Shown here piece by piece: positions 1 through 64,000 of a stretch of 64,000 nt of DNA (positions are counted from its first letter, which is position 1; every line of letters begins with the position of its first letter). Location of the stretch: positions 576,001 through 640,000 of the forward strand of contig CAVPCT010000005.1 of NCBI GenBank assembly GCA_963702475.1, in the 5' to 3' direction. The notes under the pieces are model-generated. The model was not told the origin of the DNA and searched no databases. It saw only the letters and a program-made list of their open reading frames with translations. The translations under genes were made by a program, and so were the position numbers. This DNA is from an uncultured Thermoleophilia bacterium. Lineage in GTDB: Bacteria; Actinomycetota; Thermoleophilia; UBA2241.

Positions 1-170
1 GATAGCTTCGCTGCGGGACTCCTCTCCCCTCTCGCCACAGGCGTTCGCCCCCGGCTTCTCAGGCTGTTATCGGCACGCGAGGTCCAGCCTGTAACTCCCC
101 CACCTCGCGCAGCCTTCACCGAGAAGGAACGTCCGCCTCAAACGAGAGCTTACGTAGAGCCATCATGCAC
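1..170 (-). ncRNA. Putative structured non-coding RNA, cut by the window edge; possibly an IS110-type non-coding end
   Basis: Lacks host codon bias. Minus-strand stem GCGCGAGGT/ACCTCGCGT whose loop CAGGCTG is complementary to downstream CAGCCTG. TAAGCT -10-like hexamer at 147-152. Identity is inference. Confidence 0.3.
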
Positions 171-398
171 CCTGTTGCCACAGCGGACAACACCCGCGAG
201 GGTACGGAGCGGCGCCCACCAGGAACCCATGTCGGCCGGCAGCAGCGTCGGCGCGCGGGCGGTGGCGATCGCGGTCGCACGCAGGTCGCGGCGCGTGCCC
301 GTGAAGGCGGGCGCGCGGGCGCGGGCGGGGACCCCATGCCGGCGTCCGCGCCCCGCACCCTGCTCCCGCTCGCGGCAGGCGCGCTGGATCGATCGGGC

Positions 399-600
399 TC
401 AGGTGACCCCGAAGGAGTCCGACTTCATGGCGCTCTGCGCCTTGCCCGCGGCGTCGGTGTGATGCTGTTGGCGCGGTAGCTGAACTTGAGGGTCTTGCCG
501 CGCTTCACGCTGCTCGGCGCGGAGGCGGGGGTGGCGGTCAACGGCGACGCCTCCACGTTGCCCAGGGTCGACGGCCGTCACCGTGAGCGTCACCGGCCCG
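399..600 (-). pseudogene. Remnant of a secreted-protein C-terminal Ig-like module
   Basis: Fragments in different frames (GNVEASP...SVKRGKTLKFSYR; TDAAGKAQS...VT*) resemble D-x-AGN-type beta-sandwich termini. No intact ORF. Confidence 0.35.
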
Positions 601-670
601 CCGAGGCGCACAGGCAGGCGCCGGAGGCATGGCTCCCCTCAGCGGTCCCCTCACCCCGCCCGCGAGCGGT

Positions 671-2038
671 TCAGTCCCTGCGCCGCTCGCGCACGAAGAC
701 GAGCAGGACAAGCGAGGCGGCGGCGCAAGCCGCCAGAGCCCACCACGCCGGCGAGTACTCGCCGGTCCTGTCGACGATCAGGCCGAACAGGGGCGGCCCG
801 AGGAAGATCCCGACGTTGAAGAACGCCGCCGAGACCCCGGCGGCGGCGCCGGCGGCCACGGGGCCGCCAGTCTCGCCGGCGAGGGTGCCCATGAGGCCGC
901 CCCACCCCACGGCGCCGAACCCGAGGACGAAGAGGACGACCCACAGCAGCCACGTCTGACCGGGCTGCAGGAGCGCCAGAGCGACGCACGAGAGTCCGGC
1001 CAGGATCCCCATACCGAGGAGGGCCGGCACGCGGCGACGGTGCAGGAGGCGGTCGCTCACGAGCCCGCTGAGCGGCTTGCCGAGGGCGCCGGCGAACTGG
1101 CAGAAGGCCAGCATGCCGGCGGCGACCGCCACCGCGTAGCCCCAGGCGGTGTCCAGGAACAGCACGAGGTGCGCGAGCGCCGCGAACTCCACCATGCCGA
1201 GAAAGAGCGCGGCGAGCCCCATCAGCAGGATGTCGCGGGACTTCAGAACGGCGATGAATCCGGACTCCAGCGCCGCACGGTCGGTCCGCTCGTCGCCGGT
1301 CACCGAGGGCAGGCCCTGGTCTATCTCGACGAACGTGAGCGGCGCCTCGGACGCGGTCGGCGCCGGCGCCGCGTCCCGGGCCTCCTCCCCGCCCGCGTCC
1401 TGAGCCGGCGGCGGGGTGCCCGCACCCGCGGGGTCGCGGTACAGCGCGGCGGCGAGGCCGCACACCACGAAAGCCAGGGCCGCGGCGAACACGAAGCCGG
1501 CCTGCCAGCCGTAGGCCACGGCCAGACCGGGCATGATCGCCGCCCCCAACATGCCGCTGACGTTGACCGCCGACTGGTTCACGCCCACGGCGGTCGCCCG
1601 CTCCTGCGGCGGGAACCACAACATGATGGCCTTGACGGCGGTCGGATAGATGAACCCGCAGCCGAGCCCGGAGGCGCCAAGCAGCAGCAGCATGGTGCCG
1701 TAACTGGGGGCCAGGGCGACCAGACCGATGCACACGCCGGTGACGGCGGTGCCGATGAGCAGCGCCCGCCGGACCCCGATGCGGTCGACCAGCCACCCGG
1801 CGAAGATCAGCGTGGGCGCGTAGGCGACGGCGGTGGCGCTGGTGAGCCCGCCGATCTGCGCGTTGTCCAGGTCGAAGGCGCTCTTGAGGAACGGCGCCAG
1901 CGGCCCCACGCACAGCCGTGACAGAAAGACGATGAGATACGCGCTCCACACCACGGCAAGCGCGACGAAGCGGTAGCGCGAGAGCGGGGTGGCCGTGACT
2001 GGGCCGGCCGCTCCCGAGGCGGCGGCGGACGGGGTCAT
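671..2038 (-). CDS. MFS transporter
   Basis: About 12 hydrophobic segments; MFS motif A (GWLVDRIGVRR) and WFPPQERATAVG. Confidence 0.9.
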   Translation of the reverse strand: MTPSAAASGAAGPVTATPLSRYRFVALAVVWSAYLIVFLSRLCVGPLAPFLKSAFDLDNAQIGGLTSATAVAYAPTLIFAGWLVDRIGVRRALLIGTAVTGVCIGLVALAPSYGTMLLLLGASGLGCGFIYPTAVKAIMLWFPPQERATAVGVNQSAVNVSGMLGAAIMPGLAVAYGWQAGFVFAAALAFVVCGLAAALYRDPAGAGTPPPAQDAGGEEARDAAPAPTASEAPLTFVEIDQGLPSVTGDERTDRAALESGFIAVLKSRDILLMGLAALFLGMVEFAALAHLVLFLDTAWGYAVAVAAGMLAFCQFAGALGKPLSGLVSDRLLHRRRVPALLGMGILAGLSCVALALLQPGQTWLLWVVLFVLGFGAVGWGGLMGTLAGETGGPVAAGAAAGVSAAFFNVGIFLGPPLFGLIVDRTGEYSPAWWALAACAAASLVLLVFVRERRRD

Positions 2039-2132
2039 GCCCGGAGTCTATCGGCTTGCGCCCCGCTGCGCCGGGCCGCGGCCCGACCTGCGGAAGACGG
2101 CCGTTCCTCGAGCGACGAGGGTTTGAGAGAGC

Positions 2133-2160
2133 GATACCTTGGTGATATCATATCAGTATC
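2133..2160. promoter_or_regulatory. Probable operator of the SPFH-RHH operon
   Basis: AT-rich GATACC/TGATATCA/TATCA/GTATC repeats upstream of an operon that encodes an RHH protein. Confidence 0.45.
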
Positions 2161-2237
2161 GCATGACAGAGGCATCGCGACGCCACACGGGCGGGCACGG
2201 GGCTCGCCGGCGCCACGGACCGATGGAGGTGGGAGTC

Positions 2238-3275
2238 ATGAGCACGGCAGTCACCAAGGTCCCGACCCAGGAGCGCGAGAGGCGGGTGATGAGCGGCTGG
2301 GGCATGCTCGCCCTCACCCTGGCCCTGTACGTCGCCTGCCCTGTGCTCATCACGTACGCGTTCCTCAGCGGCACGGAGTACGCCAGCGGCGCCGCTCGAC
2401 CGGTCTGGTGGATGTTCGTCACCGGCCTCGTCGCCCTGGGCGTGGCCATCCTCCTCTCCCCCGGGTTCTTCACCCTGCAGCCCAACGAGGCGCGCGTCCT
2501 GATCCTGTTCGGGAGCTACAAAGGCACCTGCAAGCAGGGAGGCTTCCGCTGGGGAAACCCGTTCTACGCCAACGGCCCGACCGGGCAGACGGGCGGCACG
2601 TCGATCTGGACGCAGTCCAAGAACAAGGGTGAAGGCGAGGCGTCGCAGAGCGCCCCCAAACGGCTCAAGCGCTACAAGGTCAGCCTGCGGGCCCGTACCC
2701 TGAACGGCGAGAGGCTGAAGGTGAACGACAAGCGTGGCAACCCGGTCGACATCGCCGCGGTGGTGGTGTGGCGCGTGGAGGACACCGCCAAGGCCGTGTT
2801 CGACGTGGACGACTACGAGTCGTACGTGGCCACCCAGAGCGAGACCGCGGTGCGGCACCTGGCCAGCAGCTACCCGTACGACTCGGGCGAGACCTTCGCC
2901 GACACCGACGACGAGGTGACGTTGCGGGGCAACGTGGACGAGGTCTCGGAGGCGCTGCGCGTGGAGCTCGGGGAGCGGCTCGGGCAGGCCGGCGTGACCG
3001 TGGAGCAGGCGCGCCTCACGCACCTGGCCTACGCGCCCGAGATCGCCCAGGCGATGCTGCGCCGGCAGCAGGCCGAGGCCGTCATCGCCGCGCGCCGCAA
3101 GATCGTGACCGGCGCGGTCAGCATGGTCGAGATGGCGCTCGGTGAGTTCGCCCAGCACGGCACCGTGGACTTCGACGAGGAGCGCAAGGCCGCCATGGTG
3201 AGCAACCTCATGGTCGTGCTGTGCGGAGAGAGCCAGGTCACCCCGGTCGTCAACACGGGCACGCTCTACCAGTGA
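2238..3275 (+). CDS. SPFH/band 7 domain membrane protein
   Basis: Two N-terminal TM helices; LKVND..GNPVDIAAVVVW; HLAYAPEIAQAMLRRQQA; MVSNLMVVLC. RBS upstream of ATG 2238. Confidence 0.92.
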   Translation: MSTAVTKVPTQERERRVMSGWGMLALTLALYVACPVLITYAFLSGTEYASGAARPVWWMFVTGLVALGVAILLSPGFFTLQPNEARVLILFGSYKGTCKQGGFRWGNPFYANGPTGQTGGTSIWTQSKNKGEGEASQSAPKRLKRYKVSLRARTLNGERLKVNDKRGNPVDIAAVVVWRVEDTAKAVFDVDDYESYVATQSETAVRHLASSYPYDSGETFADTDDEVTLRGNVDEVSEALRVELGERLGQAGVTVEQARLTHLAYAPEIAQAMLRRQQAEAVIAARRKIVTGAVSMVEMALGEFAQHGTVDFDEERKAAMVSNLMVVLCGESQVTPVVNTGTLYQ

Positions 3276-3343
3276 GGCCGGCCCGGCTCCTGGTGAGCGG
3301 CGGGCACCGCACGCGAGGTCCTGCGAGCGAGGACGGTTGAGCC

Positions 3344-3535
3344 GTGGCACAGCGCAAACAGTACCTGCTGCGTATCGACCCCGAGCTGTGGCGTGAGGTC
3401 GAGAAGTGGGCGGCGGACGAGCTGCGCAGCGTCAACGCCCAGATCGAGTACGTGCTGCGCGAGGCCGTGCGCAAGCGGACTGGGCGCTCGCCCGGCGCAC
3501 CGCGGGAGCGGCGCGCGGGCGAGGGCGACGGCTGA
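3344..3535 (+). CDS. Arc/ribbon-helix-helix DNA-binding protein
   Basis: [12 protein letters not shown]...[17 protein letters not shown]; a typical neighbour of SPFH genes. Confidence 0.85.
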
Positions 3536-3613
3536 GGCCGCCAAGGGTTCGGGCGACGCCGGAGCGGAGAGGCGAGGCCGCCCACGGTTCGGCCGACGCC
3601 GGAGCGGAGATGC
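3534..3613. repeat. 40-bp imperfect tandem duplication (x2)
   Basis: GAGGCCGCCAAGGGTTCGGGCGACGCCGGAGCGGAGAGGC followed by GAGGCCGCCCACGGTTCGGCCGACGCCGGAGCGGAGATGC. Confidence 0.8.
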
Positions 3614-3679
3614 TGGGTGCTGGAGACTCGGCGCGGCGCGGCGACGCCGCCGCGCCGGCCCGCAGCGAAGGAGGTCGCC

Positions 3680-4363
3680 ATGCGCCGGCTGACAGAGCGG
3701 ATCCTCACCTGGTCCGCGCCGCACCCCGAGTACAGGCCGCGGGCGGAAGAGGTCGCGAGCTACGCGCTCCGCGACGGCGGCGCCCTGGCGCTCGTCGACC
3801 CGCTGCTCCCCGCCGACCCGGCGCGGCGCGACGACGTGCTCGGCGAGCTCGACGCGCTCGCCGTCGGCGCGGACCACGTCGAGGTGCTGGTCACCATCCC
3901 GTACCACACCCGCAGCGCCGAGGAGCTGCTGCGGCGGTACGCGAAGGACCGGCCGGCGCGGCTGTGGGGCCACGCCAACGTGCGCAAGCGGCTGCGCGAC
4001 CCCGGCCTGCTCACGGAGGTACCTCAGGCCGCCGCGGGCGAGGCCGCCGAGGTCGCGGACGGCCTCGCCTTGGCGTACACCATCGGCCGCCCGCGGCGCA
4101 GCGAGCACCCATATTTCTTCCCCGCGCTGCGCGCCGTGGTCTTCGGCGACGCCGTGGTCGGCGCTCAGGGAGGCGTGCGGTTCTGGAACCAGAGCTCCGG
4201 CACCGGCGCGGCGTGGTACAGAGACGTGTTCGCGCCGACGCTCGCGCCGCTGGCGGCGCGGGATATCGAGCACGTGCTCGTCACCCACGGACCGCCGGTG
4301 CTGGGCGACGGGCGGCGAGCGCTCGCAGAGTGCCTCGCCGCCCCGCCGGTCGACATGTACTGA
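3680..4363 (+). CDS. Metallo-beta-lactamase-fold protein
   Basis: LALVDP, TIPYHTRS, VVFGDAV, HVLVTHG; AAGGAGG RBS. Confidence 0.7.
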   Translation: MRRLTERILTWSAPHPEYRPRAEEVASYALRDGGALALVDPLLPADPARRDDVLGELDALAVGADHVEVLVTIPYHTRSAEELLRRYAKDRPARLWGHANVRKRLRDPGLLTEVPQAAAGEAAEVADGLALAYTIGRPRRSEHPYFFPALRAVVFGDAVVGAQGGVRFWNQSSGTGAAWYRDVFAPTLAPLAARDIEHVLVTHGPPVLGDGRRALAECLAAPPVDMY

Positions 4364-4392
4364 ACCGGCGCCGGCTGGGCCCCGGCCGGGCC

Positions 4393-6111
4393 TCACACCG
4401 TCTCGCGCCGCGCCTGCCTCCACTTGCGGTACTCGGCGCGCACGAGGCGCACCAGCAGCCACGCGACGCTCACCAGAGCGGCGACGAGCACGATGCGCGC
4501 CCCGAACTGCTCGATGGGCGACAGCCCGACGCTCCCGACCAGGAACGCACCTCCGATGATGAGGGCCGACACGATGAGCGCGTAGGCGAGCAGCGTGAAC
4601 CCCGTCTGCAGCCGCTCCATGAACTCGCGGTACTCAGTCGGCCGTACCGAGATGCGGAACTCGCCCTCGCCGGCGCGGCGCAGCACGCGCGTGGCCTGCA
4701 CCGGCAGGTCGTCGAAGAAGCGCGCGTAGGCGCGCGCCGAGCGCAGCGTGGCCTTGAAGAGGCGGTCGGGTCCGAATTCCTGCGGCACAAGGTGACGGGC
4801 GAACGGCTTGGCGGCGTCCACCATGCGAAAGGACGGGTCGAGCTGCGCCGCCACACCGTCGAGCATCCCGAGCGTGGTCAACAGGACGGTGAGCTCCGTG
4901 GGCAGGTGGAGGTGGTGCTCCCGCACGAGCGTGAGCAGGCGCTGCATGAGGTCCTCGAGACCGCCGCCGGTGTTCTGGCTGCGCCGGTACAGCGCGACCA
5001 GACGTCCGAGCTCGACCTCGAGCCTGGCCACGTCCACCTCGGGCGGCATGCCGGTCATGGTGAGCACGGCCTCGGTGGCGGCGCGCGGGTCGTCGTCGAA
5101 CACCGCGAGCAGCATGTCGAACACGGCGTCGCGGTTGCGGCGCGAGACGGTCGACGTGCGCCCGAAGTCGACGAAGGCGATGCACCCGTCGGCCATGGCG
5201 AACAGATTCCCGGCGTGCGGGTCGGCGTGGTAGAAACCAAGGTCGAAGATCATCCTGAAGTAGACGCCTACGCCGTCCTGGACCACGTGCTCGCGGGACA
5301 CGCCGGGCACATCCTCCTCCTCCAGCTTCGTGCCGGGCACGCCGTCGATGAACGACATGGTGAGCACGCGGCTGGTGGAGTGGTCCCAGAAGACCTCGGG
5401 GAAGACCACGGTCTTGTCGCCGGCGAACGCCTCGCGAAACCGGTCCATGGACCGGCCCTCGTGGGTGTAGTCCAGCTCGGAGCGAAGTACATCGGCGAAC
5501 TCCTGCGTGAGCGCCGAGACGTCGTAGTCCTTGCCCCACTGCGTGTGCGCGGTGACCTTGCGGCCCAGGTCGACGAGGATCTCGAGGTCGATCCCCATGG
5601 TCTCGGTGACGCCGGGGCGCTGCACCTTGACGGCCACCGGAGTGCCGTCCGGCAGCGCCGCCCTGTAGACCTGGCCTATGCTGGCCGCGGCGATGGGCGT
5701 GGTGTCGAACTCGGCGAAGAGCTCGCCGACGGGCGCACCCAGCTCCTCCTCGATGCGCGGGCGCATCTCCTCCCACGGCAGGGTGGGCACATCGTCCTGC
5801 AGCTTGGCGAGCTCGACGGCCAGGTCGGGCGTGACGAGGTCGCGGCGGGTCGCCAGGATCTGGCCCACCTTGATGAAGGCCGGGCCCAGGCGCTCGAGGG
5901 CGCGACGGATGCGCACGGCGCGCGGCAGGTCCTTCTCGGGGACGGACTCCTCCCCCTCGAGCTGCGCGCCCTCGGGCACGTGCTCCTCGAGCCCCGAGCC
6001 GCGCAGCACGTTGAAGACGCGCTCCTCCCAGAGCACCTTGGCGATCTCACGGTAGCGGGCGCGGCGGCGGGCGCCGCGGCTCCCCGCCGGGTGCGCGTGC
6101 GCGCTCGGCAT
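4393..6111 (-). CDS. ABC1/UbiB (AarF) family atypical kinase
   Basis: LGPAFIKVGQ, AASIGQVY, VAVKVQRP, HADPHAGN, DFG; C-terminal TM helices. Confidence 0.93.
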   Translation of the reverse strand: MPSAHAHPAGSRGARRRARYREIAKVLWEERVFNVLRGSGLEEHVPEGAQLEGEESVPEKDLPRAVRIRRALERLGPAFIKVGQILATRRDLVTPDLAVELAKLQDDVPTLPWEEMRPRIEEELGAPVGELFAEFDTTPIAAASIGQVYRAALPDGTPVAVKVQRPGVTETMGIDLEILVDLGRKVTAHTQWGKDYDVSALTQEFADVLRSELDYTHEGRSMDRFREAFAGDKTVVFPEVFWDHSTSRVLTMSFIDGVPGTKLEEEDVPGVSREHVVQDGVGVYFRMIFDLGFYHADPHAGNLFAMADGCIAFVDFGRTSTVSRRNRDAVFDMLLAVFDDDPRAATEAVLTMTGMPPEVDVARLEVELGRLVALYRRSQNTGGGLEDLMQRLLTLVREHHLHLPTELTVLLTTLGMLDGVAAQLDPSFRMVDAAKPFARHLVPQEFGPDRLFKATLRSARAYARFFDDLPVQATRVLRRAGEGEFRISVRPTEYREFMERLQTGFTLLAYALIVSALIIGGAFLVGSVGLSPIEQFGARIVLVAALVSVAWLLVRLVRAEYRKWRQARRETV

Positions 6112-6202
6112 GCGTCCTCCCTTCAGGCGCGGCCGTGCCGCGCGTGTCGGGACCGTATTCCCCGCCCGCGGCTGCGGTCCCTGCCGGCGACCCTCGCGCG
6201 CC

Positions 6203-6246
6203 GTTCAGAGGACTCTCAGCCAGTTCTCAGCGAAGCGGCGTATCAT
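6203..6246 (+). promoter_or_regulatory. OmpR-family tandem operator (TCTCAG-N5-TCTCAG) and -10 TATCAT
   Basis: TCTCAG at 6214 and 6225, a partial copy at 6203 (11-bp period), TATCAT at 6241; upstream of the response regulator. Same hexamer as the mycobacterial MprA box. Confidence 0.6.
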
Positions 6247-6285
6247 GCCCACAGAGCCCGGGACGGAGCACACAGAGGGGGCAGC

Positions 6286-6993
6286 ATGACCGACCAGAGC
6301 GATCCCGCGGGGACCCGCGTCCTCGTCGTGGACGACGAACAGAGCATCACCGACCTCCTGGCGATGGCCCTGCGCTACGAGCACTTCACCGTGCAGGTGG
6401 CGCACGGCGGGCGCGAGGCCCTGGACGCGGTCGAGACCTTCGACCCCGACCTGCTCGTGCTCGACATCATGATGCCGGGCATCGACGGCTTCGAGGTCGC
6501 GAGGCGCCTGCGCAACGCCGAACGGCACGTGCCCATCCTCTTCCTGACCGCCCGCGACACGACCGAGGACAAGGTGCGCGGCCTCACGCTGGGCGGCGAC
6601 GACTACATGACCAAGCCGTTCAGCGTGGAGGAGCTGGTGGCGCGCATCCGTGCCGTCCTGCGGCGCGTGCAGCCCTCCCAGGTCGCCAGGAGCAGGCTCG
6701 TCGTGGCCGACCTGGAGCTGGACGAGGACACCCACGAGGTGATGCGCGCCGGGCAGGAGGTCGAGCTCACGGCGACCGAGTTCAAGCTGCTTCGCTACCT
6801 GATGCTCAACCCGCGCCGGGTGCTCAGCAAGGACCAGATCCTCGATCACGTGTGGAACTACGACTTCGGCGGCAACGCCAACATCGTCGAGACCTACGTG
6901 AGCTACCTGCGGCGCAAGGTCGATTCGCTCGGACCGCCGCTCATCCACACCGTGCGCGGCGTGGGGTACACCGTGCGCCCGCCGCGGGACTGA
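6286..6993 (+). CDS. OmpR/PhoB-family response regulator
   Basis: VLVVDDE, LDIMMP, FLTARD, DDYMTKPF, winged helix IHTVRGVGY. Confidence 0.95.
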   Translation: MTDQSDPAGTRVLVVDDEQSITDLLAMALRYEHFTVQVAHGGREALDAVETFDPDLLVLDIMMPGIDGFEVARRLRNAERHVPILFLTARDTTEDKVRGLTLGGDDYMTKPFSVEELVARIRAVLRRVQPSQVARSRLVVADLELDEDTHEVMRAGQEVELTATEFKLLRYLMLNPRRVLSKDQILDHVWNYDFGGNANIVETYVSYLRRKVDSLGPPLIHTVRGVGYTVRPPRD

Positions 6994-7009
6994 GCCCCCG
7001 AGTCTCGCC

Positions 7010-8467
7010 GTGACGCTCCGTACCCGCCTGCTGCTCGCGCTGCTCGGCCTCATGGCCGCCGGCCTCGTCGTCGCCGGGCTCGTGACGTACTCGTCCCTGC
7101 GCTCGTTCCTGCTCGAGCGCGTGGACGCGCAGCTCCGCGACGCACGCAGCCAGGTCGCGTACGCCCTCACCAACGGCGCCCAGGCCCTGCCCGGCCAGCT
7201 CCCCGCCGCCGGCCAGGCCAGCCTGCCGCCGGGCACCTACGGGGAGCTGCGCACCAGCGACGGGCAGGTCCTCAACCGCGTCACGTTCGCCTACGGCAAC
7301 GAGACGCAGCCGGTGCCCGACCTGCCCAGCCCGCTGCCCGGCGCCTCCGGCGAGAGCGGCGCCATCAGCGAGCTCGTCGCCGGCGCGAGCAGCGGTTCCA
7401 CCCGCTTCCGCGTGCTCGTCCAGTCGTTCCCCGACGTGAACCGGGTGCTCATCGTGGCCGAGCCGCTCACCGAGACGTACCAGACGCTCGGGCGGCTGCT
7501 CGTCCTCGAGCTCATCGTGTTCGGACTGGTACTCGCCGGCCTCGGCGTGGCCGCATGGCTCATCATCAAGCGCGACCTGCACCCGCTCGAGGACATGGCC
7601 GACACCGCAGGTCGCATCGCCGCCGGCGACCTCACGCAGCGCGTGGAGCCGGCCGAGGACCGCACCGAGGTCGGCCGGCTCGGCCTGAGCCTCAACGTCA
7701 TGCTCGACCAGATCGAGACGGCGTTCGCGGAGCGCACCCGCTCCGAGGACAAGCTGCGGCGCTTCCTCGCCGACGCCTCACACGAGCTGCGCACCCCGCT
7801 CACCAGCATCCGCGGCTACTCCGAGCTGTTCGAGCGCGCCAAGGACGAGCCCGAGGACCTCGCGACCGCCATGCGCCGCATCGAGGAAGAGAGCAAACGT
7901 ATGGGCGTGATGGTCGACGAGCTGCTGTTGCTCGCCCGGCTCGGCGAGAGCCGCACGCCCGAACGCGCGCCCGTGGACCTTGCGCGCGTCGTGAGCGACG
8001 CCGTCGCCGACGCGCGCGCCGCCGACCCCGGTCGTCCGCTCACCCTGGACGCCCCGGCCGAGCTCCTGGTGACCGGCGACGACCTGCAACTCCGCCAGGT
8101 CGTCGCCAACCTGCTCGCCAACGCGCGCAAGCACACGCCCGTCGGCACGCCGGTGCGCGTGAGCCTGCGCGCGGAGGACGAGCACGTGGCCGCCGGGCGA
8201 CCGCGCGGCGGCCACGCCGTGCTCACCGTCGACGACGACGGCCCCGGCATGGAGCCCGACGTGGCCGCGAGGGTGTTCGAGCCCTTCTACCGCGCCGACA
8301 AGTCGCGGGCGCGGCAGTCAGGCGGCGCCGGTCTGGGCCTGGCCATCGTCGCCGCTATCGTGGAGGCGCACGACGGCTCGGTGCGGCTGGACACGGCGCC
8401 CGGCGCCGGCGCCGGCTTCACCGTGAGCCTCCCGCTGGCGCCCGCCGCCCCCGCTCGAGCCCGGTGA
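7010..8467 (+). CDS. HAMP-domain sensor histidine kinase
   Basis: Two TMs, HAMP, H-box DASHELRTPL, N-box NLLANA, G-boxes DDGPGM and GAGLGLAI. Confidence 0.95.
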   Translation: MTLRTRLLLALLGLMAAGLVVAGLVTYSSLRSFLLERVDAQLRDARSQVAYALTNGAQALPGQLPAAGQASLPPGTYGELRTSDGQVLNRVTFAYGNETQPVPDLPSPLPGASGESGAISELVAGASSGSTRFRVLVQSFPDVNRVLIVAEPLTETYQTLGRLLVLELIVFGLVLAGLGVAAWLIIKRDLHPLEDMADTAGRIAAGDLTQRVEPAEDRTEVGRLGLSLNVMLDQIETAFAERTRSEDKLRRFLADASHELRTPLTSIRGYSELFERAKDEPEDLATAMRRIEEESKRMGVMVDELLLLARLGESRTPERAPVDLARVVSDAVADARAADPGRPLTLDAPAELLVTGDDLQLRQVVANLLANARKHTPVGTPVRVSLRAEDEHVAAGRPRGGHAVLTVDDDGPGMEPDVAARVFEPFYRADKSRARQSGGAGLGLAIVAAIVEAHDGSVRLDTAPGAGAGFTVSLPLAPAAPARAR

Positions 8468-8473
8468 GCGCCC

Positions 8474-9329
8474 TCACACCTCGACGATCCGCCCGCGCCG
8501 CACGCGAACGCGGGCACGGTCGAGGCTGGGTTCGGCCAGGCCGCGCCGCACGTTGTAGGCGACGAACGGCGTGAAGACCCTCCAGTCGGCCGGCGAGCGC
8601 ACGGCGCCGACCGGACAGCGCAGGGCGCACTCAAGACAGGCGAGGCAGTCGCGGCCCCACGACGGGACGGCCCTGCGCTCCCGCTGCGTGACGTTGCCCA
8701 CCGGACACGCGCGGACGCAGACGCCGCAGCCGTCGCACACCGCGGCGTCCGCCGAGAACCGCGGCGCGTACAGGCGAGTCACCAGCGGCGGCCAGAGACA
8801 GGCCCGCTCGAGCGCGTACATCCAGTGCGTGGGCCCGTCCGGCCGCGGGACGGGCCCGAGACCGCGCGCGGCGCACGCCGCCCAGTCCTCCGCCGCCGCC
8901 AGCTCGCGCTCCTCGGGGTGGCCCGTTGAGAACTGGTAGCCGCGCCGGGCGTACGGCAGTAGCGGCGCCGTGCAGACGGTGGTAGCCGCTCTGGGCGGCG
9001 CCGCGCTCGCGCAGAAGCCGCCGCAGTTGGTCGCCGGCCGCGCCCACGTAGGTGCCGTGCATCACGAACGCGAGCGTCCGCACGCCGTCCAGCCGAGGCA
9101 GGCCACGGACCCACTCGCTCACGTTAGCCGGGAGCCGGATGTAGTGCGTCGGCGCACCGACGACGAGCAGATCCACATCGGGCGGGACGGCGGGGCCGTC
9201 CTGCGCCCGGCGGAGTTCCGCCACGTCGGCCGTGACGCCGCCGCGCCGCAGGCCGCGAGCGACGCGTTCGGCCGTCTGACGCGTGGTGCCCGTGATCGAG
9301 AAGTACACCACCAGCGCGTTCGGCATCAC
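8474..9329 (-). CDS. EFR1-type flavodoxin-ferredoxin fusion (one frameshift near 8960)
   Basis: YFSITGTT flavodoxin N-terminus; C-terminal CDGCGVCVRACP and CLACLECALRCP in another frame. Confidence 0.8.
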
Positions 9330-9465
9330 GACTCCCCAGGTCCCGTTCCCGCACGGACCGTAGCACCACGATCACTCGTCGAACGCTTGAGCAACGTCAA
9401 GCCTGAGCCTCAGGATCCGGTGGTACCATCCGCTCAGCGATAATCCCAACCAATGGAGTCGGGTA

Positions 9466-10957
9466 TGACCACCACGCCACAAGCGCCGCTCACCCTCACC
9501 CCCAAGACCACCGTGCACACCCTCCTCAAGCAGTACCCCTTCCTGCTCGACTACCTGGCGGGCTACCACCCGGAGTTCAAGAAACTCACGAACCCCGTGC
9601 TGCGCCGCACCATGGGGCGCATGGCGACCATGGACACCGTGGCGGAGCTCGGCAACCTGCCGCTCAACAAGCTCATCGACGACCTCGCCACTGAGGTCGA
9701 GCGGCAGACCGGCACGCGTCCACCCATCGCGGACATCGCCGACGCCGACACCATGGACCCGGCGCGCCTCGAGGCCCTGCACCAGATCGTCAAGGATCTG
9801 CATGCAGGCAAGACGGTGGAGGAGGTGAAGCCGGCGTTCGAGGAGCTCATCGCCGACGTCGAGGCCACCGAGATCGCCGCCATGGAGCAGAAGCTCATCG
9901 AGGGCGGCGTGCCCGACAGCGAGGTCAAGCGCCTCTGCGACGTGCACGTGCAGGTGTTCGCCGATGCGCTCGAGGGCCACGAGCCCATCAGCGCGCCGCC
10001 GGGACACCCCATCGACACCTTCCAGCGCGAGAACCAGGCCGTGATGCAGGTGACGGCCTCGCTGCGCAAGGTGGCCGAGGCCGTGGGCGAGCCCCCGGAC
10101 GGAGCCGTGTGGGCCCGCCTCAAGGACGCGCTCGCCGGCACCGTGGAGCGCCTCGCCGAGGTCGAGAAGCACTACCTGCGCAAGGAGAACCAGCTCTTCC
10201 CGTTCCTCGAGGAGCACGGCGTCGAGGGCCCGAGCAAGGTGATGTGGGCCATCCACGACGACATCCGCGCGCTCATCAAGCAGGCGCGGCAGACCATCGC
10301 CGACGACGACGCGGCCATGGCCGTGAGCACCTGCCTCGCCCTGGCCAAGATGGTGGACGACATGGTGAGCCAAGGAAGAGAAGGTGTTGCACCCCATGTC
10401 GTTCGACACGCTGAGCGACAGCTGAGTGGGCGCAGATCCGCGCCGGCGAGGGCGACATCGGCTACGCCTTCATCGTCGACGTGCCGGCGTGGCCGGCCGC
10501 GGCGCCCGGCGTCGACGGCGCGGATGCCGCCCAGGCCGGGCCGGCTTCGCCCGCCGGCCTCCTCTCCCTGGACCGCGGCGACCTCTCTCTCGAGCAGCTC
10601 AAGCTCATCCTCGGGGCACTGCCCATCGACTTCCAGTACGTGGACGAGCACGACCGCGTGCGCTTCTACAGCGAGGGGCACCGCGTCTTCCCCCGCAGCC
10701 CCGGGGTGATCGGCCGCAAAGTGCAGAACTGCCACCCGCCGGCGAGCGTGCACAAGGTGCAGCAGATCATCGACGCCTTCCGCTCCGGCGAGAAGGACAC
10801 GGCCGAGTTCTGGATCGAGATGCAGGGCAAGTTCCTGCACATCCGCTACTTCGCCCTGCGCGACGAGGGCGGCAACTACCGCGGCGTGCTGGAGACGGTG
10901 CAGGACGTCGCGCACGTCCGCGCTCTGCAGGGCCAGCGCAGGCTGCTGGACTGGTGA
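9466..10957 (+). CDS. DUF1858-DUF438 (hemerythrin)-PAS protein (frameshifts near 10370 and 10425)
   Basis: LTNPVLRRTM, LCDVH, GHPIDTF, HYLRKENQLFP, VMWAIHD; then PAS_10 (FPRSPGVIGRKVQNCHPP). Confidence 0.85.
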
Positions 10958-11072
10958 GCGCGCCCTCCGACCCGTCGGCGATCCCGGTCCGTCCCGCCGC
11001 GCCTCGCGGAGGCGCATCCGGCGAGGTACGATGGGCTCCGGTCACGGACCCGAAAAGGACAGGCGGTCGCCC

Positions 11073-11465
11073 ATGTACTTCCAGCGAGGCGCACTCACGC
11101 CCGAACAGGTGAAGCTCGTCCTGCGCGAGCTGCCGGTGGACATCAGCTTCGCCGACGAGAACGACGTGCTCGTCTACTGGAGCGGAGACACCTACAAGAC
11201 CTGCGACGCGCGCTACATCGGCCGCGACATCCGGGACTGCCACCCCGAGGAGTCGCTGGCCTGCCTGGAGGAGATCCTGCGCGCGTTCAAGGCCGGTGAG
11301 AAGGACACCGCGGAGGGCTGGCACCAGGAGGGCGACCACTTCACCCACACCCGGTACAGGGCCGTCCGCGACCGGACCGGCGCCTACAAGGGCATCCTCG
11401 AGGTCAATCAGGAGCTCTCGGATCTGCGCGCGCTGGAGGGCGAGCAGTCCCTCCCGGGCTGGTGA
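11073..11465 (+). CDS. Stand-alone PAS (PAS_10-like) protein
   Basis: LPVDISFADEND...IGRDIRDCHP...YKGILEV; paralogous to the upstream PAS domain. Confidence 0.8.
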   Translation: MYFQRGALTPEQVKLVLRELPVDISFADENDVLVYWSGDTYKTCDARYIGRDIRDCHPEESLACLEEILRAFKAGEKDTAEGWHQEGDHFTHTRYRAVRDRTGAYKGILEVNQELSDLRALEGEQSLPGW

Positions 11466-11752
11466 GCCGGGTGCCCGGCCTCCCCACCGCCTTCATCCTC
11501 ATCGCGGCCGTCACCTGGTCGGCGGTCCTCCTCCTGATCGTGACCATGGCCGGCGTGCTGCTGACGACCCACCTGGTGCGCACCCACCTCTTCGGCGACA
11601 AGAGCGGCAAGAACGCGCAGCGGCGGGCGACGGGCCGCACGTGGTCGTCGGTGAAGAACGACGCGGTGACGAGCGCGAAGCGGCGCAAACCGTCGGCCGC
11701 TGCCGGCAAGCGGCAGCCGGCGGCAGGGCGCAAGAAGACGAAGAAGCGGTAG
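11462..11752 (+). CDS. Hypothetical membrane protein with a basic tail
   Basis: GTGA overlap with the previous stop; one hydrophobic segment; Lys-rich C-terminus. Confidence 0.5.
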   Translation: MSRVPGLPTAFILIAAVTWSAVLLLIVTMAGVLLTTHLVRTHLFGDKSGKNAQRRATGRTWSSVKNDAVTSAKRRKPSAAAGKRQPAAGRKKTKKR

Positions 11753-11800
11753 GCCGGCCGAGGCGCCGGGCGAGCCGGCGGTGGACGGCCGGGGGCGCCC

Positions 11801-13636
11801 TCACCTCCGCACGAAGCGACCGTCGCGGCCGTCGAAGTCGAGGAGTACGAGCTTCACCGCGACGGCCCGACCGTCACGCACGGTGAACACGGCGGCCGTG
11901 TTCGAGGCGGGCTCCCGCCAGGAGTCGCCGTCCCACGGCACGTAGCGCAGCACCTCGCCGCGGCCCAGCTTGACGTCGAGGCCGGCGCCGGGCGCGGCGC
12001 TCACGCGGACCTGCCCGTAGTACTCGTTCGCGTACACGCCGCCGTACACGGCCTTCGCCCGCGGCGGCGCAGCGTCCGGCGGCCGCTCCTCCGGCAGGTG
12101 CCGGTACGGGTCGAGGACGGATCCCTTCATGGCCTCGGCCAGAGCAGCCTGCTCGGTGGCCAGCCAGTCCTGCCGCACCGACCCGGTCATGTACAGGTCG
12201 TACAACGTGTGCCGGAGCGCCGACGCCAGCGCATGGCCCTCGGGAAAGGCGTTGGTCAGCACGACGAGGCCGACAGCGTCGTCCGGGACCATGCTCGCCA
12301 GCGTGCTGACTCCCTCGGAGAAGTCGCCGCCGTGCTCGACGACGCGGCGGCCCTCGTACGTGAGCGTCTTCCAGCCCAGGCCGTAGGCCACGGTGCCCTT
12401 CTCATCCGCCGTGATCACGGTGATCGGCGAGTGAGTCGCGGCGAGCGCTTCGGCCGAGGCCACCTGCACGCTCGCCAGCGCCCCGCCGTTCAGCTGCATG
12501 CGCAGGTACGGTACCAGGTCGGCGATCGTGGAGCTCACGGCACCGGCCGGCGCGAAGAGGTCGTCGTCGTCCGGCGTCTGGGGCTCCATCGTGCCGTCGA
12601 CAAGGATGTGCGAAGACGAGCGGTCGGATGCTTCCAGGTAGGCGCGGTACGAAAGGACCGTGGACTCCATGCCGAGCGGGTCGAGCACGCGCTCCTGCAC
12701 GAGCCCGCGCCACGAGCGACCGGTGGCGTGGGACGCGGTCATGGCCGCGGCCGTGGGCAGCGCGTTCTGGTAGGCGTACACGGCGCGAAAGCCGGCGACC
12801 GGCTCGAGGTAGCGCAGGCGGCGCATGACCTCGGCGCGACCGTACCCGAACCGCTCGAGCTCGTCGCCGGCGTACTCCGGCAGGCCGCTGCGCATGGCCA
12901 TGAGGTCGCGCACGGTGACCCGCTCGCTCACCCACGGGTCCCACAGGGAGAACGCCGGCCAGTACGTGCGCACCGTATCGTCCCAGCCCAGCTCTCGGCG
13001 ACTGACCAGAGAGGCCAGCATCGTCGCGGTGAAGCTCTTGGTGACCGAGGCCAGCTGGAAGACCGTGCGCTCGTCCACACGCTCGGGGCGGCCGGCCTCG
13101 CGCACGCCGAACGTGTCCACGTACACGGCGCCGTCGCCGGCCACCACGGCGAGGGCCGCACCGGGCACACCGCTGCGTGCGAAGATCTCCTGGGCCCGGT
13201 CGTAGAACTCCGGCAGCACGGCCTCGACGGCCGCCGCGGCGGCGGCTTTGCGCTCCGCAGCGGACGGCGTTGCCGTGGACTCCACAGACCCGGTCGGGAG
13301 GGCCGGGTCCGGCGGCGGGGCCGCGGACGGGTCCGCGTCGGCGGACAGCGGCGCGGATGGTGCCGGTGCAGTCACCGCCGGAACGCTGTTCGACGGCGCC
13401 GGGGTCTCCGCCGCACCCCCGGCGAACGCCGAGGCGGCCCGCCCCCCGGAGAAGACGGGGCTGGGCGGCGGCGGGGCGACCGAGACCGCCGACGAGGCGG
13501 CCCGCGGGACCGGCGACCCCGCCACGGGGCTCGCGGCCTGAGCCAGGCCGGGCTGGGAGACCCTGACACCGGCGGCGGCCGCGAGGATGACGGCCGCCAC
13601 TGCCGCCGCGACGAGCACGGCAGGGAACGTCTTCAC
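11801..13636 (-). CDS. Secreted serine hydrolase (beta-lactamase class C/AmpC-like)
   Basis: Signal peptide, Pro/Ala linker, FQLASVTKSF (SxxK), YAYQN (YxN), VEHGG. Confidence 0.88.
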   Translation of the reverse strand: MKTFPAVLVAAAVAAVILAAAAGVRVSQPGLAQAASPVAGSPVPRAASSAVSVAPPPPSPVFSGGRAASAFAGGAAETPAPSNSVPAVTAPAPSAPLSADADPSAAPPPDPALPTGSVESTATPSAAERKAAAAAAVEAVLPEFYDRAQEIFARSGVPGAALAVVAGDGAVYVDTFGVREAGRPERVDERTVFQLASVTKSFTATMLASLVSRRELGWDDTVRTYWPAFSLWDPWVSERVTVRDLMAMRSGLPEYAGDELERFGYGRAEVMRRLRYLEPVAGFRAVYAYQNALPTAAAMTASHATGRSWRGLVQERVLDPLGMESTVLSYRAYLEASDRSSSHILVDGTMEPQTPDDDDLFAPAGAVSSTIADLVPYLRMQLNGGALASVQVASAEALAATHSPITVITADEKGTVAYGLGWKTLTYEGRRVVEHGGDFSEGVSTLASMVPDDAVGLVVLTNAFPEGHALASALRHTLYDLYMTGSVRQDWLATEQAALAEAMKGSVLDPYRHLPEERPPDAAPPRAKAVYGGVYANEYYGQVRVSAAPGAGLDVKLGRGEVLRYVPWDGDSWREPASNTAAVFTVRDGRAVAVKLVLLDFDGRDGRFVRR

Positions 13637-13786
13637 CGGCAGTCCTCCATGGTCCAGTGTTCGCCGCGCGGCCGTGCATCCCCCCCGTCTTGCGGCGCAG
13701 CCGATGTACACTGCGGGCGGCGCGCCGGACCCCCCTTTCCCCAGCGGTCCGGGACGCTCCGAAGGACGCCCGACGACGGAGGAAGC

Positions 13787-15388
13787 ATGACGACCGGCAG
13801 CGTCACGGCGGCGGCAACCGAAGCCGCGCGCGCGCAGTGCACACCGCGCGTGGACGACGAGTTCCTCGCGCGCCTGGCCGCGCGCGCGGCCGTCGCCGAC
13901 ACGCGCGCCACGTTCCCGGTGGAGGCGCCGTTCACCGGCGAGATCGTCGCGCACGTGCCTGAGGGCACGCCCGGCGACATCGCCGCCGCCGCCGACGCGG
14001 CCCGGCAGGCCCAGCAAGCCTGGGCCCGGACGTCCTTCGCGGAGAGGGGACGCATCCTCCTGCGCTACCACGACCTGCTCTTCGCCCGACGCGAGGAAGT
14101 CATGGACGTCGATCAGCTGGAGACGGGCAAGGCCCGGCGACACGCGTTCGAGGAAGTCATGGACCTCGCCATCTGGTCCCGCTACTACGCGCACACCGGC
14201 GAGCGTTTCCTCCGGCCCCGCCGCCGCCAGGGCGTGATCCCCGCGGTCACCTCCGTATGGGAGCTGCACCGCCCGCGCGGCGTGATCGGGTTCGTGACGC
14301 CGTGGAACTACCCGCTCACCATGGCGCTCTCGGATGCGGTGGCCGCACTCATGGCCGGCAACGGCGTGGTCGTCAAGCCCGACTCCCAGACGCCCCTCAC
14401 CTGCCTGTGGGGAGCGCGGCTGCTGGAGGAGGCGGGCTTGCCGAAGGGTCTCCTCCAGATAGTGCCGGGCCGCGGCTCAAGGCTCGGAGAGCCTCTGATC
14501 GCCGCGGCCGACTACCTCATGCTGACCGGGTCGACGGCGACCGGCCGCGTGGTCGCCGGTCACGCCGCCGCGCAGCTCAAGGACTGCTCCATGGAGCTCG
14601 GAGGCAAGAACCCCATGCTCGTGCTCCCCGACGCCGATCTCCGCCGGACGGTCGCCGGGGCAGTCCGCGGCATCATCGCCAATAGCGGGCAGCAGTGCGT
14701 GCACACCGAGCGCGTGTACGTCCACCACCACCTGTTCGAGCGCTTCTGCGGCGAGCTCTCCGCTGCGCTGCGCCGCGTGAGGCTCGAGGCGGGGTTCGCG
14801 TTCGCCGCCGACATGGGATCGCTGTCCAGCGCGGCTCAGCTGAGCCATGTGTCACAGCACGTGGACGACGCGAGATGCAAGGGCGCAAGGGTCCTCGCCG
14901 GCGGACGCCCGCGGCCGGACCTGGGGCCGTACTTCTACGAGCCCACGCTGCTGACGGGCGTCGACGAGACCATGGAGGCGTGCCGCGCCGAGACCTTCGG
15001 ACCCGTCGCGGCGGTCTACCCCTGCTCCTCCGTCGACGACATGGTACGGCGCGCCAACGACTCCGAGTACGGTCTGAACGCCAGCGTGTGGACGCGCGAC
15101 ACGCGCCTGGGACAGGCCGTGGCGGCCCGACTGCAGGCCGGCACCGTGAATGTCAATGAAGCGTACGCGGCCGCGTTCGCCTCGGCCGGACCACAGGGCG
15201 GATTCAAGCAGTCCGGCATGGGTCGCCGGCACGCGCGTCAGGGCATCGTCAAGTACACCGAGGCGCAGACGGTGGCGGTGGAGCACCTCGTGGCCATCGA
15301 TACCCCGCCCTTCCTCTCGCACGCCCAGTACGCGGACGTCCTGCCGCGGCTCCTGCTGCTCCTGCGGCGCCTGCCCTGGATCGCCTGA
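13787..15388 (+). CDS. Succinic semialdehyde dehydrogenase-like ALDH
   Basis: TPWNYP, TGSTATG, MELGGKN, catalytic GQQCV, ETFGPV, GGFKQSG. Confidence 0.88.
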   Translation: MTTGSVTAAATEAARAQCTPRVDDEFLARLAARAAVADTRATFPVEAPFTGEIVAHVPEGTPGDIAAAADAARQAQQAWARTSFAERGRILLRYHDLLFARREEVMDVDQLETGKARRHAFEEVMDLAIWSRYYAHTGERFLRPRRRQGVIPAVTSVWELHRPRGVIGFVTPWNYPLTMALSDAVAALMAGNGVVVKPDSQTPLTCLWGARLLEEAGLPKGLLQIVPGRGSRLGEPLIAAADYLMLTGSTATGRVVAGHAAAQLKDCSMELGGKNPMLVLPDADLRRTVAGAVRGIIANSGQQCVHTERVYVHHHLFERFCGELSAALRRVRLEAGFAFAADMGSLSSAAQLSHVSQHVDDARCKGARVLAGGRPRPDLGPYFYEPTLLTGVDETMEACRAETFGPVAAVYPCSSVDDMVRRANDSEYGLNASVWTRDTRLGQAVAARLQAGTVNVNEAYAAAFASAGPQGGFKQSGMGRRHARQGIVKYTEAQTVAVEHLVAIDTPPFLSHAQYADVLPRLLLLLRRLPWIA

Positions 15389-15446
15389 CCGGCGGAGCGG
15401 GAACGACGAGAGGCGCGCCGCAGAGGGCGCCTCCCCGTGAGAGGGC

Positions 15447-16148
15447 TCAGAGCGCGAACTCGTGCCGGCAGAAAGAGTCGCCGGCGCTGAGCGCATGGGT
15501 CTGGCGGTGCGCCGACGCCGGCACGCCGAGCATCCCGCAGAGGGTGCCGCGGTCGAACGGGCACACGATATCGGGGAACTCATGCGCCAGCTCGCTGTAC
15601 ACGCAGTTGCGGATCTCGATGACGGCCGTGGACGGCCCGGCGCTCACCGCGACGTTGTACCCGCTCTCGTCCATCCAGGCCGCCACGGCGTGCGGCGCCA
15701 GACGCACCGGTGTGTGCGCGTGGTCGCCGGCGATGGCAGCGGCCATCTCTTCGCCGTAGGCGCGGCCGAGCGTGAAGGCGGCCGCTTCGGCGGCGGTGGG
15801 ATCGAGTTCGGCGGCGATGAGCCGGAGGAGGCTGCGTGACAGCCGCTCGTAGCGCCGCGGAGGCAGCATGACCTCGAGCCGCTCATCGCTGATCGCATAG
15901 GTCTTCGCGGGACGGCCGCCACCCGCTCTGCGTCTCGTGCCCGTGACGAGGAGCCCGACCTCCCCGAGCTTCTCCAGATGGGCGCGTGCGACCGTGCGGT
16001 GAAGGCCGAACTCGTCCGCCACCTCGGTGGCCGTGAGCGGCTTCCCATCGCGGCGCAGGTACATGAAGATGCCGCGACGCGTAGGATCGCCGAACACGTC
16101 GGCGAGCCTGCTCAGGTACGCGCCATCACTGTCGTACGATACGCCCAC
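15447..16148 (-). CDS. ArsR-like HTH metalloregulator with Cys-containing C-terminal domain
   Basis: DPTRRGI..., ARAHLEKL, GGRPAKTY; NCVY, VCPFD, FC. Confidence 0.85.
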   Translation of the reverse strand: MGVSYDSDGAYLSRLADVFGDPTRRGIFMYLRRDGKPLTATEVADEFGLHRTVARAHLEKLGEVGLLVTGTRRRAGGGRPAKTYAISDERLEVMLPPRRYERLSRSLLRLIAAELDPTAAEAAAFTLGRAYGEEMAAAIAGDHAHTPVRLAPHAVAAWMDESGYNVAVSAGPSTAVIEIRNCVYSELAHEFPDIVCPFDRGTLCGMLGVPASAHRQTHALSAGDSFCRHEFAL

Positions 16149-16355
16149 AGGTGCACACTATCGCATCGGGTCTCCGTGTCCAAGGGTACGGAGCATCACA
16201 ATACACACAAGCTGGGCGTCCTCCTCGCCTGTCGACGGCGGTCTCGGCGCCTCAGTCTCACGCCGCCTCCGCATGGAAGGCCCGGCGCGTGGGAAAGGAG
16301 CAGTCACCGGCGGGCGGAGCGTGCGGCGCCCGCCATGACTGCGAGGGAGGACACG

Positions 16356-16565
16356 ATGATCAAGGTGAAGACGTTCGCGACGCCCATCCAGATCTTCGCG
16401 ACCATCAAAGAGCTGCAGGAGCTGGACGAACGCGTGACTCAGTTCCTCAACGACGAGCACGCCGGCACGGTGTACTCGGTGAGCGACACCACCACCACCG
16501 GCGACAAGGGCGAGACCATCGGCCTCATCCGCGCCGTGGCCTACAGCACCGCGACCGAGCGTTAG
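16356..16565 (+). CDS. Small conserved-looking hypothetical protein (69 aa)
   Basis: GGAGG RBS and strong GC3 codon bias; MIKVKTF...VYSVSD...IGLIRAVAY. Confidence 0.7.
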   Translation: MIKVKTFATPIQIFATIKELQELDERVTQFLNDEHAGTVYSVSDTTTTGDKGETIGLIRAVAYSTATER

Positions 16566-16636
16566 TGGTCCCGGCGCGCGACAGCGGAGCGTCTGCGGGG
16601 AGCAGCACGGGCGGCACCGGCGCGAACGCGTCAGCT

Positions 16637-17485
16637 ATGCCGCCCGAGGCGCTGCGGGCCAACCTGCGCCTGTGGAACGCGTGGACGGCCATCCACGAGA
16701 CGTCCGAGTTCTACGACGTGGAGGGGTTCAAGGCCGGCGGCACCTCTCTGCTGCCCCTCGAGCTCGGGGAGCTCGGGCCGCTGGTGACCGAGGGCACGAC
16801 GCTGCTCCACCTGCAGTGCCACTTCGGGCTGGACACGCTGAGCTGGGCCAGGCGGGGCGCCACGGTGGTCGGCCTCGACCTGTCCGACGAGGCTGTCTCC
16901 CTGGCGCGGCGCCTGACCACCGAGACGGGCCTGGACGGGCGCGCCGAGTTCGTGTGCGCCGACGTCTACGACGCCGACGCGCATCTCGGGCGGCGCGCCT
17001 TCGACGTGGTGTTCGTGAGCTGGGGCGCCATCGAGTGGCTGCCGGACCTCGAGCGGTGGGCGGGCGTCGTCGCCCGGCACCTGCGACCCGGCGGCACGTT
17101 CTACATGGCCGAGATCCACCCGTTCGCCTACGCCCTCGACGAGGTCCCGGGCGAGCACGACGTGCAGGTGAAGTACCGGCTGCTGCCGGCGCCGGACCGG
17201 CCTGACGTGGAGCCGGTGCAGGGCAGCTACGCCGACATGGACGCCGACACCGAGGGGCTCGTCTCCTTCGGCTGGTCGCACAGCCTGGCGGAGATCCTCG
17301 GCGCCCTCACCGGCGCCGGCCTGCGCCTGGAGCACCTGCACGAGTTCCCCAGGTCGCCGGCACCGTTCTGGGACTGGATGGTGCGCGATGAGGACCGCTG
17401 GTGGTGGCTTCCGGCCGCGGATGGCGGCCTGCGGCGCGACCTGCCCTTCAGCTACTCGCTGCGCGCGACGCGCCCGCGGTCCTGA
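16637..17485 (+). CDS. Class I SAM-dependent methyltransferase (paralog 1)
   Basis: LLHLQCHFGLDTLSW, FDVVFVSWG, LRPGGTFY. Start uncertain (possibly GTG 16565). Confidence 0.9.
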   Translation: MPPEALRANLRLWNAWTAIHETSEFYDVEGFKAGGTSLLPLELGELGPLVTEGTTLLHLQCHFGLDTLSWARRGATVVGLDLSDEAVSLARRLTTETGLDGRAEFVCADVYDADAHLGRRAFDVVFVSWGAIEWLPDLERWAGVVARHLRPGGTFYMAEIHPFAYALDEVPGEHDVQVKYRLLPAPDRPDVEPVQGSYADMDADTEGLVSFGWSHSLAEILGALTGAGLRLEHLHEFPRSPAPFWDWMVRDEDRWWWLPAADGGLRRDLPFSYSLRATRPRS

Positions 17486-17496
17486 GGAGGCCGGCC

Positions 17497-18327
17497 GTGC
17501 TCGACGAGTTCCTCAAAGCCAACCTCGCCAGCTGGGACGAGTCCGTGGTGCTGCACGTGGCCTCCGAGCTCTACGACGTGGAGAGCTTCAGGGCCGGCAG
17601 GAGCTCCCTCAGCGCCCTCGAGCTCGGGGAGCTCGGCTCCTCGGTGAGCGAGGGCACCAGGCTCCTGCACCTGCAGTGCCACTTCGGGCTGGACACGCTG
17701 AGCTGGGCGCGGCGCGGCGCCGTCGTCACGGGGGTGGACTTCTCCGGCGAGGGCATCGCCGCGGCGCGCGCCCTGGCCGACGACGTCGGCCTCTCGGCGC
17801 GCGCCACCTTCGTACACAGCGACATCGAGTCGCTTCCCGAGGCGCTCGAGGGGCGCTTCGACGTCGTGTACACGTCCTGGGGCGCCCTCATCTGGCTCGG
17901 CGACCTGGAGCGCTGGGCCGAGGTGGTGGCCCACTTCCTCGCGCCGGGAGGCGTCTTCTACGTCGCGGAGTTCCACCCGTACGCCTACCTGCTCGCGGAC
18001 GACTCCACCCAAGACTCGCTTCGCGTCGGGTACCCCTACTTCCAGTACGGGGAGCCACAGCGGTTCGACGAGGAGGGCGACTACGCGGATCCGACCGCCA
18101 GGCCACGCCACACCGTCACCTACGAGTGGAACCACGGGTTCGCCGAGATCCTCGACCCGCTGCTGCGCCGCGGCCTGCGGCTGAGGTTCCTGCACGAGTT
18201 CCCGTACACGATCCCGGGCCTGCCCTTCCCGTTCCTCGAACGCTGCGAAGACGGACTGCTGCGCGTCAAGGGCCACCACGACGACGTGCCCCTCAGCTTC
18301 TCGCTGCTGATGACCAAGGAGCCCTGA
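17497..18327 (+). CDS. Class I SAM-dependent methyltransferase (paralog 2)
   Basis: LLHLQCHFGLDTLSW, FDVVYTSWG, LAPGGVFY; GAGGAGG RBS. Confidence 0.9.
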   Translation: MLDEFLKANLASWDESVVLHVASELYDVESFRAGRSSLSALELGELGSSVSEGTRLLHLQCHFGLDTLSWARRGAVVTGVDFSGEGIAAARALADDVGLSARATFVHSDIESLPEALEGRFDVVYTSWGALIWLGDLERWAEVVAHFLAPGGVFYVAEFHPYAYLLADDSTQDSLRVGYPYFQYGEPQRFDEEGDYADPTARPRHTVTYEWNHGFAEILDPLLRRGLRLRFLHEFPYTIPGLPFPFLERCEDGLLRVKGHHDDVPLSFSLLMTKEP

Positions 18328-18329
18328 CC

Positions 18330-18623
18330 ATGGCAGACGATCAGCTCGACGACCGGAGCCTCGACGAGCAGGCCGAGGGACCGGACGCCGACGGCGTCAT
18401 CGGCGACGCCGGACTGCTGCAGATCCTGGAGGCGGCGATGGAGGACGAGCGCGCCGCCCAGGAGAACTACCGGCGCGGGCGCGACGGCTGCGCCGACCCG
18501 CAGGCGCGCAGCCTCTTCGACCAGCTGCTGCGCGAGGAGGAGGCGCACGAGCGCGCCCTCTCCCGCCGCTACGCCGAGGTCAAGAAGCGCATCGGGCTCA
18601 GCGGGGCCGGGCGCGGCGACTGA
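18330..18623 (+). CDS. Short ferritin-like/rubrerythrin-type protein
   Basis: LEAAMEDERAAQENY...LFDQLLREEEAHE (ExxH). Confidence 0.75.
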   Translation: MADDQLDDRSLDEQAEGPDADGVIGDAGLLQILEAAMEDERAAQENYRRGRDGCADPQARSLFDQLLREEEAHERALSRRYAEVKKRIGLSGAGRGD

Positions 18624-18865
18624 CGTGCCGGGCGCCGGTCGCGGCGCGCCGGCTGCTGCGACTGACGGCCGGGGCCCGGGTCCCGGCGCCCGGCCGTCGT
18701 CGCGGCGAACTCCGATCGACCGGGGAACGTCTCGGCCTCCTGACGGCGCAGCTCGCGCCGGCCGTCCCTCCGCAGCCGGACTGACTCCGGCCCGCCGACG
18801 GCGTAGGATGACCGGCGGGCGTACGGAGGCACGTGCGCGCGAGGCCACATCACGGGGAGGACCAC

Positions 18866-21304
18866 ATGAGGAAGCTCTACGCCACGTACGTGCGCGCGCT
18901 CACCCTGGGCGCGGTGTTCGCCCTCACCGTAGCAGTCCTCGCGCTCGGCGCCGCCGCCGTTCCGGCGGCCCCCGCCGAGCCGACCATGAGCGTCACCGAG
19001 CTGCAGGACATCCTCGATGCGTCGCCCACCGGCACCGTGGAGGGCTACTTCAAGACGGTGCTCAAGGGCGCCGCGGTCACCAGCATCCCCGTCACCGTGC
19101 AGGCCGTCGTGCCCAACTACATCCCCCAGGGCGCGCTCATCATGTTCGCGGCCGGCGGCCCGGACATCGAGCAGATCGGCGGCATCGCGCAGGGCATGAG
19201 CGGCAGTCCCCTGTTCGTCCCCGCACACGGCGTCGACAAGCTCGTCGGCGCCGTGTCGTACGGGGACTCGTTCACCACCGGCTATCTCGGCCTCGCGACC
19301 CCGGTGGAGTACATGGCCTCCATGGAAGACACCTTTCTGCCGGCCGGCGCCATGACCTCGCTGCCTCGCGCGGTCGCCGTCGCCGGCCGCACCGTCGATC
19401 AGCTGATCATCGCGCCGTCCGTGAGCGCAGCGCGCGCAGCACGGCCCGCGGCCGGCACGTCCGTGATGACGCCGCTCGCCACCATGTCGGTGGTCGGGCT
19501 GCCATCCCGCAGCGCGATCTACAAGGACCTCGTGCGGCGCCTCGAGGCGCACGGCGTCACCGTGGCGCCGGCCGGCGCCGGCCTCATCGGTCAGGCGGTC
19601 CGCAGCGAGACGTCCCTCGATGGCGGCGCGGCGCTGGCCGTGCTCTTCGCACGGGGCGACATCCTGTACGGCGCCGCCGGCACCGTCACCTGGAACGACG
19701 GGGGCCGCGTGGTCGCGTTCGGCCACCCCCTGCTTGGGATCGGCAGCGTGGAGGCGTACCTGCTCGACGCGGCCGTGCACGGGGTCTGGTCCAGCGCCAT
19801 GATCCCCTACAAGGTCGTCTCGCCCGGCAACCTGCGCGGCAGCGTGTTGCAGGACCGCGGCACGGGCGTGGCCGGCAAGACGGGGAGCACACCCGCCGAG
19901 GTCCCCGTCACCGCCGCCGTCACCCTCCTGCCGCAGAACGTGGTCGGCACGGCCAACTCCTACGTGCCGCGCTGGGTGGTCACCAGCATGCCCGGCGGCG
20001 ACGGGCCGTACCTCACCGCAGCCGCCACCGGCGCCGCCGGCTACAACGCCAGCGACAACGCCATGATGCCCGGCAGTGCCTCCACCACGACCACCGTCGT
20101 CGTCGAGGACGCGGCCGGACAGCGCTACACCGTGGCGCGCAGCAACACCTGGGACGACGGCTTCGACGTGCTCGGCCTGCTCTCGTCAGACACCGCCCTC
20201 ATGCTCAGCACCATCGTCAGCGACCCGGACGGCGTCGCCCCGGCCACCGTGATCTCGGTCGACATGAGCGGACAGGCGTCGCCGGCGCGGAGCTCCGCGC
20301 GGATCGTCGACCTGCGCTTTCCGGCGGGGGTGAAGCCGGGCCACCGCGTGCCCTTCCAGGTGGTGCTCAACCTGTACGGCCAGACCAGCCCGCTGCTGCT
20401 CAGCGGGTCGCTGGACGTACCGGCGGGGGCGTCGGCCACCGGCACCGTCAGCGTGTACCCAGCCACATCCGCCCCGGAGGGTGAAGAGGGCATCCCGCCG
20501 GTCGGATCGGACACGTCGGGCGACGGGCGCGACACCGTCGCCGAGCGTGTCGCCGCCGTCAAGGCCCTGCCCACCAACGACCAGCTCCTGGTGCAGTTCG
20601 TACCCGACAGCATGGACTCGAGCGTCGACACGCCCGCCAAGGGGCGAAGCGCCGTACAGGCGGGGTCACTCGACGCCACGCTCACAGTGTCCGGCAGGTT
20701 CGTGACCGGCGGCCTGCAGCGCCGCACCGGCAACGTCACCATCAAGGCGACCCCGCGGTCGACCGCGTACAACGGCTCCTGCACGGTCAGCGGCGCCATC
20801 GCCGAGACCGACGGCGACACCAGCGTCGACATCTACGTGCAGCCCTACGGCACCGCCGAGCCGAGCAGGGTCGCCACCGTCCCGGCGCGCGCGGACGGCT
20901 CGGGCGGCGCCGCCTTCAGCTACGTCGTCACCGGGCTCAAGAAGAACACCGTGATCACCGCGGACTGGCGCGGCGACGCCCGCGCTCTGGGAGCCTCGGC
21001 AGGCACGCGCGTGGCAGTGGGTCAGGCGGTCAAGCTGTCGGCCGCTTCCGCAGGCGGCGGCAAGGTCAAGCTCACAGCGAGGGTACTGCCGGGCAAGACA
21101 GGCCAGACGGTCCGCTTTCAGCACCGCTCCGGCGGATCCTGGGTGACCGTCGGCACGGTCAAGGCGGGCCGCGCATCGGCCGGCGGCTGCACGGCCATGC
21201 TCACCTGGGCCGCGCCGGCCGGCACGAGCACGGTGCGCGCCGTCGCGCCGGCCACGACAGCCAACAGCGCCGGCACGAGCAAGCCGGTCGCCGTGAGGCG
21301 CTGA
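18866..21304 (+). CDS. Secreted SpoIVB/peptidase S55 domain protein
   Basis: Signal peptide, GGIAQGMSGSP, VAFGHPLL; beta-rich C-terminal domains. Confidence 0.85.
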   Translation: MRKLYATYVRALTLGAVFALTVAVLALGAAAVPAAPAEPTMSVTELQDILDASPTGTVEGYFKTVLKGAAVTSIPVTVQAVVPNYIPQGALIMFAAGGPDIEQIGGIAQGMSGSPLFVPAHGVDKLVGAVSYGDSFTTGYLGLATPVEYMASMEDTFLPAGAMTSLPRAVAVAGRTVDQLIIAPSVSAARAARPAAGTSVMTPLATMSVVGLPSRSAIYKDLVRRLEAHGVTVAPAGAGLIGQAVRSETSLDGGAALAVLFARGDILYGAAGTVTWNDGGRVVAFGHPLLGIGSVEAYLLDAAVHGVWSSAMIPYKVVSPGNLRGSVLQDRGTGVAGKTGSTPAEVPVTAAVTLLPQNVVGTANSYVPRWVVTSMPGGDGPYLTAAATGAAGYNASDNAMMPGSASTTTTVVVEDAAGQRYTVARSNTWDDGFDVLGLLSSDTALMLSTIVSDPDGVAPATVISVDMSGQASPARSSARIVDLRFPAGVKPGHRVPFQVVLNLYGQTSPLLLSGSLDVPAGASATGTVSVYPATSAPEGEEGIPPVGSDTSGDGRDTVAERVAAVKALPTNDQLLVQFVPDSMDSSVDTPAKGRSAVQAGSLDATLTVSGRFVTGGLQRRTGNVTIKATPRSTAYNGSCTVSGAIAETDGDTSVDIYVQPYGTAEPSRVATVPARADGSGGAAFSYVVTGLKKNTVITADWRGDARALGASAGTRVAVGQAVKLSAASAGGGKVKLTARVLPGKTGQTVRFQHRSGGSWVTVGTVKAGRASAGGCTAMLTWAAPAGTSTVRAVAPATTANSAGTSKPVAVRR

Positions 21305-21352
21305 CGCCGCGCTCGGCACGGGGCCGAACGACCCGCGGAGCCGAACGACCGA

Positions 21353-21383
21353 CGGGCCCCGGCGGCAAAGCCGCCGGGGCCCG
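21353..21383 (+). terminator. Perfect 14-bp stem hairpin after the S55 gene
   Basis: CGGGCCCCGGCGGC-AAA-GCCGCCGGGGCCCG. Confidence 0.65.
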
Positions 21384-21391
21384 CGTCACGC

Positions 21392-21420
21392 TTGACCGAC
21401 TGGCCACACGAGCGTAAGCT
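21392..21420 (+). promoter_or_regulatory. Sigma70-type promoter
   Basis: TTGACC-17 nt-TAAGCT with no credible CDS downstream. Confidence 0.6.
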
Positions 21421-21426
21421 TTCTGT

Positions 21427-21547
21427 GCGTTTTCATAGTCTATATCTATGAACGCGCGTCCCGTCAGGGGGACGAATGTGGCGCCCGTCCCACCGGGCGC
21501 CCGGGCCCTCGAAGGCGGCGCCACCCCTCCAGGCGCCGCCTTCGGCC
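21427..21547 (+). ncRNA. Candidate sRNA with C-rich loops (6C-like)
   Basis: Four consecutive hairpins after the promoter; the last two have loops TCCCAC and ACCCCTCCA. Confidence 0.55.
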
Positions 21548-21585
21548 TGTGTGGACTCAGCGTCCGCTTCTGCCTGTCCCGGCGC

Positions 21586-22452
21586 TCAGCGCTCGGGCGG
21601 TGCGCCCGCCAGCGCCCTGAACAGCTCCGGCAGCTCGGCTCTCGGCACGATCAGATCGGCGGCTGCCCGCACGTCGGCCGCCGCCTCCGCGACGGCCACG
21701 CCCAGCCCGGCCCAGCGCAGCATGTCCACGTCGTTGTGGCCGTCGCCGCACGCCACCGTCCGCGCCCGCGGCACGCCCAGCTCCGCGCACAGCCACGCCA
21801 GCGTGCCGCTCTTGCTCACGCCGCGATCGGCGATCTCGATGTACGAGGCCTGCGAGCGCACGACGTACAGGCGGTCGCCCCAGAGCCGCTGGAGCCGGGG
21901 TAACAGCTCGTCCACATCCGCCGGCTCGCTGAGGATCACGAACTTGGTCGGTGGCCGTTCCCGCACGAGGGTCTCCAGATCGACGACGCCTGCGACGCCC
22001 ACCTCGACGTACTCGGCGTAGCGCCGCGCCCACGCGTCCATCTCCTCCACGTACAGGCCGTCGTCGACGTAGGCGTTCAGATGTCGCCCGAGCCGGCGGA
22101 CCTGCCGCACCACCTCCACGGCCATGTCGGAGTCCATGCGCTGGTGCCGCAGCACCGCGCCGTCGGCAAGGTCGGCGACCATGCCGCCCTGATAGCAGAT
22201 GATGGGACCGTCCAGCAGGCCGAGGCGCGCTGCCACGCGCCGCGCGCTCACGAACATGCGCCCCGTGCACACGACGACCGTCGTCCCCGCGGCGCGCAGC
22301 ACGTCGAGCGACTCGCGCAGGCCGGAGGGAAACTCGAGCTGTGGGGACAGCAGTGTGCCGTCGAGGTCGCACGCCACGAGCGCCGCACGGCTGAGACGCT
22401 GACCCGGTCCCGGGGGGAGCGCTCCGTGGCGCCGCTGCATCGGGCCGCTCAC
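21586..22452 (-). CDS. Cof-type HAD-IIB hydrolase
   Basis: DLDGTLL, CTGR, GVSKS, GDGHNDVDML. Start uncertain. Confidence 0.9.
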   Translation of the reverse strand: MSGPMQRRHGALPPGPGQRLSRAALVACDLDGTLLSPQLEFPSGLRESLDVLRAAGTTVVVCTGRMFVSARRVAARLGLLDGPIICYQGGMVADLADGAVLRHQRMDSDMAVEVVRQVRRLGRHLNAYVDDGLYVEEMDAWARRYAEYVEVGVAGVVDLETLVRERPPTKFVILSEPADVDELLPRLQRLWGDRLYVVRSQASYIEIADRGVSKSGTLAWLCAELGVPRARTVACGDGHNDVDMLRWAGLGVAVAEAAADVRAAADLIVPRAELPELFRALAGAPPER

Positions 22453-22495
22453 GCGGCGGTCCGCGCGCAGTGACGCCCGGCCGAGAAGCTGCGCC

Positions 22496-23098
22496 TCACC
22501 GGCGCCCGGCAGCCCCCGCGCCCTGCCCCGCCGGGGTGGCGGCGGGCTTCGCGGCGGTGCCGGTGACGCCGCTCACGACCAGGTCGACACCCTCGAGCCT
22601 CACGCCTCCGAGACGGTCGAGGTCGTCCCGCAACAGCAGGGTGACGCGCTCCTGCACGCCGAGGAGGTCGCGCCCGGGCAGCCTCGCCTCGACGCGCACG
22701 AACCAGCCGCCCGCCTCCTTGCTGAGCGCGACGCGGCAGGCCGCCGCGCCCTCGACGTGCTCGCGCACGCTACGCTGCAGTGCCTTCTCGAGGGCGTGCA
22801 CGTCCAGCCGCGCCCGCCCGTCGGCGCCGCCGAACTCGATGACCGGCCGCTTGGAGGAGCCGAGACGAAGCTGGCGGACGGCGAGGATGACGAGCACCAC
22901 GGCGACCACGGCCGTGACGCCGGCGGCGATGCTCGTGGCCAGGCTGGACCCGGCCGTGACGGTGGTCCACCACACTGGGCCCGACCACTCAAGGCCGGGC
23001 TCGGCGGCCACCACCGCCGCGCGCACCAGTGCGGCCATGCCCACGACGAGCCCGACGATCCCGACGACGACGGCGATGAAGCGTGCGGCGGGCGTCAC
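22496..23098 (-). CDS. AmaP-like membrane anchor protein
   Basis: Two TMs plus an Asp23-like alpha/beta domain; downstream of asp23. Confidence 0.6.
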   Translation of the reverse strand: MTPAARFIAVVVGIVGLVVGMAALVRAAVVAAEPGLEWSGPVWWTTVTAGSSLATSIAAGVTAVVAVVLVILAVRQLRLGSSKRPVIEFGGADGRARLDVHALEKALQRSVREHVEGAAACRVALSKEAGGWFVRVEARLPGRDLLGVQERVTLLLRDDLDRLGGVRLEGVDLVVSGVTGTAAKPAATPAGQGAGAAGRR

Positions 23099-23580
23099 GG
23101 CAGGTACCTCTTGAGCTCCGGCACCGTGAGGATGCGCGGCTTGACGGTGACCGCCGCGGGGTCGGCGCCGGTGACCACGAACAGACGGCGGACCACGAGG
23201 GGCTCGACCTCGGCGGCCAGGCGTGCGGGGTCGGCCAGCGGCCGCCCGTACACGCGCACCACGCCGCCGAGCCTGCCGCCCGAGGCCTTGACCTGCGCCT
23301 CGGCGCGCACCACCTCCGGGTGGCGCGCCGCGGCCTGCTCGACGAGCCGCTGCAGCGCGGTCACCGGGACGAGCACGCCGCCGGCGTCGTGCGGCAGCCA
23401 GACCGTCGGCTCGCCGTGCCGCATCACGAGCCACACGAGCAGGCCGACGACCGCCACGCCCGCGACGAGCAGCCAGGCGACCGTACCTTGGTCCTGCGGA
23501 AGGTACAGGTACGGGAAAGGTGAGAAGCCGCAGTCGAATGCCACGGCGACGAGCCGCATGGCGAAGAGCAGCGCGACCAC
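23095..23580 (-). CDS. AmaP-like membrane protein
   Basis: Two TMs and GGVLVP..AL..LV; in the asp23 operon. Start uncertain. Confidence 0.55.
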   Translation of the reverse strand: MVALLFAMRLVAVAFDCGFSPFPYLYLPQDQGTVAWLLVAGVAVVGLLVWLVMRHGEPTVWLPHDAGGVLVPVTALQRLVEQAAARHPEVVRAEAQVKASGGRLGGVVRVYGRPLADPARLAAEVEPLVVRRLFVVTGADPAAVTVKPRILTVPELKRYLP

Positions 23581-23656
23581 GCCGCCGGCGAGCAGCAGGG
23601 CGAAGGTCGCGTACCGTGTGGAGGCCGGCGCCGCTACCCACGCCGGACGGCGCCTG

Positions 23657-24040
23657 TCACCCGTCGGAGCCAGCCTGCTCCTCCGGGAACACGACGTCCG
23701 TGACCATGACGTTGACCGCCCGGACCCTGAGGCCGGTCGTGGCCTCGACCTGCTCGGTGACGGCCTTGCGGCACGCCTCGGCGACGGCCGGGACGCTGGC
23801 CCCGAAGACGATGCTCATGGTGACGTCGATGTCGACGCTGCCGTCACGAAGGTCGACGCTGATGCCGGGCGTACCCTTGTCGCCGCGCAGGCCGGCCAGA
23901 GCGCGAGCGCTTCCGCCGCCCAGGGCGTGGATACCCTCGACGCCGTGGCAGGCCTTGTACGCGACCTTGGCGACCACATTGTCCGAGATCGTGACACCGC
24001 TGGTCGGAGCCGAGCCCTCCGGCTTGGGGGCGTCAGTCAT
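23657..24040 (-). CDS. Asp23/Gls24 envelope stress protein
   Basis: VTISDNVVAKVA...VEGI...VEATTGLRVRAVNVMVTDV. Confidence 0.92.
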   Translation of the reverse strand: MTDAPKPEGSAPTSGVTISDNVVAKVAYKACHGVEGIHALGGGSARALAGLRGDKGTPGISVDLRDGSVDIDVTMSIVFGASVPAVAEACRKAVTEQVEATTGLRVRAVNVMVTDVVFPEEQAGSDG

Positions 24041-24163
24041 CGCGGTCCTCCCCTTCTCGTCTGTGGACCGCCGCGCGGTGCGAGGGCGGCGGCTCCTTCA
24101 CCGCCTACTGTACCCGTCCGAGAGGGTCGGCTGCACGCCGGCGGGCCGGCCGCCGTCAGCGGG

Positions 24164-27100
24164 CTAGCTGCACTTGGAATAGCTGCACCCCGGATCGTTG
24201 CACACCAGGCAGCCGCCCTCGTGACGCATGGCGCCGCCGCAGTCGGGGCAGGCGCCCTGGGCGAGCTCGACCAGCGAGAGCTGCGGCTCGGGCTCCTTGG
24301 CCGAGGCCGCCGCGGCCCCGCGCACGTAGCGCCGCTCCAGCGCCTTGCCGATGGCGTCGGCGCAGCTCAGCGTGGCGTTGGGGCCGAGGCCGTAGGGCGC
24401 ATGGCAGCGGATGCCCTTGAGCTGCTCGGTGACCTCCTCGGCGCTGGCGCCCTTCTTGAGCGCCAGCGAGATGAGCCGGCCCAGCGCCTCGGTGTTGCTG
24501 GAGGCGCAGCCGCCGGCCTTGCCCATGTTGGCGAACACCTCGCGCGGCCCGAACTCGTCGTCGTTCATGATGACGAAGAGCTTGCCGCAGCCCGTCTCCA
24601 TGCGCTGCGTCTCGCCGCTGAGCAGCTGCGGGCGCGAGGGACGCGTGGTGGCGATGCCGACGCCCGGCACGCCCGCCTCGCGCTTCTTCTTGCTCTGGCC
24701 GACGTTGAGCACCTGCTCGTCGCGGCTGCCGTCGCGGTAGATGGTGACGCCCTTGCAGCCGGACCTGTAGGCCAGCGTGTAGACCTTCTCGACGTCGTCG
24801 ACGGTGGCCTCGTTGGCGAAGTTGACCGTCTTGGAGACGGCGTTGTCGGTCCCCTTCTGGAAGGCCGCCTGCAGCTTGATGTGCCACTCCGGTGTGATGT
24901 CGTGGGCGGTGGCGAACACGTGCTGCACGTCGCCCGGCACCCCGTCGAGGTGGCGCACCGAGCCGACGTCGGCGATCTTCTTCATGAGCTCGTCGCTGTA
25001 GAAGCCGCGCTGGCGGGCGACGTGCTCGAAGTACGGCTGCACTTCGACCATGCGGTCGTCGTCGAGCACGTTGGCCCGCACGTAGCTGATGGCGAACAGC
25101 GGCTCGATGCCGCTGGAGCAGCCGGCGATGATGCTGATGGTGCCGGTGGGGGCCACGGTGGTGACCGTGGCGTTGCGCACGCGCGCGCCGGCCGGCGTGT
25201 CGAAGATGGAGCCCTCGAAGTTGGGGAACACGCCGCGTTCGCGCGCGAGGTCTTCGCTGGCCGCGCGCGCCTCGTCGTGGACGAAGCTCATGACCTCGCC
25301 GGCGATGCGCACGGCCTCGTCGGAGTCGTAGGGCACCTGCAGCTGCAGCAGCATGTCGGCGAAGCCCATGACGCCCAGGCCGATCTTGCGGTTGCCCTTG
25401 GTCATCTGCTCGATCTCGGGCAGCGGGTAGCGGTTGACGTCGATGACATCGTCGAGGAAGCGCACGGCGGTGCGCACGGTGTTGCCCAGCTTGCCGTAGT
25501 CGATATGGCCGTCGGGCACGACCTTGGAGAGGTTGATGGAGCCCAGGTTGCAGCTCTCGTAGGGCAGCAGGGGCTGTTCGCCGCAGTTGTGGACGACGAG
25601 TCCGTTGGCCACGAACGAGTGCGTGACGGGCTCGGTGACGTCGTACACCATCTCCATGCCGTCGGGCTCGAGGGCGCGGAAGCGCGCCGTGAACGGCTGC
25701 CGGTACGGGCCGCGGCGGTAGCCGTCGAGGAGCGCGAGCAGCTTGGCCTGTTTGGCCTCGCTGAGGAAGCCGATCTCGGCGGCGAACCGCGCCAGCCCAC
25801 CACGCGACACGGCCAGCTCGTGGTACTCCTTGCAGGCGTACGCGGCGAGTCCGCCGTGGCCGTCCGGCAGTTGCCGCAGCCCCTCTGGCCTGCGGCCCTC
25901 GTAGATGCGCGACGGGATGCCGAAGTTGAGCAGCACCCGCTGCACGTCGCGCAAGAGGCCGCGGCTGATGGAGGTGAGCCGGACGGTGGCACCCTTCTCG
26001 AGCGACCCGCTCACGTGCCCGTCGGCGGTGAACAGCGCCGTGAGGAACCCGCGCTGCATGTCTTCGGACCCGGTGAGCACGCTCTCAGGTACGCGGTGCT
26101 TGCCGCCCGGCCGCAGGCCGTGCTCCTCGGCGACGCGCCAGAAGCGCTCGGACTTGATGCGGTGCTCGTCGCGTCCGGAGACCGCGTAGCCGTTCAGCGT
26201 GTAGGAGCGGTCGAGCAGCTGGCTGCCGTCGACCTCCTCCTGCATCAGCCCGGCGAAGACCGGTGCGAGCTCCTGCTTCTCGTCGCCGAAGAAGGACAGG
26301 ACGACCTCGGTGGCCTTCATGGTGCCGTCGCCGACGAGCCAGCCGAGCAGCATGCCGAGGCGGCGCGAGCCGGTCGCGCCGAACCCGCCCTTGCGGTCGA
26401 GGATGTGGATGCGGTCGCCCTCGACGAGCTCGCTCGCCGGCACCCACCCTCGCGAGGTCTGCACGCGGTGGTCGGCCGTGAGGCGCAGCTCGTAACCCTC
26501 CACGGTCGTGAGCCGGAAGACTGGCTTGATGCCGCTGGCCACGACCTGGGTGGCCCTGGCGCGTGCGCGGTCGGCGGCCATGCGACTGTCGAGCACGAGC
26601 TCGGGACGGCGCCGCGACTCGTACAGGTCGACGATGCGCCTGAGCCCCTGCCCCGTGGAGACCAGCGTCTCGCCGGTGACGCACGGGTTGGTGCTCTCGA
26701 TCTCGCCCACGTGCGGCGTGGGGTTGTCGGCGTTGATGCGGTCGATGAACACGATGCCGGGGTCGCCGTTCTTCCAGGCCAGGTTGACCATGTTCTTGAA
26801 CACCCTGCGGGCGTTCAGGGTCTTGACCGTGTCGCCGGAGCGCGGGTTGACCAGCGCGTACTCCTCGTCGGCGTCGACGGCGCGCATGAAGGCGTCGGTG
26901 ACGGCCACGGAGATGTTGAAGTTGTTGAGGCGGTCGTCGTCCTCCTTGGCGTGGATGAACTCGATGATGTCGGGGTGGTCGACGCGCATGATGCCCATGT
27001 TGGCGCCGCGCCGCGTGCCGCCCTGCTTGATGGTCTCGGTGGCGGCGTCGAACACGCTCATGAACGACAGCGGTCCGCTGGAGACGCCCTTGGTGCTCAG

Positions 27101-27514
27101 CACCACGTCGTTCTGCGGGCGCACGCGCGAGAAGGAGAAGCCGGTGCCGCCGCCGCTCTTGTGGATGAGGGCGGTGTTCTTGATGGCCTCGAAGATGGAC
27201 TCCATGGAGTCGCCGACGGGGAGCACGAAGCAGGCGGACAGCTGACCCAGCTCGCGGCCGGCGTTCATGAGCGTGGGGCTGTTGGGCAGGAACTCGAGCG
27301 TGGTCATGAGCCGGTAGAAGGTGTCTTCCCACTCCTCCACCGCGGCGGCGGGGTTGTAGAGGCGCTCGGCCTGCGAGACGGCTCTGGCGACGCGCCTGAA
27401 CATGGCCTCGGGCGTCTCCAGGACCTCGCCGTTCTCCCCCTTCTTGAGGTATCTGCGCTCGAGGACCTTGAGCGCGTTGGGCGAGAGATCGATGACTGCC
27501 TTCGTGTCTGTCAT
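24164..27514 (-). CDS. nrdJ: Class II (adenosylcobalamin-dependent) ribonucleotide reductase with intein and C-terminal TSCPD/Zn-ribbon
   Basis: FLPNSPTLMNAG, QLSACFVL, QGGTRRGANM, TNP-[intein]-CGEQPL, ESCNLGSINL, APTGT, VSKTVN, KGVTIYRDG, CPDCG...CGYSKC-type tail. Confidence 0.95.
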   Translation of the reverse strand: MTDTKAVIDLSPNALKVLERRYLKKGENGEVLETPEAMFRRVARAVSQAERLYNPAAAVEEWEDTFYRLMTTLEFLPNSPTLMNAGRELGQLSACFVLPVGDSMESIFEAIKNTALIHKSGGGTGFSFSRVRPQNDVVLSTKGVSSGPLSFMSVFDAATETIKQGGTRRGANMGIMRVDHPDIIEFIHAKEDDDRLNNFNISVAVTDAFMRAVDADEEYALVNPRSGDTVKTLNARRVFKNMVNLAWKNGDPGIVFIDRINADNPTPHVGEIESTNPCVTGETLVSTGQGLRRIVDLYESRRRPELVLDSRMAADRARARATQVVASGIKPVFRLTTVEGYELRLTADHRVQTSRGWVPASELVEGDRIHILDRKGGFGATGSRRLGMLLGWLVGDGTMKATEVVLSFFGDEKQELAPVFAGLMQEEVDGSQLLDRSYTLNGYAVSGRDEHRIKSERFWRVAEEHGLRPGGKHRVPESVLTGSEDMQRGFLTALFTADGHVSGSLEKGATVRLTSISRGLLRDVQRVLLNFGIPSRIYEGRRPEGLRQLPDGHGGLAAYACKEYHELAVSRGGLARFAAEIGFLSEAKQAKLLALLDGYRRGPYRQPFTARFRALEPDGMEMVYDVTEPVTHSFVANGLVVHNCGEQPLLPYESCNLGSINLSKVVPDGHIDYGKLGNTVRTAVRFLDDVIDVNRYPLPEIEQMTKGNRKIGLGVMGFADMLLQLQVPYDSDEAVRIAGEVMSFVHDEARAASEDLARERGVFPNFEGSIFDTPAGARVRNATVTTVAPTGTISIIAGCSSGIEPLFAISYVRANVLDDDRMVEVQPYFEHVARQRGFYSDELMKKIADVGSVRHLDGVPGDVQHVFATAHDITPEWHIKLQAAFQKGTDNAVSKTVNFANEATVDDVEKVYTLAYRSGCKGVTIYRDGSRDEQVLNVGQSKKKREAGVPGVGIATTRPSRPQLLSGETQRMETGCGKLFVIMNDDEFGPREVFANMGKAGGCASSNTEALGRLISLALKKGASAEEVTEQLKGIRCHAPYGLGPNATLSCADAIGKALERRYVRGAAAASAKEPEPQLSLVELAQGACPDCGGAMRHEGGCLVCNDPGCSYSKCS
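25586..26683 (-). mobile_element. Intein with LAGLIDADG homing endonuclease (366 aa)
   Basis: Starts CVTGETLV; block B LRLTADHRV; LAGLIDADG motifs LLGWLVGDG and FLTALFTADG; ends VYDVT...HSFVANGLVVHN before Cys. Confidence 0.95.
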
Positions 27515-28083
27515 GCCCGTTGATCCCCCCATGTGGTGCCGTCCGCCGACGGCCCGTTGAAGACTGGTGTCAGGATGTCGTCGTCCGCGTCCAGGCCGGG
27601 AAGAGGCTCCTCGCCCGGCAGGGGGCCGGCCCCGGCCAGCTCGAGGCGCACGAGCTCGCGCTGGAACTCCTCGATGGTCTCGAACTGGCGGTACACGGAC
27701 GCGAAGCGGATGTACGCGACCTTGTCGATGGCCCGGAGCTGGTGAAGGGCTCGCTCGCCCACCAGGTGACTGCTGACCCTGCGTCCCGCGACGCGTTCCA
27801 GCTCGCGCTCGATGGCGTCCACGGCCTGCTCCAGACGCTCCACCGGGATGTCGCGCTTCTCCGTGGCGCGCAGCAGCCCGTTGAGCACCTTGCGGCGCGA
27901 GAAGACCTCCTCGCGGGCGTCGCGCTTGACCACCACGAGCGGGACCTCCTCGACGCGCTCGTAGGTGGTGTAGCGGCGCTCGCAGGCCAGACACTCGCGC
28001 CGGCGGCGCACGCTGTCGCCGGCCTCCGAATCGCGGGAGTCGACGACCTTGCTCTCATCGCTGTTGCAGAAGGGACAACGCAC
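27511..28083 (-). CDS. nrdR: Transcriptional repressor NrdR
   Basis: MRCPFC...VVDSR...RRRRECLAC..RYTTYERVE, ATP cone, VAYIRFASVY. Confidence 0.97.
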   Translation of the reverse strand: MRCPFCNSDESKVVDSRDSEAGDSVRRRRECLACERRYTTYERVEEVPLVVVKRDAREEVFSRRKVLNGLLRATEKRDIPVERLEQAVDAIERELERVAGRRVSSHLVGERALHQLRAIDKVAYIRFASVYRQFETIEEFQRELVRLELAGAGPLPGEEPLPGLDADDDILTPVFNGPSADGTTWGDQRA

Positions 28084-28098
28084 AGGAGACTGGCCTCA

Positions 28099-28114
28099 CC
28101 ACAAGATGTTGTGT
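28099..28114. promoter_or_regulatory. NrdR box
   Basis: CCACAAGATGTTGTGT fits the acaCwAtATaTwGtgt consensus just upstream of nrdR-nrdJ; weak second site near 28133. Confidence 0.75.
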
Positions 28115-28437
28115 GCAGGACGGAACGGGACACCACTATAGAGTATTCATTGGCGCTGACAAGCCACCTTCCTGCCCGTCGCCAGACTGGTTTACGCGTG
28201 GAACCTTTACCCTCAACTTGAGACTGAGAGTTACTCCCTCGAGCGGTGCCGGAGACCAGCGCGGAAGGCAGCATACCCCGCGCCGGGGACGGACGTGCGT
28301 GCGCCGCCGTTGGCGGCATTACCCGGCGCCGGTCGGGAGGCGTCTGAGAGCGCCGGCGGGACCCCGCGGTGGCGCGCACGTCCCGCGGGCCCGCCCCCGG
28401 GGGCGCGAGCGGGCCCAGGCTCGATATACTCAGGGGC

Positions 28438-29163
28438 ATGAACATCGTCGTCCTCCCCACCTACAACGAGCGCGAGAACCTGCGTCACGCGCTGGCGCGC
28501 ATCCGTGAGGTGGCCGACGGCCACGGGTTGCGACTGCACACCCTGATCGTGGACGACAACTCGCCCGACGGCACCGGCGAGCTGGCCGACGACCTGGCCT
28601 GCACCTTGCCGGACTGCTCCGTGATGCACCGCGCCGGCAAGGAGGGCCTCGGCAAGGCGTACATCGCCGGGTTCAAGCAGGCCCTCGACATGGGCGCCAC
28701 GCGCATCTTCGAGATGGACGCCGACCTCAGCCACGACGCCACCTACCTGCCCCACTTCCTGCGCCTCGTCGATCAGGGCGCCGACGTGGTACTGGGCTCG
28801 CGCTACGTGAAGGGCGGCGGCGTGGAGAACTGGAGCCTCTCCCGCAAGGTCATCAGCCGCGGCGGCTGCCTGTACGCGCAGACCATCCTCGGCCTCCCGC
28901 TCAGGGACCTCACGGGAGGCTTCAAGTGCTTCCGCGACACGGTGCTGCGCACCATCGACCTGGACTCCGTGGACACCAAGGGGTACGGCTTCCAGATCGA
29001 GATGACGTACCGCGCCTACAAGCTCGGTTTCGAGGTCGTCGAGCTGCCCATCATCTTCGTCGACCGCAAGGTGGGCGAGAGCAAGATGAGCAACGACATC
29101 GTGCTCGAGGCCATGAAGAACGTGTGGAAGCTCCGCTTCAGCGGCGTGCCCACGCGGCGGTGA
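28438..29163 (+). CDS. ppm1: Polyprenol monophosphomannose synthase (GT2)
   Basis: LPTYNERENL, VDDNSPDGT, EMDADLSH, DLTGGFKC, GYGFQIE. TATACT 7 nt before the ATG suggests a leaderless transcript. Confidence 0.9.
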   Translation: MNIVVLPTYNERENLRHALARIREVADGHGLRLHTLIVDDNSPDGTGELADDLACTLPDCSVMHRAGKEGLGKAYIAGFKQALDMGATRIFEMDADLSHDATYLPHFLRLVDQGADVVLGSRYVKGGGVENWSLSRKVISRGGCLYAQTILGLPLRDLTGGFKCFRDTVLRTIDLDSVDTKGYGFQIEMTYRAYKLGFEVVELPIIFVDRKVGESKMSNDIVLEAMKNVWKLRFSGVPTRR

Positions 29164-30356
29164 GCGCCGGCGACGCGAGGCCGGCCGGCGGACCGCGCGA
29201 GGGCGGCGCCGCTCGGGGGGCGAGCGGCGCCGGCGCAGTCCGGGACGGGAGCGACCGCGGCGACGGCCGGCAGACGGCGGGCATCCTCGCGGTCGACGTG
29301 GGCACGGGCACGGCGGACGTGCTGCTCACCGTGCCCGGGCAGCCGCTCGAGAACGCCGTCAAGCTCGTGGTGCCGTCGCGTACGCAGGTGGTGGCGGCGC
29401 AGATACGCGCAGCGACGCAGCGCCGCCAGACCGTGCTCTTCGGCGGCCCGGTGATGGGCGGCGGGCCGGACGGGGCGGCGATGAAGGACCACCTCGCCGC
29501 CGGCCTCGCTTTCGTCGCCACCGAGGAGGCCGCCCTCACCTTCGCCGACGACCTGGACAAGGTGCGCGCCCGCGGCGTGCGGGTGGTGGGCGACGGCGCG
29601 CTCGACGAACTGCGGCGGCGGCTGCCCGAAGGCTCGGCCGCCGACGTCCGCTCCGGCGACCTGGACACGGCGGCGCTGCGCGCCGCCCTCACGCTGCTGG
29701 GCGTGGAGCCGGCGTTCGACGCCGCGGCCGTGGCCGTGCAGGACCACGGCTTCAGCCCCGGCGGGTCCAACCGGGTCTTCCGCTTCGGCTTCTGGCGGGC
29801 GGCCGTGCAGGAGGCACGCCCGCTAAGCGAGCTCTTCTACGACGCCGCGGCGGTGCCGGCGGAGTTCACGCGCCTGCGCGCCGCCGCCGGCCTGGCCCGC
29901 GAGCTGGCCGGCTCCGGGCCGGCACTCGTGGCCGACACCGGCCCCGCGGCGCTGTACGGGGCTTTGCCGGCCGGCGTGACCGACGCCGTGCTGGTCAACG
30001 CCGGTAACGGTCACACCATCTGCGTCGTCGCCCGCGGCGGCCGCCTGACCGGCGTGTTCGAGCACCACACGCGGATGCTCGACGGCCAGCGCCTGCAGGA
30101 CTACCTGCGCCGCTTTCTGGCCGGGGAGCTGGCCGACGACGAGGTCCGCGACCAGGGCGGCCACGGCGCCGTGCTGGCCGCCGGCGACGCCACCGGCCTG
30201 CCGGTGATCGTCACGGGACCGCGCCGCGCGCTCCTCACGGGCAGCGACCTGCCGCTGGAGTTCGCGGCCCCGCACGGCGACATGATGCTCACCGGCTGCT
30301 ACGGGCTGCTGCGCGCGTTCGCCGATCGCGGGATGGTGCGGACGGACGACGGGTGA
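29160..30356 (+). CDS. DUF1786 family protein
   Basis: ILAVDVGTGT, MGGGP, AVAVQDHG, SNRVFRF, DTGPAAL, NAGNGHT, FEHHT, GGHG, GDMMLTGCYGL. Confidence 0.85.
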   Translation: MSAGDARPAGGPREGGAARGASGAGAVRDGSDRGDGRQTAGILAVDVGTGTADVLLTVPGQPLENAVKLVVPSRTQVVAAQIRAATQRRQTVLFGGPVMGGGPDGAAMKDHLAAGLAFVATEEAALTFADDLDKVRARGVRVVGDGALDELRRRLPEGSAADVRSGDLDTAALRAALTLLGVEPAFDAAAVAVQDHGFSPGGSNRVFRFGFWRAAVQEARPLSELFYDAAAVPAEFTRLRAAAGLARELAGSGPALVADTGPAALYGALPAGVTDAVLVNAGNGHTICVVARGGRLTGVFEHHTRMLDGQRLQDYLRRFLAGELADDEVRDQGGHGAVLAAGDATGLPVIVTGPRRALLTGSDLPLEFAAPHGDMMLTGCYGLLRAFADRGMVRTDDG

Positions 30357-30387
30357 GCGGCAGGCGAGCGATCACGAGGAGGACGTG

Positions 30388-31335
30388 ATGGGGGACGAGA
30401 CAGGGGTGCGGCGCGTCGCCGTCGTGGGCACAGGGCTCATCGGCGCGCGCTGGGCCGCGCACTTCCTCGCGCACGGGCTCGACGTCACGGCCACCGACCC
30501 GGCGCCAGGTGCGGAGCCGGCCCTGCGCGACACCGTCGCGCGCTGCTGGCCGGCCCTCGAGCGCCTGGGGCTCTCCCCCGGCGCCTCGCGAGAGCGCCTG
30601 ACCTTCGCGCCTTCGCTCGAGGAGGCCGTGTGCGACGCGGACTTCGTCCAGGAGAACGCTCCCGACGACGAGGAGCTCAAGATGGAGCTGCTCGCCGCCG
30701 TGGACGCCGCCTGCCCGCCGGCCGCCGTGATCGCCTCGAGCACGTCGGGCATCCTGCCCACCATGCTGCAGTCGCGCTGCGCCCGGCCCGAGCGCGTGCT
30801 CGCCGGCCACCCCTCCAATCCGGCCCACATCCTGCCGCTGGTGGAGGTGGTCGCCGGCGCGCGCACCTCTCCCGAGGCGGTCGACAGGGCGATGGCCTTC
30901 TACCGGGCGGTCGGCAAGCGCCCGCTGCGCGTGCGCCGCGAGGCCCCGGGATTCGTGATGAACCGCCTGCAGGAGGCCGTGTGGCGCGAGATGTTCCACC
31001 TGGTGGACGACGACATCGCGACCTGCGCGGAGCTGGACGCGTCGGTCACGGACGGCTGCGGTATGCGCTGGGCCCTGTTCGGTCCCGCCTTCGTCTACCT
31101 GTTGCAGGGCGGACCCGGGGGCATGGCCTGGGCCCTCGACCAGTTCGATCCGGAACGCATCCCGGACTGGTCGCACAACTTCTACCCCCAGATCACACCG
31201 GAGCTGAGGGAGCGCCTCGTCGCGCAGACGCGCGAGCAGGCAGACGGACGTACGCTCGAGGAGTGGGAGGCGCTGCGCGACGAGTTCCTGGTGCGCGTAG
31301 TGGAGCTGAAGCGCGAGCTGCTCGGTGGGGACTGA
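30388..31335 (+). CDS. 3-hydroxyacyl-CoA dehydrogenase family (L-carnitine dehydrogenase-like)
   Basis: GTGLIG, DFVQENAP, ASSTSG, GHPSNP.., NRLQEAVWRE, GMRWALFGP. Confidence 0.88.
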   Translation: MGDETGVRRVAVVGTGLIGARWAAHFLAHGLDVTATDPAPGAEPALRDTVARCWPALERLGLSPGASRERLTFAPSLEEAVCDADFVQENAPDDEELKMELLAAVDAACPPAAVIASSTSGILPTMLQSRCARPERVLAGHPSNPAHILPLVEVVAGARTSPEAVDRAMAFYRAVGKRPLRVRREAPGFVMNRLQEAVWREMFHLVDDDIATCAELDASVTDGCGMRWALFGPAFVYLLQGGPGGMAWALDQFDPERIPDWSHNFYPQITPELRERLVAQTREQADGRTLEEWEALRDEFLVRVVELKRELLGGD

Positions 31336-31397
31336 GGAGCCGGGCGGAGCGTGGACCTCGGCGCCTGCGCCGGCGCGCGTTACGAGCCGGGCGCGCG

Positions 31398-32370
31398 TTA
31401 CGGGCGCGCCTCCAGGTCGCGCACGGCGGGCACACCGGCAAGCCCCGTGGCCGTGCGCACGGAGGCGAGCACGGCCTGCGCGAGGGCGGTGGCCGCGGCG
31501 GACCCCACCGTGGTGACGTCGGCGGCCACGCCCGAGGCGCCCGTCGCCAGCGCGAACACGGTGTCGCCGTCCAGCATGGTGTGCACCGGGTCGATCGTGC
31601 GGGCGAGGCCGTCGTGGGCCATGCGCGCCACCTTGACGGCCTCCGGCTTGGTGAGCACCGCGTCGGTGGCCACGACGGCGAGAGTGGTGTTCGCGCCGAT
31701 CTGCAGCCCGGGAGCGTGCTCGCGCAGCCACTCCGTGGTGCGCACGAAGCCCCCCTCGGGCCGCCGCGGCCCGGCGAGCACGCCGCCGGTCGCCGGGTCG
31801 ATCACGTCGCCGCACGCGTTGACGGCCACGAGCGCGCCCACCGTGACGCCGCCGGCCAGCCGCAGGCTGGCCGACCCGAGGCCCGTCTTCGTGACCCTGT
31901 CGAAGCCCAGCATCTTGCCCACGGTGGCGCCGGTGCCGGCGCCGATCGAGCCCTGCGGCACCGGCGCCGTGGACGCCGCCTCGCAGGCGGCCTCGCCGGC
32001 GGCAGCGTCGGGGCGCACATCGGCGCTGCCCACCACGAGGTCGAACAGCACTGCCCCGCAGACCAGCGGCACGCGCGCGGGACCCACCTGCACGCCCCGT
32101 CCGTGCGCCTCCAGCCAGCGCATCACGCCGCTGCAGGCGTCCAGGCCGAAGGCGCTGCCGCCGCCGAGCACCACGGCGTGGATGCGCTGCGACGGCGTTC
32201 ACGGGGTCCAGCAGGTCGGTCTCACGGGTGCCCGGCGCCGACCCGCGCACGTCCACCCCCGCGACCGCCCCTTCGCCGTCGCAGAGCACGACGGTGCAGC
32301 CTGTCGCGGCCTCCTCGTCGGTCCAGTGACCGACCGCAAGGCCGGCGACGTCGGTGAGCGTGCCGTTCAT
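31398..32370 (-). CDS. Peptidase S58/DmpA (P1) family (frameshift near 32190)
   Basis: TDVAGLAVGH, TGCTVVL, RGSAPGTRETDLL; GGSAFGL, GAGTGA, NTTL, HDGLAR, DGDTVF. Confidence 0.88.
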
Positions 32371-32462
32371 CGGCCCTCCTGCAAAGTCGACGGATCGGGT
32401 AGACAATACAGCAGCCGCCCCGGCGGTCGCCGGGGCGGCTCAGCGCTGAGGGGAGGGGATCC

Positions 32463-33677
32463 GTGTCCGGACACGCCGAGGCTCTGTTCCAGATCTTCCT
32501 CGCCTTCATGGCGGCGCGCCTGCTCGGCCACCTGTTCCAGCGCTTCAGGCTGCCGGCAGTCGTCGGCGAGCTGCTGGCCGGCGCCCTGCTCGGCCCGTAC
32601 CTGCTCAACGTGCTGCACTCCAGTGAGGTGCTCGACGCCCTGGCCGAGCTGGGCGTGATCATGCTCCTCTTCATGGCCGGCCTGGAGACGCACATCGAGG
32701 AGCTGGTGGCCACACGCGCTGCGGCCATCAAGGTGGCCGTGCTGGGCGCCGCCCTGCCGTTCATCGGCGGCGCCCTGGTCGGTCTGCTGTTCGGCTGGAG
32801 CTCGAGCTCGGCGCTCTTCATGGCCACCGCGCTCACCGCGACCTCGGTGGGCATCACCGTGCGCGTGGTCCGCGAGCTCGGGTTCCACGAGCGCCGCGCC
32901 ATGCGCATCATCCTCGCCGCGGCGGTGCTCGACGACGTGCTCGGACTCATCGTGCTCGTCGTCGTGAGCGGGATGGCGCTGGGGCAGCTGAACGTGTTCA
33001 ACCTCGTCCTGCTCATCGTCGAGGCCATCGCCTATGTCGGCCTCTTCGGCTTCTTCGGCCCCAAGCTCGTCGTGCGCCTGCGCGAGTGGCTCACCGGCAT
33101 GAAAGTCGCCACCCTGTTCGAGGTCGGCGTCATCCTCACCCTCGCCCTCTCCCTGCTCGCCGACTACATCGGCCTGGCGGCCATCGTCGGCGCCTTCATC
33201 GCCGGCCTCACCATGTCGGAGTTGCGTCAGCACACCGGGATCGTCAAGCGCTTCGAGCCCCTGGCCTGGTTCTTCACGCCCTTCTTCTTCGTGCTCATGG
33301 GGACGTACCTGGACTTCGCCGCCTTCGCCCAGCCACTGGTGCTGCTCGCCGTGGTCGTGTTCACCGCGCTCGCCATCGTGACCAAGTACGTCGGGGGCGT
33401 CGTGGGAGCACGCAAGGAGGGGCGGATCACGGCGCGGGAGGTCGGCGCCGGCATGGTGCCGCGCGGCGAGGTCGGCATCGTGGTGGCCGCCTACGCGCTC
33501 GCCGCCGGCGCCGTGAACGACGACGTCTACGCCGCCATGCTGGGCATGGTGCTGGCCACGACCATCCTGGCGCCGTTCATCATCAAGTGGGTGTTCAGGC
33601 GGAAGCCGGGTGACGCGTGCGGCGGCGACGCGACCTGCGACCTCGACCACGCCGCCGCCGTCACGGCGCGGGACTGA
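32463..33677 (+). CDS. CPA2 cation:proton antiporter
   Basis: GELLAGALLGP, TSVGIT, AAVLDDV, GMVPRGEV; multi-TM. Confidence 0.92.
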   Translation: MSGHAEALFQIFLAFMAARLLGHLFQRFRLPAVVGELLAGALLGPYLLNVLHSSEVLDALAELGVIMLLFMAGLETHIEELVATRAAAIKVAVLGAALPFIGGALVGLLFGWSSSSALFMATALTATSVGITVRVVRELGFHERRAMRIILAAAVLDDVLGLIVLVVVSGMALGQLNVFNLVLLIVEAIAYVGLFGFFGPKLVVRLREWLTGMKVATLFEVGVILTLALSLLADYIGLAAIVGAFIAGLTMSELRQHTGIVKRFEPLAWFFTPFFFVLMGTYLDFAAFAQPLVLLAVVVFTALAIVTKYVGGVVGARKEGRITAREVGAGMVPRGEVGIVVAAYALAAGAVNDDVYAAMLGMVLATTILAPFIIKWVFRRKPGDACGGDATCDLDHAAAVTARD

Positions 33678-33682
33678 CCTGG

Positions 33683-33753
33683 CGCGGGCTCTGACGGTCC
33701 AGGAGCGACCCCACGCGGGCGCTGACGGTCCGGGAGCGACCCGGCGCGGGCGC
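33683..33753. repeat. 31-bp imperfect tandem repeat (about 2.3 copies)
   Basis: CGCGGGCTCTGACGGTCCAGGAGCGACCCCA / CGCGGGCGCTGACGGTCCGGGAGCGACCCGG / CGCGGGCGC between convergent genes. Confidence 0.75.
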
Positions 33754-33780
33754 GAACGGCGCCGGCACGAGCACCCTGCG

Positions 33781-34320
33781 CTAGCGGAGACGGCTCACGC
33801 CGGCGAGCGCGTGCTGGAACGCGGCCTCGGCGGCCTCGTCCACGACCGCGAACATGACGTGGCGCAGCGCCGTGCGCCGGTGCTGCTTGAGGTACGCCAC
33901 GGTCTCGGTGATCATGATGCTCGAGCACTGCTGCAGCGGGTAGCCGCAGGCCCCGGTGCCGAAAGCCGGCAGCGCGATCGACCGGGCGTGACAGCGCCCG
34001 GCGGCGGCGAGCGCCGCGCGCGTGGCCTTGGCGATCAGGACGCCGTCGGTCTGCGGCGCACCCTCCGTGAGGGCGACGTGGATGACCCAGCGGGCGATGA
34101 GGTCGTGTCCGGTGGTGACGACGGCCTCGCCCACTTCGATGGGGCCTTGCAGCATGGCCTCGATCTCGATGGCCTCGCCGCCCGCGGCCTTGACCGCGGC
34201 GCCCACGCCATGGTCCATCTCCAGCCGGGTGGAGGACAGCGTGGCGATGGCGTCCACCTCGAGCTCCGTGATGTCGCTGGACGCAACCTCGAGCCTGGTC
34301 TTGCCGACAGACGTCTTCAT
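33781..34320 (-). CDS. Macro domain protein (degenerate motifs)
   Basis: SDIT..VDAI, GEAVVTTG, WVIHV, SIALPAFGTG. Confidence 0.85.
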   Translation of the reverse strand: MKTSVGKTRLEVASSDITELEVDAIATLSSTRLEMDHGVGAAVKAAGGEAIEIEAMLQGPIEVGEAVVTTGHDLIARWVIHVALTEGAPQTDGVLIAKATRAALAAAGRCHARSIALPAFGTGACGYPLQQCSSIMITETVAYLKQHRRTALRHVMFAVVDEAAEAAFQHALAGVSRLR

Positions 34321-34483
34321 GGCCCTCCACAACCCCGGAAGCAAGAACTGGGACAGAGGGGAGTATACCTGCTCGCGGCCCGGGGCTCGCGGCCCGGGGC
34401 TCGCGACCCGGGACCCGCCGCCGCCCTGCGGTAGAATCGCCCGCGGAGGGGGTGCGGCCATCACCGGCACGACGCTGATCTGG

Positions 34484-35452
34484 ATGGGCGGCGGTTTCGT
34501 CATGGCCGCCAGCTGGGGCCTGGTCTCGGTGGTCAACAAGCGTCTGCTCGACGACGTCCACCCAGTTCCGCTGAACGTGCTGGTCCGGTTCGTCGCCGTT
34601 GCGGGCCTGGTGCTGGCCACGGTGCCGCTGACGGTCTTGGACGTGTGGCCGTACGGCTTCGGCATCGATCTCGAGAGCCTGCTGCTCATCGCAGCCTCCG
34701 CCTGTGTCACGTGGATCGTCGGGTTCACGGCCTACACGTACGCGCTCCGCGCCGGCCGCGTGGGCGTGGTGACGCCACTCACCAGCACGGACCCGCTGTG
34801 GACGGCGCTGTTCTCGTTCGCCCTGGCCGGCGTCGCGCTGCAGCTCTCCACGCTGGCCGGCATGGCGGTGACCCTCGTGGGTGTGGTGCTGCTCTCGCGC
34901 TGGCTCGGCGACACCGCCATGGCGAGCGGCGCGCCGGACGAGATGGCGGCGCCGGTGGGGAGCGCGGGCCCGGCGCCGGCGGCGGCCGGCTCCGCTCCGT
35001 CGACAGCCGCGGTCGTCCTGCCGGCGCTGCTGGCCGCGGCCACCTGGGGCCTCTCCCCGGTGCTCGTGCAGCTCGCTGTGGAGGCCTACGGCGAGCCGAG
35101 CGCGTTCATGATGATCGAGAGCCAGCTGATCGGCGGTCTCGCGCTCGGCGCGTGGGTGCTGTGGCGGCGCGCCCCGCTGTTCACGCGCCGCCTGGACGGG
35201 CCCGCGCGCCGCCGGGTGGTCTGGCTCCTGCTGGCCTCCGGCGCGCTCGAGGTCGTCTTCAGCGTGCTGTTCTACCTCGTGATCGACGAGCTCGGCGCCG
35301 TCCTTGCCATGCTGCTCGCCGCCACGGCTCCGGTGTTCGGCGTGATCGCGGGGGTCACGCTGCTCAAGGAGCGGCTCACGGCGCGGCTCGGGCTCGCCAT
35401 CGCGCTGACCATCGGCGGGGTGTTCATCGCCGTCGGGGCGCGGCTGGCGTAA
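34484..35452 (+). CDS. DMT/EamA transporter
   Basis: About 10 TMs in two EamA repeats. Start uncertain (RBS at 34445 better fits ATC 34460). Confidence 0.85.
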   Translation: MGGGFVMAASWGLVSVVNKRLLDDVHPVPLNVLVRFVAVAGLVLATVPLTVLDVWPYGFGIDLESLLLIAASACVTWIVGFTAYTYALRAGRVGVVTPLTSTDPLWTALFSFALAGVALQLSTLAGMAVTLVGVVLLSRWLGDTAMASGAPDEMAAPVGSAGPAPAAAGSAPSTAAVVLPALLAAATWGLSPVLVQLAVEAYGEPSAFMMIESQLIGGLALGAWVLWRRAPLFTRRLDGPARRRVVWLLLASGALEVVFSVLFYLVIDELGAVLAMLLAATAPVFGVIAGVTLLKERLTARLGLAIALTIGGVFIAVGARLA

Positions 35453-35488
35453 GGCCGGGAGGCCTTGCTGCGCCGGCCGCGGCGGCTC

Positions 35489-36763
35489 TCACTGCCGGCC
35501 CGCCCCCTCTGCCGCCGCGGCCTGCCGCGCCTCCTCCATCGCCACGCGCCCGGCTGAGCGCTGCCGCACCGGGTCCAGGCGCAGGGTGACGATAGCCGCC
35601 GCGAACGCGAACCCGCAGCCGATGAAGAACGGCACCTGGTAGCCGACGTAGTTGAGGACCATGCCCGCGGCCACCGGCACGACGATGGCGGTGGCGTGCA
35701 GCAGGGTGACGCCCATGGCCAGGCTCGGAGCGATGTCCGCAGGCACGGCGATCTTGCGCAGGTACGTGGCCGCGCCGATGGCCGAGAACGGCGCGATGAA
35801 GCTGTAGATCACGTAGAAGACGCAGGCGAGCCACACGTTGCCCATGAGCGCGTACCCGGCGAGCGCGACGATGTAGGCCACGTTGATGGCCGACAGCGTG
35901 GAGCGCTCGCCGTGGCGATCGATCATGCGCCCGGCCCACGGCGAGAACAGCATCGCCACCACGGTCGAGATGATGACCACCAGCGACACGGCCGAGACCC
36001 CCATGCCGAAGCGGCTCACCAGCACCCACAGGCCGAACGAGAAGAAGAGCTGCTGGCGGGCGCCGTCGAGCACGTTGAGCACGTAGTAGTACCGGTAGTC
36101 GCGTCGCACCACGATCCGCTGGCGCGGCAGCTGGGCCGCGATGAGCTTGCCCTCGTGCAGGTGCGGAAAGCCGACGATGGCGACCGCACCGAGCAGCGCG
36201 ATGACGCCGCACGCCACGTACACCTCGTGGTAGAGGTCGGGCCACTGCAGGAAGAGGAGCAGCACGACGGCGGTGCCCACGAGCGCCCCCGCCTGCGCGA
36301 TGCCTGCCATGGTGCCCAGGATGCGGCCACTGTGCGCCTCCTCCGAGAGACTCATGCCCAGCGCGACCTGCGTCTGCAGGACGGTGTGGAACCCGAGGCT
36401 CCCCAGCACCACCCAGGGGAGGACGGTCGAGAAGCTCGTCGCCAGCGCGTACCCGGCCGTCCCGACGGCGAGCACGACGAGGGCCAGCGCCGTGAGACGC
36501 TGCTGCGACATGCGGTACAGCAGCGCCGTGACGAAGATGAGCAGGAGCCCGGGTATCTCGCGGATCGCCGTGATGTAGCCGAACTGCGGACCGCTGAAGT
36601 GCAGGACGTCGGCGAAGTAGTTGGTGGTGACGGCGCTGCTCGTGTACATCGAGAGGCCGAACGCCAGCGACATGGCAGCCAGCATGAGGTAGCCGCGACC
36701 AGGGGGCGTGCGCCAGGTCGCGGGCAGGCGGCGTCCGTGCTCGATCGCGCGCATTGGGTTCAC
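35489..36763 (-). CDS. MFS transporter
   Basis: REIPGLL, GRMIDRHGER; about 12 TMs. Confidence 0.88.
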   Translation of the reverse strand: MNPMRAIEHGRRLPATWRTPPGRGYLMLAAMSLAFGLSMYTSSAVTTNYFADVLHFSGPQFGYITAIREIPGLLLIFVTALLYRMSQQRLTALALVVLAVGTAGYALATSFSTVLPWVVLGSLGFHTVLQTQVALGMSLSEEAHSGRILGTMAGIAQAGALVGTAVVLLLFLQWPDLYHEVYVACGVIALLGAVAIVGFPHLHEGKLIAAQLPRQRIVVRRDYRYYYVLNVLDGARQQLFFSFGLWVLVSRFGMGVSAVSLVVIISTVVAMLFSPWAGRMIDRHGERSTLSAINVAYIVALAGYALMGNVWLACVFYVIYSFIAPFSAIGAATYLRKIAVPADIAPSLAMGVTLLHATAIVVPVAAGMVLNYVGYQVPFFIGCGFAFAAAIVTLRLDPVRQRSAGRVAMEEARQAAAAEGAGRQ

Positions 36764-36783
36764 GTTCCGGGCTCCTTCGCAGA

Positions 36784-36827
36784 CGCGAAAGGGGCGGCGG
36801 CCCTGCCGGGCCGCCGCCCCTTTCGCG
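36784..36827 (-). terminator. Intrinsic terminator after the sdh operon
   Basis: Perfect 20-bp stem CGCGAAAGGGGCGGCGGCCC-TGCC-GGGCCGCCGCCCCTTTCGCG. Confidence 0.8.
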
Positions 36828-36830
36828 GCC

Positions 36831-37557
36831 TCACTTCGTCTTGCCGAACAGCCTCCGGCGCACGGCCGCCATCTTGAGCCACTGGATGCCCTCCGTCGGG
36901 TTCAGCTCCTTCGGGCAGGCCTCCACGCAGTTGGTGATCGTGTGGCAGCGGTAGGCGCCACGCTCGTTGTCCCACATCGGCATGCGATCCTTGACGGCCT
37001 CGTCGCGCGAGTCCACCTCGAAGCGGTACGCCTTGAGCAACGCGGCCGGGCCCAGGTAGTTGTCCTCGGTCCACACCGACGGGCAGCTGCTGTAGCAGGC
37101 CCCGCACAGGATGCAGTCGATCGGCATGTTCATCTTGAGCCGGTCCTTGGGCGACTGCAGGATCTCGCGCTCGGGCTCCTTGCGAGTGGCGGATGAGCCA
37201 CGGCTTGACGTACTCGTACTTGGCGAAGAAGTCGGTCATGTCGCAGACCAGGTCCTTCACCAGCGGCAGGTGCGGCAGCGGCTCCACGGTGATCACGTCG
37301 GCGTGCACGTGCAGCACGTTGGTCTGGCAGGCCAGGCGGTAGCGCCCGTTGATGTACATGGCGCACGAGCCGCACACGGCGGCGCGGCAGCAGTAGCGGA
37401 ACGAGAGCGTGCCGTCGAGGTGCTCCTGGATGTGGAAGAGCGACTCCAGCACGGTGATGTGCGACTCGTACGGCACCACGAAGTCGTCGTACCGCGCGAC
37501 CTTGGGGTCGTCCTTGGCGGGGTCGAAGCGCTTGATATGCAGTTTGACCTCGGGCAT
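36831..37557 (-). CDS. sdhB: Succinate dehydrogenase/fumarate reductase Fe-S subunit (frameshift near 37180)
   Basis: FRYCCRAAVCGSC...LAC; CILCGACYSSCP; CHTITNCVEACP. Confidence 0.92.
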
Positions 37558-39263
37558 CAGTAGACACGCTCCTGTGGCTCGAAGAACCCGAGCGTGACCG
37601 GCCGGTAGGTGAGCACCGGTCCTTCGGGGCGGTAGCTGGCCATGGTGTGCCTCAGCCAGTGCTCGTCGTCGCGCGTGGGGAAGTCGGTGCGCGCGTGCGC
37701 GCCGCGCGACTCGGTGCGCGCGATGGCGCCCTGGGCCACGCACAGCGTGAGGTCGAGCATGCCCTCCAGCTCCAGGGTGCGCATCATGTCCAGGTTGAAG
37801 ATGCCGCCGGCGTTGCGCAGGCCGAGACGGGTGCAACGCTCCTTGAGCTTGAGCAGGCGCTCCAGGCCCTCGCGCATGGTGCGCTCGTCGCGGAACACGC
37901 CGTAGTGCTCCTTCATCGTCGTGGTCATGATCTCGCGGATGTCGTACGGGTCCTCGCCGTCCTTGCCGCGGGAGGCGAGGCTCGCGATGCGCGTCTCGAC
38001 GGCGGCCACCGCCTCGGCCGCGGCGAGCGACGGGTCGGGGCCGGACTCGCCGCCGAGCAGGTCCGCGGCCACGGCCGCGCCGGCGCGGCGGCCGAACACG
38101 ATGGTCTCGAGCAGCGAGTTGCCGCCGAGCCGGTTGGCGCCGTGCACGCTCACGCAGGCGCACTCGCCGGCGGCGTACAGGCCCTTCATCGGCGTGCGTC
38201 CGTCGACGTCGCAGTCGATGCCGCCCATCGAGTAGTGCTGGCTGGGCACGATGGGCACCGGCTCCTCCACCGGGTCGACGCCCTCGAAGTGGATGGCCAG
38301 GTCGCGGATGCCGGGCAGGCGCTCCTTGATGCGCTCGGCGCCGAGGTGCCGCAGGTCCAGGTACACGTAGCCCTGGCCGTCGATGCCGCGGCCCTCGTTG
38401 ATCTCGGTCTGGATGGAGCGCGCCGTGATGTCGCGCGGGGCGAGCTCCATGGCCTTGGGTGCGTAGCGCGCCATGAAGCGCTCGCCGTCGTTGTTGATGA
38501 GGTAGGCGCCCTCGCCGCGGGCCCCCTCGCTCATGAGGATGTTGGTGGTGAGCAGGCCCGTGGGGTGGATCTGCACGAACTCCATGTCCTCCATGGGCAC
38601 GCCGGCGTAGTAGCAGATCGCCCCGCCCCAGCCGGTGCTGATGATGGCGTTGGTGCTGTTGCTGTAGAGGCGGCCGGCGCCGCCGGTGGCCATGACCACG
38701 GCGTCGGCCGTGAAGGCGTGGAAGCCGCCGTTGATCATGTCGTAGACGGTGACGCCGCGGCACACGCCGTCCTGCACGATGAGGCTGGTGACGAAGACCT
38801 CCACGTACATCTTCACCTGGCGCTCGTAGGCGCGCTCCACGAGGCAGTGCAGCAGGTAGTGGCCGGTCTTGTCGGCGCCGTAGCAGGTCCTTGGAAAGCC
38901 GGCGCCGCCGAACGGCCGCTGGGCGATGCGCCCGTCGTCGAAGCGGCTGAACGGGCAGCCCCAGTGGTCCATCTCGAAGATGACCCCCGGCGCGTCCTTG
39001 GTCATCTGCATCACGGCGTCCTGGTCGGCCAGGTAGTCCGAGCCCTTGATGGTGTCGAAGCCGTGCTTCTCGGGGGTGTCGTCGTGGCCCTCGGGGTGGT
39101 TGGCCAGCGCGGCGTTGATGCCGCCCTGCGCCGCGCCGGAGTGGCTGCGCCCGGGGTGGACCTGGCTGATGATGGCGACGTCCAGGCCGTCGGCCTTGGC
39201 CTCGACGGCGGCGCGGCACCCCGCGAGCCCGCCGCCGACGACGATGAGCTGGTGGTGTGGCAT
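37557..39263 (-). CDS. sdhA: Succinate dehydrogenase/fumarate reductase flavoprotein
   Basis: GGGLAG, RSHSGAAQGG, QIHPTG, ELAPRD, HYSMGG, VHGANRLGGNSL, ESRGAH. Confidence 0.95.
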   Translation of the reverse strand: MPHHQLIVVGGGLAGCRAAVEAKADGLDVAIISQVHPGRSHSGAAQGGINAALANHPEGHDDTPEKHGFDTIKGSDYLADQDAVMQMTKDAPGVIFEMDHWGCPFSRFDDGRIAQRPFGGAGFPRTCYGADKTGHYLLHCLVERAYERQVKMYVEVFVTSLIVQDGVCRGVTVYDMINGGFHAFTADAVVMATGGAGRLYSNSTNAIISTGWGGAICYYAGVPMEDMEFVQIHPTGLLTTNILMSEGARGEGAYLINNDGERFMARYAPKAMELAPRDITARSIQTEINEGRGIDGQGYVYLDLRHLGAERIKERLPGIRDLAIHFEGVDPVEEPVPIVPSQHYSMGGIDCDVDGRTPMKGLYAAGECACVSVHGANRLGGNSLLETIVFGRRAGAAVAADLLGGESGPDPSLAAAEAVAAVETRIASLASRGKDGEDPYDIREIMTTTMKEHYGVFRDERTMREGLERLLKLKERCTRLGLRNAGGIFNLDMMRTLELEGMLDLTLCVAQGAIARTESRGAHARTDFPTRDDEHWLRHTMASYRPEGPVLTYRPVTLGFFEPQERVY

Positions 39264-39275
39264 TCCTTGCTCCCC

Positions 39276-39644
39276 TCAGCTCACCCAGACCCAGAGGGCC
39301 CAGATCCCGAAGATGACGGCGGCGATGCCGACGACCCAGAGCACGACGTCGAAGGCCTTGCGGCCGCCCGAGCTGCTGAGGCCCCAGTCGAGCACGACCA
39401 TGCGCAGGCCGTTCAGCCCGTGGTAGACGACGGCGAGCAGCAGCACGATGTCGTTGATCAGCACGCGCCGGCCGGCCAGCCGCTCGCCGATGTTGTCGAA
39501 GCTCAGCTCGCCGATGGCCACGTAGTGCGTGAGCACCAGGTGGATCAGGATGGTGACGATGACGAGCACCGCGGTGACGCGCTGGCCCAGCCAGGGCCAC
39601 ATGCCGCCGCGGGCCTTGTCCAGGGCTTCCGTTCTCATTGCCAT
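39276..39644 (-). CDS. sdhD: SDH hydrophobic membrane anchor
   Basis: QRVTAV...IH...YHGLNGLR..VLD; three TMs. Confidence 0.85.
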   Translation of the reverse strand: MAMRTEALDKARGGMWPWLGQRVTAVLVIVTILIHLVLTHYVAIGELSFDNIGERLAGRRVLINDIVLLLAVVYHGLNGLRMVVLDWGLSSSGGRKAFDVVLWVVGIAAVIFGIWALWVWVS

Positions 39645-39654
39645 GTCGGCCCCC

Positions 39655-40043
39655 TCAGCCCAGGATGAACGACGAGGCCTTGGCGGCGAACAGCGCAAGC
39701 GTGAGCGCCGCCACGAGCATGCACACCCAGAAGATGGCCTTGTGCCGGTGCACGCCGACGCCGAGGTCCATGAGGATGATGCGCACGCCGTTCAGGGCGT
39801 GGTAGAGCACCGCCGCCACGAGCATGAGGTCGAGGAAGACCAGCAGGGGCTTGTCGAAGAACTCGAACAGGTTGTCGATGGCCTCCGGGCCGCCGATGCG
39901 GCCCTGCGAGATCACCCACACGTGGACGAACAGGTAGAAGACCAGCACCAGGCCGCTGATGCGGAAGAGCATCCAGGCCCACATGCCCTGCCCTTCCACA
40001 ACCCGGCCCCGACGTTGGCCTGCTCGCGCTCCTTGACGGCCAA
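39655..40043 (-). CDS. sdhC: SDH cytochrome b556 subunit (frameshift near 39990)
   Basis: GMWAWMLFRISG...HV...YHALNGVRIILMD; GGAGG RBS before TTG. Confidence 0.85.
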
Positions 40044-40064
40044 GACAGGCACCTCCCCGGCTTC

Positions 40065-40235
40065 TCTCTCGTGACGGCGCTCGCGCGCGCGGCACTGCAC
40101 TCTCGCGTGATGCGCTCACGCGCGGGCGCACGCACGCCGGCTGCGCTCTGCGCCTTGTGCACTCACGCCTTCTGCACTCACGCGCGACCGGCTCACGCTC
40201 ACGCTCACGCGTGACTGGCTCGCGTGTGACTGCGT
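40065..40235. repeat. CTCACG/CTCGCG-rich low-complexity tract in the sdh leader
   Basis: CTCACG at 40115, 40162, 40177, 40192, 40198 and 40204. Confidence 0.6.
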
Positions 40236-40536
40236 GCTGACTAGTTGTGGGATTCGTCCCCCCGCGCGCGAGTCCTAGCGGACCGCGGGGGGCCGGCCGC
40301 CCGGCCCCTGCACGAGGCCGGCCGGTCCGAAGAATGATATCGGCATACCAAAAGTGATGACAAGGAGCCGGGATGGCCAAAGCCGGGCGCGGGAGGGCTC
40401 CACTTGCGCGGCCAGGTGCTGCTCGCAAGGCACTCGCCTTGATACTCCGCCATGACCCGCGGCGGGACATCCTGCTACTCGTGGCCTCAAAGAGGATACT
40501 GTTGCAGAAGGCCCCCACACACACAGGATCGCGAAC

Positions 40537-42249
40537 CTAGAGCAGGTACGAGTACTTGCGCAGTTCCGCGGACAACGCCTCGCTGGCGGCGGCCATTTCG
40601 GACTCGCCTACGGCAGCCTCGAGAGCTGCGACCAAGCCCGCTATCCGAGATGCCTGCGCGTCATCGAGAAACGGCATCACCTTCTGCCGCGCCTGCTGGA
40701 GAAGGAGCAGCACCTGCGGATCGCGAGTCGTGCTTGAAACCTCGGTACGCTGGACTTCTTGACTCTCGATGGTCTGATCAACGCGCTGGGCTATTTCCAC
40801 CAACTGCCGCTTGTCCTGGGTAACGCCGGTCGTGACTTCTTCTTGGAGTATCACCTGGCGCGTGACGTTGTCGATGAGCGTTACGTAGACGATGCCGTCC
40901 ATCTTGTACTCGTAGGTCAGGTCAAGCGACGCCTCGCCGCGAGGACGAGGAGTAATCGGAACGTTCCAGCTGCACAGCTCGATGATGTCGGGGTCGTCCA
41001 GCCCGGCAACCGGGTCGCCTTCGAGGATGTCGACCTTCACAACCTCCTGAAGATCGACCGCCGGTACGTACGTCTCGGTGCGCTTGGCGGGCAACTTGTG
41101 ATTGCGGGGGATGATCTCGCTGAATTCGAGGGTGCCCGGCACCCGGCCAATGACGGTCGTTCCTAGAGCATGCTCGGTGGACACAAGGAAGTCCGCGGAT
41201 TCAAGTTCCCCGCTCATGATGGCCGCCGCAATCGCAGCACCTTCGGCAATCGCCGTCATGGGATCGATGTTGGGAGCAGGGTCCATGTTGAGCAACTCAC
41301 AGATGAACTGGCGAACCGCTGGAATCTTGCACGTCCCACCGACGAGCAGGAGGGTATCGACGTCCGACGCCTGACGCTTGCCGTCGGCAAGGGTGCGTTC
41401 GATGGGGCCGCGCACTCTGTCAACGAGAGCCCGCGTCTCTTCGTCGAAGATCCGTCGCGTCACGTGCCGGTACTCTCCCCCAGGCATCGCCACGTTCGTT
41501 TCTTCAGCAGCGGAGAGCTTGATCTTAGCCTTCTCACACTCGATCTTCAGCGCACCCACATCGACGGGCGACCACGACTCAACGCCCGAAGATGCCGCGC
41601 GGAGCTTGTTGAACAGGATCCGGTCGAAGTCCAGCCCGCCGCATTCGATGACGCCGCTCGACGACTGCTCATGGAAGACCTGGTCCATCGACTCGAGAAG
41701 AGTGACATCCAGGGTCCCCCCGCCCCAGTCAACCACGAGTACGGTCTTGTCGCCCGGGGTCTCGTAGCCATGCGCCATGGCGGCTGCCGTCGGTTCGTTG
41801 ATGAGCGTCAGCACCTGGATCCCACCCATGCCTGCGCAGATCTTCGTCCGGGCACGCGCGAGGCCACGACTGTTCGCGGGGACGGTGATGACCGCCTGCG
41901 CGACCTCAGATCCGCCCCACATCGTCGGCGCTGTTCGGAGGTGGCCGAAGATGAGCGCCGCCACCTCTTCCACGAGGTAGGCCTGGCCGCCCACCTCGAC
42001 GACCTCTTCACCCTTGAACAGCCGTTTGATCGCCTCGATCTTGTTGTCGTGCCGCATCTTGGCCGCGAAGCCGAAAAGGGGCTCATTGTCCCGACCCACC
42101 GCGAACACCGTAGGCATGATGTTCTGATAGCCGAAAGTCTCCCACTCTCCTGAGGGCGGCTGATCGATCTGCAGGACGCTGACGTCACCGGCGGCGAACT
42201 GGGCCACCACCGAGTTGGTCGTGCCGAAATCGATTCCAAAGGAACTCAT
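40537..42249 (-). CDS. Divergent Hsp70-family protein (not the housekeeping DnaK)
   Basis: GIDFGTTNS, AVITVPA, INEPTAAA, DWGGGTLD, GGLDFD, EKAKIKLS, LVGGT, IIPRN substrate-binding domain; 570 aa. Confidence 0.93.
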   Translation of the reverse strand: MSSFGIDFGTTNSVVAQFAAGDVSVLQIDQPPSGEWETFGYQNIMPTVFAVGRDNEPLFGFAAKMRHDNKIEAIKRLFKGEEVVEVGGQAYLVEEVAALIFGHLRTAPTMWGGSEVAQAVITVPANSRGLARARTKICAGMGGIQVLTLINEPTAAAMAHGYETPGDKTVLVVDWGGGTLDVTLLESMDQVFHEQSSSGVIECGGLDFDRILFNKLRAASSGVESWSPVDVGALKIECEKAKIKLSAAEETNVAMPGGEYRHVTRRIFDEETRALVDRVRGPIERTLADGKRQASDVDTLLLVGGTCKIPAVRQFICELLNMDPAPNIDPMTAIAEGAAIAAAIMSGELESADFLVSTEHALGTTVIGRVPGTLEFSEIIPRNHKLPAKRTETYVPAVDLQEVVKVDILEGDPVAGLDDPDIIELCSWNVPITPRPRGEASLDLTYEYKMDGIVYVTLIDNVTRQVILQEEVTTGVTQDKRQLVEIAQRVDQTIESQEVQRTEVSSTTRDPQVLLLLQQARQKVMPFLDDAQASRIAGLVAALEAAVGESEMAAASEALSAELRKYSYLL

Positions 42250-42828
42250 GTCACCTCCTCCTCGACCGGAGCCTCGGCGTCGCTGGACTCGTCGACTCCC
42301 TCTTGCCCGGGTGTCGCAGACGGCGCTGCTCGCTGAGGCGACTGCCGAGCCTCGTCCGGGTGTGCGTCGCGCGTCTCGGCCACGGCTTCAGACTGCCTTA
42401 CTGCGTTCGAGTCCACGGCTCTCGCCTGCCCCTGCTTGATGACTCGGCTGCTGATGGCGTCGATATACGCCGGGACCAAGATCTCCAGGCGGTCTCCGGT
42501 GCCGTCGACGACTTCGAAGGCCTCGGGCTGCGAAGCATCCTGGAACCTCACCATGCCGGCCTGCTCAATCCACTCCGCCACAAGCCGGCGCAGAGTCTCG
42601 ACGTCCTCAGTCCGCGAGAGCGCCACATCGAGTTGCGCTAGTTGCACAAGGTGCATGGTGAGATCCTGGACGGCCGCGACGACCGTCTTCCGCAGGCCTT
42701 CGAGGCCTCTACGGAACGCGACGTGCCCGGATCCCGACGACCAGTGCGACCTCAACCCTATCGAGCTTCCGGTCGACCGTGTCGAGCAGCCGGATGATCT
42801 CGTCAAGGCGCTCTCTCTCTTTCCTCAT
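42246..42828 (-). CDS. GrpE-like protein (frameshift near 42720)
   Basis: Helical N-terminus MRKERERLDEIIRLLD...; C-terminal PEAFEVV...EILVPAY...RVIKQGQARAV resembles the GrpE beta-head; ATGA overlaps with both neighbours. Confidence 0.55.
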
Positions 42829-43244
42829 TGCGGATCAGCCTTTCCTAGAGGGAACAGCACGGACACATCGATGCGTTCTGCGCTCAAGTGAACGAGAGCA
42901 TCGACCGCTTCGTCGAGCGCTCTCGCGCGGATCTCCTCCAGTTCCTCACTTGTCGGCCTTGCCGTACTCCTTGCCAACGGGACGGCCGGAATCTCAAGCC
43001 CCCCCATCTCGGCAAACAGCGCCCGGTCAGCGGGCACGCGGTAGTGATCGACGGCCGACCCCGGATCGTCAATCGCCTGTTCGATCGCGTGAAGAGCCCA
43101 CGTGACATCTTCGATGCCGTAGAGAGCGTCGGGGTCGCGCTTCACGCGCCTGAGCACTGCCCCGGCTGCCTTCCGCGCGGCGTCGCGCGAGGCCCCGTAG
43201 TCGATGCCAAGAATGAAATAGGGGTTGCGGCGCTCGTCATCCAT
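42825..43244 (-). CDS. J-domain-like protein lacking HPD
   Basis: NPYFILGIDYGASRDAARKA...KRDPD matches the J-domain helix I-II pattern with DPD in place of HPD. Confidence 0.65.
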   Translation of the reverse strand: MDDERRNPYFILGIDYGASRDAARKAAGAVLRRVKRDPDALYGIEDVTWALHAIEQAIDDPGSAVDHYRVPADRALFAEMGGLEIPAVPLARSTARPTSEELEEIRARALDEAVDALVHLSAERIDVSVLFPLGKADPQ

Positions 43245-43250
43245 CGGCTG

Positions 43251-46093
43251 TCACCTCGAAAGGGCCATGAGCAGGTAGTACAGACGCTCGCTTTCCGATC
43301 GCAGGTCACGCAACGCATCGGCAAGCTCTTCGTCGCCAAGGTGCGGTGTGATTTTGTCGAGAATCTTGCAGGTGTCGGTGCAGAACCGCATGACCGGGTT
43401 CGTCGCCACGAGCACGGCGGCGCGATTCACGCTATACCCGTGGCCGACACTGGCGATCTGCTGCCCGATGCGGTTGTAGAAGCCGAACGCCTCGCGAAGC
43501 TCTGAGTCGCGATACCTGCCTACCACCGCCGCCATCTCGGCGAATCCGATGCTCAGCATGGCCTGCGCGTACTCGCGTTCGTCCGCCGGAAGGGAGGCCA
43601 GTTCGCTCTTGGCGTAGATCAGCATGTCGAGGAACTTGTCTTTGGGTTCCCCTCCGTCCTCAGTGACGCTCTCCGCAACGCCCGCCACCACGAGTCCGAC
43701 CAACGGAATCCTCTCCCCCGCGTCCATCGGCATGTCGGCCTCAATGACGTCGATGCCGAGCATGCGGCCCACGTCTCGGCCGGGGTCTTTGTGAGCCCCG
43801 TCATGAGGGCGCCCACCAATCCATCCCGCTCTTCGATCAACCACCTCGCGTCGGAGTTCCCCCGCAAGGCGGCTGCAAGGGCAACAATGAACGTATCGAT
43901 CCCCTTGGCCCTCGCCCCGTAGACCCTGGCCTCCACCGAACCAGGTGCGGAGACGATGAGGCTGTCGTTCCGACGAAGCCATTCAGCGTCGACGGAGGCC
44001 ATCAATCGCAGGGGGCTGCGGAACGGATCGCAGTCCCACCGGACCGGCCACGCCCACCAGTGCGTGCACCAAATCCTCGGGCATGTCCGCCTCGGGGTCC
44101 GTCGTCGAACTCGCTGGCGCTGAACCCACAGTCACGGCCCGAAGCGACGGCGACCACGCAAAGCTCAGGGGAGGGAGACTCAGCACCAGTCGGGCGAGAT
44201 GGTGAGCCCCGGCAGCGGGGTCCTCACCTCCAGAGACGACACCAATGTTGGCTTGTAGAGCCGACGAGTGCTCGTTGTCGATGGCTTGCTCAAGGGCTTG
44301 AATCGCAGCCTCGTCGCGTCCAACTTGCCACTGTACCGCCGCCATCAAGTTCAGCGCTTCATCCTGGTGGCTTCGGCGCGGGACATCGAAAGACACTGCT
44401 TGGCAAGGGCCAGTGTCTTCTCCCACTCCCACGCGTAGAGGTGGTCTTGCCTCGTAAGCTTGGGGAACTCCAGGAACTCGGGCCCTGCTTCTATCAGAGC
44501 CGGCCTTCGCGTGACAGCGGTCGCACAGCGCGAAGGACGGGAAACGCGTACAGACAAGAGCGCCGGTGTCGCCGGCTCCAAGCTGTCGGCTTGGACGCAG
44601 GCGGCGAGCGCGTTGAGCTTGTCGTGCTGTTCTGGGTTCATGCCGGGGACCGTTACTGGTCGGACTCGGGTCTCAGAGGCCGATGTTGTGCGCGAAAGCC
44701 GGCCGCGTACCAGGACGACTGCAGTTCAAGGTCGGCCGTGACTTCGGGGACGCCCTGCGGCCACGCATGGCGTGTCGCGTGGCGCTTGAAACCATGGTGT
44801 TGAGCACTCTTAGCCGTGCTCGAAAGCCTAGCTTGAAACGTGCGCGTAGCGCCACATGAATGGTGCCGACGACGCCGGGAGAGCCTGGTCAATCAGGTCA
44901 TCAAGCACAGACATCGGCAGAGTAGCAAGGAAGTCGGGAGCCGCCTTGGTGAGGTCCGAGCAACGACCGCCGAATGTCGCGAGAAGCTCGAACGCGGGTC
45001 TGGGACCTCAAGATCATCCGGGAAACGGAGGGGACCCTGTGATGCCGATCTCGCCATCTCCGACGCTGCCAACCTGGCACTGGTAGCCTGCGGAGTGAGG
45101 CTAGACCGCGGTCAATGAAACGAGCAGCGCCACGAGCGGCCAGGTGCGTGACGAGTCGCGCGGCCAAGTCAGTGGCCCAAGGAGAACGTGCTGGACTAGG
45201 GCCACGGCCGGGTTGGCTTCGCAGCACCCTCCAGCGCCTCTGCCACTCGCTGCGCAGCGCTCGTTTCGACAGAGTGGTCCAGCAACGCAGCACCACCACA
45301 AGCTTGACCGGATACCCGGAGGGGAGCATCGTCATGACGATGAGCGCTGCCTCCCGTGGCACTGGAGCGTGCAGCAATGACGCGTACCAATGCGCGCGGA
45401 GTCACTCAGCGGGATCTGCGCGAGGAGATCCTCACGGGAGCACCGAAGCACGTCCGCGACCGTGAGACGGAACTGGCCGTGGCCTGGTTGATCTCAGAGC
45501 GCTACGGAGGCGCTCGCGGTCAGTCTGCACCTTCGATCACACGCCGTGAACGAGCGACCATGCCCGCGTGCCGCTGCGGCCTCGTGCGAGGGCCTCGACG
45601 ATCGTGAGGACGTTCCACCTCGACGCCTCGACTACGTGGAGCGTGAGCGTCGTCGTTGTGGCAACAACGATGGCGGCTTCTTGGTGAACCCTCTTCGGAC
45701 TTGATAGACACTCCCTAGCTGCCCTCGAGGCTGGGACCTGGGGAGAGAGAGCGTGGCCCTGCACTCGGTGCACACTGCGCCGACGGACGGCCAAGCACCG
45801 CAAGACCAGCAGAAGGGAGGCAACGGCAGGTCAATGGCGGAAGTCGCATCCGGCACACCGACCGCGCTGGGCAACTTGGCCGTTGAGGGCGCAGAAGACT
45901 CTCTCGTCGGGACTTGCGCAACCACCCACTCGCGCAAACCCTCATAGGCCCACTTCAGGTGCCCCTGTGCGTCATAGTCGATGACGTGCGTCGGCGATAT
46001 AGGTCCGTGACCCTCAAGGAAGTACTGCCGGTTCTCGTAGCGAATGGTCTTGCCGACCCACGCGGTACTGGGTCCGAACGTCGCGAGAAGCAT
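43251..46093 (-). CDS. Large Zn-ribbon/TPR-like protein, broken by many frameshifts (may be more than one gene)
   Basis: Joinable fragments: MLLATFGPSTAWVGK..., CWSC..CTEC, WEWEKTLALAKQCL / EALNLMAAVQWQVGRDEAAIQALEQAI (TPR-like), helical C-terminus ending YLLMALSR*. Confidence 0.5.
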
Positions 46094-46345
46094 CGCCCCT
46101 CCGGGTCGACACCGTGGAGGGATTATCGACATCGAGAGGGCCGCCCTTGATGCGCGGCGAGACAATGCACGCGTGAGCCGGGGAGTCGTCCGAAAGGTCG
46201 GCGCAGGGACACGTCCGCCGGCTCGAGCTGGCAGCTGGGCTTCGACTACCCACCACACTCTCCTCAAGTCAGTCGCCCCAGGGAACGTCATGGGTTCCTC
46301 TACTCGATTCAGTAACAACGGAAGATGAATCCTCAGGTCGGAGCA

Positions 46346-47909
46346 GCGCTCGCCGTGCACGTCGAACTTCTGGCCGTCGTCCTGGAGCAGGCCGGAGAGC
46401 TGCTCCCACTTCTTGTCGCAGCCGGAGAAGCCCACCTTGTCGGCGAGCTCTCGTGATGGGTCCGCGTGACATCTCGTACGCAGTTCCTGGATGGTCTGCG
46501 CCGCCGAGGCCTGGTCGACGACCTGCTCCTCGAGCTCCTCGAGCTCCTCGTCGGGCAGCTCGTCGAGGTCTTCGAGGTCCTCGATGTCGAGCTCGGGGGC
46601 GACGGCGCCGGTGGCGAGCAGCACGTCGGCCTGCTCGGCCGTCACCTGGGCGCCGCGGCGCAGCAGCTTCTCCTCCTCGAGCTTGGCCTCGAGGCGCTTG
46701 CGGCGGCGCTTCAGCGACTGGTAGATCGCCTCGGGCGAGGAGGCGAGGCGGCGCTGCAGGGTGGTGAGCGCGAAGCCGACGGCGATGCGCCGGCGCCCCT
46801 GGCCCTGCTCGTTGGCGAGCCGGTCGGCGCGGTTCATCTCCTCGCGCACGTAGGTCGGTGAACTCGTTGTAGAGGTACGCCTCGTCGGCGGAAAGCGCGT
46901 ACTTGACGGCGTAGGCGCGGCGCTCGGGGAACAGCGGCCGCCCGTCAATGTGGCGCAGCTGCTCCTTGGAGAGGCGGCGCATCATGTCGCGGGCGCCGGC
47001 CTCCTTGCTGTGCCCCTCTTGCCGCGCACCTTGCCGGCGAAGCGGTCGTAGTCGAGCAGCGCCATGAAGAGGTCGAAGTCCTCGGGCTTGCCGCTGTGCG
47101 GCGTCGCTGTCATCAGCAGCAAGTGGCGCGTCACCTCGCCGAGGCGCATGCCGAGCTTGTAGCGCTTGGTCTCCTTGACCTCGTTGCCGAAGTAGTGCGC
47201 CGACATCTTGTGGGCCTCGTCGCAGATCACGAGGTCCCAGTCGCTCTGGCTGAGCTTGGCGAGCAGCTCCTCGTTACGCGAGAGGTGGTCGAGGCGGGCG
47301 ATGAGCAGGTCCTTCTCGAGGAAGGGGTTGCCGGCGTACGAGGCGTCGATCATCTGCCGCGTGACGATCTCGAAGGGGAGGTGGAACTTCTCGCGCAGCT
47401 CGTCCTGCCACTGGTCGACCAGCATGCCCGGGCAGACGATGAGGCACGCGCTTGGCGTCGCCGCGCACCATGAGCTCCTTGATGAGCAGGCCGGCCATGA
47501 TGGTCTTGCCGGCGCCGGGGTCGTCGGCGAGCAGGAAGTGCAGTGGCTGGCGGGAGAGCATCTCCTCGTAGACCGCCGAGATCTGGTGCGGCAGCGGCAT
47601 CACGTTGGAGGTGCTGACCGCGAGCAGCGGGTCAAAGAGGTAGGCGAGCTGGATGCGGCGCGCCTCGCTGACGAGGCGGAAGAGCGCGCCGTCGGCGGTG
47701 AGGGACCAGGCCTTGCCGGGCAGCCTCGACCTCAAACCGCGACTCGGCGTCCCGGTAGAGGACCTCCTCGCCGACGCGGCCCGCGTCATCGCGGTAGGTG
47801 AGCGTAAGCGCGGCGGTGCCGTGCCACTGCCGGCGACGACGGTCACCGCCTGGCCCGCGACCACCCCGGTCACGCGCGCGCCAGGCGTGAGGTCCTCGAG
47901 ACGTGCCAT
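46346..47909 (-). pseudogene. Truncated SNF2-family helicase
   Basis: [38 protein letters not shown]. Stops just before the C-terminal helicase domain, where composition changes; several frameshifts. Confidence 0.85.
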
Positions 47910-48123
47910 GCGGAGAGGCCCCTCTCGTCAGCTCGTCAGAATGCCGGGCTCGGCTCCCCTCAGGCCCGGCGAGCTCAGACCGAACACACCTGCCGGGACT
48001 CTAGCAGTTGAGGGTGACGGATGGCAGGGCCGACTCAAGTCTCAACCCGGAGCCGTGCGGCCGTTTACATTGCGTCGGCAGCTCTGGACGACAGCGCCGG
48101 CCGGGGCAGCCACAATGCGTCCA

Positions 48124-49610
48124 ATGCCCATGGACGTGCTGCTCGACACGAACATCCTGATCCCGGCGGAGCCAACCTCGCCGAGTGACATCGGAGCCGA
48201 CGACACCCTGTGGTGGCGGAGCTCTTGCGCCTCATAGGAGACCGGGGGCAAGGTGCTGATCCACCCGGATGCCTTTCGGGAGAGTCGAGCACGATACCGA
48301 CCCTGGGCGGCGCGAGCTACGACGCGCATTTCTCGCGAAGTATCCACGGCTCACGTCACCTCCTGAGCTTGACGGCACAGCTCGCCGACCGCTTCGGCTC
48401 TCCAAATCCCGGATCGCACGACGCCGTCGACCTACGCCTCCTGGAGGCGCTGAGGGCGCGGTCTCGCCGACATATTGGTCACGGATGACACAGCATTGCG
48501 CCGGCGAGCCAGAGCCATCGACCTCGGGGACTCCGTGCTCACTTCATCAGAGGCGCTGGAACTCATGCGTCGTCTGTACGAACCGCTGGTCATGGCGCCG
48601 CCTGCGATTAGGCATCTCACGTGCGATCAACTCGATGTCGGCCGATCCCATCCTCGACTCACTCAGCCGCGACTACGACGGGTTCGACGACTGGCTCGCC
48701 AGAGCCGCGCTCATGCGCCGTGATGCGTGGGTGGTCGTCGATGAGAGGCGGCATCTACGCGGGCCTTGGCAATCATCAATGAGGAGATCCAGGGCGAGCA
48801 TGGGCTGCTCGGCAAGCTCCTCAAGATCTGTACGTTCAAAGTGGCTGACGTCCACCGCGGAAGCCGGTACGGAGAGCTCCTCCTGAAGCCGATCCTTGAT
48901 CACGCCTTCGCGCACGGCTACGACACGGTGTTTGTCGAAGCGAAGCCAGACAACGAAGAGTTGTTTTCCTTCCTCGACACCTTCGGCTTCCATGACACGC
49001 GGCCGATTCAAGAACGGCACTGACCCCGTGTTCGCAAAGACGCTCCGCGTCCCCGATGACGGGGCATCTGGTCTGAACGACCTCGAGTTTCACATCGCAT
49101 TCGGTCCGCCGACGCTCAGATGGGTCGGCGTGCCCGCGTTCATCGTCCCGATCCAACCTCGGTTTCACAGCCGCCTCTTCCCCGAGGCGGAACGCCAGCT
49201 CACGCTGTCGCCTGCTGCGGAACCTCACGCAAACGGGATCCGCAAGGCGTACCTGTCGAAAGCTGCGTCGCGCCAACTGACGCCCGGGGTCCGTGTCTGT
49301 ACTTCTACCGGTCTCAGAGCCAGGAGGTGACAGTGGTGGGTGTCGTCGAGGATGTCCATGTTCTGTCCGATGCACCGTCTATCGTCCGTGCAGCAGGAAA
49401 GAGGACGCTGTTCGCATATGAGGACATCGAGAAGCGCTCGCAGCGAAAGGTACCGACGTCCTCGTGATCGGCTTCCGCCAGGCCCGAGTCCTCGACGAAC
49501 CGATCTCATACGGCGAACTCCAGAGAGGTGGCGTTCTCAAGGGTCCGCCGCAGACCGTCACGTCCATCGAATCGGAGGCAGCGGCATGGCTGGCGCAAGA
49601 GCGCACGACT
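48124..49610 (+). CDS. PIN + GNAT acetyltransferase + ASCH/EVE-like protein (multiple frameshifts)
   Basis: VLLDTNILI, DAVDLRLL, LVTDD (PIN); LDSL..DYDGFDDW, LKICTFKV...RGSRYGELLL (GNAT); IVPIQPRFH..LFPE, IRKAYL, FYRS (PUA-like). Confidence 0.75.
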
Positions 49611-50012
49611 GTAGTCTTGCTCCCCATCAAGCCGCAGTACGCACGCCCGATCATGGACGGCACGAAAGGCGTCGAGTTCCGCAAGACGTCCTTCGCGCGT
49701 AGCCCCACCCACGTACTCGTGTACGCGAGCAGCCCCGTGAAGAGCATGCTCGGCTACTTCGAGGTCGATGACATCGTCGTCGACTCTCGTCGAGGCGCTG
49801 TGGGCCAGATACGCGGACGTCGGCGGCATCACCGAAGACGACTTCCGCGAGTACTACGCCGGCCACGAGCGCGGAGTGGCTCTCGGCGTCGGCCACGTGC
49901 ACGCCTTCGCGGACCCCCTGCCGCTCGCAGCCCTCGGGCTCACCGCCCCGCCGCAGAGCTTCATGTACATCGGCCGCCGCGTGCTGAACGACCTGCAGGA
50001 GGCACCGTGGAG
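49586..50012 (+). CDS. ASCH domain protein (frameshifted)
   Basis: LLPIKPQYA.PIMDGTKGVEFRK, VYASSPV..G.FEV, LW...GGI...F.EYY, PPQSFMY. Confidence 0.8.
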
Positions 50013-50639
50013 CAACGCGATCACCGCGGCCGAGCTCAAGGCCATCCGCGAGAAGGCCGGTCCTCACGTCGAGGACGCCGACTGGCAGACATCTGAAGAC
50101 CTCAAGCGGAAGTTCGCCGAGGCCCGGACCCGGCGAGACCCGATGTACCTCACGAGGAGCGAGTTCTTCGAGGTCGCCCACTGGAAGCTCATCGGCCAGT
50201 ACGGACGGGCAGCCCGTCACCTCGAGAAGAACACCGCCGCCGCAGATCGAGCGCGTGACGCGCGCACGCCTTCGCCTTCAGCGCGACCCCGACGATCCCG
50301 ACCTCGAGCTGGACGTGCGCCTGCAGATCCTCCGCGTGCTGCCCGGAGTCGGCATGGGCGTCGCCTCGGCCATCCTCGCCCTCTGCTCCCCCGAGAGACT
50401 ACGCGCCCATCGACTTCCGCGTCTGGCGGCAGCTGTTCGGCGAGGACCTGGCGATGTTCGAACTGCGCCGAATACCGCCGCACATGGCGCGCCTCCGCGA
50501 GCTTGTCGCCGAGCTCGGCGACATCGACCCGGAGGGCGGCTGGACGGTGCAGCTGGTCGACTACTACTGCTGGGAGCGGGACAAGGGCGAGGGCGACGTG
50601 ACGCTGCGAGCCGGCCATCGGCGGCGCCGACCCGACTAG
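50007..50639 (+). CDS. HhH-motif DNA glycosylase-like protein (frameshifted)
   Basis: YLTRSEFFEVAHWK; LRVLPGVGMGVASAILAL (HhH); PIDFRVWRQL; VDYYCW. Confidence 0.6.
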
Positions 50640-50782
50640 CCCCCAACGTAAACCACCTCTGCATTGCGTCATCCTGTTCCGCCATGCTCGGCACCCCTAC
50701 GCTGGGCTTGCCCGGCGAAGGCGTCGCGGTGGCGAGTTTCTGACGATACGCCGCACATCGCCGTGAATCACTCTGGACTACC

Positions 50783-50806
50783 GTTGGTTGACATATGTCA
50801 ACCAAC
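50783..50806. promoter_or_regulatory. Perfect 24-bp palindrome, probable TA operator
   Basis: GTTGGTTGACAT|ATGTCAACCAAC, 30 nt upstream of the toxin start. Confidence 0.7.
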
Positions 50807-50835
50807 TGGGCAGACTGGTGAAGGAGGCTGTGAGC

Positions 50836-51117
50836 TTGGCGCGGGGCAGACACCCGAACAAGCATGTCGAGGCCGCTGTCAGGTACGCAGAGAGCAGGAG
50901 CTGGAGAGTCGTGCCGGCAGGAAGAGTGCACACGCGTGGGGAGTGCTCTGCTGTCTCGCACAACAACCCCGACTGCCGTTGCGGCGAGTTCTGCAGGCTG
51001 AGCGTGGCCTCGACGCCTCGAAGCCCCGAGAACCACGCGGACATGATCCGGCGACGCGTGGATGATTGTATCGGTCCGGCGGAGCAGGAGGGTGCTTTCG
51101 ACGATGAACGACTATGA
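50836..51117 (+). CDS. HicA-like putative toxin with Cys cluster
   Basis: HPNKHVEAAVRYAE..WRV..G..H, CRCGEFC.LSV.STP..PENHA; AAGGAGG RBS. Confidence 0.6.
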   Translation: MARGRHPNKHVEAAVRYAESRSWRVVPAGRVHTRGECSAVSHNNPDCRCGEFCRLSVASTPRSPENHADMIRRRVDDCIGPAEQEGAFDDERL

Positions 51118-51633
51118 GTTCACCCTCCGCTTTGTGCTGGGCCGTCTCCCCGAGACGGACATGGACCTCAGTCGTCGATGCGCTCTACGGGCAAGGTTGC
51201 GACGATGCCCTCATGGATCGGCCGGCCCGGCCGGCTCGGTCTGGACTTCACTCGCAGTGCGGAGTCGGCGCGGGCAGCGGTCCTGAGCGCAATCTCCGAT
51301 GTTCGCAGGGCCGTCCCCGGAGCCGCGCTGGTCGAGGTGACCCCCGACTTGGTCGGCGTAGCGGACCTGGCGTTCATGTTCTCCTGCTCCCGCCAGAACA
51401 TGTGGAAGCTGATCATGGGCAACTGCTCCACAGCTCCTGCCCCCGCCCACGAAGGCAAGTCCTCGCTCTGGCATCTCGGACCACTCCTCCGCTGGCTCGC
51501 ACGCGAGAAGCGGTACTCCGTGGACCCCCGTCTGCTCGACCTGGCCGACGCGACCATGGCCGTCAACCTCGCGCTGGACTCCATCCGCGCGGACCCGGAC
51601 ACCGAACGGGAGCTGCGGAGTCTCGTCGTGTAG
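51104..51633 (+). CDS. HicB-like/AlpA-HTH putative antitoxin (frameshifted)
   Basis: YEFTLRF, GCDDAL, GRLGLDFTR.AESA..AVLSAI.DV, DLVGVADLA...SRQNM, WHL..LLRWL. Confidence 0.65.
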
Positions 51634-51812
51634 GGGGTGCTGCCTTTCCACCGGACGTGCACTGATCGCGCGGCCTGGCACACTTGACCCTGTCCGTGAG
51701 TCCGCCGGTCTTGGCCTGTCATCGGCGCGCCGTCTCCCGGCGGCCGGTCCCAGCGCTTTCGGCGCCGCGGCGCGGCAGCTACACTGGCCGCCGGGCCGAA
51801 GTGGAGGACCGG

Positions 51813-52326
51813 ATGCACAAGTCCATCGTCATCGTGGCGGCGCTCGCCGCCGCCCTGCTGCTGGCCGTCGCCTGCGGAAGCGGGAGCGACGGCACGCCGG
51901 CGCCGCAGGCACGGCCGGCGTCGGCGACACCGTGAGCGTCGCCGGAGGCTCCTCCAGCTCGAGATCACGCTCGAGGAGACCAGACGGCTGCCGGCGAGAC
52001 GGTCGGCGGCACGGAGGTCCGGCCGGCCCTGTTCGGGGTCAAGCTCGCCGTCAGGAACCTGACGGGGTCGTTCTACGACGACGCGATCTCACTCTGCGCC
52101 GTGCTCACCGACACGAGCGGCCGCACCCACAACGTCGCGTGGGAGCTCGTCGACGAGAGCGACGAGGAGTTCCGCGACGTGCTCGAGGGCGTCCGCATCC
52201 CGGCGGGCGGCGAGCGGACCGGCTGGGTCTACTTCGCGCTCGCGCCCGAGGCGCGAACCGTCAACGCTGCGCTTCACCGCCGAGGCCGGCTTCGGTCCCG
52301 AGACCGGGGTGTGGTCGCTGGAGTGA
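51813..52326 (+). CDS. Lipoprotein, DUF4352-like (frameshifted)
   Basis: Lipobox LAVAC; FGVKLAVRN, IPAGGERTGWVYF. Confidence 0.6.
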
Positions 52327-52340
52327 GACGGGCGCGCCGA

Positions 52341-52676
52341 TCACGGCGCGACGAGCCGTGCCGAACCGCGCGAGCACGGCCGCCGTCAGCTCCGCGGGCA
52401 GCGCGCACGCCAACTCCGCACCGCGCGCCCGCCAGTCCAGGCTCTTCACCTGGTCGGAGAGGACGACGCCGTCGACCGGCAGCGCCTCCGGGACTGCGAC
52501 CTCGAATGGGTATCCCTTCACCCTGCTCGTCAGTGGACAGAGCAGCGCGAGCCCGACCTGCCGTTGTACGCCGCCGGCGAGACGACGAGCCAGGGCCGGC
52601 GGCCTGACTGCTCGTGTCCCGCCACCTCCGGCGTGGCCAGCCAGACGACGTCGCCGCGTTCGGGCACGTACCCCAC
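52341..52676 (-). CDS. mazF: MazF/PemK endoribonuclease toxin (frameshifted)
   Basis: YVPERGDVVW, GHEQSGRRP.LVVSP..YN, KGYPFEV, LSDQVKSLDWRAR. Confidence 0.85.
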
Positions 52677-52677
52677 C

Positions 52678-52920
52678 TCACCAGACCTCGCTGCCGGCCG
52701 CCTGGCCGGCGTCGGTCTCTGCGTGCAGGTTGCCAGGCGTCACGCCTGCCAGCAGGTCCGCCAGCGTCGGTGCCGGGGCGAGGCAGGCTCGAGCCACGAG
52801 CTTGCCGTCGCAGACCCGCAGGTCGACCGCCGAATCCACCACCAGTCCCATCTCCTCCGCAAAGACCTTCGGGATCCTGACCGCGAGGCTGTTGCCCCAG
52901 CGCTGGACCTTGGTTCTCAT
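52678..52920 (-). CDS. mazE: MazE (AbrB-type) antitoxin
   Basis: KVQRWGNSLAVRIP...TLADLL..VT..NLH.E...G.EVW. Confidence 0.92.
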   Translation of the reverse strand: MRTKVQRWGNSLAVRIPKVFAEEMGLVVDSAVDLRVCDGKLVARACLAPAPTLADLLAGVTPGNLHAETDAGQAAGSEVW

Positions 52921-52928
52921 ATGACATC

Positions 52929-52963
52929 CTCCCGTTGTCTCGACATTGAGGATACAACGGGAG
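52929..52963. promoter_or_regulatory. Inverted repeat over the mazE RBS/promoter
   Basis: CTCCCGTTGT-N15-ACAACGGGAG; one arm contains the minus-strand RBS. Confidence 0.55.
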
Positions 52964-53092
52964 TCCGAGAGCACTGAAACGATGGTAGGGGCGACCTGCT
53001 CCCCGGCGGGAGAGTGACAATGGCGGGCACGACGCCGGCGGTGCGGTCGACGTTGCAGTCGACTCCCTGCGCCTCTGCGGGAGGAGGAGGCC

Positions 53093-53330
53093 GTGAAGTA
53101 CATCATCGCCGTGATCCAGCCCGACAAGCTCGGGGACGTGCTCGAGCAGCTGGAGGAACGGGAGGTCCACGTGGTCACCGTTTCGGACATGATGGGACGC
53201 GAGCGGCAGCGGGCGTCGCCGAGATCTACCGCGGTCACGTGGAGCCGGCGCTCGGGGCCTTCATCCTGGACCTCGAGCAGTGCCCGCGCATCCGCACCGG
53301 TGAGACAGCGAGCGTGGCGATCGGGCAGCG
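53093..53330 (+). pseudogene. P-II nitrogen regulator remnant
   Basis: MKYIIAVIQPDKL..., G...EIYRG, RIRTGE. The central part including the B-loop is missing; frameshifted. Confidence 0.75.
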
Positions 53331-53514
53331 GAGCGCAGCCGGCCGAGTGGCCGGAGCCTCGAGCGACCGGCCGGGGTCGCCTCGAACGACGAGGCGACCC
53401 CGGCCGGTCTAGCTGGCCATGAGCGCACGCGGCCACGCGGCTCACTGGCATGCGGCCGCCAGTTGACACCGCGGCGCCACACCGGAAGAGTCGGCAGGCC
53501 ATGAGGAGCCGCCC

Positions 53515-54489
53515 GTGATCACCGTCGTCCTGAGCCTGACCGCCGCCGTCGGCTGGGCGTTCCACGACTTCCTCGTCCAGCCGGTGACGCGCAAGGCAGG
53601 CGCGTTCACGGCGATGTTCTGGGTGCTGGCCGCCAGCACGGTCATCCTGATGGCGTTCTCCCTGGCGCTCGGCGGCGTGCCCTCGGGCGGCGCCGAGTGG
53701 AGGGCCGTGGGCATCGCCGCCGTGGGCGGCGTGCTGTACGTGGTGGCCGTAGCCGTGCTGCTGCACGGCCTGCAGGTCGGCAACCTCTCGGTGGTCACGC
53801 CGCTCTGCTCGCTGATGGGCGGCGTGACGGCGCTCGCCGCCGTCCTGCTGGGCGAGCGCGTGGGCACGCTCAGCGCCGTGGCGCTGCCCCTGGCCGTGGC
53901 GGGCGTGCTGCTCACGTCCATCGTGACGCCCGAGGAAGAGGCCGTGGAAGAAGTGGCGCGGACCGGGCGGGCCGGTGGTGCCGAGCCGGCGCAGGGCGAG
54001 CCGGCCGCGGGCGGGGCGGCGGCGAGCACGTCGGCTGAAGCGGCGCCCGGCGCAGCCGGCGCGCCGCGCCGGCTCCGCGCGACCGCCGGCGCCGGCTGGG
54101 GCCTGCTGGCCGCCGTGCTGTTCGGCGCGACCTTCCTCATCTACGGCTACGCCGACGGCATCCCGGCCGTGTCGGCGGCGGCGTGGGGCCGGCTCACCGG
54201 CATGGCCGTGTTCCTGCCGTTCGCGCTGCTGCGGGTGCCGCTCAGGATGCAGCCGCGGCTGTACGTGAGCACCACCGTCGCGGCCTGCCTGGACAGCGTG
54301 GCGTACACGGCCATCGCCGCGGCGCTGGTGATCGGCCCGATCTCGGTGGCCTCGGTGCTCAGCGCGCAGTTCGCCACCATCGCGCTCCTGCTCGGCGTCG
54401 TCGTGCGGCACGAGCGGCTCGCCAAGCACCAGATCGCCGGGCTGGTCTGCACGATCACCGCAGTCACGCTGTTCGCCTTCGCCGCCTGA
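53515..54489 (+). CDS. DMT/EamA transporter
   Basis: About 10 TMs; GNLSVVTPL, GPISVASVL, HERL...Q.AG. Confidence 0.85.
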   Translation: MITVVLSLTAAVGWAFHDFLVQPVTRKAGAFTAMFWVLAASTVILMAFSLALGGVPSGGAEWRAVGIAAVGGVLYVVAVAVLLHGLQVGNLSVVTPLCSLMGGVTALAAVLLGERVGTLSAVALPLAVAGVLLTSIVTPEEEAVEEVARTGRAGGAEPAQGEPAAGGAAASTSAEAAPGAAGAPRRLRATAGAGWGLLAAVLFGATFLIYGYADGIPAVSAAAWGRLTGMAVFLPFALLRVPLRMQPRLYVSTTVAACLDSVAYTAIAAALVIGPISVASVLSAQFATIALLLGVVVRHERLAKHQIAGLVCTITAVTLFAFAA

Positions 54490-54573
54490 CGGGCCCCGCG
54501 CCCGCGTCCGGCCCGGCCCGAGGGGCGGCGGCGCGGTCGCCCCGCATCCGCCGCCGCCCGTGCGGTCCACGCG

Positions 54574-56079
54574 CTACTTCACCTTGCTGATGTCGATGTT
54601 GAGCTGCTTGACCTCGGTGAGCTCGTCGAAGCACCAGTCGCTCAGCTCGCGGCCCAGCCCGCTCTTCTTGACGCCGCCGAACGGCGAGAGCTGGTCCCAG
54701 CAGTTGTTGGTCTCGTTGATGAGCACCGTGCCGCACTCGATGCCCTCGCCGAGCAGGAAGGCGGTGCGCAGGCTGCTGGTGAACGCCGCACCCTGCAACC
54801 CGTACGGGGTCTCGTTGGCGATGCGCAGGCACTCGTCCAGGTCCTTGAAGGTCATGATGGGCGCGACCGGACCGAAGGTCTCGTCGCGCGCCATGAGGAA
54901 GTCCGAGGTGACGCCGTCCACCACCGTCACGTCCGCGTACATGCCGTCGATGCTCCCGCCCATGAGGAACGCGCCGCCGCGCTCGCGGGCGTCGTCGAGG
55001 TGCGCCTTGACCTTGGCGACGTTGCCGAAGTTGTTGAGCGGGCCCATGTCGGTGCCCTCGTCCAGCGGGTTGCCGACCTTGACCCGGGCGGCCCGCGCCA
55101 GCAGCTTCTCCACGTACTCGTCGTGCACGGCCTCGTGGACGAGGATGCGCTCCGAGGCCGTGCACACCTGTCCGGCCAGGTAGAAGCAGCCGGTGATGGT
55201 CGCCTCCACGGCCTCCTCGATGTTGGCGTCGTCCATGACCACCAACGGTCCGTTGCCGCCGAGCTCCAGCATCAGCCGCTTGATGCCGGCGATGCGCGTG
55301 AGGCGCTCGCCGGTCACGGTCTCGCCGGTGAAGTGGATGGCGCTCGTGCCGGGGTTGCTCACGAGCTCCTCGCCCACCACCGGTCCGGGGCCCGTGACCA
55401 CGTTGACGGCGCCGGCCGGGAACCCGGCCTCCTCGCAGATCTCGGCGAGCATGAGGGCGCTGAACGGAGTCGTGCTCGCCGGCTTGAGCACGATGGCGTT
55501 GCCGGCCGCCAGCGCGTGCGTGAGGGCGATGTTGGGGATGTCGTGCGGCCAGTTCCAGGGGGAGATGATGCCGACCACGCCCATCGGCTGGCGGATGACG
55601 AGGATGCGCTTGTTCAGCGTGTCTTCCTGGATGGACGGGTTGATCCGGCCGCGGTACCGCTTGATGCCCTCGGCCGCCTCCATGAAGTGCGGGGCCGAGT
55701 AGTCCTCGATCTCGCTGCGCGCCTCGGTGATGGTCTTGCCGCACTCGCGGCAGAGCACGCGCGCGTCGTGCTCGAGGCGCCGGAAGGCGATCTCGCCGGC
55801 CTTGTGCAAGAGGCCGGCGCGCGCCGGTATGGAGAGCGCGGCCATCTCCTTCTGGGCCTTCTTCGCCGCCGCGATGGCCCGGCGCACGTCCTCCTCGGCG
55901 CCCTTGGGTACCGAGCCGATGAGGCTGCCGTCGCCCGGCGACCAGACGTCGGCTCTCTCGCCGCTCGCCGACTCGACCCACTCCCCGCCGACGTACATCT
56001 TGTAGTCCATCGGCGGGTCGGCGGGCGCCGGGTACGGCGTCGGATACGGCCCCGTGACCCTCGCGGTATCTGTCGCCAT
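54574..56079 (-). CDS. NAD(P)-dependent aldehyde dehydrogenase
   Basis: SPWNWP, FTGE, LELGGN, GQVCT, ETFGPV, PFGGVKKSG. Confidence 0.93.
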   Translation of the reverse strand: MATDTARVTGPYPTPYPAPADPPMDYKMYVGGEWVESASGERADVWSPGDGSLIGSVPKGAEEDVRRAIAAAKKAQKEMAALSIPARAGLLHKAGEIAFRRLEHDARVLCRECGKTITEARSEIEDYSAPHFMEAAEGIKRYRGRINPSIQEDTLNKRILVIRQPMGVVGIISPWNWPHDIPNIALTHALAAGNAIVLKPASTTPFSALMLAEICEEAGFPAGAVNVVTGPGPVVGEELVSNPGTSAIHFTGETVTGERLTRIAGIKRLMLELGGNGPLVVMDDANIEEAVEATITGCFYLAGQVCTASERILVHEAVHDEYVEKLLARAARVKVGNPLDEGTDMGPLNNFGNVAKVKAHLDDARERGGAFLMGGSIDGMYADVTVVDGVTSDFLMARDETFGPVAPIMTFKDLDECLRIANETPYGLQGAAFTSSLRTAFLLGEGIECGTVLINETNNCWDQLSPFGGVKKSGLGRELSDWCFDELTEVKQLNIDISKVK

Positions 56080-56148
56080 GCGTCCCGTCTCCTTCGTCTC
56101 GCGGGTCCGGACACCCGGTCGGGCGCCGGTCGGCCGCGGCGCCGTGCG

Positions 56149-56916
56149 TCACGCTCGGGCGCCGCTCGCCAGTCCTTCGCTCAGGGCGGCGCGCCTGCAC
56201 GCGTCGCACAGGTCGTACTGCTCCTTGGGCAGACCGCCCCGCGCCGCCGTCACGGCGAGCTGGGCGGTCGTCATCAGCGGCGCCCCGCAGCCGGCGCACG
56301 GGACCATCTCCAGCGTGCGTCCCCACACCGTGCGCGTGGTCGCCGTCTCCTCCATCGGGATGCACGCGGTCGGGCACGCGGCGACGCAGGAGCCGCAGCC
56401 CACGCAGCCGAGGGCCGCTGCCTGGCCGAAGGGCGCCCCAACGCGCTTGTGGTCGCCGCGGCCGAGCACCGAGAGCGCGTGGTACCCGAGCATCGCGCAG
56501 GTGCGCACGCAGAGCTCGCAGAGGACGCAGCCCGGCATGGGCGCGTCCGTCACCGGCGGGAACAGCGGCCGGGTCACGCCGAGTCGTTCCGCCAGCAGGC
56601 GCAGCGCCGGCGCGTCGGGCGCGTACGGCAGCAGCAGCTGGAGGTTCATGGCGCGGTGGCGGCGGATGAGCGCGGACTCCGTGACCACCTCCAGCCCCTC
56701 TGACACCGGGTAGTCGCACGAGGTGGTGAGCGCCGGCTCGGCTTCGCCCGGCCGGCGCACCTCCGTCAGACACAAGCGGCACGCCGCGGTGGGCGCGACG
56801 GCCGGGTGGTGGCAGAGGCCGGGCACGTCGCGGCCGGCGGCGCGCGCGACCTCCAGGAGGCTCGCGCCCTCCGCCGCGGTCACCGCGGACCCGTCGATGG
56901 TGAGTCTCACGTCCAT
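56149..56916 (-). CDS. HydA/NuoG N-terminal-like Fe-S subunit (BfuC-type)
   Basis: VPGLC...ACRLCL...SC (2Fe-2S); CVLCELCVRTC and CVGCGSCVAACP; extra CAGC..CDAC; no catalytic domain. Confidence 0.85.
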   Translation of the reverse strand: MDVRLTIDGSAVTAAEGASLLEVARAAGRDVPGLCHHPAVAPTAACRLCLTEVRRPGEAEPALTTSCDYPVSEGLEVVTESALIRRHRAMNLQLLLPYAPDAPALRLLAERLGVTRPLFPPVTDAPMPGCVLCELCVRTCAMLGYHALSVLGRGDHKRVGAPFGQAAALGCVGCGSCVAACPTACIPMEETATTRTVWGRTLEMVPCAGCGAPLMTTAQLAVTAARGGLPKEQYDLCDACRRAALSEGLASGARA

Positions 56917-56926
56917 GGCGTCCCCC

Positions 56927-58780
56927 TCACCTCACGACCACGGCGTCCTGCCGGCACACGTCCCTGCACAGACCGCACTTGATGCAGAGCTCCTGGGCGA
57001 TCGTGTGCGGCAGCTTCTTCTCCCCCGTGATGGCCGCCTGCGGGCAGCTCGTGGCGCACAGCGTGCAGCCGTTGCAGCGCTCCTCATCGATGGTGAACGT
57101 GATGAGCGCGGCGCACACCCCCGCCGGGCAGCGACTCTCGTCCACGTGCGCGAGGTACTCGTCGCGGAAGTGCCGCAGGGTCGAGAGCACCGGGTTGACC
57201 GCCGTCGTGCCCAGCGCGCACAGCGACGTCGTCCGGACCGTCTCGGCGAGGTCCTCTATCAGCGAGACGCTCTCGCGCGTCCCCCGCCCCTCGCAGATGT
57301 CCACGAGCAGCCCGTGCAGGCGGATGAGCCCCTCCCTGCACGAGGTGCAGTTGCCGCACGACTCGGAGGCCAGGAAGCGCACGAAGTGACGGGCCACGTC
57401 CACCATGCACGCGTCCTCGTCCATCACCACCATGCCGCCGGACCCCATCATGGAGCCCTCCGCCACGAGCGTGTCGAAGTCGACCGGCACGTCGAGCCGC
57501 TCCACCGGCAGGCAACCCCCCGAAGGACCGCCGGTCTGCACCGCCTTGAACGCCTTGCCGCCGGGGATGCCGCCGCCGATGCCGAACACGATCTCCCGCA
57601 GCGTCGTGCCCATCGGGACCTCGATGAGCCCGGTGTTGTTCACCTTGCCGACCAGCGAGAAGATCTTGGTGCCCGCCGACCCGGCCGTACCGAGGCCGCG
57701 GTACCGGTCGCCGCCGCCCAGGACGATGTGCGGGACGTTGGCCCACGTCTCCACGTTGTTGACGGTGGTGGGCCTGCCCCACAGGCCGCGCTGCGACGGG
57801 TGGACGAGCCGCCGCCGGGGGACGCCGCGGCGGCCCTCCAGCGACGCCATCATGGCGGTCTCCTCGCCGCACACGAACGCCCCGCCGCCACGCTTGATGC
57901 GCACGTCGAACGACAGGCCGCTGCCGAGGATGTCCTCGCCCAGCAGGCCGGACTCGCGCGCCTGCTCGATGGCGACGCCGAGGTGTTCCACGGCGAGCGG
58001 GTACTCCTGCCGCACGTACACGTACCCCTGGCTCGCGCCGATGGCGTAGGCCCCGATGAGCATGCCCTCCAGCACGCTGTGCGGGTTGCCCTCGAGCACG
58101 GAGCGGTCCATGAAGGCGCCGGGGTCGCCCTCGTCGGCGTTGCACACCACGTACCGCAGGTCGCCGGGCGCGTCGCGGCACGACTCCCACTTGCGCCCCG
58201 TGGGGAAGCCGGCGCCGCCACGCCCTCGCAGCCCCGAGCGCTTGACCTCCTCGAGCACCGCCTCGGGGCCTGTCTCGAACGCCCGGACGAGGGCGGCGTA
58301 GGCCCCGAGCGCGATGGCGTCGTCGATGGCGGTGGGGTCGAGGCGGCCGTTGTCGCGCAGGACGAGGCGCCGCTGGCCGGCGTAGAAGGGGATGCCGGCC
58401 TCGGTGCGGTGCCGCTCGCCGCTGACCGGGTCGACGTACAGCAGGCGCTCCACGACGCCGCCGCCGAGCACGGTGGTCGTGACGATCTCGGCGGCGTCCT
58501 TGGGGCGAACGCGCTGGTAGAGGACACCCTCGGGCGAGACCAGCACCAGCGGCCCGCGCTCGCAGAAGCCGTGGCAGCCGGTGGCCCGCAGCGTGACCTC
58601 GCGGCCCGCGCCGCGGGCCGCGAGGTCGGCACGGAGGGCCTCGTGCACCTGCATGGCGCCCTGCGCCCGGCAACCGGTGCCGCCGCACACGGCGACGCCC
58701 GGGCCCGCCGGGACGGCGTCGGCGAGACGACGACGGTGTCGCTCGAGCGCGGCGGCGTCGGCGAAGCGCACCGCCGTCAC
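56927..58780 (-). CDS. HydB/NuoF-like FMN/NADH subunit (BfuB-type)
   Basis: N-terminal CGGTGC..CHGFC; GRGGAGFPTG; NADEGDPGAFMDR; GGPSGG; ESCGNCTSC; C-terminal 2x[4Fe-4S]. Confidence 0.93.
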   Translation of the reverse strand: MTAVRFADAAALERHRRRLADAVPAGPGVAVCGGTGCRAQGAMQVHEALRADLAARGAGREVTLRATGCHGFCERGPLVLVSPEGVLYQRVRPKDAAEIVTTTVLGGGVVERLLYVDPVSGERHRTEAGIPFYAGQRRLVLRDNGRLDPTAIDDAIALGAYAALVRAFETGPEAVLEEVKRSGLRGRGGAGFPTGRKWESCRDAPGDLRYVVCNADEGDPGAFMDRSVLEGNPHSVLEGMLIGAYAIGASQGYVYVRQEYPLAVEHLGVAIEQARESGLLGEDILGSGLSFDVRIKRGGGAFVCGEETAMMASLEGRRGVPRRRLVHPSQRGLWGRPTTVNNVETWANVPHIVLGGGDRYRGLGTAGSAGTKIFSLVGKVNNTGLIEVPMGTTLREIVFGIGGGIPGGKAFKAVQTGGPSGGCLPVERLDVPVDFDTLVAEGSMMGSGGMVVMDEDACMVDVARHFVRFLASESCGNCTSCREGLIRLHGLLVDICEGRGTRESVSLIEDLAETVRTTSLCALGTTAVNPVLSTLRHFRDEYLAHVDESRCPAGVCAALITFTIDEERCNGCTLCATSCPQAAITGEKKLPHTIAQELCIKCGLCRDVCRQDAVVVR

Positions 58781-59430
58781 TCGGCGTCCTCCGCGGCCCC
58801 GCCGAGCACCCGGGCGACGAGGCGCGAGACCTTCTGCGGCGTCGCGTGCCCGTGGTACTCGCCGTCGAGGATGACCAGCGGCCCCAAGGCGCAGGCGCCC
58901 ACGCAGTTGACCTCCTCGACGGTCAGGGACAGGTCGGCCGCCGTGTCGCCGGGGGCGACCCCCGTGTCGCGCTCGAGCTGCTCGAGCAGCCGCACTGCAC
59001 CGCGCACGTGGCAGGCGGTGCCCATGCACACCGTGCACGTGTGCTCGCCGCGCGGCTCCATGTGGAAGCCATGGTAGAAGCTGGCCACGCCGTACACCTG
59101 CGTGCGCGGCAGGCCCAGGTGCTGCGCCGCCTGCCGCAGGGCTGGCTCCGGCAAGTACCGGAACTCGGCCTGGATGTCGTGCAGCACGTCCACCAGGCCG
59201 CCCGGATCGCCGCGCGGGTACGCACGCAGCAGCGCGGCGACTCGGCGCGCGTCCGAGAGTGGCGGCTCCGCCGTCGGACCCGCGTCCGCGGGCGACGCGC
59301 CGGCCGCCCGGTCCGCCCCGTCTGGCGGAAGACCGGCCGGACCCGCGTCACGCGACGGCTCGCCGGCCGGCGCGGCGGGCGGAGGCGGTGCCTGCGCCGC
59401 CCGCCGCGCCGGCCTGTCCCTCTCCGTCAT
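58777..59430 (-). CDS. HydC/NuoE-like 2Fe-2S subunit (BfuA-type)
   Basis: VYGVASFY, CMGTACHVRG, CVGAC.LGP. Confidence 0.92.
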   Translation of the reverse strand: MTERDRPARRAAQAPPPPAAPAGEPSRDAGPAGLPPDGADRAAGASPADAGPTAEPPLSDARRVAALLRAYPRGDPGGLVDVLHDIQAEFRYLPEPALRQAAQHLGLPRTQVYGVASFYHGFHMEPRGEHTCTVCMGTACHVRGAVRLLEQLERDTGVAPGDTAADLSLTVEEVNCVGACALGPLVILDGEYHGHATPQKVSRLVARVLGGAAEDAE

Positions 59431-59434
59431 CGCC

Positions 59435-61303
59435 TCACAGCCTCGCCAGGTCGGCCTCGAGCCCCAGCTCTGCCGCCTTCGCAGGCGTCAGGTCGCCGCG
59501 CTCGTCCCACCCCCTGAAGGCGTAGTACGGCGGCAGCATCTCGCCGAGGTGCACCACGTAGCCCTTGCCGGGCCCGTCGGGGAGCGGCTCCTCGAGCATG
59601 CGCGGCGGCAGGGTGTCCTCGGACGCCGCCACGCCGGCGCGGCGGTTGAACAGCACCTCCAGGTTGAAGATCCGCGCGCCGATGCGCAGCAGGCCCTGGT
59701 GGCCGCCCATGTCCATGCCGGTGGCGGCCTCGATGAGATCGCGCAGCTGGTTCTCGTCCATGCCCAGGTAGAACATGAAGTTGCAGAGGCCGCCGGAGTC
59801 GATCAGCCGGAACCAGTCCTGCAGCTCCGCGACGAGCTCGGGCTGGTCCTCCCAGCTCAGCGGGTCGAGCGGCTGCTCCCAGCCGCGATCCTTCATCAGG
59901 TTCCAGTGCGTCACCGAGTAGATGGAGACGTCCTGCGCCTCGCCGCGGATGTGACAGCCGCCGCGCGGCTCGGTCGCGTACGCCAGGCCCATGCTCTGGA
60001 TGGCGCGCGGGTCGTAGCTCGCGAACTCCTGCTTCTTCGCGCTCATGGAATACTCCGGGTGGCCATAGTGCTCGGCCAGGCGGTAGCTGCCCTCGGCGAG
60101 CAGGTCGCCGAACCCCTCGCGCCTCGCCGTCATCTGCGTGAGCTTCACCATCGCCTCGGCGTCGCCGAACGGAAGCGCGAAGCCGATGTCCTCCCTGGGG
60201 ATGAGCCCGAGCTCGTACAGCTCCATGGCGCAGGCGATGGTGGCGCCCATGGTGATGGTGTCGATGCCCTCGCGGTTGCAGATGAAGTTGGCCTGCGTCA
60301 CCGCCTCCAGGTCGTTGGTGTAGCAGCTCGACCCCAGCATACCGATGGTCTCGTACTCGGGACCGGCGCCCACCGCGTAGTCGCCGCCGCTCGCCTTGGA
60401 GATGCGGCCGCAGGCCACCGGACAGGCGGGACAACCCATGCCCATGCGCTTGCGCACCGACTGCACCTCGGCGAGGCGTTCGCCGGAGATGTCCTCGTGG
60501 AAGTCGTTGGTGCCGAAGCGGAAGTTCTTGGTGGGCAGCCCGCCGTAGGAGTTGACCAACTCGAGCACGCCGGGGGTGCCGTGCTTGTGGAAGTGGTCGA
60601 TGTACGGGTCGGTGAGGGACTCGTAGCTGGCCCGCGTGGTCTCGAGGAAGCGCGCCTTGTCGGCGATCTTCACGCCGCCGGTGCCGCGCACGGCGATGGC
60701 CTTGAGCTTCTTGGAGCCCATCACCGCGCCCACGCCGGAACGGCCGGCGGCGCGGCCCAGGTCGTTGATGACGCACGCGTAGCGCACGAGCCTCTCCCCC
60801 GCCGGCCCGATGCAACTCACCTTGGCGTCGGGGGCGGTGGCGGCGATCACGGCGTGCTCGGTCTCCTCGGTGTCGAGGCCCCACACGCCGGCGGCGTCGC
60901 GGACGCTGACGGCGCCGTCGTCGATGTACACGTACACCGGCTTCTTCGCCGCGCCCTCGACGACGACCATGTCGTAGCCGGCGAACTTGATGGCCTGCGC
61001 GAACTCACCGGCGGCGTTGGAGTTGGCGATGCCGCCGGTGAGCGGCGACTTGGTCACGAGCATGTACCTGTTGCCCGCCGGCCCCCCGGTGCCCGTGAGC
61101 GGGCCGGTGGCGAAGAACAGCTTGTTGGCGGGGTCGAGGGCGTCGATCGCCGGGTCGACCTCGTCGTACAGGTACCTGGCGCCCAGGCCGAGGCCGCCGA
61201 TGTACTGCTCGGCCACGCTGCGCTCGAGGTCCTCGACGGAGGACGTGCCCGCGGTGAGGTCGATCCTGAGGACCTTGCCGGTCCAGCCGGTCCATGCGGT
61301 CAT
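59435..61303 (-). CDS. aor: Tungsten-dependent aldehyde:ferredoxin oxidoreductase, large subunit
   Basis: GKVLRIDL, KSPLTG, GRSGVGAVMGSKKLKAI, CPACPVAC, GPEYET, GIDTI, RGGCH, LCNF, YYAFRGWD. Confidence 0.95.
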   Translation of the reverse strand: MTAWTGWTGKVLRIDLTAGTSSVEDLERSVAEQYIGGLGLGARYLYDEVDPAIDALDPANKLFFATGPLTGTGGPAGNRYMLVTKSPLTGGIANSNAAGEFAQAIKFAGYDMVVVEGAAKKPVYVYIDDGAVSVRDAAGVWGLDTEETEHAVIAATAPDAKVSCIGPAGERLVRYACVINDLGRAAGRSGVGAVMGSKKLKAIAVRGTGGVKIADKARFLETTRASYESLTDPYIDHFHKHGTPGVLELVNSYGGLPTKNFRFGTNDFHEDISGERLAEVQSVRKRMGMGCPACPVACGRISKASGGDYAVGAGPEYETIGMLGSSCYTNDLEAVTQANFICNREGIDTITMGATIACAMELYELGLIPREDIGFALPFGDAEAMVKLTQMTARREGFGDLLAEGSYRLAEHYGHPEYSMSAKKQEFASYDPRAIQSMGLAYATEPRGGCHIRGEAQDVSIYSVTHWNLMKDRGWEQPLDPLSWEDQPELVAELQDWFRLIDSGGLCNFMFYLGMDENQLRDLIEAATGMDMGGHQGLLRIGARIFNLEVLFNRRAGVAASEDTLPPRMLEEPLPDGPGKGYVVHLGEMLPPYYAFRGWDERGDLTPAKAAELGLEADLARL

Positions 61304-61305
61304 CG

Positions 61306-61794
61306 TCACTCCCCCTCCCGGTAGGAGCCGGCCAGCTGCGCCGCGAGCCTGTCGCGCTTCTCGATCTCCGGCTGCTCCACCTCGGCGAAGCGTAGCGCCC
61401 CGCGCGGGCAGAACTGCGCGCACAGGGGGTCGCCGCCGCACAGGTCGCACTTCTCGGCACGGCCCCGCGGCCCGATGTGCATGGCCCCGAACGGGCACGC
61501 CATCACGCACATCCTGCACCCGACGCACTTCTGCTCGTCCACGAGCACCACACGGGCGCCGGTGTCCGCGAGCGTGGTCTTGCTGATGGCGCCGGACGGG
61601 CAGATGCGCTGGCACCAGGCGTCCTCGCACTGCGAGCACACCACCGGCACCGCCAGCTCCTCGTGCAGGAACACCGTGGTGTGGATGCGCGCCTTGCGCG
61701 GGTTGAACTCGTCGTGATGCTGGAAGGAACACATGAACTCGCAGGTGTGACACCCCGTACACCTGCCGATGTCGATGGTGAGGGCCTTGTTCAC
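61306..61794 (-). CDS. 4x[4Fe-4S] polyferredoxin small subunit
   Basis: CTGCHTCEFMC, CSQCEDAWC..ICP, CVGCRMCVMACP, KCDLC..DP.C..FCP. Confidence 0.92.
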   Translation of the reverse strand: MNKALTIDIGRCTGCHTCEFMCSFQHHDEFNPRKARIHTTVFLHEELAVPVVCSQCEDAWCQRICPSGAISKTTLADTGARVVLVDEQKCVGCRMCVMACPFGAMHIGPRGRAEKCDLCGGDPLCAQFCPRGALRFAEVEQPEIEKRDRLAAQLAGSYREGE

Positions 61795-61859
61795 CGGCGG
61801 GGCCTCCTCTCTCGTTTCGCGATCACCGTTGACTCCTCTCACTCACTCTACGTCCCGCG

Positions 61860-62156
61860 CTACCCGCCGTACACGGGCGGGAACACGGAGACCACGTCGC
61901 CGTCCCGAAGAGCCGTGGAGAGCCCGTCCAGGAACAGGATGTTGCGGCCGTTGACCAGCACGGTGAGCCGCTCGCGCAGCTCGCCGGGTCCGGCGAACAA
62001 GGCGCGGCGGCGGCCCTCCGTGTCGCAGAGGCCGCCGAGCAGGCCGGCCACGTCAGTGGCCGGCCTGCTCGGCGGCCTGACCTCCTTGCCGAACACCTGC
62101 GCCAGGTCGGCGAAGAACTTCACCGTCACCGCGGCGGAGGTAGTGTCGTCGGTCAC
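61860..62156 (-). CDS. MoaD/ThiS ubiquitin-like sulfur carrier
   Basis: VKFFA, VLVNG, DGDVVSVFPPVYGG. Confidence 0.88.
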   Translation of the reverse strand: MTDDTTSAAVTVKFFADLAQVFGKEVRPPSRPATDVAGLLGGLCDTEGRRRALFAGPGELRERLTVLVNGRNILFLDGLSTALRDGDVVSVFPPVYGG

Positions 62157-62192
62157 CGCTGCCCTCCCGTCACCGCCGCCCGCCTTTCACGC

Positions 62193-62492
62193 TCAGCCGC
62201 CGTACAGTTGCGGGAAGACCGAGATCACGTCGCCGCCCGCGAGGGAGGCGTCCAGGCCTCCGAGCGCGTCGACGTGGTGACCGTTCACCAGCAGCGTGAG
62301 GTCGCCGCGCAGCGCACCGCGCTCGTCGTGCACGGCGCGCTCGCGCCCGGGCGACGTGCACAGCCCGTCGAGCAGCGCGCGCACGCTGTGCGCGCGCTCC
62401 AGCGGCACCGCCAGCTCGTCGCCGCCGAACGCGTCGCGCATGGTGGCGAAGAAGCTGACGGTGACTTGGTCGCGGCTCGCGCAGCCGCTCAT
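62193..62492 (-). CDS. MoaD/ThiS ubiquitin-like sulfur carrier (second copy)
   Basis: VSFFA, LLVNG, GDVISVFPQLYGG. Confidence 0.85.
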   Translation of the reverse strand: MSGCASRDQVTVSFFATMRDAFGGDELAVPLERAHSVRALLDGLCTSPGRERAVHDERGALRGDLTLLVNGHHVDALGGLDASLAGGDVISVFPQLYGG

Positions 62493-64000
62493 CGCTCCAC
62501 CTGCTCCCCCGGCGCTCCCGGCGCCACGGCGACCGCCGCCTCCGCCTCGTCCGCCGCCCACGGCGCCTTGTTGCCGCCGGGGTTGTCCCTGCCGACCAGC
62601 TTGGGCCACACGTAGCCCAGCGTGGAGGCCTTGGCGATCCCCGCCCGGCGTGCCTGTTCGTCGGCGCACGCCGGCAGGATCCCGAGGACGGCGAGGTCGT
62701 CTGCCACGTCGTCCAGGCCGAAGTCGCGCAGCGTCTCGCCGTACGGGATGCCCGTCGCCCTGTCCCAGCCGCGCAGCCAGTAGTACTCGTCCTTCATGGC
62801 CTCGAGATCCTCGCGGCTCGTGAACGACCTGCCCTTGAACGTGCCCTGGGAGACGAGCTTGTCGAACTCCTTCTCGGGGATGGTGTCGTGCTCGCGGCGC
62901 CGGCCCCACTTGCACTCCAGGGCGCGCTCCAGGGTCCTCAGCTGCAGCGAGGCCCACAGGAGGTCGTCGGCGGTCACCGGCTTGCCGAGCCCGGCCGAGA
63001 TGGCCGCCGACATGTGTCCGGGGGTCGCATCCAGGTACAGCCACTTGAGGTGCTGCTTGCAGGTGCCCGCCATGTCGGCCATGCCGACGGTGCGGCCCAT
63101 GTCGTGCACGATCATGGCCTTGCCGTCGATCGCGTCGAAGTCGGCCGCCCGGGGCTCGCCCGACACGTACCTGGCGGTCTCCGCGTCGAACTCGGCGGCC
63201 TCGTGCCGCTGCTCGTCGGTCCAGCCCGGGTACTCCGCCGACACGCTCATGATGTCGAAGTCCTGCATGTTCAGGTCGGAGATGCAGTCGGACCGCCGAC
63301 CGACTGCGTAGGCCAGCGCCATCGACTTGACGCGCGGATTGATGCCGTACATCGGGTTGTTGTTGACCTGCATGGCGTACTCGTAGGTGCTCACGCCCCC
63401 GCGCGGTCCCGGCGCCGTGTGCGCGTCCAGGTGCTTCGCCGCAGCCAGCAGCCCGTTCGCGAAGACGTCACCAACGCCCTCGCGGTGAATGATCCTCTTC
63501 GTCAGCTCGACCTGCGAGTCCACGTCGCCCCAGGCCAGGGGCACGCCGTCCAGGTTGCCGTCGTCGATGATCCCCATGTCCTTCAGCACCAGGAGCCACT
63601 GCAACGCGTTCGACACCGACGTCTCGTCGATGCCCATCTCCTGGCACAGCTTGACCAGCTTGATGCCGCGCAGCAGGTCCTGACGCAGCTCGCCCGACGA
63701 CTGCGTGTACAGCTCGCACGACATCGAGGCGCTGCCCACGCCCGGCACGAAGTACGTCTCCATGCAGTGCACCGGACAGCCCATGCAGCCGGTGCGCTTG
63801 ATGCCGTACTCCGTCCAGAACTCGTCGAACGCCTGGTCCCGGTGCGGGTCCCAGTCGGCGATCGGGCCCTCGTGGCCGTCGCCGCCGCACTCGATGCCGG
63901 AGCGGCCGTACGACGCCTCGCACCAGCTGGTGCCGACCGTCGAGTACTCGCCGTACATCTCGGAGCCGCGGATGGCTGTATGCGCCTCCAGACAGGCGGT
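62489..64000 (-). CDS. Second, divergent AOR/WOR-family oxidoreductase (5' end outside the window)
   Basis: CMGCPVHC, MGIDE, REGVGDVFANG, DMAGTC, DTIP, EYYWLRGWD; frame open to the window edge. Confidence 0.88.
   Translation of the reverse strand, partial: TACLEAHTAIRGSEMYGEYSTVGTSWCEASYGRSGIECGGDGHEGPIADWDPHRDQAFDEFWTEYGIKRTGCMGCPVHCMETYFVPGVGSASMSCELYTQSSGELRQDLLRGIKLVKLCQEMGIDETSVSNALQWLLVLKDMGIIDDGNLDGVPLAWGDVDSQVELTKRIIHREGVGDVFANGLLAAAKHLDAHTAPGPRGGVSTYEYAMQVNNNPMYGINPRVKSMALAYAVGRRSDCISDLNMQDFDIMSVSAEYPGWTDEQRHEAAEFDAETARYVSGEPRAADFDAIDGKAMIVHDMGRTVGMADMAGTCKQHLKWLYLDATPGHMSAAISAGLGKPVTADDLLWASLQLRTLERALECKWGRRREHDTIPEKEFDKLVSQGTFKGRSFTSREDLEAMKDEYYWLRGWDRATGIPYGETLRDFGLDDVADDLAVLGILPACADEQARRAGIAKASTLGYVWPKLVGRDNPGGNKAPWAADEAEAAVAVAPGAPGEQVER

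Follow-up and report, generated by a model that had tools for sequence, protein, structure and literature searches.

Does the run of four genes at 40537-46093 of a 64,000-nucleotide stretch from an uncultured Thermoleophilia bacterium (the window) encode a chaperone machine of its own, and what would such a machine serve? The genes are all on the minus strand, in the order scaffold, J-like, GrpE-like, Hsp70, and the following features have been delineated.

40537-42249, minus strand: divergent Hsp70 of 570 aa, intact, with an ATG start (ORF and Pfam HSP70 match)
40540-40554, minus strand: codons of the Hsp70 C-terminal tail YSYLL
42246-42828, minus strand: GrpE-like gene, putative nucleotide exchange factor, ATG at 42828, with two single-base frameshifts (sequence read against orthologues)
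42825-43244, minus strand: J-like protein of 139 aa, intact (ORF, family alignment and fold matches)
43251-46093, minus strand: large scaffold gene, ATG at 46093, broken, collinear with the orthologue P0135
44247-44366, minus strand: TPR-like repeat of the scaffold, …EALNLMAAVQWQVGRDEAAIQALEQAI… (sub-threshold Pfam TPR models and family profile)
45746-45811, minus strand: scaffold Zn-ribbon motif CWSCG...CTEC (orthologue comparison and sub-threshold Pfam DZR_2)

The original prediction described four co-oriented minus-strand genes of low GC, the large one stopping 6 nt ahead of the J-like start, and both statements have been confirmed in the sequence (scaffold TGA at 43251-43253, J-like ATG at 43244). 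The two ATGA overlaps that it proposed were likewise read directly, with the GrpE-like stop overlapping the Hsp70 start at 42246-42249 and the J-like stop overlapping an ATG at 42825-42828, although the ATG at 42828 is out of frame with the ORF that ends at 42246. The lower GC relative to the host was also borne out: the value is 0.63-0.65 across 40-46 kb, whereas 1-40 kb has 0.67-0.77 and the sequence from 52 kb onwards 0.68-0.76. The GC3 of the cassette genes is 0.72-0.79 (about 0.75), compared with about 0.9 or more in most host genes and about 0.95 in the flanking ones. The cassette occurs once in the host genome, and a search of 858 other genomes (400 of the class, 400 of the phylum, and 48 and 10 further) gave no match to it at E<=1e-100. 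It has probably been acquired horizontally, as one example of an accessory Hsp70 machine that recurs in other bacteria, and since the GC3 of the island has not been ameliorated, this acquisition was probably recent.

In the assembly, the genes for the Hsp70 and the J-like protein are intact and the other two are broken. The GrpE-like gene contains single-base shifts near 42736 and 42702 (read by eye against orthologues), and the scaffold gene shifts frame about 20 times and is also interrupted by an in-frame stop at 45539. Because of these breaks, the window copy is probably inactive, as judged from its sequence. A strong competing explanation, with a chance of being right that falls somewhat short of even, is that the organism carries an intact cassette and that consensus errors, in a strain-variable and thinly covered region of a MAG, account for the 22 frameshifts. 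The host genome is indeed a 9-contig MAG with 6.5% contamination, the J-like protein of another assembly (P0128, 98% identity) has a frameshift at another site, the mazF and SNF2 genes of the same island are frameshifted too, and the recent acquisition suggested by GC3 points the same way. Against this, the shifts are uneven, with about 20 in the 2.84 kb scaffold gene and none in the 1.71 kb Hsp70 gene, where a uniform rate would place about 7 (our own arithmetic, P about 0.001). Nor do they fall at homopolymers (0 of 20 at runs of at least 4; mean run 2.15 against a background of 2.39), and the scaffold has its in-frame stop besides. Elsewhere, the 1.08-Mb contig is in good order: long coding-like ORFs cover a median of 90%, and the island ranks in the lowest 1%. 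Real decay is placed somewhat ahead of assembly error as the cause of the breakage.

The Hsp70 comprises a nucleotide-binding domain (NBD), a linker, a substrate-binding domain (SBD), a short lid and the tail YSYLL. It matches Pfam HSP70 at 4e-74, with NCBIfam scores of 256 bits for DnaK (cut-off 822) and 220 for HscA (cut-off 620), and is 31% identical to the host DnaK. The motifs GIDFGTTNS, IKR, NEPTAAAM and DWGGGTLD are invariant across the 23-27 cassette members aligned, and the protein retains the residues of the ATPase signature together with a substrate-binding domain. In a tree with 27 rows on the other side, 24 cassette Hsp70s form one clade with 99% SH-aLRT, and E. coli DnaK, HscA and HscC as well as the host DnaK all fall outside it; together with the DnaK score below its cut-off, this agrees with the prediction that the protein lies outside the DnaK clade. 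The arginine found three residues before NEPTAA in E. coli DnaK, HscA and HscC, which we take to be R167 of DnaK, the J-docking site for HPD, is present in 0 of 118 clade Hsp70s. A tail Y-x-Y-L-[FL] ends 115 of 119 clade members (Y at both -5 and -3 in 115, L at -2 in 118). The Hsp70s of a sister clade have a similar ending, AYLL, with no scaffold detected beside them in the two loci concerned (L014 and L015).

A private co-chaperone set had been proposed around this Hsp70, and both expected folds were recovered by AlphaFold/Foldseek and hhalign. Neither partner is recognised by any Pfam or NCBIfam model. The J-like protein places helices I-IV within residues 8-64, with a linker leading to a C-terminal helix at 99-122; its AlphaFold model (pLDDT 77.5) has helices at 8-12, 20-36, 44-59 and 61-64. 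J domains make up most of its top Foldseek matches in the PDB (best probability 0.97), with weak E-values of 0.04-1, none <=0.001. When compared with 50 real J domains by hhalign, the family gave P=2.5e-5; among the controls, the reversed query gave 0.41, the lowest of 20 column shuffles 0.083, and the comparison with GrpE 0.34. With Atlas features it scores 0.95 to a DnaJ-bearing cluster, and 27 of 30 feature matches lie within the DnaJ set. The HPD position is occupied by RDPD, and HPD occurs in 0 of 17 family members. Sequence profiles and the model together indicate a very divergent J-domain fold without HPD.

The GrpE-like family spans 404 representative clusters. The AlphaFold model of the L008 orthologue (pLDDT 91.7) displays a long helix, a helical bundle and a beta domain, and Foldseek ranks 1-9 in the PDB are all GrpE or GrpEL1 (probability 0.60-0.99), with weak E-values of 0.004-0.2, none <=0.001, and TM-scores of only 0.31-0.36. 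An Atlas structure search gave a TM of 0.57 to a GrpE cluster. Comparison with 44 real GrpE proteins by hhalign yielded P=2.6e-4 over 114 collinear columns, the family AYDGLRKQ aligning on AdFeNYkKR of GrpE, with controls of 0.15, 0.049 (minimum) and 0.039. GrpE was not among the matches in profile searches against PDB sequences. By its modelled fold and the profile alignment, the protein is regarded as a distant GrpE homologue.

The large gene was read by means of the intact orthologue P0135 (975 aa), with which it is collinear from 46093 to 43254; when frame changes are allowed for, 933 codons can be aligned at 60% identity, across 20 shifts and one stop. The plan consists of an N-terminal domain of about 60 aa, a Zn ribbon, a long helical TPR-like region and a conserved C-terminal module. 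Pfam DZR_2 is sub-threshold (0.0018-0.0036), as are the Pfam TPR models for single sequences (0.002-0.1); the family profile (A6) matches the Zn-ribbon protein YfgJ at E=0.029 and a consensus TPR protein at 3.5e-5. The encoded protein is thus, as predicted from these matches, a Zn-ribbon and TPR/helical scaffold. It diverges much faster than the Hsp70, with 60-66% versus 92% identity to the contig of the same relative.

A scan of 80 metagenome Hsp70 loci with the partner profiles, 12 of them with an Hsp70 39-51% identical to that of the window, gave matches to J-like, GrpE-like and scaffold ORFs in nine, seven and nine loci, respectively, all of them among the 12 clade loci (0 of the 68 others). 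The synteny initially envisaged therefore stands as a conserved association, but the full order is kept in three loci (L008, L009 and L038), others having fused or rearranged forms, and no GrpE-like gene was found in L003, L011 and L012, where the Hsp70 flanks are visible. The J-like protein is fused to a scaffold module in L006, L007 and L012, and the database protein P0181 is a scaffold and GrpE-like fusion.

An unlikely, though not negligible, alternative is an anti-phage or conflict system, in which the Hsp70 would hold or let go of the fast-evolving Zn-ribbon/TPR scaffold, the latter acting as a sensor. Release of the scaffold would, on this reading, trigger growth arrest or an effector. 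Its divergence rate and the patchiness of the cassette would suit such a role, as would its position in a low-GC3 island beside an SNF2 fragment (Pfam SNF2-rel_dom 1e-10; PADLOC HmaA 2e-47) and a MazE/MazF pair with a frameshift-split MazF. These two neighbours had been foreseen; the PIN gene amounts to a motif noted by eye (VLLDTNILI, near 48150) in a region with no Pfam PIN match, and neither the ASCH gene nor a second toxin-antitoxin pair was found among 30 neighbouring ORFs scanned. The supposed defence island consists here of damaged genes, namely SNF2, MazF and a GNAT fragment. About 10 neighbourhoods were inspected for defence context. In L008, vWA, PP2C and kinase genes flank the cassette, and a CdiA-CT RNase A-like domain (4.4e-6) is present in the 187-aa protein encoded after it, which is conserved in L010; PP2C and kinase genes follow it in L009. 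However, the neighbours in L008 and L009 have only generic kinase matches in PADLOC, those in L011 are AraC, hydrolase, MFS, MOSC and CobQ-like genes with an AAA_16/GerE (LuxR-type) regulator, and the conserved cassette core lacks an effector. The four proteins match none of 5027 PADLOC models, in agreement with the claim that the cassette is uncatalogued there. With no PADLOC match, no known defence partner and no family-wide effector found, the anti-phage role first proposed was not upheld. The clade Hsp70 was not found in 72,556 plasmids at a cut-off of 1e-60, nor in the retained IMG/VR viral contigs, where the best match is 33% identical.

Less probable still is that the cassette belongs to the HSP70/GrpE theme of GAP1-N2 GTPase-centred conflict systems (Kaur, Burroughs, Iyer, Aravind, eLife 2020). 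Section 29 of that study outlines an accessory HSP70 with GrpE, mainly in actinobacteria and firmicutes, the partner being fused to DnaJ or TPR repeats, and its kinase, PP2C, vWA and Zn-ribbon-beta-rich theme resembles the neighbours in L008 and L009 (PMC7159879). Nonetheless, the GTPase, GAP1, FNIII and tubulin families had no Pfam match in 40 proteins of related loci and none in 37 window ORFs scanned, and in contrast to the theme as outlined there, the J-like protein is separate and HPD-less. No paper devoted to the cassette was found, this short mention being the nearest; the system is absent from PADLOC as predicted, but its description as undescribed must be qualified by the similar HSP70 and GrpE pair. 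CnuD of CoCoNuT systems, as presented by Bell et al. (2024; PMC11090510), also has an Hsp70-like NBD and SBD in a predicted defence context, but is tied to McrB/McrC homologues and has degenerate ATPase motifs, whereas the cassette has intact motifs, J-like and GrpE-like partners and no McrBC. Finally, an ordinary DnaK paralogue or displaced heat-shock operon can be set aside, since DnaK models are the best family matches but the score falls far below the cut-off, a canonical dnaK-hsp20-grpE-dnaJ-hspR-clpB locus sits elsewhere in the host genome, and the clade, gene order and partners all differ.

The cassette is best regarded, with good though not full confidence, as a self-contained accessory Hsp70 machine with its own divergent J-like protein, GrpE-like protein and large scaffold. 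With canonical DnaK-DnaJ-GrpE it shares three folds, the catalytic residues and presumably the ATPase cycle. It differs in gene order, the lack of HPD and its accessory, patchy occurrence; its Hsp70 has the linker DFLVS and a short lid, and lacks some 20 residues of the N-terminal NBD part of the host DnaK. A specialised short-lid Hsp70 of similar size (556 aa) beside private J proteins is also found in E. coli HscC with DjlB/DjlC (ybeQRSTUV-hscC), where ybeQ and ybeT are annotated as TPR-like Sel1-repeat genes, a counterpart to the TPR-like scaffold. Unlike HscC, however, the cassette Hsp70 lies outside that lineage and lacks the arginine that HscC keeps, the J partner lacks HPD, the scaffold has a Zn ribbon, and there is a GrpE-like gene, none being annotated in the hscC stretch examined.

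The J-like protein may link scaffold and Hsp70 by way of a rewired interface, the arginine at this site being absent from every clade Hsp70, and such rewiring would insulate the cassette from the host DnaJ/DnaK; this meaning is inferred from the presumed R167/HPD contact. In eukaryotes, the EEVD tail of Hsp70 and Hsp90 docks on TPR co-chaperones. The cassette similarly pairs a conserved extreme C-terminal Hsp70 peptide with a TPR-bearing partner, although its motif is Y-x-Y-L-[FL], it is bacterial and the binding is putative; by this analogy, the tail may dock on the TPR module of the scaffold. The TPR protein is a putative client or sensor, as originally suggested. A GrpE-like dimer would reset the Hsp70 ATPase. 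Through such coupling, resetting and docking, the Hsp70 of this recurrent, little-studied bacterial cassette would therefore serve one dedicated partner, which it would remodel or restrain, rather than general protein folding.

The four-gene cassette is a real, conserved and essentially unstudied accessory Hsp70 system. Its minus-strand genes for an Hsp70, a GrpE-like protein, a J-like protein and a large scaffold lie where the original prediction had placed them, and the two ATGA overlaps and the 6-nt gap of the cassette can be read directly from the sequence. The features of the cassette and of the island beside it are as follows.

37560-39275, SdhA of the host sdh locus, left border of the island
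39279-39791, Sdh cytochrome subunit of the host sdh locus, left border of the island
40537-42249, minus strand, Hsp70 gene (570 aa, open)
42246-42828, minus strand, GrpE-like gene (frame-shifted)
42825-43244, minus strand, J-like gene (139 aa, open)
43251-46093, minus strand, large scaffold gene (collinear with the database protein P0135)
about 46345-47927, minus strand, SNF2 helicase in several out-of-frame pieces (closest to PADLOC HmaA, 2e-47)
48745-49020, plus strand, GNAT acetyltransferase fragment (Pfam 3e-5)
52264-52920, minus strand, MazE antitoxin (Pfam 5.9e-9), then a split MazF

The source genome is a MAG of 4.3 Mb in nine contigs, with a completeness of 93.8% and a contamination of 6.5%, and the window lies inside its 1.08-Mb contig. 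Genome GC is about 70%, falling to 0.63-0.69 from 40.4 to about 52 kb of the window, and the GC3 of ORFs in the island is about 0.75, down from about 0.95, in agreement with the lower GC that had been noted for the cassette genes. The window copy of the cassette is foreign. Among the neighbours originally listed, an SNF2 gene lies, in pieces, immediately upstream of the scaffold gene, and a MazE gene is accompanied by a MazF toxin gene in two frames, its N part (52533-52739) matching positions 1-35 of the profile and its C part (52264-52677) positions 35-105. Of the PIN gene, a PIN-like N-terminal motif (VLLDTNILI, about 48150, plus strand) can be seen by eye, without Pfam support. The remaining neighbours in the island are ORFs without matches.

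The Hsp70 belongs to the Hsp70 superfamily, with 250 bits against the PF00012 cut-off of 20.6 (Pfam HSP70, 4e-74), but falls below the cut-offs of the DnaK models TIGR02350 and NF001413 (256 and 255 bits against 822 and 648) and of NCBIfam HscA (220 bits against 620). It shares 31% identity with the host DnaK, which sits in a normal dnaK-hsp20-grpE-dnaJ-hspR-clpB locus. In a maximum likelihood tree of 53 rows, obtained by a quick search and with HscC and HscA as long branches, 24 Hsp70s from cassettes group together in a single clade (99% SH-aLRT), the Hsp70s of two metagenome loci (L014 and L015) are its sister, and E. coli DnaK, HscA and HscC lie on the opposite side together with the host DnaK. 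The placement outside the DnaK clade that had been anticipated is thus upheld by both the tree and the NCBIfam scores. The phosphate-1, phosphate-2 and adenosine motifs are invariant in cassette Hsp70s and the SBD is kept; the NBD lacks a stretch of about 20 residues in its N-terminal part, and the protein has the linker sequence DFLVS and a short lid. The metagenome locus L008 carries a second, different Hsp70 paralogue 5 kb downstream of its cassette (17125-18915, plus strand), which grouped with E. coli HscC in one tree and was unresolved beside HscC in the 53-row tree, both being long branches.

Two further features set the clade apart from DnaK, HscA and HscC. The residue three positions before NEPTAA is an arginine in these three E. 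coli proteins, which we take to be DnaK R167, contacting the aspartate of the HPD motif. Among 118 clade members this site holds alanine in 85, threonine in 26, valine in three, glycine in two and leucine in two, and arginine in none. Among 119 members, 115 terminate in Y-x-Y-L-[FL], an ending that a comparison of C-termini did not find in DnaK, HscA or HscC. The Hsp70s of the sister clade (L014 and L015) end in a similar way, and their neighbourhoods yielded no scaffold.

The J-like protein had been described as lacking HPD, and this description holds. The loop that links helices II and III carries the motif in none of 17 J-like proteins; eight of them, in the subclade of the window, have [DE]PD instead of HPD, and the other members have nothing alike. 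The alignment of these 17 proteins reads RNPYxILG…A…A…DxTWAL…YRVPA. The window protein has no match in Pfam (E<=0.1), NCBIfam or PADLOC and scores below the Pfam gathering score of PF00226, and profile searches reached J domains only at E 0.66-1.1. Its AlphaFold model (pLDDT 77.5) nonetheless shows the four-helix J fold of PF00226, with helices I-IV at residues 8-64 and an extra helix at 99-122. The top PDB matches in Foldseek were mostly J domains, the best having a probability of 0.97 (2lo1, TM 0.62 by target), at weak E-values of 0.04-1. The hhalign alignment to 50 real J domains, drawn from the host and from the loci, reached P=2.5e-5, compared with 0.41 for a reversed control, at least 0.083 for 20 column shuffles and 0.34 against GrpE. 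For the L008 orthologue, Atlas features gave the DnaJ set in 27 of 30 matches.

The GrpE-like protein is probably a barely recognisable GrpE, as judged from models and remote alignments. The window fragment and its orthologues in L008 and in a second metagenome locus, L009, have no Pfam or NCBIfam match and by sequence fall outside PF01025, and profile searches of PDB sequences found no GrpE; at E<=1e-3, 404 representative clusters were matched by a profile of seven sequences. For the L008 protein, the model built from 76 sequences (pLDDT 91.7) has helices at residues 2-36, 41-76 and 81-94, then a six-strand beta domain, and so displays the topology of PF01025, in which a long helix and a helical bundle are followed by a C-terminal beta domain. 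Foldseek ranks 1-9 were all GrpE or GrpEL1 (Thermus, E. coli, human mitochondria), with probabilities of 0.60-0.99, E of 0.004-0.2 and a low TM of 0.31-0.36, and from rank 10 onward the matches were unrelated (probability <=0.3). Alignment by hhalign to 44 real GrpE proteins gave P=2.6e-4 and a probability of 42% over 114 collinear columns, with controls at 0.15, at least 0.049 and 0.039, and an Atlas structure search gave a TM of 0.57 to a GrpE cluster. Some GrpE-like proteins also carry a hydrophobic, apparently membrane-spanning segment, which is C-terminal in L006 (1793-2416) and L007 (3457-4092), two further metagenome loci, and precedes the coiled coil in the database protein P0286; these segments suggest that membrane-tethered versions may exist.

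The fourth gene encodes the scaffold, for which the intact 975-aa orthologue P0135 serves as reference. P0135 is homologous to proteins of 692-905 aa in L008, L009, L011 and L038 at 25-42% identity. The family profile matches a consensus TPR protein at 3.5e-5, in four stretches, and a Zn-ribbon protein at 0.029, while in single scaffold sequences both TPR and Zn ribbon stay under the Pfam cut-offs.

Conservation of the cassette was assessed in the 80 metagenome loci that the Hsp70 scan had retained, the contexts of which are metagenome contigs. Twelve of them (L003-L013 and L038) encode an Hsp70 with 39-51% identity to that of the window. Profiles of the J-like protein, the GrpE-like protein and the scaffold match ORFs in nine, seven and nine of the 80 loci, respectively, in all cases within these 12 and in none of the 68 other Hsp70 loci. 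The four-gene synteny that had been proposed stands in part: the full order of scaffold, J-like, GrpE-like and Hsp70 genes occurs in L008, L009 and L038, and elsewhere the set is fused, rearranged or reduced. The J-like protein and a scaffold module are fused in L006, L007 and L012, the J-like gene is placed after the Hsp70 gene in L003 and L005, the scaffold gene lies directly before the GrpE-like gene in L004, L011 is without a GrpE-like gene, and in the database protein P0181 (1142 aa) the scaffold is fused directly before the GrpE-like part. Many of the contigs are short, and therefore the absence of a gene at a contig end means little. The Hsp70 clade is rare. At E<=1e-100 it was found in none of the genomes searched, 400 from the class, 400 from the phylum and further sets of 48 and 10, at 1e-60 it was not found in plasmids, and viral contigs held only other Hsp70s at <=33% identity. 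A related-locus search of genome contigs with a single Hsp70 returned one unrelated locus (25% identity). Named homologues of the Hsp70 come from Demequina, Isoptericola, Lentzea and MAGs.

The window copy of the cassette is broken as assembled, and it is therefore a poor object for experiments, for which intact relatives are preferable. In the GrpE-like gene, the frame that opens with the ATG at 42828 runs for 39 codons before a stop; by comparison with orthologues, the coding sequence crosses a second frame (…VVRDPGTSRSVEA…) into the frame ending at 42246, with two single-base shifts placed by eye against them near 42736 and 42702. P0135 and the Hsp70 P0001, which is 92% identical to that of the window, each lie on a 13,177-base contig in ENA and are taken to be from the same contig. 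In a frameshift-aware alignment of the scaffold gene to P0135, 933 codons were aligned at 60% identity with 20 frame changes (12 missing and eight extra bases), and one in-frame stop occurs at 45539.

We lean slightly towards real decay, by which the copy would have been pseudogenised. The 20 scaffold shifts show no homopolymer bias (mean run 2.15 against a background of 2.39), and the shifts are unevenly spread, with none observed in the 1.71-kb Hsp70 gene where about seven would be expected at a uniform rate. The remainder of the contig is well formed, with a median of 90% of each 6-kb window covered by long coding-like ORFs, against 0.09-0.33 in the 6-kb windows at 44-50 kb, which are among the lowest 1% of the 1.08-Mb contig. 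It is also possible that a strain-variable region was badly resolved in the assembly. A J-like protein from another assembly (P0128, on a 13.6-kb contig), 98% identical to that of the window, is frame-shifted at a different place, after residue 84 or so, a shift absent from the window gene, and the mazF and SNF2 genes of the same island are likewise split. Homopolymer errors are unsupported as a cause, as none of the 20 scaffold shifts falls at a run of four or more.

Cassette neighbourhoods in other loci bear on the proposed anti-phage role. Kinase, PP2C and vWA genes, and one for a small vWA-like protein with a DMSGS motif, come before the cassette in L008, and the L009 cassette is followed by PP2C and kinase genes. 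These neighbours, together with a protein of about 435 aa present in both loci, are located as follows.

L008, 1356-4298, minus strand
L008, 4394-6321, plus strand
L009, 6113-10213, plus strand

The L008 copy of the latter protein has 441 aa, and its homologue in L009, of 431 aa, has a Zn ribbon. Directly after the Hsp70 gene of L008 lies a 187-aa protein (11767-12327, plus strand) with a Pfam match to CdiA-CT RNase A-like at 4.4e-6, just over the cut-off; this protein of about 190 aa is conserved in the same place in L010 (1592-2203, plus strand), where the copy has no Pfam match. Pfam returned nothing on the conserved ORFs downstream in L008 and L010, and PADLOC found only generic kinase similarity in the L008 and L009 neighbours. 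The neighbours in L011 look unrelated to conflict. In PADLOC-DB 2.0 no family matched the Hsp70, the GrpE-like protein, the J-like protein or the scaffold pieces, so the cassette is indeed uncatalogued there, as had been supposed. As none of the core proteins is covered by a PADLOC model, a conflict role is possible but unsupported; the defence reading has not been borne out.

Full-text searches found no paper on the cassette, though the supplements of Kaur et al. (2020) may list it. The nearest published description found is one paragraph of that paper (PMC7159879), whose kinase/PP2C/vWA theme is resembled by the neighbours in L008 and L009. The GAP1-N2 GTPase-centric arrangement, in which GAP1-N2 is accompanied by one GTPase or two and by a protein with FNIII repeats, was not seen: Pfam, which may not model all of these domains, found no GAP1-N2, GTPase or FNIII among 37 ORFs of the window and 40 proteins of the loci. 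Of the systems that have been studied, the one nearest to the cassette is that of HscC, DjlB and DjlC in E. coli. In the K-12 stretch at 676000-690000, the hscC locus includes, besides djlB and djlC, two Sel1 (TPR-like) genes, ybeQ and ybeT, and two DUF1266 genes; the Sel1 genes parallel the putative TPR partner of the window cassette.

The loss of HPD in the J-like protein and of the arginine in the Hsp70 fits a private interface, since both sides of the contact have been lost; this pairing of an arginine-less Hsp70 with an HPD-less J-like protein would be unusable by DnaJ and DnaK. In eukaryotes, the EEVD tail docks on TPR co-chaperones. By analogy, the conserved tail of the cassette Hsp70 and its putatively TPR-bearing partner recall such docking, and the invariant Y-x-Y-L-[FL] C-terminus may bind the Zn-ribbon scaffold at its putative TPR module. 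The chaperone machine might then hold the scaffold, as a fast-evolving sensor, in check until an invader perturbs it. This combination of tail docking, private interface and restrained sensor into a chaperone-gated immune switch is improbable in our estimation; if true, it would give bacteria a counterpart of the tail-to-TPR wiring of eukaryotic chaperones.

Bacterial Hsp70 paralogues beyond DnaK and HscA are described in a 2026 review (PMC13580251) as largely unexplored 'dark matter'. The cassette offers a compact test case within this group, with an HPD-less J partner and an arginine-less Hsp70 in every member seen, its own barely recognisable putative GrpE, and a C-terminal Hsp70 peptide that is conserved alongside a putative TPR partner. 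Should the proposed wiring hold, it would show how an Hsp70 can be kept apart from the housekeeping network and devoted to a single partner, and would provide a bacterial analogue of EEVD-TPR docking.
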